Of a stretch of DNA of 64,000 bases, positions 1 through 64,000 are shown piece after piece. The translations under genes and the position numbers were made by a program. The notes under the pieces were generated by a model. That model did no database searches and was not told the DNA's origin. It saw only the letters and a program-made list of their open reading frames with translations. Source of the DNA: Ophelia neglecta (lineage: Eukaryota). The stretch is from contig OZ260663.1 in the NCBI GenBank assembly GCA_965285935.1, positions 32,860,001 through 32,924,000 on the forward strand, given 5' to 3'. How positions within the stretch are numbered: position 1 is the stretch's first letter; every line of letters starts with the position of its first letter.

Positions 1-92
1 TAGTGCCTCGAAGAAGCTAATACTACGAAAGGTTATGCGATGTGTTGATATTTTCGTTTTAGTTTTATAACAAAATGAGCGGATACCTCTAC

Positions 93-184
93 CCTATTGT
101 TACCACGGGGCCAAAAATACTCGCCGAAAGAAAAGTTATCATGACGAGACAGACGGGTGGCAATAAAAAACATGTTCCGGCAAC
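93..184 (-). CDS. Possible further exon of gene 1 (GCRNMFFIATRLSRHDNFSFGEYFWPRGNNR)
   Basis: Phase-1 acceptor TGCTCAG|GTTGC is compatible with the previous exon. Donor at 92 or 86. Domain not recognised. Confidence 0.45.
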
Positions 185-348
185 CTGAGCAATAACAGCA
201 CGTTAACATAACATTCAACGAAAATTAACAGACAATAACACACTTGATTAAAGTTGTGATTTAAAAAAAATACACTGAATGTTAAGAATACTACCAAGAA
301 GGAAACGTAGTGGCCTTAGAGACAGCCTATCTTGTAAATCATCCTTAC

Positions 349-1461
349 CAATCGCAGACACATTCTGATCAACTGTCGTGAATTCAAATGTTGTTGAATT
401 CATTCCTTCTGCGTACCCTGTAGGGGTTACATTCTGCATGATACTGGTTGTTCCCTCTTGAAGTTCAGTTATATTATAATCGTACTGCATTGTGGTTACA
501 ACTGTGGCATTCCCATCTGGGCTTGTAGAACTTGTTTCAATTGTGACTGTTTTCTCGACTTCTTGAGTAACGTTTACAGTAACAGGAGGCACAGATGTGC
601 TTGTCATTGTTTCGAGGGTAGCGTTCATTGACTCGGTGGTACTATACAAGTCCGTCAGAGTCATTGATACGTTACCAGTGCCAGTTTGGGGTACAGACAC
701 TTCCGCAGAGAGGGTACTATAATCGTATTTCTCGGTTGCGTTTTTCTCTACAAGGGTGGTTTCCTGGGTGACAAATGAAGATTCAGTAACATTCCTGTCT
801 GATGAGAATGTTACGGATGTGTTGACGGAGGCTGACATTGTTACGGTAGACATTACCTGGGTAGTGGCGTTATCATACATATCCGTTACATGGGTGGAGT
901 TAGGCCCCTCAGTTAACATACCTAATGTGGCTGATACATTACTCGTCAGGCCTATTGTAGTGAAAAATGTCTCTTGGGTTACATTTTCGAAGCTTTGGGT
1001 GATATTTTCAGATACGGGACTAAATGTTGTGTTCGGCATTGTCTCGTAAGTGAAGTTGGACGACTGTGTTGCAGGAAGCGTCGTCACTATATCTGTGACG
1101 GTAGCATTGTCGACGCCAGTCGTCGAGATTGAATCTAGTGTACCATTTTGTTCTAAACCTTGTGTAACGAAGGTAGTTGTTGTGGCACTTATATCTGGAA
1201 TGATGGCACTGGATTCCGAACCAGTGTCATTTATCGATGGCGTAGTTGGCACCAACGGAGTGCCGCCTGTTGGAGAAAGTGTTATATTCGCAGGTGGGTA
1301 AATTGTTATGTTCGCGGATATTGTTCCATTTACTGTAAGAGTTGTTTCAAATACTTTTGATGCCGTTCCTGTGGTTTCAAAGACTGTGCTTTGATAACTA
1401 GATGCTGTGGCTTCCGTGGAGGTGGTCCCGGTAGGCAAGGTTGGCAATGAAGTTTGTTCAC
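349..1461 (-). CDS. Gene 1 third Thr-rich stalk exon, saturated with N-glycosylation sequons
   Basis: 1113-nt phase 1-1 exon inside ORF 248..1561. Acceptor AAAG|GTGAAC, donor G|GTAAGG. Confidence 0.88.
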
Positions 1462-4400
1462 CTTTTAGGAAACATAACACAGAGGAAATTGCAAGACAAC
1501 AGAGTTGTAAGCATTCCAAACGAGCAAGTAACATGCAACGTAACATAAAATTAGGAGACACCAGAAGATATGGAAAGCAAATAGACTAAGAGGTAAATTG
1601 CATAAACATACAGTACCGTAAAATCAAAATTTTCGAAATAGTTCACCTTATTATTTTAACAGTAGTGTGCGCATTCAACGTACTACACAATCAAATCAAA
1701 TATGCAAATGTTCGAGGATGTTTTTTATCATGCATTGCGTTGCAGGTTAAAGAGTACAAACCCGTTGAAGATTGACATGTCCTGGAGTCCCCCAGTAAAG
1801 GCTTGCCCGAGGGGCAACTACATTTGAAACCACCTGGCCAAGGTGTACAAATGTCTGAACAGGCCCCGGTACAATAATCTGGAAATTGATAAACATATCT
1901 AAATAAGACATAGGGGCATAAATTTCCGTTTGGTCGAAGCATTGGATGAAGGGACAAACCAATCTTTCCCCATAACTTAATATTTATATATTGAACTGAC
2001 TCGCCGTTTTTTCTTGTTTATTTTGGAATCCGTTAGTTGCCAGATGTGTCCCAAACGCTGATGCGGCGTGGACATAATGTAGGAGTAACTTAAATATGTA
2101 ATTCAAGGCCGCTATTAATAAAGTTGGTGTTTTACCGTTTATAGTTTTAGGATGAACGATGGCAAATTGAGTAGGCCTAATCAAACCAGACACTAGTGTC
2201 TGGCTGTAGTTTCCTGTTGTGTCGGATACGGTGAGGGTCCGGAGTCCCCAATCAGAAGTATAGATGAACTCCTTATAAATATAAAGACCAAAGTAAGGGC
2301 CCTCTCCGGGCAAGGTGGCAAAACGGGTACACTCTGAAATGAAAACATCATTCGTTCACAAAAGGCCTTGCCGGGCTTTTTCTATAGTTAAAAGACGAAA
2401 AGCAGGTAGGTTCTATAAAACATACACTTACAGTCAGGCAAAAGAGCAGTGCCATTTGCACAAATTAGTGAGTGGTGGAGCTTTCTAGATATCGTTAGAC
2501 ATGAATATAAATGAAACAAGTTTAGTGTAAGTTTTGATAGGGCTACCTTCAGTGGGAATAGGACAACTATAGACTAGGCCCTCGCCTGAGTCCAGCACAT
2601 AGAGCGTCTTGGAGGAGAGGGTGTCGAGATATATGGCGTTTGGCATTGTCAGCTCTCCGAGAACTTCCTCGACATTCTCCCCCGCCATTGTACTCTTATA
2701 TACCCCTGGTCTCTCTCCAACCTCACTCCAATAAATCACACTGGCAGACAATGGAATGTAACATGATTTAATAAAACATTACGGAATTGCTGTTTCCGCA
2801 CACTCCATACACTCCATTTATTTGTGGATGACCTGCTTTCAAATACAGTGTAGCCATAAGGGATTCTAAATAAATACAGCGACTTAGTCCACGAGACAAA
2901 CTTCTGTGTTATATGTTTGATTCCTACCTGTCGTCTATTTGAATTGCCCTGGGTTTGTCCCGGCCGCTGACTAAGACTTGGTGAGTGGCATTGCTGTCGA
3001 CCAAGTCCAGTTTGGAGATCTGGCCAGACTCATACGACGTCCAGTACAGAGTCTGCTCTATAGCGTCTAAGGCCAGGCCATCCATCACCTTGTCCTCCCA
3101 CGTCTGGTATACAACACTCGTCTGACCGTCAGGAAATAGCGTCCGATAAATACGTCCGCTAAATAAACACAACAAATAAACACAACGGTAGGACAATGTT
3201 TAAGGTGGTGTGGGACCTCTACAATAGCTATTAGACATAAATTGGTCTCAATGGAATCCTAAAGTAGCAAATAAGTAATGTATATCATCATACATTGCGT
3301 TCATGCATCAAGTTTACATACAGCGGTCTTTCCCCCAAAAAAATCCCAGAAATGTTGACTTTATTCAACTTTTTGGGTAAAAAAATGCAACTTTTTTCAA
3401 ACGCCCTCAGAAAAAAATGGAACATGTTATGAGAATGACAGTTGGCTAAATATGTTCATAACAGCCTATTCTAGAAGACAGTCATACAGTTTTTCTTAAA
3501 TCCTATCCTACGTTGTGTTTTTGGGGCCATGATGACACTAGTCATCAAATAAGGTACTCATTAGTGTGTATTAATCTTTACATGCAATTTAAAAACGAAT
3601 GAAAAGGTGTATCAAAATTCTGGGCCGCCGTCACCTAGAACTAACTGCTGCAAACAGTTTTCACTTTACAGAATTCAATTATCTCAATATTTGACTGCAG
3701 TAGCTCGAATGAAAAATTGTGTATCAGTTGTAATTAAATAAAATCGACATGGCTAATAATCAACAAACAAGGTTCCAGAAGGTAGTTTTTCGCCCCTGAA
3801 CTAGGCGTAGCGGCGATAAGCTTTCACACATTTTTGGGAAACTCGCGCCAGATTATGTGACCACCAATTACACTAATTGTCATTAAAATCGCGCCAATAA
3901 AAGTGACTTTTTGACTGATTTATCGGTGAGCACCAATCATATTACTGTCAATCGCCCGGAAGCACGTGGTCGAGCCACGCTGATCCTAGACTTGGCTAAG
4001 ACCTGATGACGTCAGGCCTAACCTGGGCTGGATGGGCGGAGCAGAGATCACCGGCCCGGCTTATGACCACAATAGGTGCTAAGCCCATTATTTACGGATT
4101 AAGCCACACACTCTTGATAGCTCTAGACATACACGGATCATTACACTTTTATACTTGTTTACAAACAAATATTGCTGGATAAAATGGGAAATACGAAGCA
4201 AGATCGCCGCACATGTATTTTATTGCAAAGCCCACTACCATGCCCGGAGACGTCGCCTTTAATAGTTATTCGGATCCTAAAGACTTTCCCGATTGATCCC
4301 TAAATCAGGGCTTATCCCTTATCCCTGCTTTTCTCCGGTTCGTAGCGCCCTGAACTGTTGAATTTTAATGAGTACTACTCACCTTCCCAGCATATGCCAT

Positions 4401-7400
4401 ACACACTGTCTGCTGCGCGGGAAGCAGATGCGCTGGCAAATACCAAGGACGCATATGCGTTGGTAGGCAATCATGTAAATTACCAGTTCGTGTTGTTTAG
4501 AACTTGGACAGCTGGTAGTCAACGAGTATTTACAACTATCAGTGATTACTTTCGACCCCGGTTATTTTTTGTGATTTCACAAACACTATAGTATGTGTAG
4601 GTATCTCACCTGTTATATATACAGCTTATCACAACTATCGAAGCCTAATTGCCATTGCCTAATGGATGTTCATGCATGGCTGAACACAATAGTCATGTGA
4701 CTAACAAGACCATAACATCTCTTGTTTGTAAACAAACATTTAGCTGTTAGGCATGAATAAAAACCCTTTATTTGAGTAAATAGAAATAACTAAGAATGAT
4801 AATAAACATACCATTGGATAGAGCAAATTAAGCTCTATCTAAAACAGTACATTTTCAAAAATCACCCCATATGACATTTAACGCTGAATTAGGGGTCCCA
4901 CACACATAAGTATATGTTTTAGATTGGAATAGACCGATCACTGTACACCCCATAATATACTCCCTGGAATATATATCTCCCTTCACAACCTTTGTAAAGG
5001 GCATCTAAAACCATTTTCACCATACATACAACTTATTTGGGATTAAATGACAACACGCTCATCTAATAAACAGCAATTGCTTTATATTTTAATTATTATT
5101 TGGGACTATCGTAGTGTGTTTACTGGCTATACGCATACTATTAGTTATATATATACAGATTGACACAGCTGCCCTTACTTTGCCAAATGATGGCATTTTT
5201 TAACTCTCAACTGATGTTTGAATACGACCTTGTAAAATCGTTCCGGACATAAGGGTACGGTTTTCTTCATCACTTTAGAATGTTAAGTAAAGTGAAAATA
5301 ATAATCATATCACCTGTTAACATCCGTGAAGTAGATATAATCAGTTGTTGGGTCGTAAACCATGGCACTATAACTGCTGAAGTATTTGTTTCCCTCTGTC
5401 AGTATGTGGGGATCCTTGTTATCGGTGTCCAGTCTGATCACCTTCACCGCACTTAGATCGGCTAATACCAGATAATTATCAGGGACTGAAAGATCAGAAA
5501 CAAGAAGACATTGACACTTCATTAAAACGGTCTGAATGAATAAATGGTGAGTGTGGTCGATTTAATTTCGTGGATGTTTGTTTTGGAACATAATAAATAC
5601 CTGAACATGTTTTTCCATCACTGCTGAGGACTTTTGTATCGTAAGTTGAACAACTACACGTCGGAGTCTGGTCTTTGTCCAGAAAACAAATGGAGTCACA
5701 GCCAAACTGATCACACTGACTATCATCTGCAAACATGAAATAAGCCTTGACGTTCAACTGGGAGGGTGTGGGCACGGCGTCCCCATCCTGAACCGGGCCT
5801 GTGAATACGCACAAGCCCACACAATTCCAATCTTGGAACCCCACATATCCTACCCATTCGAGACGCTTTCTGAAGCATATAGATGAAAGGGGGATGTCAA
5901 GACCCCCCCCCCCCCTCCCTCCCCCCAATGCATCGGTGAAAAGTGTAATCAAATTTCAATATTTCATTTTGAGCAAGGCATCAACAGCATACCAGAGTCG
6001 CTGAAAAACTTTAAATCTCTGACAGTACTAATAAGATAATTGAAAATTATATTAATTGTTAGCTTAAACTGTGCAGGCAAACATGGCTAGTCTACTTTAT
6101 TCTGCGATACTAACATGTTTACCGGTAGTGCCATTCTCAATTTTTTCGATTGTTAAAACAATGTATCAATGTTTGATTTTAATGAATGTTATTTTTAGGA
6201 AAAATGCTTTGGGCTTTGAAAAGTTGGTAAATAAATGTAGCAATAATAAATAAAAGAAAGAAAATCCAAGGTAAAAATGGGTACATAATTAATGTCTGGG
6301 ATCATGTTGCTTCGATTATCAATACATAATATGCAAATCGCCCTATTTGCCGTACTTACCTGCAATTTGAGCAGTTACTTGGGTGAAGAACAAGCCCATT
6401 GGCTCTATCATACCTTCTTTTACTACTTCACCCACCCCTGTATTTACATTGTACATGTATATTCCTTCTAGTTCCCAATCACTGATAAAAAGGAAGCTGC
6501 CATTGCCTGTGATCCCAAAAGGGGTCTGAAAGGTTTTTATTTGTTTATCATTATTATTGATAAGAGCGATCACTCTGAACAGGAATGTTAAATACCAAAA
6601 TATTTCATTATTACATTCATAAAGATGGATTTTAACAAATAAATAATACAACATTACCTGTAATACTGGAGCCGCCACAACCTCCTGTGGACCAGATGTC
6701 AAGTTGAATTTGTCGATGAGCATGAGGGCTCCCGACTGGCGTGATGCAGTCTCTTGGTAGAAGGAGTCGATGATATAGACATTACCATTCAGAACGACCA
6801 CACCATTTGGAGTGTCGAGTCCATCACTGGCCACAACCTCGAGATTACTACCGTCTAAATCTGACCTTATCACAGAGGGTCTGCTCCCCCAGTCAGTCAC
6901 ATATAGTTTGCTGAAAAGCAAGTTCCAAATCAGGCCCCTCCATGAGTGTTTATTAAGATATTCATGTCCCAAATCTTCATTATAATACCTTTACAATTGG
7001 CAGCGTTAAAAAATGCTGTCATATCGATTGCAGCCTGAATGACCAATAAACTAAGCAGCATCTAACCCTTCCGCTTGGTCGATGTACAGTCCCCTGGGAT
7101 GTTCGACATCGGAGATAATGGTCCGCCTCCCGGTCCCGTCTAGGCCAATCACTTCTACCCGGTGCCAAGAAAAGGCCACGCCTTCTACCGACACGAAGTC
7201 GTGATTGGCGAAATATAGTTTCCGATTTCTCCAATCAACCACCATGCCTGGAAACAATGTCATTGACATACAAAATGGGACACTAGGTCCAACCTGTAAA
7301 AAGACGGGAGTGGACAGACTATGCACACCAATTAATCAGAATATAGTGACCGTGATATTGCGACACTTTCTATTGGTAACTATTGTCACCAAAACTGTTA

Positions 7401-10400
7401 AGAACCTGACAAGACCTTATCCTGACAAGACCTTACCCCAAAAACTTGATTATTACGGGGCTGCCAAATGACTTTACTTAAGGACTAGGAGATTTCCGCA
7501 TACCTTCTACAAACCCCAGTCCCGAAGATGACTCCAGAAAGGTTTCTTTGTTCGATCCGTCTAGGTTTACCCTCTGTATGGTCCTGCTCTGTACATCACT
7601 CCAGTACACAAACTGAAAAACAATTAACCAACACGTCTATCATGTCTGATCGGTACCCGTTTGTTACAAAGTAGGCGCTGTTAGAGGGTAACAATTAAAG
7701 CATATTGATAGAGAGGGATTCTTATATCTCACCTGATTGACTGGGTCATAAGCGATGCCCACAGGTCTGCCGCTGGTCGAGACGAGGTATGACTCCTGCT
7801 CGGTCAGGAACCGACTTCCATCAATGAAACTGATCAAACCCATCTCACCGTCGATGTACAGCAATATATCACTAGGCACTGCAAATAATGCTCATAGCGT
7901 TCTTAATGATTTCTACAACGACAATTGTTTTTTCTATTAGTATTATAATTATTGTGCCTATAGTTTGATGCGGTTATACTCTTAAGTATAATAAGGGAGT
8001 AAATGTAGTATAACTTTTAGTTCTGTTGCAACATGAAGGGTGTGACGATACTAACCGATACAATCTTTTCTGTCAGGGCCTAGAACTTTTCCACCATAGC
8101 TGGGGCAGGAACAACGATGAGAGGACAGAGAAGTGGGCAAACAGAGGGCTGAACAGCTGCTCGACAAACCACAGGCGTGCTCCACCACTGATGAAATATT
8201 ATGAATGTTGGTTAGCAAACACTAAATATTATCTGGCTAGTATTAACATGGTACACAATACAGAAAGGCACGTTGTTCTATTGGGGACCCGTTGTATCTT
8301 ACCGGGAAAGTTGGTTGGAACAGTGGCAATGCTGAATAATACTTTTGATCCGAGCCCCGAGTAGACCTGTTCTATCGAGACGTCTCCTTCTAAAACCACG
8401 GAAAACACTGCACATGTACACCAGCTTGTGATCAAGGCTTTGCCCTCCTGAATTGCTAGGCCGAAAATGGGATCATTTCCAACCAATTGGGACAGATCAG
8501 CAACAACAAAGGGAAGGACGGTGTCATCCTCTGGATTGATAGGGAAGTACTTCAATGTCTTGTCACCAGCATCGACCCAATAAAGATTTGTTGCTCTGAA
8601 AGAATTAATGAGTGTTCGTTATTTCAAGGTTTATTCAACAAAATTAAACGAGGAACCCAGAACTGTCAACACTTCTCACCCAGAATCGAAATTAATAGCC
8701 ATTTGGTTAGGCAATTCTACGTGATCACTTGAAACAATGAGAGTCCTCTCTGACCCGTCCAGTCGCGACCTCTCGATCTGCTTCGTATCTTGGTCGTTCC
8801 AAAACAGAAAGCTGTGAATAAAGAACATGAGAAGTGAGATTCTTGCTATGACAAATATTTCAAAAATTTACGCCAGTGAGGGGGAAATACAATATCGATG
8901 TTAGAATCATACCTGTTAATAGGATCTGCCAATATGCCACGCGGGTTGTACAACTTTGACGTGATCAACATCCGTTGGTAGGAGCCACTGTAATCACACA
9001 CACCGATAAGTCTCTTTTGGGCATCCGTCCAGTATAAGTTTTTCGACACCCAGTCGACAGTCAGGCCGTTTACCTCCAAAATATCTGTAACAAGGGATGA
9101 ATAGACTACTAAGTAGAAAAATATATCAGTATATGACAACACGACGACATTTCTCACACAACATTGCCCATAGGTTTTCAATCAAATTAAATATATTGCC
9201 ATTAAATTATTTACATTATGTTCTGTTCGAGCAATAGTATACTGATTATCAAGGCAGCGACGAGAAGCCTAGGCTTATGGGTCTAATAAACGTGCAATAA
9301 CATATAATAAACAAAGATATGCAATTAGTCCCGGTACCGTCTACAATTTTCGTGACTTCCGATCCGTCCAATTTACTTCTGTAAATTCCCCTGAACAAGG
9401 GTACGTTATTGGCCCAAAATAAAAACCCGGACCGAGAGTCTACAGTGAGAGCCACGATATTTCCAGGTTCCTGAAAAAAAAAACATAATTTAATATGTTG
9501 TCTTTGCATTAATCGATTCATGGATGTAAATGTATTGTTTCCACCCTTAATACTCGGGATATACATGTACATTTTATAGACATACCTGTTCGACGACTAT
9601 TTCCATCTTTCCTAGGCTAAAGAGCATAATGTGGGTCTCGTTTGTCGCATAAAAACCTGTAACATGCCCAGATTAAAAAGTATACAATATAAGCCCTATC
9701 ATAGTAACAAGATTGGATATATAATACTTAAAAGAATCTATTAACAGAGTGCTGGAAAGTTTGAAAAAAACAGCTGGCAAAGTATTAAAACAGTTCCAGA
9801 TTCTACTCTTTGAATACAACTTCTGAGTAAATGATATTGCTACTGACCCTCATCAACGGGCGTCTGAGTTGCTTCCAGCTTAACAGTCGTGTATGGAGCT
9901 CGGGGAGTCTCCTGGTCTTCTGTATCTCTCTTTGACATCTTGTCTGTCTCAATCCGCCCCGTTGACGCTGTCGATGATGCTGAAGGGGTTTTTGGTGTTG
10001 ATGACGACATACCTACTGGGCTGGGTTCTGATGTTGCTCCACCAGTGGAGAAGGTATCATTCATAGCCATACTCGACACTTTAGTTGTGAGATTCACTTC
10101 GGGTGCCGGGGACGACGTGGCATTAAGTTCAGCAGTTTGGTTGATCGCGATGGTAGGGACATTGGTGGTCAGTTCAGTCCGAGTGACCATGCTATCGTTC
10201 TTCACAACACCCTGTGTAGTTAATGACATATTGGTGCGTTCCGGCGACTCCGTGGTAGTTGTGCCATCAGCCAATGCTCCAGTGATATTTGTGATACTCT
10301 CATTCGTTACAACATCAACTGTCGGCAGCGTTGCGCTTATGGTTGCGTTCTCACTTACGTCTGGTATTGCAGCCGTAGAAGACATATCTAAACTTGTATT

Positions 10401-13400
10401 CTGCGATTCAAATGTTTGTGACAACGTGCCCTCTGGTGATGGTCTCGTCGTCCTTTCTTCAATTGGTTGTTCTAATGTTGAATCCGATACAAAAGATGAG
10501 GAAGGCATTGATCCTGCTGTTGAAGGGGGATGTATCGATGTCATCTGGATGGTAGAGGAAGCTGGTGGACTACCACTGGAAACAGAAATCTCCTGGGTTG
10601 TGTTCTGAGCATCCGGTTGTGATGGTAACGCCGACACTGGTTCTTTGGATACCGGCATTGACGTAGTAATGTCTTTGTATGTGGCAGTAGTTGAGTCACC
10701 CAATGTAGCATTTGCCGAGGGGCCTGTTGTGAATGAGTCGTTTTGCAGCGGGCTGACACTTGTAACCGTTGGGAAACTTACAGAGGAAGACGCAGTTTCA
10801 TTGGACGGGGTAACTCCCGTCGAGGCCTGGCTTGGAGCAGTTGCTCCTTGAGTGACTTGGATATCTGGACTCAGAGAGGAAAAGTCTGTCTCCATTTTTG
10901 TTGGAATGGCGGAGGTCATTAAGGCAGTCGACTCGGGTCCGCCTGAAGGCGGCGTTTCCGAGGATGCCCCATCACTTGTACCGTTGCTGCTTATTTCTGT
11001 GGTAGCTTCATACACAGCACAAGCATCACATGATCGCATGCAGTTAAGGTTCATCCAAATTTGATTTGCTTCACATTCTCCTATCTCCGCCCATTCATCG
11101 CAACGAGCTTCGTCTTCATATACATTCACGCACTCTGTCATGATAATGTATTAACAGAGTTTATATCTAATATAAAATTATCTTACCATTATATGAGACT
11201 TCAAAATCATGGAACTAGAAGTTTTGCGATAATAAACAGAATAGATGAATAACACTAATTCATTTGCATCAAAGATAAAACTAGCAAAACATTTTATTAA
11301 GCAAAACTGGAGAAAATAATTTACTTCTATAATAGTAAATAAGATAAAATGTTAGTTTGGAGTTAGTATAAGGCAGGCACAGAGACTGCTTACTGCATGT
11401 AGTGGATGCTTGCTCACAGGTCTTCAGTATGTCGTCCCACACCAGTCCTGAGGGACAAGGCAGGTTGTCATAGAACTCTCCCCCGCCACAGGCAGCGTAT
11501 ATTTCACACCCACCACATGACTGGTAGTTACCATCGGGGCGACCCTCACAGCTCGAGATACACCGTTCTTCTGACGCTAAAAAATATAAAAACATAAGCC
11601 AATTATACCTACGAGACATCAAAGAGTCATCAGAATTTGAGGAAAATTAAACCATATAATTATAGTTCGAACATGTACCGTCTTAGCTTCTCAAATCATT
11701 GATGGTAATAGTAGTTTTAGCCTTATTTTCTTTTTAATTCTACTAAATACGAAACCTGATATAGTTTACAGTGCCAAGTATATAGAACTAGCAACTCTGA
11801 TACTAACATTAGCACCGCAACGTCACTAAGAGAAAAATTATGGCTATTGATTAAACGCGGATGTGCGGAGGCGGAGGTCATGAGTTTTTCGATACACGAA
11901 GCAAAATATTGTCAGCAAGGATAGGGGTAGGGCTGAAGGTTAAGTTTAGGGTCAGGGAAAGGGTTAGGGACAGGTTCACAAAGGTCTAGTGTTGTGTCCT
12001 TATCTCGACATTTACCTCCGCAAGGCTCCGTGCCTCCGCTTTTAATCAAAAGCCCAAATTATCATGGCACCGCCACGTCACTAGTGACAAATTTACATGG
12101 CACGGTCACGTCACCAGTGACACATGATAGCGGCGTGGCAGACGATATCCCGGGTTGGAGGGGAAGTTGACAGACAGTAGACAAAACATTTAACAGCAGC
12201 TCCCCAACAACCAATTTAATGCCGGACTTAACCCAAAATAAACTACAAATTGACTTCTTTGTTTCAAAGTTGCCCCTAAATGAATGGTCACCAAGTTTAA
12301 AACCAAATGTTAATATGTGTTAACATATTATAAATATGAGTTGACTGTCCAATATGATAGTGTCTGGTATATTATCCATATGCCAATATTGTTTTGTACT
12401 TTAAAAAAGCCTCAGACCTATATGGGTTTTTTCAAGCGACAATATCATATTGGCCAGACAATAAATATAACCTGTTTTTTCGCAACTGAAACGGTACAGC
12501 TCAAGCAAAAAATGCGGACAGGCGATACAAAGCACGGTAAGCAAGATATGAAGCTAATAAAGCAAATACCACTTGGAGGGTCAGAGGGCGAGACGCATGC
12601 GCCACAAGCCTCTCGACAGTTTTCCTTCATGTAGTCGGGGTTGTTGTTACATTCTCCAAGCAATGCCCATTCCACGCACTGTGAGTCTCCTACTATATTG
12701 CCACATGCTACAGGAAAATGGAACATTCATATCAGGTGAAAGCAGAAAAAATGAGGCCGCCATTGCGTTCAGCAAACGAAATAACATTGAGAAAAAATCC
12801 AATAAAATAAGCCAGTATTCGGGTACTTAATTTATCGACTCGTTGTGTGAATGCTTTTGATGGGAATCATTAAATAAAAGGGAACATGGATTGAAAAAGT
12901 CACCATCATGCATTTTATTAAACGTTTGTTTTAAGTATTTTTCAAACAGGTACCTAGTAGATCTAAATTCTATGGATGCAGGAAATAACAATAAGTCAAT
13001 ACAGCCACGTTGTTAATAAAACCATGCAAGGATCGGAAAAAAAGGAAATGGTATTCTTAGTTAATGTCATTACACATGCACTGTAAACTCAGACTACCGT
13101 CACGGACGCACCGTCACGGACATACTGTCACGGCCGTACCGTCACGGACGTACCGTCACGGACGTACCGCCACGGACGTACCGTCACGGACGTACCGTCA
13201 CGGACGTACCGTCACGGACGTACCGTCACGGACGTACCGTCACGAACCTACCGTCACGGTACGTCCTCGGCGTACCGTCACGGACCTACCGTCACGGACA
13301 TAACGTCACGGACGCTGCAGTGCTGGAATATAAGATTCGCACTAAGGCTACCGTTTTCATTTCACATCAGCCTCCGTGCTGGTTACGGATTTAAACTTAC

Positions 13401-16400
13401 ATTAAGTGTTTAATCAATAAAATCTTCTAATTAATATGACGGGTTTTGGAGAAGGTTATATTCAGAAAAAATGCAACGTTTTCAATGGCTTGACAGTTGA
13501 GTTCAACACCTTCTTTACTACCATAATTAAATAAAGTTTGAACGAATACCATACATAATATCGGATTTGGCTTCAATTTCGCAAAAAAAAGGCCTTCAAA
13601 CGACATAAATTCAACCGTTGAAAGGCTTTGTTAGTCGTAAAATGAAGTATATTTGAAGTCACTCACGCAGTATACGCTTAATCTGTACAACTATATCTTG
13701 CTTTACCTTTCAAATAAATGATCAAAAAAACATGTTTCATTAGCTAAGGTTAGGAGTACCATATAAATATTCTTGACTTACTCTTCAACAAATAAAGAAC
13801 TGAAAGAATCCAAAGCATCTTGACAGAAATACTCCGAGAATGACTTCTAAATTTCTATTTATGAAAATTCAAAATGATTTTGTTTGTACCAATAGGTTTG
13901 AGGGTTGTCACGGGAATTAAGCTTTCTACACCCTTGCAGACACCACAAGACTGTTGGCAATTGAAGAGCATCCACGGATTGATTTCACAATGTCCGTCAC
14001 GTGACCATATGTTACAATCAGTATCGTTTCGATGGGTGTTGTTACACTCTATGTGAAATATGAAAATATCGTCACCTTAAGTTGCAATAATTCCTTCTCT
14101 CAGGTAAATTTCAATCGGGCTAGGGCTTCTTTTAAAATCACAGGTTGGTGCATTGATAGGGGTTAAATAAACTTGGCCAGGAAAGCCGATAAGACCCACT
14201 TAAATGCGAAATGTATATACAATTTTAGTTTGAACTCTTGAAACCGAGCAACTTGGTATTTTTAAGCAACCTATACTACTTTTTGACAAATCTGAGTAGG
14301 GATGAACAGAGTGCTATCGGCCATCTAATGTAACAAGCCTTGTCATAGGGCGAGGTTTCTACACCGTCGACTTCCGGTACGGTTTGTTACAGTAGAAAAT
14401 GCCTGATTGAGTTATGGAGATGTCACTATACTATTTCCAAACTCTAAAGCTATTGAACATGCAGGTGCCAGAAAAGCAAATGAGCCTATATGGTGGAGTT
14501 CGATTGATACTCATATACTACTGAGTCAGGTTACTGCATATTATACCGGTTGCAACGTTGGGGAATGTAGTGGTTTCCGCCAAGGGAGAGAATGTGGTTG
14601 CCTGGCTACCAACATATGTGCTGGGTTCTACACATGCGCCACAGGCTTCCTGGCAGTTACGAAGCATCCAAGGAGGGTTTTTTTGACACTCCCCAGTTAC
14701 CGCCCACAAGATACAATGTGTCTCTGCGTCGGGGTTTTCAGCGATATACTTGTTACCACAACCTAAATAAATATTAAATCAAAATAACTGTTTAATTTGT
14801 TGGGAAAAATAAACAAATAAAAGTTACCATACCTTCAAATATTAGTAGTGAGTAGGGATCAGTCGCGCTGTACAGGTTATTAACTTGCGTGCAATAAATA
14901 ACATAAATTAGATTAAAAATATTAAAGGAAAAAAATGCATCGTGTGAAAAAAAAACATGTTTCAGCTGAGAACATAAGAAGCTATACAAATGGAATTAAT
15001 TATATTTTCTATATAAATATTATTCATAAATTATTTGGGCTACAGAAAGGAAGAGATACATACCATGCGTATAGTATAAAGAAACGAAAAAAGGGTTGTC
15101 AACAGAATTTGACTTTAGATGGGTTTTAGAACATGTCGGCAAGATGTAAACATATAAAATGTTTTTTTCGAGGGGAAATTCTTAATAGTTAGATTTGGCA
15201 CCACACAACGCAACTGAACAGAAACACTGAAACGTTGATCCTACATTAGAGCCATGCTTGCTTTCGGTTAAACAAAAACGAAAAAGGTGATGTCCTTGAA
15301 TGGGGCGTTGTGAAAGAAAGTTATCACGAAGTGCTACAAAATCACCGGTTAGATGGATGCATAATGATTGTGTGCAAGAAATCATGTGTGTGTGAAACAT
15401 GCATGCTTGTCTATACCGATTTCTGGGCACTCGCCGCACGCCTCTCTGCAATTGAGGTTCATCCAGGCTTTATTCTTTTCACATTCTCCTAGTCTCACCC
15501 ACTCCTGGCATTCTGCGTCATTTTCGTGGTAATTGCCACAACCTATATCAGCCACCCACACAATAAAAATTAAACTTAGGGAGCCAGATACCAAGCCAAT
15601 AACAAAAACATACTGGTTCCAAGAAGGCTTGTATTAAAAAAAACACTTTAAACCATTTCAGGAAAACCCTTATTTCCATAATGTTATAAATGAGTAAGCT
15701 TTTACAGGTAGTGCATTAATTCCAGCTTGTGTTCCTTCGCCTGGTCCCACCAAGCTAACGATCAAAGCTAAAGCGTGTAGCAAGTTTTTCAAAAAACAAA
15801 TTTGGTATTTTCATACCATATTTGTATTATTTGTTTACATGCATACGGCACGCTATACAACAAATAATAATTCGCAAAAGAAATTTCAATAGCACCGACA
15901 TTGCAGGGAAAATAATTACCATTCAATTTGAAATTTAATAAAAAATACAAAACATATTAAGACATATCACGACAATGACAAGAGAACTACACGTAAAAGC
16001 TTCCATTACCAGTTACTTTAGCTGATGTACTCTGACCAAGTTCGGTGACTTCCCGTGGGCCTTGTGTCGTCACGTCCGTTACTGTAAATTAAGTAAATGG
16101 AACTTATATGAGATACTCATTAAACACAGTATATGTCGTAACCGCCACGAGGAATCTACTTAGTTCTAAACTATGTGTTTGAAATAACGATATACCTTCA
16201 ACATGATATACAATCCTATGCTATACAGTAGTTTCGAATTTCAGGCTTTACCAATGATTAAGAGTTTTAATAAGGCAGAGAAACATGTTATTGATTGTTT
16301 TTCTAATACTAATACTAACGGAGCAAAGTAAATAAAGCTAATTGTTTATGATAGTATGTCTAGGCAAACAAGCATGTAAGTGGATTGCTTCTTAGTGTGA

Positions 16401-19400
16401 TAATGAGTAATAAGAATCATTAATTGGTTTAATAAGAGCGATAGAAAGGTCACAGAGAAGACCACCGTTCGTGTCAATTAGCACAGAGGTGTGACATTAG
16501 CCTGAAAGATATCGATGACGACCGCTCGATCGTTTATCGAACTTTCAACGTGAAATAGGTCGTGCAACTATGACATTAAAATGTGCTCTTAGGTATAATG
16601 ATGGCCGTTCCTATATATGCCTGTATCCGGATTAGGTGAACTAGCGTCTATTGGGCCTTTTTTATGCTGCAGATAGCAAGTGCAAAGAATCGTGAAAAGG
16701 CGTTTCCAATGCAGCCAAATCAGTAACAATTTTGTTAGGAAATCACCTGTTGTTTGACCGCTCATATCTGTGAGGGGACGGTCAGTCAGGAACCGCGTCG
16801 TCTGGTTTAGCCTGGGTAACTGTGTAGTGACAGCTGGTAGGGATGACGTCACTACCGGTTTGTCTGCAGTGACAGTCCCTGCCGATAACGTCCCGATGAA
16901 CTCTGTGGTGAGAGTTGCTGTCAGTGCGACCATGGGCTCGGTGGTGACAGCCGGTACTGGTGTTGTCACGGACAGACCTGAGGTGACAGTCTGTGTTGAT
17001 GGCGTTAGGGGTAACTCGGTGAGGCCAGTTTCTCTGGACTTCTCGGTAATTCCTTCAGTGATATTAGAACTACCCTCAGAGGGGGCTTCTGTCACACTTT
17101 TGTCAGTCCCAGCAGATGGTAACAAACTTCTGTCACTTTCTGTTACCACGGAGTCTAGTGCTGTCATATTTGAGGTTGACATTAAACCATCGGTTGTCGG
17201 AATTGGAACAACCTCTGTCTCGTCTGTTGATAAACCTTTGGTGCCTTCGATAAGTGCCGTAGAAGATGGTTGGTCGGTTACAGTTCCAGAGGCTGCGCTT
17301 TTTGTTGCATTGTAATCAAAGGTTCCCATTTCTGTGTTTGGAACCCCCGTGTTGGTCAACCCCGCACCTAAATTGCCCTGGGAATCCCCATTGACAGGTG
17401 TAGTTATATCCACAGGAAGTACCACAAAAGTTGTCTCCTTAACTTGTTGGGTGAGTGGACCCGTCTGTCCTGCATTTGTTGTGGTTTGCATCACAGGGCT
17501 GCTCTTGTTTGTCAACTCATCAATACTTCCAGGAGAGTCTGATGATTGGATTTCTTTGCTATTTGGGCTTTCAGAGGAATATGGGACTGTCTCTGTACTA
17601 GTATAAACTGATATTAAGGGGGACGTGTAACTTTGTTGATTTTCAGTCACTTTTCTCAAAACTTCAGAAGCTGTGGCGTTGTCATCGCGATCTTCGATGT
17701 GGGTAACTGTTGGAAAATCAGATGCTTCTGACAAACTTACAGTCACTGGAGACTCGAATAAGCTTCCACCTTGTGTGGTGTTAACTTCTCCTTCCATAAC
17801 AGAGGAGCCATTCCCCCCAATAGTAGGTATATATGTACTACTTGGAGGTAACTGGCCCTCTGGAACCTCAGTGCCGGAAGCTGATGTAACTCCAGGACCG
17901 GTCGCATCTTCAGAAGCGAATGAATCTGACTTGAAACCAGTGACGTCACCCACTGATGGTTTGATAGTTGATGAAATTATATGCTGAGCAGATGCCGAGG
18001 CCGAGGTACCAGTAGCTGGTCTAGTACCACTGCCGGAAGGTGTTAGTTTTAAAGGCTCATCTGTAGTATTTTCTATTTCGTCTGTGATTGGGGAAGGAGA
18101 ATATTCTGATTGGTTAATTGTTCTTGTAATTGTGTCATTAGCAGTTGCCAGCTTGCCACTTGCGCCCGGTGGCCCCGCTATCCCAGGTTTCTCATTCTCA
18201 GAAGGCACAGGAGGGGCAATCGGATCTCCTTCTGGTAAGGAGCCCGAAGTACCTAGCAGACACAATCCACACGATCTACGACAGTGGATCCGCATCCAAT
18301 CCTCATATTCTTCATGACATTCACCATATTGGGCCCACGTTGAACATAGAGTATTGTTGTCGAAACATGCTTAAAATAGATTTATGTACCAAGCATATAT
18401 GTACGGGACGACACTTAAACAAGGACAAAAACACGAACACCAACACACCTACAAACATTCATGCATGATATTTCAAAGACAAACATGAAATTATTATATT
18501 ATTCGATATTATCAGAATTGACCTAGGAATGCGCCATACATTTAATTCATAGTTTTACATTACAACATTAAGATCAACGTATAAATTAATAAGATCACAA
18601 TAACAACACAGCTGTCAGTCGAGTAAGTTTCCATTTTCCTGGTACTTACTTTGACTGTCGCACAAGTTACACGACTTGGCGCAGCGTATCACCATCCATT
18701 CCGCGTTCAAATTACATTCTCCCTTTATCGCCCAGTCCTCACACTCCTCAGAGTCCTCATGGAGGTTCACACATGCTATTGACAGAAAATCGATGTTTAA
18801 TCACAATAATAACAGTATGCTGCAAAGTTTAAAGAGCAGTTATGTGTAGACTAGCATTTTTCCACTACAAGTCTCGCCAGATGAAGCGATTTCAGAATTA
18901 AACAATACATCCTTTGGTGTATAGTCAGGCATTTAAGTACTTATTTATACAGTGTCTTTTTTAAATCTGCTGGCTAACTCATGACTAAGAAGTAGCAAAT
19001 GGTTTAAAATGTGTTAATTTGGTAACTGATGTGTTATTTTCTTTATGAAAAAAACTGTCGCAGACGGGCAATCGAGAGCATGTTTTCCATCGGTATTTTA
19101 TTACCATTAGTTTACCTGTCATACAATTCATGTTGATTGCAGCGAAGCAACTTTCTTTTGAAATTCACTCGACAAAGAACAGAGACATGTGCACCTGATA
19201 TGCATCAATCCATGAAGCTAACAGAATGCTGTACATAGTCTATAGTCAAGCTCTAATGGTTTCTATGTGCTTAGTACAGGTGTATTGGGAAATTTTAAAA
19301 TCACGTTTTAGATGCATGTACATATTGTAAATTTTGATTAAAATGTTAAATTTACAATAAACGTAGAAACTCACAGCTATTCAGGGATTGCGTGTTGTTG

Positions 19401-20473
19401 TCAAAGAGAGCAGGCTCCGGCCCTTCGTCTATAACCTGAGAGCGAGAGGGTGATAGCAGAGCCATTAGGGCCAAGGCGCACACCAGCGTGGCCGATCCCA
19501 TCTTCCTTGGGTATCTCCTTCGGTATGGCACCGCAAATCTCTATCAGCTTGGATGCTAGACAATCAGGGACTCTTATATCGCCGGTGTCGGTTTGACAGT
19601 TTACTTCTAATCCATGATATTTGTATGAGAATTGTAACTTAAGGCACGGAATGTCAATCTGGCGCTGTGTGACCGAGGGCAGCAGACTAGCGGTGCTCAA
19701 TCACTGTGTCGGCATGGCCACGCTCCACTGCCCGCTTCATATGTAGTGGGCTGCTACTGCCACGCTGGTCATACCTGACCGCAGCTGATAGCCAAATCTC
19801 TTTATAAACAACCTAATGTTTGCCAGGTTTTTTGAAAATAAGTCGCACATAATAGTGTGTATTTACAGGTCATCAAACGGTCGAACTCGGCTACTTATCA
19901 ACTGCATTTCAACTATTTACTAGCTATACCTGGCCTGTCACACCGCAAACAACACTACCATTGAAGCTCTATAGCTTTCTATCGATCGTTTATTCTCGAT
20001 CCCAGGCAGTGGATGTGTCCTATATTACATTCTTTGTTCGGTTTATTATCAAAGCTCAGCAAGTAACAATATCCTTGTATTCATTTAACAAGGTGCCGCG
20101 CATATTTATTTGAGGAACAGCCGTTATTGGTTATGCTTCTGCATTTTTCATTACTTTAACAATTGCATCACACAGTGCGTGCTGACACACTAGCTTGTCA
20201 TACTTAATAGTAACAAGCTTGGAGTCGAAGTAGAGGATAGCATTGAAAAAATGTAAGTATTTGTATTAAAAGTGATTTGTTCATTGGTGTCAATTGAACT
20301 GTAACTATCAAATTAATAAATTGGTGACAATAAACTACTAGTATTATCTTTATAGTGTTCATGATTGTTGTGAGAAAGTTACTTTTGTCTTTTTTCGGTA
20401 TCGGCATTTCACCGCAAGCCGTTTCAGCCGAAAGAACCCACTTGATTACAAGCAAACACAGAGTTGATTTCAT
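349..20473 (-). CDS. Gene 1: giant ShKT x7 / CBM14 / mucin-like / YWTD-EGF x3 mosaic extracellular protein (3' end runs off the window)
   Basis: 28 phase-consistent GT-AG exons in transcription order: 20473-20383, 18775-18650, 18369-16747, 16081-16010, 15542-15417, 14762-14547, 14048-13890, 12707-12570, 11576-11394, 11134-9848, 9656-9586, 9470-9338, 9084-8913, 8811-8680, 8595-8303, 8187-8056, 7878-7733, 7612-7504, 7247-7067, 6910-6658, 6525-6360, 5726-5601, 5485-5314, 3158-2928, 2740-2547, 2333-2136, 1878-1762, 1461-349. Total 7960 nt (about 2653 codons), open throughout. The first exon is the least certain. Confidence 0.88.
1762..9656 (-). CDS. Gene 1: three LDL-receptor class B (YWTD) beta-propeller + EGF modules
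   Basis: Motifs LFWAN, LYWTD, LFWND, LYWVD / VYWSD, LYFAN, LYVTD, VYIID, LFISD / IYFTD, LYWTS, IYWSE, LYVLD, IYTSD. Each set is followed by an EGF exon (8187-8056, 5726-5601, 1878-1762), e.g. CSDICTPWPGGFKCSCPSGKPLLGDSRTC. Confidence 0.92.
3204..4905. mobile_element. Degenerate non-autonomous DNA transposon (Kolobok-like, TTAA target) in a gene 1 intron
   Basis: Left end TTAA|GGTGGTGTGGGACCTCTA; right end TAGGGGTCCCACACAC|ATAA (imperfect TIR). No transposase ORF. Confidence 0.45.
9848..11134 (-). CDS. Gene 1 ShKT domain 7 plus second mucin-like stalk exon
   Basis: CVNVYEDEARCDEWAEIGECEANQIWMNLNCMRSCDAC followed by about 390 aa of S/T-rich sequence (ORF 9840..11141). Confidence 0.9.
11394..11576 (-). 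CDS. Gene 1 chitin-binding type-2 (CBM14 / peritrophin-A-like) domain exon
   Basis: CEGRPDGNYQSCGGCEIYAACGGGEFYDNLPCPSGLVWDDILKTC: the DGxY, YxxC and CPxGLxWD...C hallmarks of CBM14. Confidence 0.85.
11841..12055 (+). mobile_element. MITE copy A (about 215 bp) with 6-bp TSD AAATTA
   Basis: Inverted ends GGCTATTGATTAAA...TTTAATCAAAAGCC. AAATTA at 11835-11840 and 12056-12061. Internal AGGGTTAGGG-like tract. Confidence 0.8.
12570..15542 (-). CDS. Gene 1 ShKT domains 3-6 (exons 15542-15417, 14762-14547, 14048-13890, 12707-12570)
   Basis: Each exon has C-x(7-14)-C-xx-W-xxx-G-[EH]-C-xx-N-x(1-2)-[WY]M-xx-NC-xx-[AS]CG-x-C, e.g. CGNIVGDSQCVEWALLGECNNNPDYMKENCREACGAC. All are phase 1-1. Confidence 0.9.
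13095..13314. repeat. 14-bp minisatellite (TACCGTCACGGACG)n, about 16 units, intronic
   Basis: Direct inspection of the tandem array. Confidence 0.95.
16747..18369 (-). CDS. Gene 1 ShKT domain 2 plus Ser/Thr/Pro-rich mucin-like stalk exon
   Basis: CFDNNTLCSTWAQYGECHEEYEDWMRIHCRRSCGLC followed by about 500 aa of S/T-rich sequence (ORF 16589..18295). Confidence 0.9.
18650..18775 (-). CDS. Gene 1 ShKT domain 1 exon
   Basis: CVNLHEDSEECEDWAIKGECNLNAEWMVIRCAKSCNLC: six-Cys ShKT pattern. 126-nt phase 1-1 exon, not in the ORF track. Confidence 0.9.
20383..20473 (-). CDS. Gene 1 putative signal-peptide exon (MKSTLCLLVIKWVLSAETACGEMPIPKKDK)
   Basis: Basic N-terminus plus hydrophobic core. Ends at a phase-1 donor (A|GTAACT) that matches the phase-1 ShKT exon at 18775. 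An alternative in-frame ATG lies at 20530. Confidence 0.6.
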
Positions 20474-20953
20474 TTGTCTATCGATTTCTTCCACTTCGCT
20501 TATTTCCATCAAGAAATCGTTTGGGGTCATCTGCTATGAAGTTATATTTAGCTGTAGTGGGACAAAAACAACTACTGATCAAATCAATTGACTTGTTCAA
20601 GAATTTTTATTAAATAAAATAATGTAGCTTTTTAAAGAAGTGTTCGATAATATCCATGGGTATAGATTTTCATCATATTCGCGACACAGGTTTCGACTTT
20701 CATAGTGTGTTGGAATTTGAACGGGTTCCATGCCTATTTCCGGACAAATTAAATTTCTGCTCTGCCATTGTTGCAAAAGTTAAATGTAAATATATTTGCA
20801 CAAGGAGACCGGCCTTTGGTCATGTTACCCTAATAGTGTTGTCATATTTCTACTCTTCCTTGTAACATAAAATCCTGCCATTTAATGATAATAAACACTA
20901 GGCCTACTATATTTTGATCGATTTTGCCTCGCTTATGAATACCACATATATTT

Positions 20954-21172
20954 TGGCTTTTGATTAAGGCGGAAGCGCGGAGCCTTGCGGAGGTAAATCC
21001 CGAATTAGAACAGACAACTAGACCTATTGAACTTGTCTCTAACCCTTCCCCTGAAATTAACCCTCAGCCCTGACCCTAGCTTTGCTGGAGCTTTTTGTTT
21101 CCTGTCACTCTGAAATAGCCATGACCTCCGCGTCCGCATTGTTTCCGCACGTCCGCGTCTAATCAATAGCTG
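20954..21172 (-). mobile_element. MITE copy B (same family, opposite orientation)
   Basis: GGCTTTTGATTAAGGCGGAAGCGCGGAGCCTTGCGGAGGTAAAT...CCGCGTCTAATCAATAGC aligns to the reverse complement of copy A. Confidence 0.8.
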
Positions 21173-21755
21173 ATAGGCCTATTTTGCATACCGGCCTATT
21201 AGGTTTCCCTCTAACCATTACTGTTAAGGCAAAGCTGTCCATACACATTGAGTGTGTGAGGTTATGGTCCATAATTTAGGCGCCGTCATTTCATTGAAAC
21301 TAAGTGTTAAGGACCTTATCATGTAACATACGTAAAGCCTTATTTCTAGATCCGTTCTTTCCAGCCCCAATTATTACATTTAATTTGCTCCAAAGTATAA
21401 AAATATATGACCTGTGTATTTCCAGTGTGTAGTAAAGTCATAGGCCCACACATTACACTGTTTAAATGAAATGAATATAATATAAAGGCCCGACTGCAGA
21501 GAAAAAAACATTATCACATATATTCAAGGTGCGTGTAAGGTGTAACATGAAGCTTCCTCTAAGGGAGGCAAGCATGGGGTATAGTTTGGGAGGATCTCGC
21601 GGCGTCGTCTAAATGTCAGCTCAGACAATCAGACACAGGTACACTCGTAAAGGAAGCGGTGAAAAAGTACACATTGAAAATACATTATAAAATGGAATCC
21701 ATGTTTTACTTATTATACCAAGTTTTGTAACCAGAGACCTGTTTAGAATCTCTTA

Positions 21756-21761
21756 TTTATT
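21756..21761 (-). terminator. Candidate polyadenylation signal (AATAAA) of gene 2
   Basis: TTTATT on the plus strand, about 230 nt downstream of the stop codon. The motif is common in AT-rich DNA. Confidence 0.4.
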
Positions 21762-21992
21762 CTAGACGTGACCTTTCAATAAATGTGTATGATTTTATCA
21801 TAAAGATTCAATTTGGCTGTATAATCTAAACAGTATAAATGAAACTCCACAAAAAGTCTGGCCTCAGTCCGTTACAGGCCTGTTAGTATAGGTCTAACCT
21901 AAAGAAACGTTGATATACATATATCAGGGCCAAGTTGTACAAGGTCCATGCTTTGAAGGCCATCGCGGTAACATGCGGCAGGTTGGTCGTAT

Positions 21993-22398
21993 TTAATACC
22001 CGTACGGCACGTACATCACCCGCCCCGGCTTGTCGTATACGCCGTTATTGTAACCAACCACAACCCGTGGGTCCTTGGTTTCTCGATTCGAACGGTCCCG
22101 ATCTATATGAGCCCGGTTACGCTTCTTGGCATACATCATCTTGTCACTATAAATAATTGGATGTCTTTAGGTTACATGATTATATTGAAAGTCTAAAAAG
22201 TCAATATCGTGATTGTGCTGTTGTTAAGTTTATTGACGCAGTAGTATTGAATACATCAACCACTTACTTTCTCCTGAAGCAGACGATAATTCCGACGACA
22301 AAGAAGAAGCAGAGAGTAAGAGCGGCCACGGGTAATATACCTATGGCCCACACTGGGAACTCCTGTCCCCGAGGCGTGGGTGAGCCTGTGCTGCCATC
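21993..22398 (-). CDS. Gene 2 transmembrane helix and cytoplasmic tail exons
   Basis: [28 protein letters not shown] followed by the stop-transfer RR. Tail ends [26 protein letters not shown]. Confidence 0.88.
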
Positions 22399-25300
22399 CT
22401 GAAGCATACAAGTCATTTATATTAAAGTCAATCATTTCCCATATCAAAGATTAAAGTAAAACTCCTGTCTCAATAAAAAGCTGTACCGATAAGCCAGTAA
22501 AAGTGGTAGTAAGCTCAATAGAGCGAGTGATCTTGGCGAGCAATAATGTACCAACCCCATCCCAAGGCATCCCATAACCCAAATCCCACCCAAACCGCAA
22601 TCCCTACCCCCACCACCTCCAAGCCAACCCCGCTTATTGGTTTTTGTGAACACTATATAGTCATAGCAAACTGGGAATTTGATTTGTCAATGCTGTCATG
22701 CTTTGCGACTTTCCACAAATATCATTGACATAGACAACAAAATTAACATAATCCCCAGACTAGGCCTACCTTGGCGAGCGTGACGTCACCAATTGTACCT
22801 CCGCAGCATCTTTGTAGCTGATTGTTAATTTCTTCTTTGTTTTCTTCAATTATCTGCTTGAAAATGCTTGGGTCGAGTACTAAAAGATAATTTCAAATAA
22901 TATTTTTTAAATCATATTGTAAGATGTAAATATCTTAGATTTCAAACCTATGAAATAACACTACTGTCCTTTCCAATTGTATCTGCATGCTATGGGCCTG
23001 ATCAGTGAAACAGGTAATCTCAGTCTACCTGATGATGGGATTTCTCTTTTCCTTCTGCCTGATCCCGGTGGGTAGGCTGAACACAGAGCATTGTTTGGAG
23101 CCCCATAAACATAAAATGTGATGTCGATGGCGTCCCTGCTGCCTTCCTTGGTATACACCGGGGAGCCTGCGGCCAACGTCACCTCAGTGGCAGTGCACCA
23201 GTCCAGAAAGCTGGCACTATAGGAAGTATGAGGCTTATAGACAAACACAGGTCCGACCCGGAAGATGGTATATACGAGATCCAGTATGAAGAAAACAAGA
23301 ATCTTGCTAAAAAGGTGAAACTATGCTATATAGGCCTTTAAGGTTTATTAAAAACAAACCCAAATTTGGCTTAAATGGTGCAACTAAAGCCTGTATGTAC
23401 ACATCAGCAGGGTAGGTCTAAACAAACCTTAAACATATATTTTCCCATAATATTTGTAACATGGTGTAAATACATATTTCGGTATAATATTTGTAAAAAA
23501 AAATAACTTTATAAAAAGGCATGAAAAGTTCTAATCTGATAGGCGGCACTAGACCAAGCGAGCTTCTTATAGATTTACACATGTCTGGTGTACAACAACT
23601 TTACACAAGGTACAGTAAAACCTGCGAATTAAGTCCACTCAAGCTCAAGGGACTTGAAACTACTGGTCGTATTATGGAGGCGGTCTGTTTACAAAGGTTA
23701 TTTTACATTTGAAGAGTATAACATGGTCATCATCCCAGTGGTCTGAATAAACAGGTGTGCTAAATTCAGAGGTGCTTTCAATGTTTCTGTTACAATGTTA
23801 AATATGCTTGTAATTAAATATCAATATGTAAAATTATATCATGTGTAGCTGTCCCCCACGTGTGACATGGGCAGGTAGAAGATGGGTTGTGTTACTAACC
23901 TGACACCGACATTTGATCCACGGCAGCAGTCGTGCACTTTTGTATTACAAAATTTGTTGATGTGAGGAGCAAATATTTGTCGGAGTGCTGTCCACATTAT
24001 ATGAAACTGAAGAAGAGAGATAAAATGTCCACCTGCTGCTTAACGTTAAGAAAACGTGTTTCCAAACAAATAACTGTGGCAAAGAATTAATTAAAAAGTT
24101 TGTTGCTATGTACACGGTATAATGTTACATATAAGGTACCCGCTCTATCCTCCATCATATTTAATAAATGTCACCTGAAATTGTGAATTTATGAATATTA
24201 AAGTAAAATATATCATATTACGTCAATGTATTCATCGTTGCGTGCACTGCAATCTTATATTGTGCTTTTGCTCTGGCATGCACTGGCATCGGCGACTCGT
24301 GTGTCTTTGTGCAATGTTTTCCTTATTTCATTGCTATATTGCCATATTGTCTTTAAATATCATAATTATTTACCAAAAACAGAGTGTTAAATTACACTTG
24401 TTCAGAATAACGTATAATATATGATCAGGTAGCATACCTTTTATTGATTACATGAAAATAATTGCATTGCTAAAGATATCAATATTATATTATCAAATAA
24501 ACCAAAAGTTCTTCAGAGAGTGAGTTTCCCTTATTGGAACTTTAGTGTTACCTTATAGTTAACAAGAAACAAAACCTTACTTTTAACAAGGAACAGTACT
24601 TTATTGTTAGCAAGAAATAATACCTTATTTTGTTAAAAGAAAAAAAATACCTGAGAAGGATGAGCATAGAGCCGTGTGCGCACCGATATCTTTATTTCTT
24701 CCTTTTTCTCTGGAAATGTTGTATAATACTCTAAAGACTCATTGTATGTTAACGTAATACAGCTAACTTTTATGCATAAAAGTAACTACATGTATATATG
24801 ATCGAGAGGCAGAAACACATGTAAAATAATCTACTGCCCAATAGATGTCAGCACTATATCAGTACCTATAACAAGTTACTGTGATTGTGACAGGTGGTGC
24901 ACTGCCTATAGGGCCAGAGTGTCAAATTAGTATTTAATATTAACATTCATCAAATACGGTCCTTTTTAAATATATAAATTATCGATTCTTAACTGTGAAT
25001 TAAATACTAGACAAAGTTGCTTCCGGGTTATTTAACGGTTTAAACGTAAGAAAGAAGGCAGCTCTGCATATTTTCCTGTGTATTTTCTCATAGCAGTGAC
25101 CCCAACATTTGATTCAGCCGCTGTGGGCACCGACGCAACAAGTTTAAAAAGCATTCATAAAACTACTCATTAACTAATCAATAATTATTTGTGATAAGTT
25201 TGTGGCTGAAGAGGTTCTCCCCACACCCCCCGATGGCGGATATATTATGTGGTGTATGTAATCGTAAGGGAAGCACGTGCATCAATTGCCTGAAAATATG

Positions 25301-28300
25301 ACTAACTTTGAAGATGAAAAAAGGAGGTTTTCAATGACAGCAGATATTAAATTTATATAATATGTATACATGTATAATTTGGCTGTTTAACTAAGTGATA
25401 GTACCTTCTGGAACCAGTATATGAATGCTCCACTGGATCGGCAGGTACTCCAGTGAGGCAGCACTCTAAAGAGGGCATTGAGCCCACTGTCACATGTAGG
25501 CACTGTGGCGATATGACCGATAAGTGTTGAAAGCCACGTAAAACCCCAAACAACAACAACATCCACTGGATATAATTTTCAGAATTTTTTTCAGGCTTTA
25601 TACAACCTATACATTAGCCCCATTACTGATGGGGTTCTATAAGTTAACCCCCCTTTTTGTTGGGATGCTATAAGATAAGGTTTTTATAAAAAAGCCATTT
25701 TTTTGCCTGTTCCGTGTATCTTCTTTCATCATAACCTGCATACGCGGGCCTTCGACGATAAAATTCGGGCAATGAATCAATTTTTCGCCCCAGTTTTAGG
25801 ACTATTTTCCATTTTAAAATTTCTTTTAATACTATACTATAGGGTCAATTTTTCTGTGGCATTGCTATAAGAATGATCCCCCAACTTGAGTTCTATCTGT
25901 GCATCCCTACCATAAGTCTTGGACAGTGCCCACCCCCTACCACCACCATCCCCCCACCCCCCCCCCCCCCACCCCCCACCAACCCCCCACCCCCCATCCC
26001 CTGGTGCTTACGCTTTGTACAATCTCTAAAACTTTTGACGTTGCACATACTCTACCTTACGATTACTTTAACACATGAATGCATGGCCGACTAGGTGCGT
26101 GGTTCTCCCCTACGTCAGGAGTATTTCTTAGGACATATTTTCCCAAAGAATTGGTTAATTAGTTAAATTGATTAAGTTCCTAATGCGACATGCCTATTTG
26201 CAAATAGAATGGGATCACCAGTTACATTGCAGATCTATAAGTTAGGCCTATACCGGTAAACTTGCTATTATCGTCTACTTTCAAAGGATATTCATTACCT
26301 ACGTCTTACCTTGACAATTTTCTCCCTGAAAGTTGGCAGTGCACACACATTTACATAAATTCGCTCCTAGAAAATGACATGAAGCTTTTCAATTCGTGTG
26401 GTATTAAGGAGTAATGGAGACTATATATATTTCCTATTGATACATAATAAATGACAAGTCTTGTTAATCACAAATTTAAAACAAAAAAGAAACGTAAAAA
26501 TAGCCTAATTAAGTTGTGTTGCATTAACTGCGTAATGATACTTTACATATTTCACTTACAGCTTTTGCTAGGAGCAAAATCATTGCTTGGCTGAAACAAT
26601 GTTCCTTACCGTTGTCAAAGAATGGAGTTCCGCTGTTTTGACAAGGGTAAGTTGCACAAGGCAGGGGGCTCGGCGTAGTGGGAACAGGAATCGGCGCTGT
26701 GGTCGTTGTGACAATGGGGGTTGGAGCTGGGGTTGGGTTAGGAGTGACAATGGGGGTTGGAGCTGGGGTTGGGTTAGGAGTGACAATGGGGGTTGGAGCT
26801 GGGGTTGGGTTAGGAGTGACAATGGGGGTTGGAGCTGGGGTTGGGTTAGGAGTGACAATGGGGGTTGGAGCTGGGGTTGGGTTAGGAGTGACAATGGGGG
26901 TTGGAGCTGGGGTTGGGTTAGGAGTGACAATGGGGGTCGGAGCGGGGGTTGGGTTAGGAGTGACAATAGGGGTTGGAGCGGCGGTTGGGTTAGGAGTGAC
27001 AATGGGGGTTGGAGCTGGGGTTGGGTTAGGAGTGACAATGGGGGTTGGAGCTGGGGTTGGGTTAGGAGTGACAATGGGGGTTGGAGCTGGGGTTGGGTTA
27101 GGAGTGACAATGGGGGTTGGAGCTGGGGTTGGGTTAGGAGTGACAATGGGGGTTGGAGCGGGGGTTGGGTTAGGAGTGACAATAGGGGTTGGAGCGGCGG
27201 TTGGGTTAGGAGTGACAATGGGGGTTGGAGCTGGGGTTGGGTTAGGAGTGACAATAGGGGTTGGAGCTGGGGTTGGGTTAGGAGTGACAATGGGGGTCGG
27301 AGCTGGGGTTGGGTTAGGAGTGACAATGGGGGTTGGAGCTGGGGTTGGGTTAGGAGTGACAATGGGGGTTGGAGCTGGGGTTGGGTTAGGAGTTACAATG
27401 GGGGTCGGAGCTGGGGTTGGGTTAGGAGTGACAATGGGGGTTGGAGCTGGGGTTGGGTTAGTAGTAGTGGTAGGTGTGACACATGAAGGTGGTCCACTGG
27501 ATGCCACTGAATACAAGAAATAAGAAATATGACGATTAGAATAAGGATTCTTGGTCTGTTTATTCTATATCCCTTCCTCATTTGTCTTCGAAAAAATAGG
27601 GCAAATAGCTCTGCTGTAGCCACGAATAAAACTCCTTTGGCTGTGATTATCACATATCGTCCTATTAGGCACTAAGGTTTATATACCAGGATAACTCACC
27701 ACACAGTTGGCACATCATGGGACATCCATCGCGAATCATTTCACCGTATGTTAGATCAGAGCACATGAAGGCCGGCCAACCTTGATTGCAATTGGCGCTT
27801 AAATCTTGACATACCTCTGCAATGAATTTGTCACCCTACTAGTAATCAACTCCTTTGGTATACAGACATTAAATTTGTCTAGTCCTGCCCTTCAACAAAC
27901 TAAAAATCCTTAATGCAGCTTTGGAGTGTCCAATAAAGTTAATGAAAAAATATATTCTGTCTTTAATTTTTAAAGCATCCATTTTATGTAATTCGAATCT
28001 GTTCATAGCGAGATTTAAATACTATTTTTGTTCCACCCATAGCATGCTCATGATTTCCAAGAATTGGCCTTGATTGCAAACGCGAAATTATTCATTTACG
28101 CAAACAGTTAAAGAATGTGTTCAAATGGGCGCCTTGTACCAACGTCTATACTACTAAACATGTTAAACTTCTAACACTTCTCGCCTTTTAAGAATCACAA
28201 GTGGAATTACTATGGCATCTGGAAGACAGCTCTAAAATTTGTTTTGCTTCAATGAAAGTAGCATGTTGATTCTTACCCTAAATGCGTATCACTTAATCAA

Positions 28301-31300
28301 AAAGAACTCTTGCAATAATGTTGTGACATTCGTGTAAACTTATTAGATTAAGGGAGTTTCTTACAATCCGATAAACTTTGCCACAGGTATTGACGTTCTT
28401 ATTTAAATTCAACTCTGAAATTCAAACTTGCCAAACACGACAATCCAATAATTTATAAACGGAGAAGCCCATCTTACCAGACAGCTCTACCTTATATCAA
28501 TAACCTTACAAAAACAAACTAGAATAAGGGTACCCGGAGATCAGATCCGTCATGCTCGCCAGGTGGCGCGTCATCTATCATCCCGACCCACCTGACACTA
28601 CTGTTAGGGTTAATATTCATAATGCCGGAAAGTGGAAAGCGGACAGCGAATGTAATAAGTAAACATACTGATATATCAAAGTAGACAGTCACCGATTGCC
28701 GGAAATATTTGAAGAAACGGGATTATAACAATTCTTGTTCAGCTGCTGGTGCTTCGACGTAGAAGCTCCACACTCTTTCACACAACAGACATAGTAAGGC
28801 ATGATCGCTTATTCATATGTCCTACTTCAGTAAAATTTTAAGGCCTAAAAAATTAAATTACACGGCCATAATCGGCTTACACTTCCTTGAGACATGTTTT
28901 TTTTGTAAACAGCTGGTTTTCTTATCCCTACTTTCTCGCAGAAAGCGCTAATCTCGCGAGATTATTACACAACACGGTGGCGGTGCCTTTCGGCGATGTA
29001 TCTCAAATAGGCTATGTTGCCTAGTAATTAAATGATCTACGGGGTCCCTTATTGATTCCCTTACGATTTCATAACATGTACTAAAGCTTTATTAATTCTT
29101 CAAACCACATCATGAATTAATACTTTTCATCATTTGTTTGGTTTGCTCATCATCGTATTTTCAATGCGTAATAATTGTAATAATTAGCATATATTTTTTT
29201 CCGTTGCAATTCTGCTAGACTTTAATATTGGCTCATTTATAGAGGACCTATAAGCCACCGGCTTCCTATCAGCCTGCCTATAAATTCTGTGCATTTAAAA
29301 ACTTATTTATATCCTGGAGCATTTATTCTAGTGTTTATTAAATGTATACTTTGTCAGTTTGTAAATATACTCGGTATCAACTTTAAACATTTATAAATTG
29401 AAATGAACTAAATTAATTTAAATTTATTTGGGAGTATAACTGTCTCATGTAATACGTACGCGAGCAATCCGCCCCCATCCAGCCAGCATCACATGTGCAC
29501 GAGCACTGGGTCGCAGTCTCAACTTTAGTTCCACAGTTTTTGCAGTTAGCTTGACAAGCTGAAAAATAGGTAGTTTAAGCAAAAAAGAAGGTCCAACGTT
29601 TCAAAATATGATAAAGTTCGGTTTACGGAAGGTTATATAGTTTCCTTACCACACTGTGGGTCGTTCAGATTGGGACATTCTCCTTAGATAAATAAGAAAC
29701 AGGTAATGTCACATGACGGTTAATAATAGATGTTCTATTCAAAACATGTTTCGTCACGGATAAGAACAACTCAATTATATATCCAGGGTAGGTGTATTAT
29801 GGTTGCACGCTCTACCAGCGGATGAACATGCCTAGGAAGTTTTTCAAGAAATTGGCAACCGTTCCACCCTCACAGCGTGTATTAAAATAACCTCGGTTTT
29901 ATATAACCATCATAGATTTATATAAGTTGAATAAGACGAAGGGTCGAACACTATTCATACCCATGATTTGTTCAATGAAATTCACAGTGTACGTAGTGCT
30001 AACCGTACAGGGAGGTACGGTAATCGTCATGGCAACTGATGACTTTTATTGGCTAATTTACATACCTTTATTGGGTCTTTAGCAGCCCTTAAATGAAATG
30101 TTTGATACCGCGCAACGGAAGACACGTTGATCGTACCGATTAAAACACACTTTGCGATCATCGAAACAAACTGTACAACATTTGTAGTCTGCTACTGTAT
30201 GGATTTGAACAGGGGTTTTACCTTTTTTAAACGGATACATTTAGAGTGAGACTTCCTTATTAAATGTTTCGTTGAGAATAGAGACTGATTTGGGCGATGG
30301 AAATGACTTAACTTATGTGTGTAACTTCCCTATGGAACTCACCTGCCGGCATAATGATGACCGCACAGGGAGGTACGGTCAACACTACCTACACTGCATG
30401 TGAAGTTGGAGGTAAAAATCTTACTTTCACACAAGTTGCCAAGGCACCAACTCTTTCCATTGGTACATAGACTACAGGCCGTCCCCTTCAGAAACGGGAA
30501 CTGATTAGGGTAATTTCCACTATCAATATAAATAAGAGAAAAATATTATTCACATAGACGTCTCTTTCTAATTTGGTTATTAAAGTGACATCAAGGAAAT
30601 ACATCCCATTCAAATATATTTATTAAATTACAGTGACCTTAGGAATTAGATCTAACACCTGCACGTTGAATCGGAAAGAGTATTGGTCTATTACAAAAAA
30701 CGAGTGTCACGAGTTGACGCTAAATCTATTAGCAAAAATGCTGCGATCTAAGAGAATAAATGCCATTCCTTTCGCTATCTAACTTAAAAGGGCAATAGTA
30801 GGCAATTTAATATTTGTAATTATTTTGGAAATATGCCATTCAAACGTATACTTCATTTGCTACAAGTGCCATCAATACTTTCTATTTTGTCGAGGAATAC
30901 ATGACAAGACAACTTACGCAGGACCGTAGTTGCAGACCACAACCAATCCGTTTGTTATAGCTGAACCTTTAATGGTGGCGCACGTTTTCCATCCACAGCC
31001 AATGTCTCGACTCTTTGCCCAAACTAACTAAATAATAATGGTCAAAAGTTTAAAGATTATTTCGAAAATAAATGGGTTTGTTGACTGGTAAGTTTAGAAA
31101 ATATAATGATCATTTACCTGTGTGTAATGGCCACATAATTGGTTAGCCTGACAAACTTGGGTGGAATAGTCATAAAACGATTTTTCTTGGAACCATGCCT
31201 CGATGACGTCACTGATGACGATGTTGCTGCCGGATGTAGTATAGATGTTCTGTCCGATAGGATCGTAGGGTGGACTGGGGACTGTCGGCTGTCCGTGGTT

Positions 31301-34020
31301 AAAATCACACGTGTCTGCCCAGTCCTGCGCCATGTCCGCCAGAACAGTATGCCACACCTGTACAGAGGGAATAGGTCATTAACGGGTAATATGTTATCAA
31401 GATTGTCATGCCAGGCAGCCGAACAATTCAGCCTACATATTCATATAAAGATGAGACATATGGGAAAATCTCTATGTTCATGTCATACAATCTGAACAAA
31501 ATCCGTCGACATAGGTATGAATAATGTAATATGAAAAAACTGAACTAAGTGACCAATCAGATCACATCAAACCAAATCCTTCTTATCTACTACACGCTGG
31601 TGGGTGTATTGAATTGGTTTCTATCTATATGGCTTAACTTGTGTCAGGTGTATTTCTTCCCCTGTCTCAGTATATTATTCGATCGTGTTTATACAAGCTC
31701 CTACTCCACGGAACTGAACTGAGGAATAGGCTCTCTTTAAAACGACAACGTGACTTAGAGTGTTCGCAAATATTTCTTGCCAAATGTGTCCAAGGGTTTC
31801 GATCTAGGATGAACAATGAGCTAGCCAGATTGATATCAAGTTGACGCAACCAAACAAAAAGGAGGTGGCTCAACTAAAAATATACAGTAGGCTCAACTAG
31901 TATTAGCTGTGTCAGGTTGTTCTAGTTATCTTCACTAGAAAATCCGAAATTCTTTTTAAGAGTGTAGAGTGCTGAGAAAGGACAAATGAACCTTGGGACA
32001 AATTAAACTTCGGATTCTAGGGATGTCATCAGAAAGTCCACATCATTTCAAAGTTATTTCTTTTGCTCCTTACAGCGAGGAAATCAGTGAGATATAAACC
32101 CATTGAGCCAAAAGTGAGATTTGTTTAAGTCAAAAAAGGTAAAATATTTGTCCAAAATCTGCAGCCCTTGTAGTATAAGCGAGAAATCGTAAGTTGGCCA
32201 TAGGCTGTTTACAGAAACGTCCTTAATTATTAGGAGCACCAGATCCCAGGATTTTATATAGGTATATACTAGCCAGACGACACGGCAAGCCACATACACG
32301 GCGCTTACAGCTTGTAGGACGGAAAGGGGTCTGTTTGTAATAAATCTTCAATGTATTGCTATGTATTTCTGTCTTTTTGGCAAGCACATAAACATATTAT
32401 AGTTACATTTAAGGCACTTTAATTGTGCTTTTTAATGTTGATTAATTCTGGCCACCACTCTGTTCACCTGCTAAGAACACATGTAGCCGACAGTGCAATT
32501 AAGCTGATCAAATGCGTCGACCTCTAATAGAAAAAAATCAAACGCAAAGAATATACAATTGCAATGGTAATGAGAATTTATTGTTAATTGTATTCTTCAA
32601 TGTAAGATATTTTTCCCGGAATGGAAAAAAAGAGTTTGCTCCTCATCTTTATTTTTAAAATCAATGGCATAAAAACTCAGGTCTATCGTTTGTTGACTTT
32701 ATAGCTTACTTCTGAAAGCAAAGCGAAAATGAACTTTAAATACATATATTTTATAAAATGGTACGAGAACACATACGAAATAATAAGTTAGGGTACGGTT
32801 TTGACAATGTTAGGGTATCGTTTTGCTAACAACCCAACTGAAATATTTCATCCGAAGGCTTAGCCCTATCGCAAATCCATGTAGGTCTATATGGCGCTTG
32901 ATGATAACCTTTATTCCTCCATTCATAAAAATTATCAAATAATGAGTTAACTAATAGTAAAAAATTATGGAAACCACATGAATGTTATATTAAGGTATAT
33001 AACAATATTTCACCAACGAAAAGAATTATTACATACAACACCGTCAATAATTAATGTCAGTGTAATAAATACAACTATAGTATTTTAACTGTCCACGTAT
33101 CTGCTAACTGTGTCTCGTATATGCAATTTTATATGCAAATTTCGCAGTGTGTCCCTTTTAAGAGGAAAACTTATTCCTTCAGAAAGGACCACGGGAAGGC
33201 AAAAGAATGTCTATATGCCGATGTAATGGCATTTCTAGATTTATTTAAAAACCCGTTTCATCTATAACGGCGCGCTTGTTTGTCCTCTAGTTTGACCTGT
33301 CTGTCCAAAATATCCAATAAAAGGGGAAGACATCACTTCTTTGTGAAAATGATGAATAGTTGGAAGTTGTAATATTGACATTAACCTTTTCAATTCTCTA
33401 GGCCTAGTCTCTAAACAGCGCCAGAACATGTAGGACCTGCTATGATATATAAACAGCTTTCTTCCCTTTATTTAAATAAATAGAAAAAAACTCAACCCAT
33501 CCTGAAACCTATCTCTTGGTGGCCGTATTTAATAATGTTTGATGAACTTTTTTTTAATGTAGCAGCCCCTTTTTCATTAGCCTATTGCAGAATATATGTT
33601 TAACAAGAGCAGAAAATTAAGTTTTATTTCTTTTATGTTTGAAATATTTGTTTAATGGTGGGGTTTAAATTCAGGCTTTATTTTTTGTATGTTCAAATAT
33701 TTGGGCTTTTAAATATGAAAGTAATTTTAATGGGTAGTACTGTAAAAATGTTTTCTGGAGATTCTTACCAGTCGTTCCATATCCGAGGAGCCCTCTCCAA
33801 CCCTGTAATTGTTATGCACGTCCACTATTAACTGCTGCTCAGCGCTTGTAAAATCCGTTGTTCTCCTCTTTACTCTGTGGTGAATGACTTCTCCAGACAT
33901 ATCCTTCCCGAATAAAACTTGATTAGAGTTTAAATATGCCTCGCATCGTACTTGAGAAACTCCAAAGCTGATGTATAGCGCCAGCCAAGCTTTCAAAAAC
34001 CGATCGTTTGGTAGCATCAT
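21993..34020 (-). CDS. Gene 2: complete type I membrane CAP/SCP-EGF-ShKT-PT stalk-EGF protein, 882 aa
   Basis: 15 phase-consistent GT-AG exons: 34020-33769, 31357-31118, 31027-30918, 30519-30425, 29682-29650, 29558-29460, 27816-27700, 27506-26610, 26366-26310, 24709-24651, 24006-23900, 23216-23029, 22879-22770, 22398-22268, 22146-21993. Total 2649 nt, ATG to TAA with no internal stop. Confidence 0.9.
23613..23781. mobile_element. Degenerate Tc1/pogo-type MITE fragment
   Basis: Begins TA|CAGTAAAACCTG with internal TGGTC..AATAAACAGGTG subrepeats. The right end has decayed. Confidence 0.35.
25435..25560 (+). mobile_element. SINE-like 3' fragment with (CAA)n tail
   Basis: Ends GATATGACCGATAAGTGTTGAAAGCCACGTAAAACCCCAAACAACAACAAC, a tail style I recall from invertebrate SINEs. 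Single copy in the window. Confidence 0.45.
26707..27459 (-). repeat. Coding minisatellite: 21 x 36 bp encoding ([12 protein letters not shown])n, the mucin-like stalk of gene 2
   Basis: Plus-strand unit GGAGTGACAATGGGGGTTGGAGCTGGGGTTGGGTTA. In frame within exon 27506-26610. Confidence 0.97.
27700..29558 (-). CDS. Gene 2 EGF-like exon (29558-29460) and ShKT-like exon (27816-27700)
   Basis: [31 protein letters not shown] and [37 protein letters not shown]. Neither is in the ORF track. Confidence 0.8.
29985..30396. mobile_element. 412-bp element with inverted ends, each carrying an ACCGYAC-AGGGAG-GTACGGT hairpin
   Basis: Outer 24-bp inverted repeat (21/24 identity). Hairpins at 30002-30021 and 30360-30379. 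Confidence 0.65.
30425..33860 (-). CDS. Gene 2 CAP (SCP/PR-1/CRISP) domain and Cys-rich hinge
   Basis: [57 protein letters not shown], then [11 protein letters not shown]...WCLGNLC. These are canonical CAP signatures. Confidence 0.95.

Positions 34021-64000: not shown

Follow-up and report, generated by a model that had tools for sequence, protein, structure and literature searches.

The window, a stretch of 64,000 nucleotides from Ophelia neglecta, carries on its minus strand a predicted gene of 38 exons and ~33 kb, which begins at 19501, runs to ~13.4-13.7 kb left of the window and would encode a type I membrane glycoprotein of ~3,540 residues. In the splice model all introns (37/37) are GT-AG, the phases are consistent and no in-frame stop occurs through any of the exons. 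The first-pass annotation ran to 349 and put the length at a minimum of 2650 residues. Position 349 is, however, a phase-1 splice donor, after which the window holds the start of a 4.6-kb intron (1-348), and the gene continues leftwards for 13.7 kb in eleven more exons, collinear with those of a contig from a related species (L005). Against that minimum, the in-window coding part of the model comes to 2,627 residues. Pfam searches were run on single exons, one at a time, and the joined frame was used only for residue counts and the stop check; the signal peptide, seven ShK domains, CBM_14 domain, stalks and three YWTD propeller-EGF units named in that annotation were all recovered on the minus strand. 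From the N-terminus, the domain order is signal peptide, two ShK domains, stalk 1, four ShK domains, CBM_14, one ShK domain and stalk 2; the middle part comprises the three propeller-EGF units, stalk 3 and a PTS tandem-repeat mucin domain; the C-terminal part comprises a putative HYR domain, a sushi-like module, a four-cysteine module with an RRKR motif, Ephrin_rec_like, a TM helix and a conserved tail of ~200 residues. Independent DNA contigs cover 8200-11870 without a difference, and the indel polymorphisms in such contigs (six of six) are intronic. These contigs come from the three sequencing runs listed, none of them recorded as RNA; they span introns, and are therefore DNA that carries no transcript information.

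The preferred first coding exon (19375-19501, minus strand) provides an ATG at 19501, a signal peptide of ~22 residues in which small residues come after a hydrophobic core, a short linker and a phase-1 GTGAGT donor. This ATG, with A at -3 and G at +4, is the first one after an in-frame stop. The signal peptide had been placed earlier at an ATG at 20473; its presence stands, but that start (20387-20473, an open frame beginning MKSTLCLL, with a possible phase-1 donor near 20387) has a weak Kozak context, and from the sequence we prefer 19501. The upstream segment may be an alternative first exon or may be non-coding.

Seven minus-strand exons match ShK (PF01549) at 21.5-37.8 bits against the Pfam cut-off of 20.9. 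Domains 1 (18650-18775, 31.8 bits), 3 (15417-15542, 29.8 bits), 5 (13932-14048, 24.3 bits) and 6 (12570-12707, 37.8 bits) each occupy a phase 1-1 exon. Domain 2 (37.7 bits) lies with stalk 1 in a single exon (16747-18369), domain 4 (30.2 bits) is joined to a short Thr-rich linker (14547-14762, with the donor at 14547 or 14610) and domain 7 (21.5 bits) is joined to stalk 2 (9848-11134), in an exon whose two ends are both kept in the L005 orthologue. A profile made from the gene's own ShK exons detects exactly seven such domains in the 64-kb window.

With the six-cysteine ShK fold present seven times, the modules could be read as potassium-channel blockers of the sea-anemone toxin type, and the protein as a tethered toxin or channel modulator. 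The nearest solved ShK domains, those of a probable zinc metalloproteinase (2mcr_A) and of MMP23 (2k72_A), are weak Kv-channel blockers, which would fit such a role. The six cysteines, in invariant columns, are kept along with a W, a G and an M in 7/7 domains; however, the position of the toxin Lys-Tyr dyad is occupied by Trp-Met in six of the seven and by Tyr-Met in the other, and the match of the toxin BgK to the ShK profile is not significant (E 0.57). ShK domains lacking the dyad are also found on mucin-like proteins of nematodes, the Tc-MUC mucins (SXC/ShK) of Toxocara canis, and have been described there as without toxin-like function (PMC7333891). A toxin role is thus extremely unlikely. 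ShK-bearing astacins and MMP23, which supply the best matches of the ShK profile, offer a further likeness to the present gene, as in them ShK is appended to matrix-type proteins. Toxocara mucins are small and secreted, and the metalloproteases carry a single ShK domain adjoining the catalytic domain. Unlike the protein described here, neither group is known to have propellers, CBM_14 or a membrane anchor.

The CBM_14 (peritrophin-A) chitin-binding-type domain, a phase 1-1 exon at 11394-11576 on the minus strand, matches PF01607 with 31.6 bits against a cut-off of 22.1 and covers profile positions 1-52 of 53. It retains six cysteines and the usual aromatic positions, and its matches in the PDB are the CBM14 domain of chitotriosidase (6so0_A, E 0.005) and 4z4a_A. 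The exon is the lone copy at the locus; at least 60 paralogous exons are present elsewhere in the genome, the closest of which form tandem CBM14-only arrays. The six-cysteine domain is held in common with peritrophin-type proteins and chitin-binding mucins, whereas here a single CBM_14 lies within an ShK array and is linked to the core of a receptor. As to conservation of the N-terminal half, nothing was found in word searches, which see only proteins of similar length, either with the CBM14 exon or with a profile of eight ShK exons.

The first-pass annotation also proposed that the ShK modules are displayed on glycosylated stalks, and the composition of stalks 1-3 agrees with this: they are cysteine-free, with 31-36% Ser+Thr and 11-24 N-x-S/T sequons per stalk. 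Stalk 1, within 16747-18369, has ~500 residues (31% Ser+Thr, 11 sequons), stalk 2, within 9848-11134, has 386 residues (36% Ser+Thr, 15 sequons) and stalk 3 (349-1461), which ends in the phase-1 donor at 349, has 370 residues (36% Ser+Thr, 24 N-x-S/T sequons). Together with the PTS mucin exon, which contains 27-nt tandem repeats, they make up four cysteine-free stretches of PTS type, 292-500 residues long and with 31-58% Ser+Thr.

Beginning with the signal-peptide exon, and up to and including the donor of the exon with ShK7 and stalk 2, every intron is in phase 1, and the earlier proposal of a single exon-shuffled gene is on this account most likely correct. The same regularity raises the alternative that the phase 1-1 ShK, CBM14 and stalk exons of this one gene are optional cassettes, the main product being much shorter (for instance, the signal peptide joined to ShK7, or a subset of the modules) and the 3,540-residue form rare or never made. 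Phase 1 closes each of the nine exons up to ShK7, the signal-peptide exon included, so that any subset could be skipped with no frameshift; there are two candidate first exons, and for the Nematostella homologue the annotation lists four isoforms, of 1,781-2,084 residues. Nothing speaks directly against such a product; however, each of the eight domain exons (seven ShK, one CBM14) is intact, with all cysteines and canonical splice sites, and they are therefore maintained. We regard a mainly short product as rather unlikely.

The three YWTD-EGF units have 265-285 residues each, with Ldl_recept_b and EGF matches. The first strand of propeller 1 is encoded by a 71-nt mini-exon (9586-9656, minus strand) that is entered in phase 1, left in phase 0 and has neither a start codon nor a signal peptide. 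Four exons with Ldl_recept_b matches follow (9470-9338, 9084-8913, 8811-8680 and 8595-8303), which are 46-75% identical exon-wise to L005, and then EGF 1 (8056-8187), recognised through weak FXa_inhibition and EGF_4 matches. Propeller 2 takes five exons, again matching Ldl_recept_b (7878-7733, 7612-7504, 7247-7067, 6910-6658 and 6525-6360), and EGF 2 (5601-5726) matches EGF_LRP2 weakly. Propeller 3 takes four exons, 61-69% identical exon-wise to L005 (5485-5314, 3158-2928, 2740-2547 and 2333-2136), and EGF 3 (1762-1878) scores 26.8 bits with FXa_inhibition; the comparison with L005 indicates no extra exon within the 2.1-kb intron that propeller 3 holds. The best solved relative of propeller 2 is LRP4 (8s9p_B, E 1.3e-34), and LRP2 and LRP6 are also among the best solved sequence matches. 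Vertebrate LRP4, LRP5/6 and LRP2 are likewise type I membrane proteins with tandem six-blade YWTD propellers, each with an EGF domain; the present locus differs from them in having no LDL-A repeats and no NPxY tail, and in its additional ShK, CBM_14, mucin, putative HYR and Ephrin_rec_like modules. The lack of LDL-A repeats, noted already in the first reading of the sequence, holds for every frame of the locus: Pfam Ldl_recept_a matches no exon, and with a profile built from 150 repeats of LRP matches the highest score among 1,133 open frames on both strands of the 35-kb locus is 9.4 bits (E 0.08), compared with 31.8 bits for the positive control.

The exons left of the window are also on the minus strand and fall in two stretches with coordinates local to each, namely L002 (G000:C5:32850001-32860000) and L003, a further stretch carrying the end of the tail. 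The PTS mucin exon (L002 5734-4856) is followed by the putative HYR domain, which remains below the Pfam cut-off (18 bits for its second half against 21.7) because it is split over two exons (L002 4590-4481 and 3471-3333); the second half aligns to the HYR of Lingula P0049 with an E-value of 3.6e-6. The sushi-like exon (L002 3239-3006), which has no Pfam match, aligns to Owenia P0057 (E 2e-8) with the Cys/Gly/Trp/Pro pattern kept, and its structural model was set aside as unreliable (pLDDT 52). The four-cysteine module with the furin-type site (L002 2636-2366 and 2223-2033) is succeeded by Ephrin_rec_like (GCC2/GCC3; PF07699, 43.5 bits; L002 1125-961), and the very next exon (L002 835-688) supplies a TM helix of the kind that the first-pass annotation proposed to look for leftwards. 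The NPxY tail that it proposed to look for along with the helix did not appear, as both NPxY and PPxY are absent from all three tail exons (L002 312-125, from the splice model, and L003 9652-9548 and ~6959-6637). The stop codon is at 6637-6639 of L003, with AATAAA polyA signals 6-172 nt past it.

The convertase-type motif of the four-cysteine module, RRKR here and RKRR in L005, falls in the same alignment column as the motif of seven named homologues, and R-x-K/R-R stands right behind the fourth cysteine in 9/11 of the core-family members compared. The model of the first half of the module (pLDDT 74) is of alpha/beta type with a strand-helix-strand-loop-strand course, and has the motif in a low-confidence loop between strands. 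No sequence match to the PDB was obtained for this exon and no Foldseek match to its model at E <= 0.001, and SEA, NIDO, AMOP and VWD were not detected by Pfam in the sequence of the gene's exons. In VIA-align, SEA domains account for 5 of the top 15 rows with weak Z-scores of 3.5-4.2, the best matches including the SEA domains of TMPRSS6, MUC16 and a transmembrane protease. From these weak structural matches the module might tentatively be called SEA-like.

The core of the protein, from the propellers to the membrane anchor, has homologues in sea anemones, Owenia, Lingula, hemichordates and amphioxus, which are automatically named 'LRP4/6-like' and, in those tested, have no LDL-A. They include Nematostella vectensis XP_032221449.2, Actinia tenebrosa, Owenia fusiformis CAH1780232.1 and Lingula anatina XP_013382434.1, and among hemichordates Ptychodera flava XP_070576042.1, Saccoglossus XP_006825084.1 and Glandiceps XP_077998234.1. 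Like the present protein, members have three or four YWTD propellers, a four-cysteine module with the R-x-K/R-R motif and Ephrin_rec_like just before the TM helix; HYR was found in each one scanned with Pfam, and EGF and Sushi were significant in some only. Our exons are collinear with this family over the three propellers and Ephrin_rec_like, and in tblastn Owenia P0036 and Lingula P0049 align in order over all three propellers. The cytoplasmic tails of the members are unrelated to the one here. CBM_14 is absent from the family, and ShK is confined to sea anemones, where two members have a single copy adjoining the membrane, unlike the N-terminal array of seven ShK and one CBM_14 in this gene. 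The top protein-search matches, P0001-P0004, were rejected as relatives, being bacterial multi-YWTD proteins with dockerin or Ig domains and another architecture, and the ESM Atlas gave no usable match with Owenia P0036. The search for a characterised orthologue yielded predicted proteins only, and in the literature we found no description of an ShK/CBM_14/Ldl_recept_b architecture or of the core family. The first-pass annotation had likewise not recognised the architecture from a characterised protein. The family, which extends from cnidarians to deuterostomes, appears never to have been studied.

In core-family members the signal peptide abuts the first propeller strand, whereas here ~1,290 residues (the seven ShK domains, CBM_14 and two stalks) lie between them, and this sets the protein apart as a variant. 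What mini-exon 9656-9586 encodes is homologous to the residues right after the signal peptide of Owenia, Lingula, Ptychodera and Nematostella; in eight homologues this strand comes immediately behind the signal peptide. The first-pass annotation had placed the ShK and CBM14 modules where LDL-A repeats normally sit; this view finds no support, as the core family is devoid of LDL-A in every member examined, from Nematostella to hemichordates. Since the family has no LDL-A and its signal peptide directly precedes the first strand, the ShK/CBM14/mucin block is an N-terminal insertion and not a replacement.

That homologues in other phyla begin directly at the propeller is also what would be expected of two adjacent genes, a secreted ShK/CBM14 mucin (from 20473 or 19501 to ~9848) and a separate LRP-like receptor starting with the first propeller; the CBM14 exon, moreover, would meet a stop at 11284 if read unspliced. 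However, the first-strand exon, which lacks both start codon and signal peptide, is entered in phase 1 from the stalk donor, and the ShK7 exon likewise lacks a signal peptide. The contig of L005 breaks off 433 nt upstream of the ShK exon found in it, so that comparison with it starts at ShK7; from there the two species are collinear down to the tail, with most exons 45-75% identical. In L005 a single open frame of 1,047 codons takes in the ShK domain, a stalk of ~1,000 residues, an in-frame intron of 100 nt and the first strand of the propeller. This is a strong argument against two separate genes, as the ~100 nt between stalk and strand are too short to hold a terminator together with a promoter and a signal-peptide exon. 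The ShK7-stalk-propeller junction, the end of the stalk included, is conserved between both species. Two genes are accordingly very unlikely. Most likely the locus is one real invertebrate gene, in which a stalk with seven ShK and one CBM_14 has been grafted onto the front of an old LRP-like surface receptor. Taken as a whole, the best explanation is probably a single 38-exon gene for a putatively chitin-contacting type I membrane glycoprotein with a glycosylated extension on a receptor core.

As to function, the likeliest reading of the sequence would be a furin-processed, membrane-tethered, mucin-like receptor whose CBM_14 tip contacts chitin. In the old receptor core the propellers may serve as protein-binding platforms and the tail in signalling or sorting, and a furin-type convertase would cut the juxtamembrane module to leave two associated chains. 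The core would have gained a long glycosylated extension that binds chitin at its tip through CBM_14 and presents the non-toxin ShK modules as further binding sites. Such a membrane-tethered mucin might link the cell to, or sense, a chitin-containing layer such as the gut lining, a chaetal sac or a tube, and might shed its ectodomain; a gut location, like chitin anchoring itself, is something we infer.

The protein is an unusual variant of known designs. Transmembrane mucins such as MUC1 and MUC16 have long Ser/Thr/Pro-rich stalks, a cleavable juxtamembrane module, a single TM helix and a cytoplasmic tail, to which the layout here, with its PTS exon of 27-nt repeats, can be likened. The YWTD propellers have no known counterpart in mucins, however, and cleavage would be by a convertase at RRKR and not autocatalytic. 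A more far-reaching reading by analogy is that an ancient cnidarian-bilaterian receptor family (three or four propellers without LDL-A, HYR/sushi, an SEA-like hinge cut by a convertase, and GCC2/GCC3), mislabelled 'LRP4/6-like', was turned in this worm lineage into a chitin-tethered, force-sensitive mucin, in which pull on the chitin-bound tip would part the hinge at its furin cut and send a signal by way of the conserved tail, as in Notch or MUC1; this we consider unlikely and offer as speculation.

On the one-gene reading, exon shuffling would have rebuilt a surface receptor by setting a block of symmetric phase-1 exons (ShK, CBM_14, mucin) precisely at the join of signal peptide and first propeller. 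The gene also brings into view an older receptor family with a conserved convertase site, filed under LRP4 or LRP6 despite the missing ligand-binding repeats. Should the link to chitin hold, the protein would act at the cell surface as a tether of an epithelium to a layer of chitin, in a group of animals for which little is known of such links.

Further sequences from the locus and its relatives allow some minor observations. The sushi-like exon is single-copy in the genome, and L006 is therefore not matched by a paralogue in this genome. L006 also ends short of the ShK/CBM14 region, and L007 and L008 are short stretches of genomic DNA from the region of the propellers.

Pfam matches obtained exon by exon agree with the ShK, CBM14 and YWTD-EGF content described in the first-pass annotation. 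In this 762 Mb assembly, a chain of exon-sized open frames (stop-to-stop) runs along the minus strand from 20.5 kb to 0.25 kb of the window; each frame was searched singly, and no joined protein was used in searches or folding. ShK (PF01549) was matched in seven frames at 21.5-37.8 bits (cut-off 20.9), CBM_14 (PF01607) in one frame at 31.6 bits over profile positions 1-52 of 53, and Ldl_recept_b together with EGF-type models in frames between 9.5 and 1.7 kb. A profile built from the gene's own ShK exons recovered exactly seven such exons in the 64-kb window, and all seven domains keep the six cysteines, with a Trp, a Gly and a Met likewise invariant. Within the window the three stalks are cysteine-free, contain 31-36% Ser+Thr and carry 11, 15 and 24 N-x-S/T sequons. 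The absence of LDL-A repeats, also claimed earlier, was confirmed, since an LDL-A profile made from 150 repeats of LRP-type matches scored at best 9.4 bits (E 0.08) on 1,133 open frames from both strands of the locus, against 31.8 bits for a control protein with one LDL-A.

GT-AG introns preserving the frame were sought between each pair of neighbouring coding frames and the exons were then walked for stops, yielding a model of 38 exons with GT-AG introns throughout and no in-frame stop. It encodes 2,627 residues within the window and about 3,540 in the whole protein, a total that could shift by some tens of residues with the choice of acceptor for the last exon. Phase 1 applies to all introns from that of the signal-peptide exon through the donor of the exon shared by ShK7 and stalk 2, so that the ShK and CBM_14 exons are symmetric 1-1 cassettes; they carry the classic mark of exon shuffling, in line with the earlier proposal. 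As start codon we prefer the ATG at 19501, with no earlier ATG in its frame, an A at -3 plus a G at +4, and a good signal peptide running on to a GTGAGT donor, over the ATG at 20473 chosen originally, which is signal-peptide-like and lies in a weak context; either could serve. Polymorphism within the sample lends modest support to the exon model, as all six indels in 8200-14199 are intronic, and among 31 single-base variants in the same interval eight are exonic and none creates a stop. Repeats were seen in two introns of this part: a short, very high-copy repeat at 11870-12060, between ShK6 and CBM_14 (contig depth 10,000-30,000 versus about 30 elsewhere, with many loose contig ends at 12010 and 12054), and a 14-nt unit in 16 tandem copies at 13095-13314, between ShK5 and ShK6.

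Position 349, formerly taken as the left limit of the gene, is the exact phase-1 donor of stalk 3, and the frame continues beyond the window. In the 30 kb to the left that were added to the analysis, the minus strand holds a PTS exon (Ser+Thr 58%, 27-nt tandem repeats), a probable HYR domain split across two exons and followed by a single sushi-like exon that is single-copy in the genome, two exons for an unnamed four-cysteine module that bears RRKR, Ephrin_rec_like (43.5 bits), an exon with a TM helix and basic residues after it, and a cytoplasmic tail in three exons. The stop codon lies at 6637-6639 of L003, the second 10-kb stretch left of the window, with AATAAA 6, 115 and 172 nt past it. 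A search for a TM helix and an NPxY tail had been suggested in this direction; the helix was found, and the tail exons, when scanned, contained neither NPxY nor PPxY. The next gene downstream is of NACHT/NWD1 type, with a 486-codon exon at 2-1459 of L003 (G000:C5:32840002-32841459) matching NACHT, AAA_16 and an NWD1-type winged helix. At the other end, a same-strand neighbour terminates at 21996-22416 of the window (TM-helix exon 22416-22267, tail exon running into a stop near 21996), which marks how far the gene under study can reach on its 5' side. GC skew peaks strongly (0.37) at 26001-28000, where GC is raised to 0.46.

It is very improbable that the ShK/CBM14 half and the propeller half belong to two separate genes. 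The three sequencing runs listed for the species are all DNA, as their contigs cover introns, and one read contig spanning 8200-11870 shows zero differences from the assembly, which rules out misassembly where the two halves meet. A 71-nt mini-exon (9656-9586), lacking both a start codon and a signal peptide, encodes the first strand of propeller 1; it is entered in phase 1, matching the phase-1 donor at 9848, the end of the stalk-2 exon. The corresponding residues come straight after the signal peptide in eight homologues from other phyla, and hence an independent receptor gene would need its signal-peptide exon exactly at the stalk exon. Further evidence against two genes comes from L005, a contig of a related species carrying the orthologous locus, which reaches 433 nt beyond its ShK exon on the 5' side, so that the comparison covers the ShK7-type exon onward. 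Over this range the exons are mostly 45-75% identical one by one and collinear, starting at the ShK7-type domain and reaching the cytoplasmic tail. A single open frame of 1,047 codons runs there from ShK through a stalk of some 1,000 residues and an in-frame intron (about 100 nt) into the first strand of the propeller. As a further point for one gene, both ends of the stalk-2 exon are conserved in L005; its middle is not, and the stalk evolves fast. At 1200-2100 of L005 this stalk includes about 60 tandem 7-residue units (PSTTVGQ / PSTTVEP); its length is about 1,000 residues, versus 386 non-repetitive ones in Ophelia neglecta. For the upstream cassettes (ShK1-6, CBM_14), which may not all be included in every transcript, word searches with the exons gave no orthologous match. 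The feature itself is real, and its gene is both intact and conserved.

The propeller-2 frame, searched against 1.84 billion representative proteins (E <= 0.001), gave 867 matches, the top ones being bacterial multi-YWTD proteins. Animal matches were screened for a match to the non-propeller exons and then named, and most were scanned with Pfam. The members of the family to which this core (propellers to membrane anchor) belongs are Nematostella XP_032221449.2, a related protein from Actinia, two from Owenia, two from Lingula, one each from Ptychodera, Saccoglossus and Glandiceps, and a Branchiostoma protein; database names call them 'LRP4-like' or 'LRP6-like'. YWTD propellers are common to all named members, as is (by BLAST) an Ephrin_rec_like domain immediately ahead of the membrane anchor; HYR scored in five of the six scanned with Pfam, and the Sushi and EGF models were significant in only some. 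No LDL-A was found in any member scanned or tested, and a limited literature search found no description of the family. The core seems to be an unstudied and mislabelled family with a conserved putative convertase site, which is the more general point of interest.

CBM_14 was found in none of the 175 retrieved proteins, and ShK only in sea-anemone proteins, one each, near the membrane. From this we infer a lineage-specific insertion of about 1,290 residues (ShK, CBM_14 and mucin) at the N-terminus of an old receptor. The first-pass annotation had placed ShK and CBM14 where LDL-A repeats normally sit; they would represent an insertion and not a replacement, in a family that apparently never had LDL-A. 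At the position of the toxins' Lys-Tyr dyad this gene's ShK domains show Trp-Met or Tyr-Met, and they are closer to the ShK domains of a probable zinc metalloproteinase (2mcr_A) and MMP23 (2k72_A) than to the toxins. At least 60 exons in the genome are paralogues of the CBM_14 exon; the nearest ones, with identities reaching 59%, belong to tandem arrays made up of CBM14 alone, where ShK exons are absent. Dense arrays of this kind occur at L009 (C12:35962001-35972000, eleven in 10 kb), L011 (C12:61403001-61413000, eight) and L010 (C2:33438001-33448000). These probably represent genes for multi-CBM14 proteins, either peritrophin-like or chitin-binding mucins, and the family from which the lone CBM_14 exon likely came. 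Mucins with dyad-less ShK domains are known from Toxocara (PMC7333891). The architecture is unusual, yet its parts and its plan are both known.

In the four-cysteine module, alignment shows the cysteines to be conserved and places R-x-K/R-R directly after the fourth Cys in the gene, in L005 and in seven of nine named homologues checked. The predicted structure of the RRKR exon (pLDDT 74) comprises a strand, a helix, a strand, a low-confidence loop with RRKR and a further strand. Foldseek gave no match to this model at E <= 0.001; with VIA-align, five of the 15 top rows were SEA domains (TMPRSS6, MUC16, a transmembrane protease), and because their Z of 3.5-4.2 is in the noise range, a SEA-like or Notch-HD-like hinge is a lead and not a result.

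The protein is probably a type I surface glycoprotein with four mucin-like stretches totalling about 1,550 residues. Glycosylated mucin domains extend about 2.5 Å per residue, at which these stretches would keep the tip at a distance of some hundreds of nanometres from the membrane. This tip would present one predicted chitin-binding module among seven ShK modules, above a middle of three propellers of the LRP4/6 type, which serve as platforms for protein binding in known receptors, and a base with a module for presumed cleavage by a furin-type convertase, followed by TM helix and tail. Mucin-like stretches, a predicted cleavable base, TM helix and tail make the layout the same as that of a membrane-tethered mucin, and such a molecule would probably tether an extracellular layer that contains chitin, or sense it, and its ectodomain could be shed. 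If the species is an annelid, chaetae, gut lining and tubes are candidate chitin structures. The tail exons had no match in Pfam or among the tails of homologues from other phyla, and represent a conserved region inside the cell that had gone unrecognised. Against L005 the tail is mostly 47-79% identical over aligned exons; its conserved exons, 62-79% identical between the two species, lie at 6637-6987 and 9548-9652 of L003 and at 13055-13141 and 14582-14905 of L005.

What the first reader, a model, noticed from the sequence alone, without database searches (positions are those of the whole stretch)
21993..34020. Membrane-tethered CRISP-like protein: CAP-hinge-EGF-ShKT head on a 250-aa Pro/Thr pole
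Seen: a complete 882-aa ORF with signal peptide, propeptide ending RVKRR, CAP domain, hinge, EGF, ShKT-like domain, 21x12-aa stalk, EGF, juxtamembrane domain, TM helix and a tail of about 50 aa. Established: vertebrate and venom CRISPs are secreted CAP-hinge-ICR (ShK-fold) proteins, CLEC18 combines CAP with EGF, and GLIPR1 is membrane-associated with no long stalk. Inference: a receptor-like CAP protein that holds a CRISP-like head beyond the glycocalyx. The CAP metal-site His residues are kept (FNHG, GHYTQ), but the GEN motif reads GQN.
Basis: partly seen in the sequence, partly recalled or inferred. Interest (0 to 1): 0.7.

Follow-up and report, generated by a model that had tools for sequence, protein, structure and literature searches.

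The report
Furin-split, membrane-tethered CRISP-like mucin
This 15-exon animal gene belongs to an old, unnamed family of marine-invertebrate proteins that are predicted to sit on the cell surface and carry a CRISP-like binding head on a mucin-type stalk, joined to the membrane by an unrecognised linker domain that the protease furin likely cuts, so that the head could be displayed and later released.

Summary
Fifteen minus-strand exons with 14 GT-AG introns give an open 882-aa frame with the domains described. A paralogue has the same 33-, 59- and 107-nt exons. The layout is not unique. It recurs in two paralogues of this genome and in 7 complete and 4 partial database proteins from annelids, echinoderms and amphioxus, mostly named 'uncharacterized'. 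GQN is family-wide (67 of 67). Stalk length varies from 19 to 283 aa, so the long pole is not a family trait. The head matches molluscan CAP-ShK type II, and a CAP domain on a spacer with a membrane anchor is known from PI16. The combination, a CAP head on a cleavable membrane-mucin chassis, was not found in four paper searches. Verdict: new variant of a known kind, likely a displayed and sheddable binding module, not a toxin. Function is untested.

The parts
33769..34020 (-). Exon 1 (aa 1-84): likely signal peptide, propeptide, start of CAP domain
   Evidence: ATG at 34020, in-frame stop just upstream
33862..33876 (-). Furin-type site RVKRR ending the propeptide (aa 49-53)
   Evidence: an R-x-K/R-R lies within 30 aa before CAP in 36 of 57 relatives that have upstream sequence
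31118..31357 (-). Exon 2: CAP core with H105, Q120 (GQN), E142, H161
   Evidence: Pfam CAP 36.2 bits; best solved relative GLIPR1, E 2e-12
30918..31027 (-). Exon 3: CAP C-terminal strands
30425..30519 (-). Exon 4: CRISP-type hinge (4 Cys)
29650..29682 (-). Exon 5 (33 nt): two-Cys loop
   Evidence: 33-nt phase 1-1 exon at the same place in paralogue A, 36 nt in paralogue C
29460..29558 (-). Exon 6: EGF-like domain 1
   Evidence: Cys columns 245, 249, 262, 264, 266, 275 invariant in 67 of 67
27700..27816 (-). Exon 7: ShKT-like six-Cys domain, no Lys
   Evidence: Pfam ShK E 0.012, under cut-off
26610..27506 (-). Exon 8: Pro/Thr stalk and first half of EGF 2
   Evidence: aa 326-597 hold 108 Pro and 73 Thr
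26708..27465 (-). 36-nt tandem array, 21 units of 12 aa
26310..26366 (-). Exon 9 (57 nt): second half of EGF 2
   Evidence: paralogues A and C encode this EGF within one exon
24651..24709 (-). Exon 10 (59 nt): SEA-like domain, strand 1
   Evidence: 59-nt phase 1-0 exon in both paralogues; profile alignment
23900..24006 (-). Exon 11 (107 nt): SEA-like helix 1 with C..CC motif
   Evidence: 107 nt in paralogue A
23029..23216 (-). Exon 12: SEA-like strands 2-3 and the basic loop
23045..23056 (-). Second furin-type site RRKR (aa 743-746), in the loop between strand 3 and helix 2
22770..22879 (-). Exon 13: SEA-like helix 2 and strand 4
22268..22398 (-). Exon 14: transmembrane helix (about 22279-22350, aa 805-828)
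   Evidence: hydropathy peak 2.82
21993..22146 (-). Exon 15: cytoplasmic tail and stop

Best explanation
The gene has 15 exons that join into an open 882-codon frame, predicted to make a type I cell-surface protein with a CAP-hinge-EGF-ShK head on a likely O-glycosylated Pro/Thr stalk, anchored through an EGF and a predicted SEA-like domain that furin likely cuts, so that the head would be displayed on the surface and released when the cut domain comes apart. Shown: the exons, domain order, both basic sites, and the family's spread. Predicted: the SEA-like fold (on a homologue). [quoted passage not shown] The tail likely serves trafficking more than signalling.
For: Gene model: (shared exon sizes and phases in two paralogues). 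Family: a profile from 10 homologue domains hits the window model at E 4.9e-13, paralogue A at 8e-32 and the independent P0132 at 6e-40. Fold: pLDDT 85; the best four VIA rows are protocadherin-15 MAD12 (Z 12.7, rmsd 2.5, 110 aligned), then CELSR1 9.4, Nup54 9.3, cadherin-23 MAD28 9.3 and IA-2 8.1, with MUC16 SEA, Notch2 HD and dystroglycan lower; Foldseek ranks the ACE2 neck, PCDH15 and Notch NRR first but none at E <= 0.001; Atlas leads are SEA and KIAA1549 clusters at scores under 0.9. Cut site: strict R-x-K/R-R in 10 of the 12 sequences that reach the loop and in paralogue C; the loop is low-confidence in the model, residues 109-125. Precedent: KIAA1549 and Notch are cut by furin within a membrane-proximal SEA-like domain, MUC1 by itself (PMC13570299, passages). 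Two other CAP membrane proteins in the set (Lingula P0017, Lamellibrachia P0036) use a Pfam SEA domain with a GS-I-I/V motif in the same position. CAP domains bind lipids and sterols (PMC4921858, passages).
Against: No cleavage, localisation or ligand was tested. The window's own SEA-like domain was not folded, only the sea-star homologue's. P0088 has only basic clusters and P0121 none in the loop. In KIAA1549 the shed ectodomain was not detected. SEA-bearing rows do not cluster on the CAP tree (12 changes for 13 rows, shuffled mean 12.5; quick tree, 149 columns), so the family's history is unresolved. The window protein has an extra Cys at 696 and a Cys pair at 776-777 that could link the two pieces covalently and block release. 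The ligand-binding role rests on other CAP proteins.
Confidence: 0.55

Rival explanations
1. The membrane part is only a sorting anchor: furin cuts in the Golgi, the pieces part at once, and the working product is a secreted CAP-EGF-ShK-mucin that joins mucus or matrix.
For: Strict furin-type site in 10 of 12. The stub would keep only one helix and one strand of the fold. Of 67 rows with this head, 35 show no anchor and 17 only a terminal hydrophobic tip (some are fragments). Oyster type II genes are mantle-specific (PMC6409789, passage).
Against: The whole SEA-like fold is conserved on both sides of the site from annelids to amphioxus, which suggests that the pieces stay together, as in other cut SEA proteins (PMC13570299).
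Confidence: 0.2
2. A signalling receptor: ligand or pull on the head opens the SEA-like domain, Notch-fashion, and the tail passes on a signal.
For: Single TM helix, 54-aa tail with several Tyr; fold kin include the force-sensitive MAD12 and Notch HD domains (their mechanics are recalled).
Against: Tails differ in length and sequence among homologues (1 of the stored proteins gave a marginal TM-tail match). Paralogue A keeps the SEA-like domain but has no tail. No YxxL/I/V/M/F motif in the tail.
Confidence: 0.15
3. A tethered ion-channel modulator or toxin-like protein acting through the ShK domain, like venom CRISPs.
For: Six-Cys ShK pattern; venom CRISPs rank next after GLIPR1 among solved structures. 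The dyad is not strictly needed for activity (PMC6409789).
Against: The ShK-like domain has no Lys and one Arg. The family is spread over non-venomous animals.
Confidence: 0.06
4. The membrane exons are wrongly joined; the real product is a shorter secreted CAP protein.
For: Reading through the donor after the ShK exon meets a stop at once, so a short isoform is possible. The 59-nt exon has a weak donor.
Against: Complete one-piece database proteins have the same order; paralogues share exon sizes and phases; listed allelic differences avoid these exons (0 of 40 in 21500-26680, P 0.0006).
Confidence: 0.04

Closest known systems
Molluscan CAP-ShK type II (Cumia CreCAP-ShK 4-7, Conus Mr30 and Tex31; PMC6409789, passages)
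   Same: CAP domain after an N-terminal spacer, followed by EGF-like and poorly recognisable ShKT domains; no Lys-Tyr dyad.
   Different: Those described are 295-452 aa secreted proteins. This one adds a mucin stalk, a second EGF, a SEA-like domain, a TM helix and a tail. Clade membership was not tested.
PI16 / peptidase inhibitor 16 (PMC5171773, passage; GPI anchor and 'membrane-tethered' seen only as reference titles in PMC7541153)
   Same: CAP domain held on a hydrophilic spacer with a membrane anchor; surface and secreted forms.
   Different: The passage names no EGF, ShK or SEA-like domain; no cytoplasmic tail (recalled).
Transmembrane mucins and SEA-like surface proteins (MUC1, KIAA1549, Notch HD; PMC13570299, passages)
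   Same: Pro/Thr-rich stalk, membrane-proximal SEA-type domain, a cut inside it, TM helix and tail. KIAA1549 and Notch use furin.
   Different: No CAP head in those. The domain here misses Pfam SEA and lacks the GSVVV self-cleavage motif. The basic site lies between strand 3 and helix 2, whereas MUC1 is cut between strands 2 and 3 (recalled).
GLIPR1 and vertebrate or venom CRISPs
   Same: Best solved matches for the CAP-hinge part (GLIPR1 E 2e-12 by sequence; E 1.6e-18 by fold of a homologue).
   Different: They have GEN where this family has GQN. CRISPs go straight from hinge to ShK-fold domain and are secreted (recalled); here a loop and an EGF intervene.
Cnidarian NOWA (PMC11565402, figure legend only)
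   Same: Annotated with a CAP domain and a SEA domain in one chain.
   Different: Has a C-type lectin domain and C-terminal repeats; the legend lists no EGF-ShK head or TM helix.

Membership tests
CAP superfamily | CAP domain over the Pfam PF00188 cut-off | tested here: met
   36.2 bits against 21.1 on exon 2 alone
CAP superfamily | Canonical His-Glu-Glu-His cavity tetrad (PMC4921858) | tested here: not met
   H105, E142, H161 kept; first Glu is Gln120, as in 67 of 67 family rows
CRISP (vertebrate, venom) | CAP-hinge followed directly by the ShK-fold domain, no membrane anchor (recalled) | tested here: not met
   EGF between hinge and ShK; TM helix present
Molluscan CAP-ShK type II | CAP plus EGF-like plus non-canonical ShKT domains | tested here: met
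   definition from PMC6409789
Molluscan CAP-ShK type II | Falls in the type II clade with Mr30 and Tex31 | not tested
   None of those sequences was in the set used for the tree
Molluscan CAP-ShK type II | Secreted, ending after the Cys-rich region | tested here: not met
   Chain goes on for about 560 aa to a TM helix and tail
PI16 | CAP, hydrophilic spacer, membrane anchor | tested here: met
   Layout only: against PMC5171773
PI16 | Orthology to vertebrate PI16 | not tested
   No vertebrate PI16 in the tree set
SEA domain (PF01390) | Match to the Pfam SEA profile | tested here: not met
   0 of 10 domain sequences; no SEA row for the family members among the 13 proteins
SEA-like / MAD domains | Ferredoxin-type beta-alpha-beta-beta-alpha-beta fold next to the membrane | tested here: met
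   On homologue P0069: DSSP order, Z 12.7, rmsd 2.5, 110 aligned; linked to the window protein by profile E 4.9e-13
Self-cleaving SEA mucins | GSVVV-type motif (recalled) | tested here: not met
   Not in the window model nor in alignment A4; a like motif is present in P0017 and P0036
Transmembrane mucins | Tandem Pro/Thr/Ser repeats in one large exon | tested here: met
Transmembrane mucins | Dense O-glycosylation and apical surface location | not testable with these tools
   Inferred from 73 Thr in 272 aa
ShK toxins | Lys-Tyr dyad (PMC6409789) | tested here: not met
   No Lys in aa 278-315
CLEC18 | C-type lectin domain after CAP-EGF (recalled) | tested here: not met
   No lectin match in the 10 window exon frames or in the full-length homologues

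The most novel reading that the evidence does not exclude
An ancient, undescribed bilaterian family of CAP-headed membrane mucins with its own SEA-like subfamily, in which furin cuts one element later than in MUC1 and leaves only a helix and an edge strand on the membrane stub: a low-force release latch that sheds a CRISP-like head from marine-invertebrate epithelia under shear, and a possible ancestral layout from which secreted and GPI-anchored CAP-EGF-ShK proteins (including venom-recruited ones) arose by truncation.
Probability: 0.25. Interest if true: 0.7.

Novelty: new variant of a known kind. Interest (0 to 1): 0.45.

Why it matters
The physiological role of CAP proteins is a long-open question. 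A family that ties a CAP-EGF-ShK head to a cleavable membrane-mucin chassis, present in sea stars, sea urchins, amphioxus and annelids, gives a handle: surface location, cleavage and ligand capture can be tested in established models. It also adds a SEA-like domain subfamily that Pfam and PDB sequence searches miss, and it puts the venom-recruited molluscan CAP-ShK proteins next to membrane-bound kin. Each part has a known precedent, so the surprise is moderate.

Tried and rejected
RNA support: no RNA holder listed; the three runs laid show unspliced sequence and one sample, so splicing was not seen directly. Single-exon protein searches failed: CAP exon 2 alone gave 0 hits of 10 candidates; exon 12 gave 7 hits among 1.84 billion representatives, and the 6 read were repeat-inflated unrelated proteins (P0002 not read); the Atlas gave no usable hit for it; own-genome searches with exon 12 and with a paralogue exon found only themselves although paralogues exist. 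The search with the SEA-like alignment returned 6 proteins and missed 5 of the 10 it was built from, so the lack of mollusc, arthropod, cnidarian or vertebrate hits shows no absence. No PDB sequence match for the domain. A two-copy complex of the SEA-like domain gave no answer (score 0.01). A disulfide between the odd Cys252 and Cys324 was tested by co-occurrence and not supported (52 both, 9 only the second, 5 only the first, 1 too short). An exon-4 end at 30343 was rejected: wrong phase, and it runs into a local repeat. Five other CAP loci of the genome (C9:50.98, C5:18.77, C5:12.14, C5:72.76, C2:89.79 Mb) and the middle gene at C5:51.61 Mb showed no clear SEA-like or TM exons in the stretches fetched; these may be too short. 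The careful tree did not finish; the quick tree is poorly resolved. Four papers asked for by id were not held. Four look-ups in earlier findings gave one unrelated note. No supplements were read; supplements of PMC6409789 could list membrane-bound type II members.
Full report
Observation. The region 21993-34020 holds a minus-strand gene. Reading the DNA and its frames gave 15 exons. Joined by coordinates, they have 14 GT..AG introns with matching phases and one open frame of 882 aa. Domain order: hydrophobic start, propeptide ending RVKRR (49-53), CAP, four-Cys hinge, two-Cys loop, EGF, ShK-like domain (279-315), a linker of 283 aa with 21 repeats of 12 aa, EGF (599-632), a domain of about 155 aa, TM helix (about 805-828) and a 54-aa tail. 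There is no N-glycosylation sequon. The signal peptide was judged by eye only.

Support for the splicing is indirect but strong. The genome (762 Mb) has at least two paralogues near C5:51.6 Mb. Paralogue A reads open for 550 aa from its second exon and has 33-, 59- and 107-nt exons with the same phases at the same places. It ends in a hydrophobic tip without a tail, which looks like a GPI signal (inference). Paralogue C has a 36- and a 59-nt exon, a Ser/Thr stalk of about 250 aa and a TM helix; its frame is open from the CAP exon to the TM helix, and I did not settle the junction to its tail exon. In three runs of one sample, 2 of 80 listed substitutions and 0 of 19 listed indels fall in the exons, against about 12 substitutions expected (55 substitutions and 3 indels were not shown).

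The layout is old and widespread. An alignment of 8 CAP exon pieces found 2183 proteins, of which the best 120 were listed. Comparing the model with the 131 stored proteins part by part and reading 14 of them showed the full order, head-stalk-EGF-juxtamembrane domain-TM-tail, in 7: Owenia P0039, Acanthaster P0062, Asterias P0069, P0088 and P0108, Antedon P0101 and Diadema P0105. Branchiostoma P0050 and P0132, Acanthaster P0121 and Lamellibrachia P0131 are partial members. Their database names are mostly 'uncharacterized'. Of 99 rows with most of a CAP domain (of 135 sequences), 67 have the CAP-EGF-ShK head: 12 with the juxtamembrane domain, 3 with a TM helix and tail but without it, 17 with a terminal hydrophobic tip, 35 with no anchor seen, some being fragments. 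All 67 have His, Gln, Glu, His at the four cavity positions, where Pry1 has His, Glu, Glu, His (PMC4921858, passages). So GQN marks the family. The linker between ShK and the next EGF is 19-127 aa in 10 relatives and 283 here (3 rows did not fit the pattern, among them paralogue C), so the long pole is this gene's own expansion.

The juxtamembrane domain is the new element. Ten homologous stretches align with invariant G, W, C, CC and near-invariant GxP, C and R. They match no Pfam family credibly and no PDB sequence. Their profile hits the window model over aa 636-773 at E 4.9e-13. The sea-star domain folds with pLDDT 85 as strand-helix-strand-strand-loop-helix-strand, and a full-length crinoid model shows the same. 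The nearest folds are protocadherin-15 MAD12 (Z 12.7, rmsd 2.5 over 110), CELSR1, Nup54, cadherin-23 MAD28 and IA-2, all above the unrelated rows; MUC16 SEA, Notch2 HD and dystroglycan come lower, at Z 5.5-6.7, among unrelated ferredoxin folds. Foldseek ranks the ACE2 neck, PCDH15 and Notch NRR first, none at E <= 0.001. The Atlas gives SEA and KIAA1549 clusters as leads under 0.9. That these proteins form a group of divergent SEA domains is recalled. A strict R-x-K/R-R site lies in the loop between strand 3 and helix 2 in 10 of the 12 sequences that reach it; the window has RRKR at 743-746 and paralogue C has RRKR too. Several members have two such sites around a short peptide. The loop is disordered in the model.

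Mechanism. Most likely the protein is processed twice by a furin-type convertase, once at the propeptide and once in the SEA-like loop, and reaches the surface as a non-covalent pair. Precedent: KIAA1549 is cut by furin in its membrane-proximal SEA-like domain, Notch likewise, and MUC1 cuts itself and stays whole at the membrane (PMC13570299, passages; there the shed KIAA1549 ectodomain was not detected). Two other CAP membrane proteins in the set, Lingula P0017 and Lamellibrachia P0036, carry a Pfam SEA domain (P0036 under the cut-off) with a GSII or GSIV motif, so a cleavable SEA behind a CAP head appears more than once. Here the stub would hold only helix 2 and strand 4, an edge strand in this fold (recalled), which suggests easy release (inference). 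Against this, the window protein has an extra Cys696 and a Cys pair after the site that might lock the pieces. With 0.25-0.31 nm per residue assumed, the stalk would be 68-84 nm long. The head is best read as a binder of lipids or proteins. Its ShK-like domain has no Lys, which argues against, but does not exclude, channel block (PMC6409789). Tails are not alike among homologues and one paralogue has none, which weakens a signalling role.

History. On a quick CAP tree of 99 rows and 149 columns, the 13 SEA-bearing rows are scattered (12 changes, shuffled mean 12.5; starred branches force at least 3), and the window row has no starred home. One origin with many truncations would fit, but the tree is too weak to show it.

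Comparison with what is known. The head is that of molluscan CAP-ShK type II, described as secreted proteins with EGF-like and poorly recognisable ShKT domains, with Mr30 and Tex31 in the clade (PMC6409789, passages). A CAP domain on a spacer with a membrane anchor is known from PI16 (PMC5171773, one passage; reference titles in PMC7541153). A CAP and a SEA domain are annotated together in cnidarian NOWA (PMC11565402, legend). A starfish 'PI16-like' protein in print is a 220-aa secreted CAP protein, not this family's long form (PMC10448888, passages). Searches for CAP or SCP with ShK, EGF and transmembrane and for CAP with SEA listed no paper describing this layout; I saw listings and abstract starts for these and read passages of the seven papers named, and subscription papers are not held.

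Verdict. Real, correctly described, and a member of an unnamed bilaterian invertebrate family. It is assembled from known parts, with one unrecognised SEA-like domain and a conserved cut site. New variant of a known kind; interest 0.45.

Noticed in passing
window 248-18370, minus strand: A large neighbouring gene or genes with at least three ShK domains, a chitin-binding peritrophin-A domain, LDL-receptor YWTD repeats, an EGF-like piece and three long Ser/Thr-rich exons: another mucin-like ShK protein next to the CAP gene.
   Followed up: partly
window 58817-63556, plus strand: Exons of an alpha-2-macroglobulin / CD109-type thioester protein with an intact GCGEQ motif.
   Followed up: partly
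window 46206-46586, minus strand: Reverse-transcriptase fragment, likely a LINE remnant.
   Followed up: no
window 25440-25560: Very high-copy short repeat in intron 9 (summed contig depth in the hundreds of thousands), SINE-like; further repeats near 23600-23750 and 28520-29020.
   Followed up: no
window 49352-50040 and 13095-13314: Tandem arrays with 37-nt and 14-nt units.
   Followed up: no
G000:C5:51594500-51627000 (L013-L016): Cluster of three CAP-EGF-ShK genes: one with a GPI-like end, one apparently ending after ShK, one with a Ser/Thr stalk and TM helix.
   Followed up: partly
protein P0017 (Lingula): A 1912-aa record joining a reprolysin protease, two CAP-EGF-ShK heads, a Thr stalk, SEA, EGF and TM; may be a real fusion or merged gene models.
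   Followed up: no
L025 (G000:C5 near 72.754 Mb), minus strand: An intronless 401-aa frame that looks like a ligand-gated ion-channel subunit (by eye), downstream of a CAP gene.
   Followed up: no
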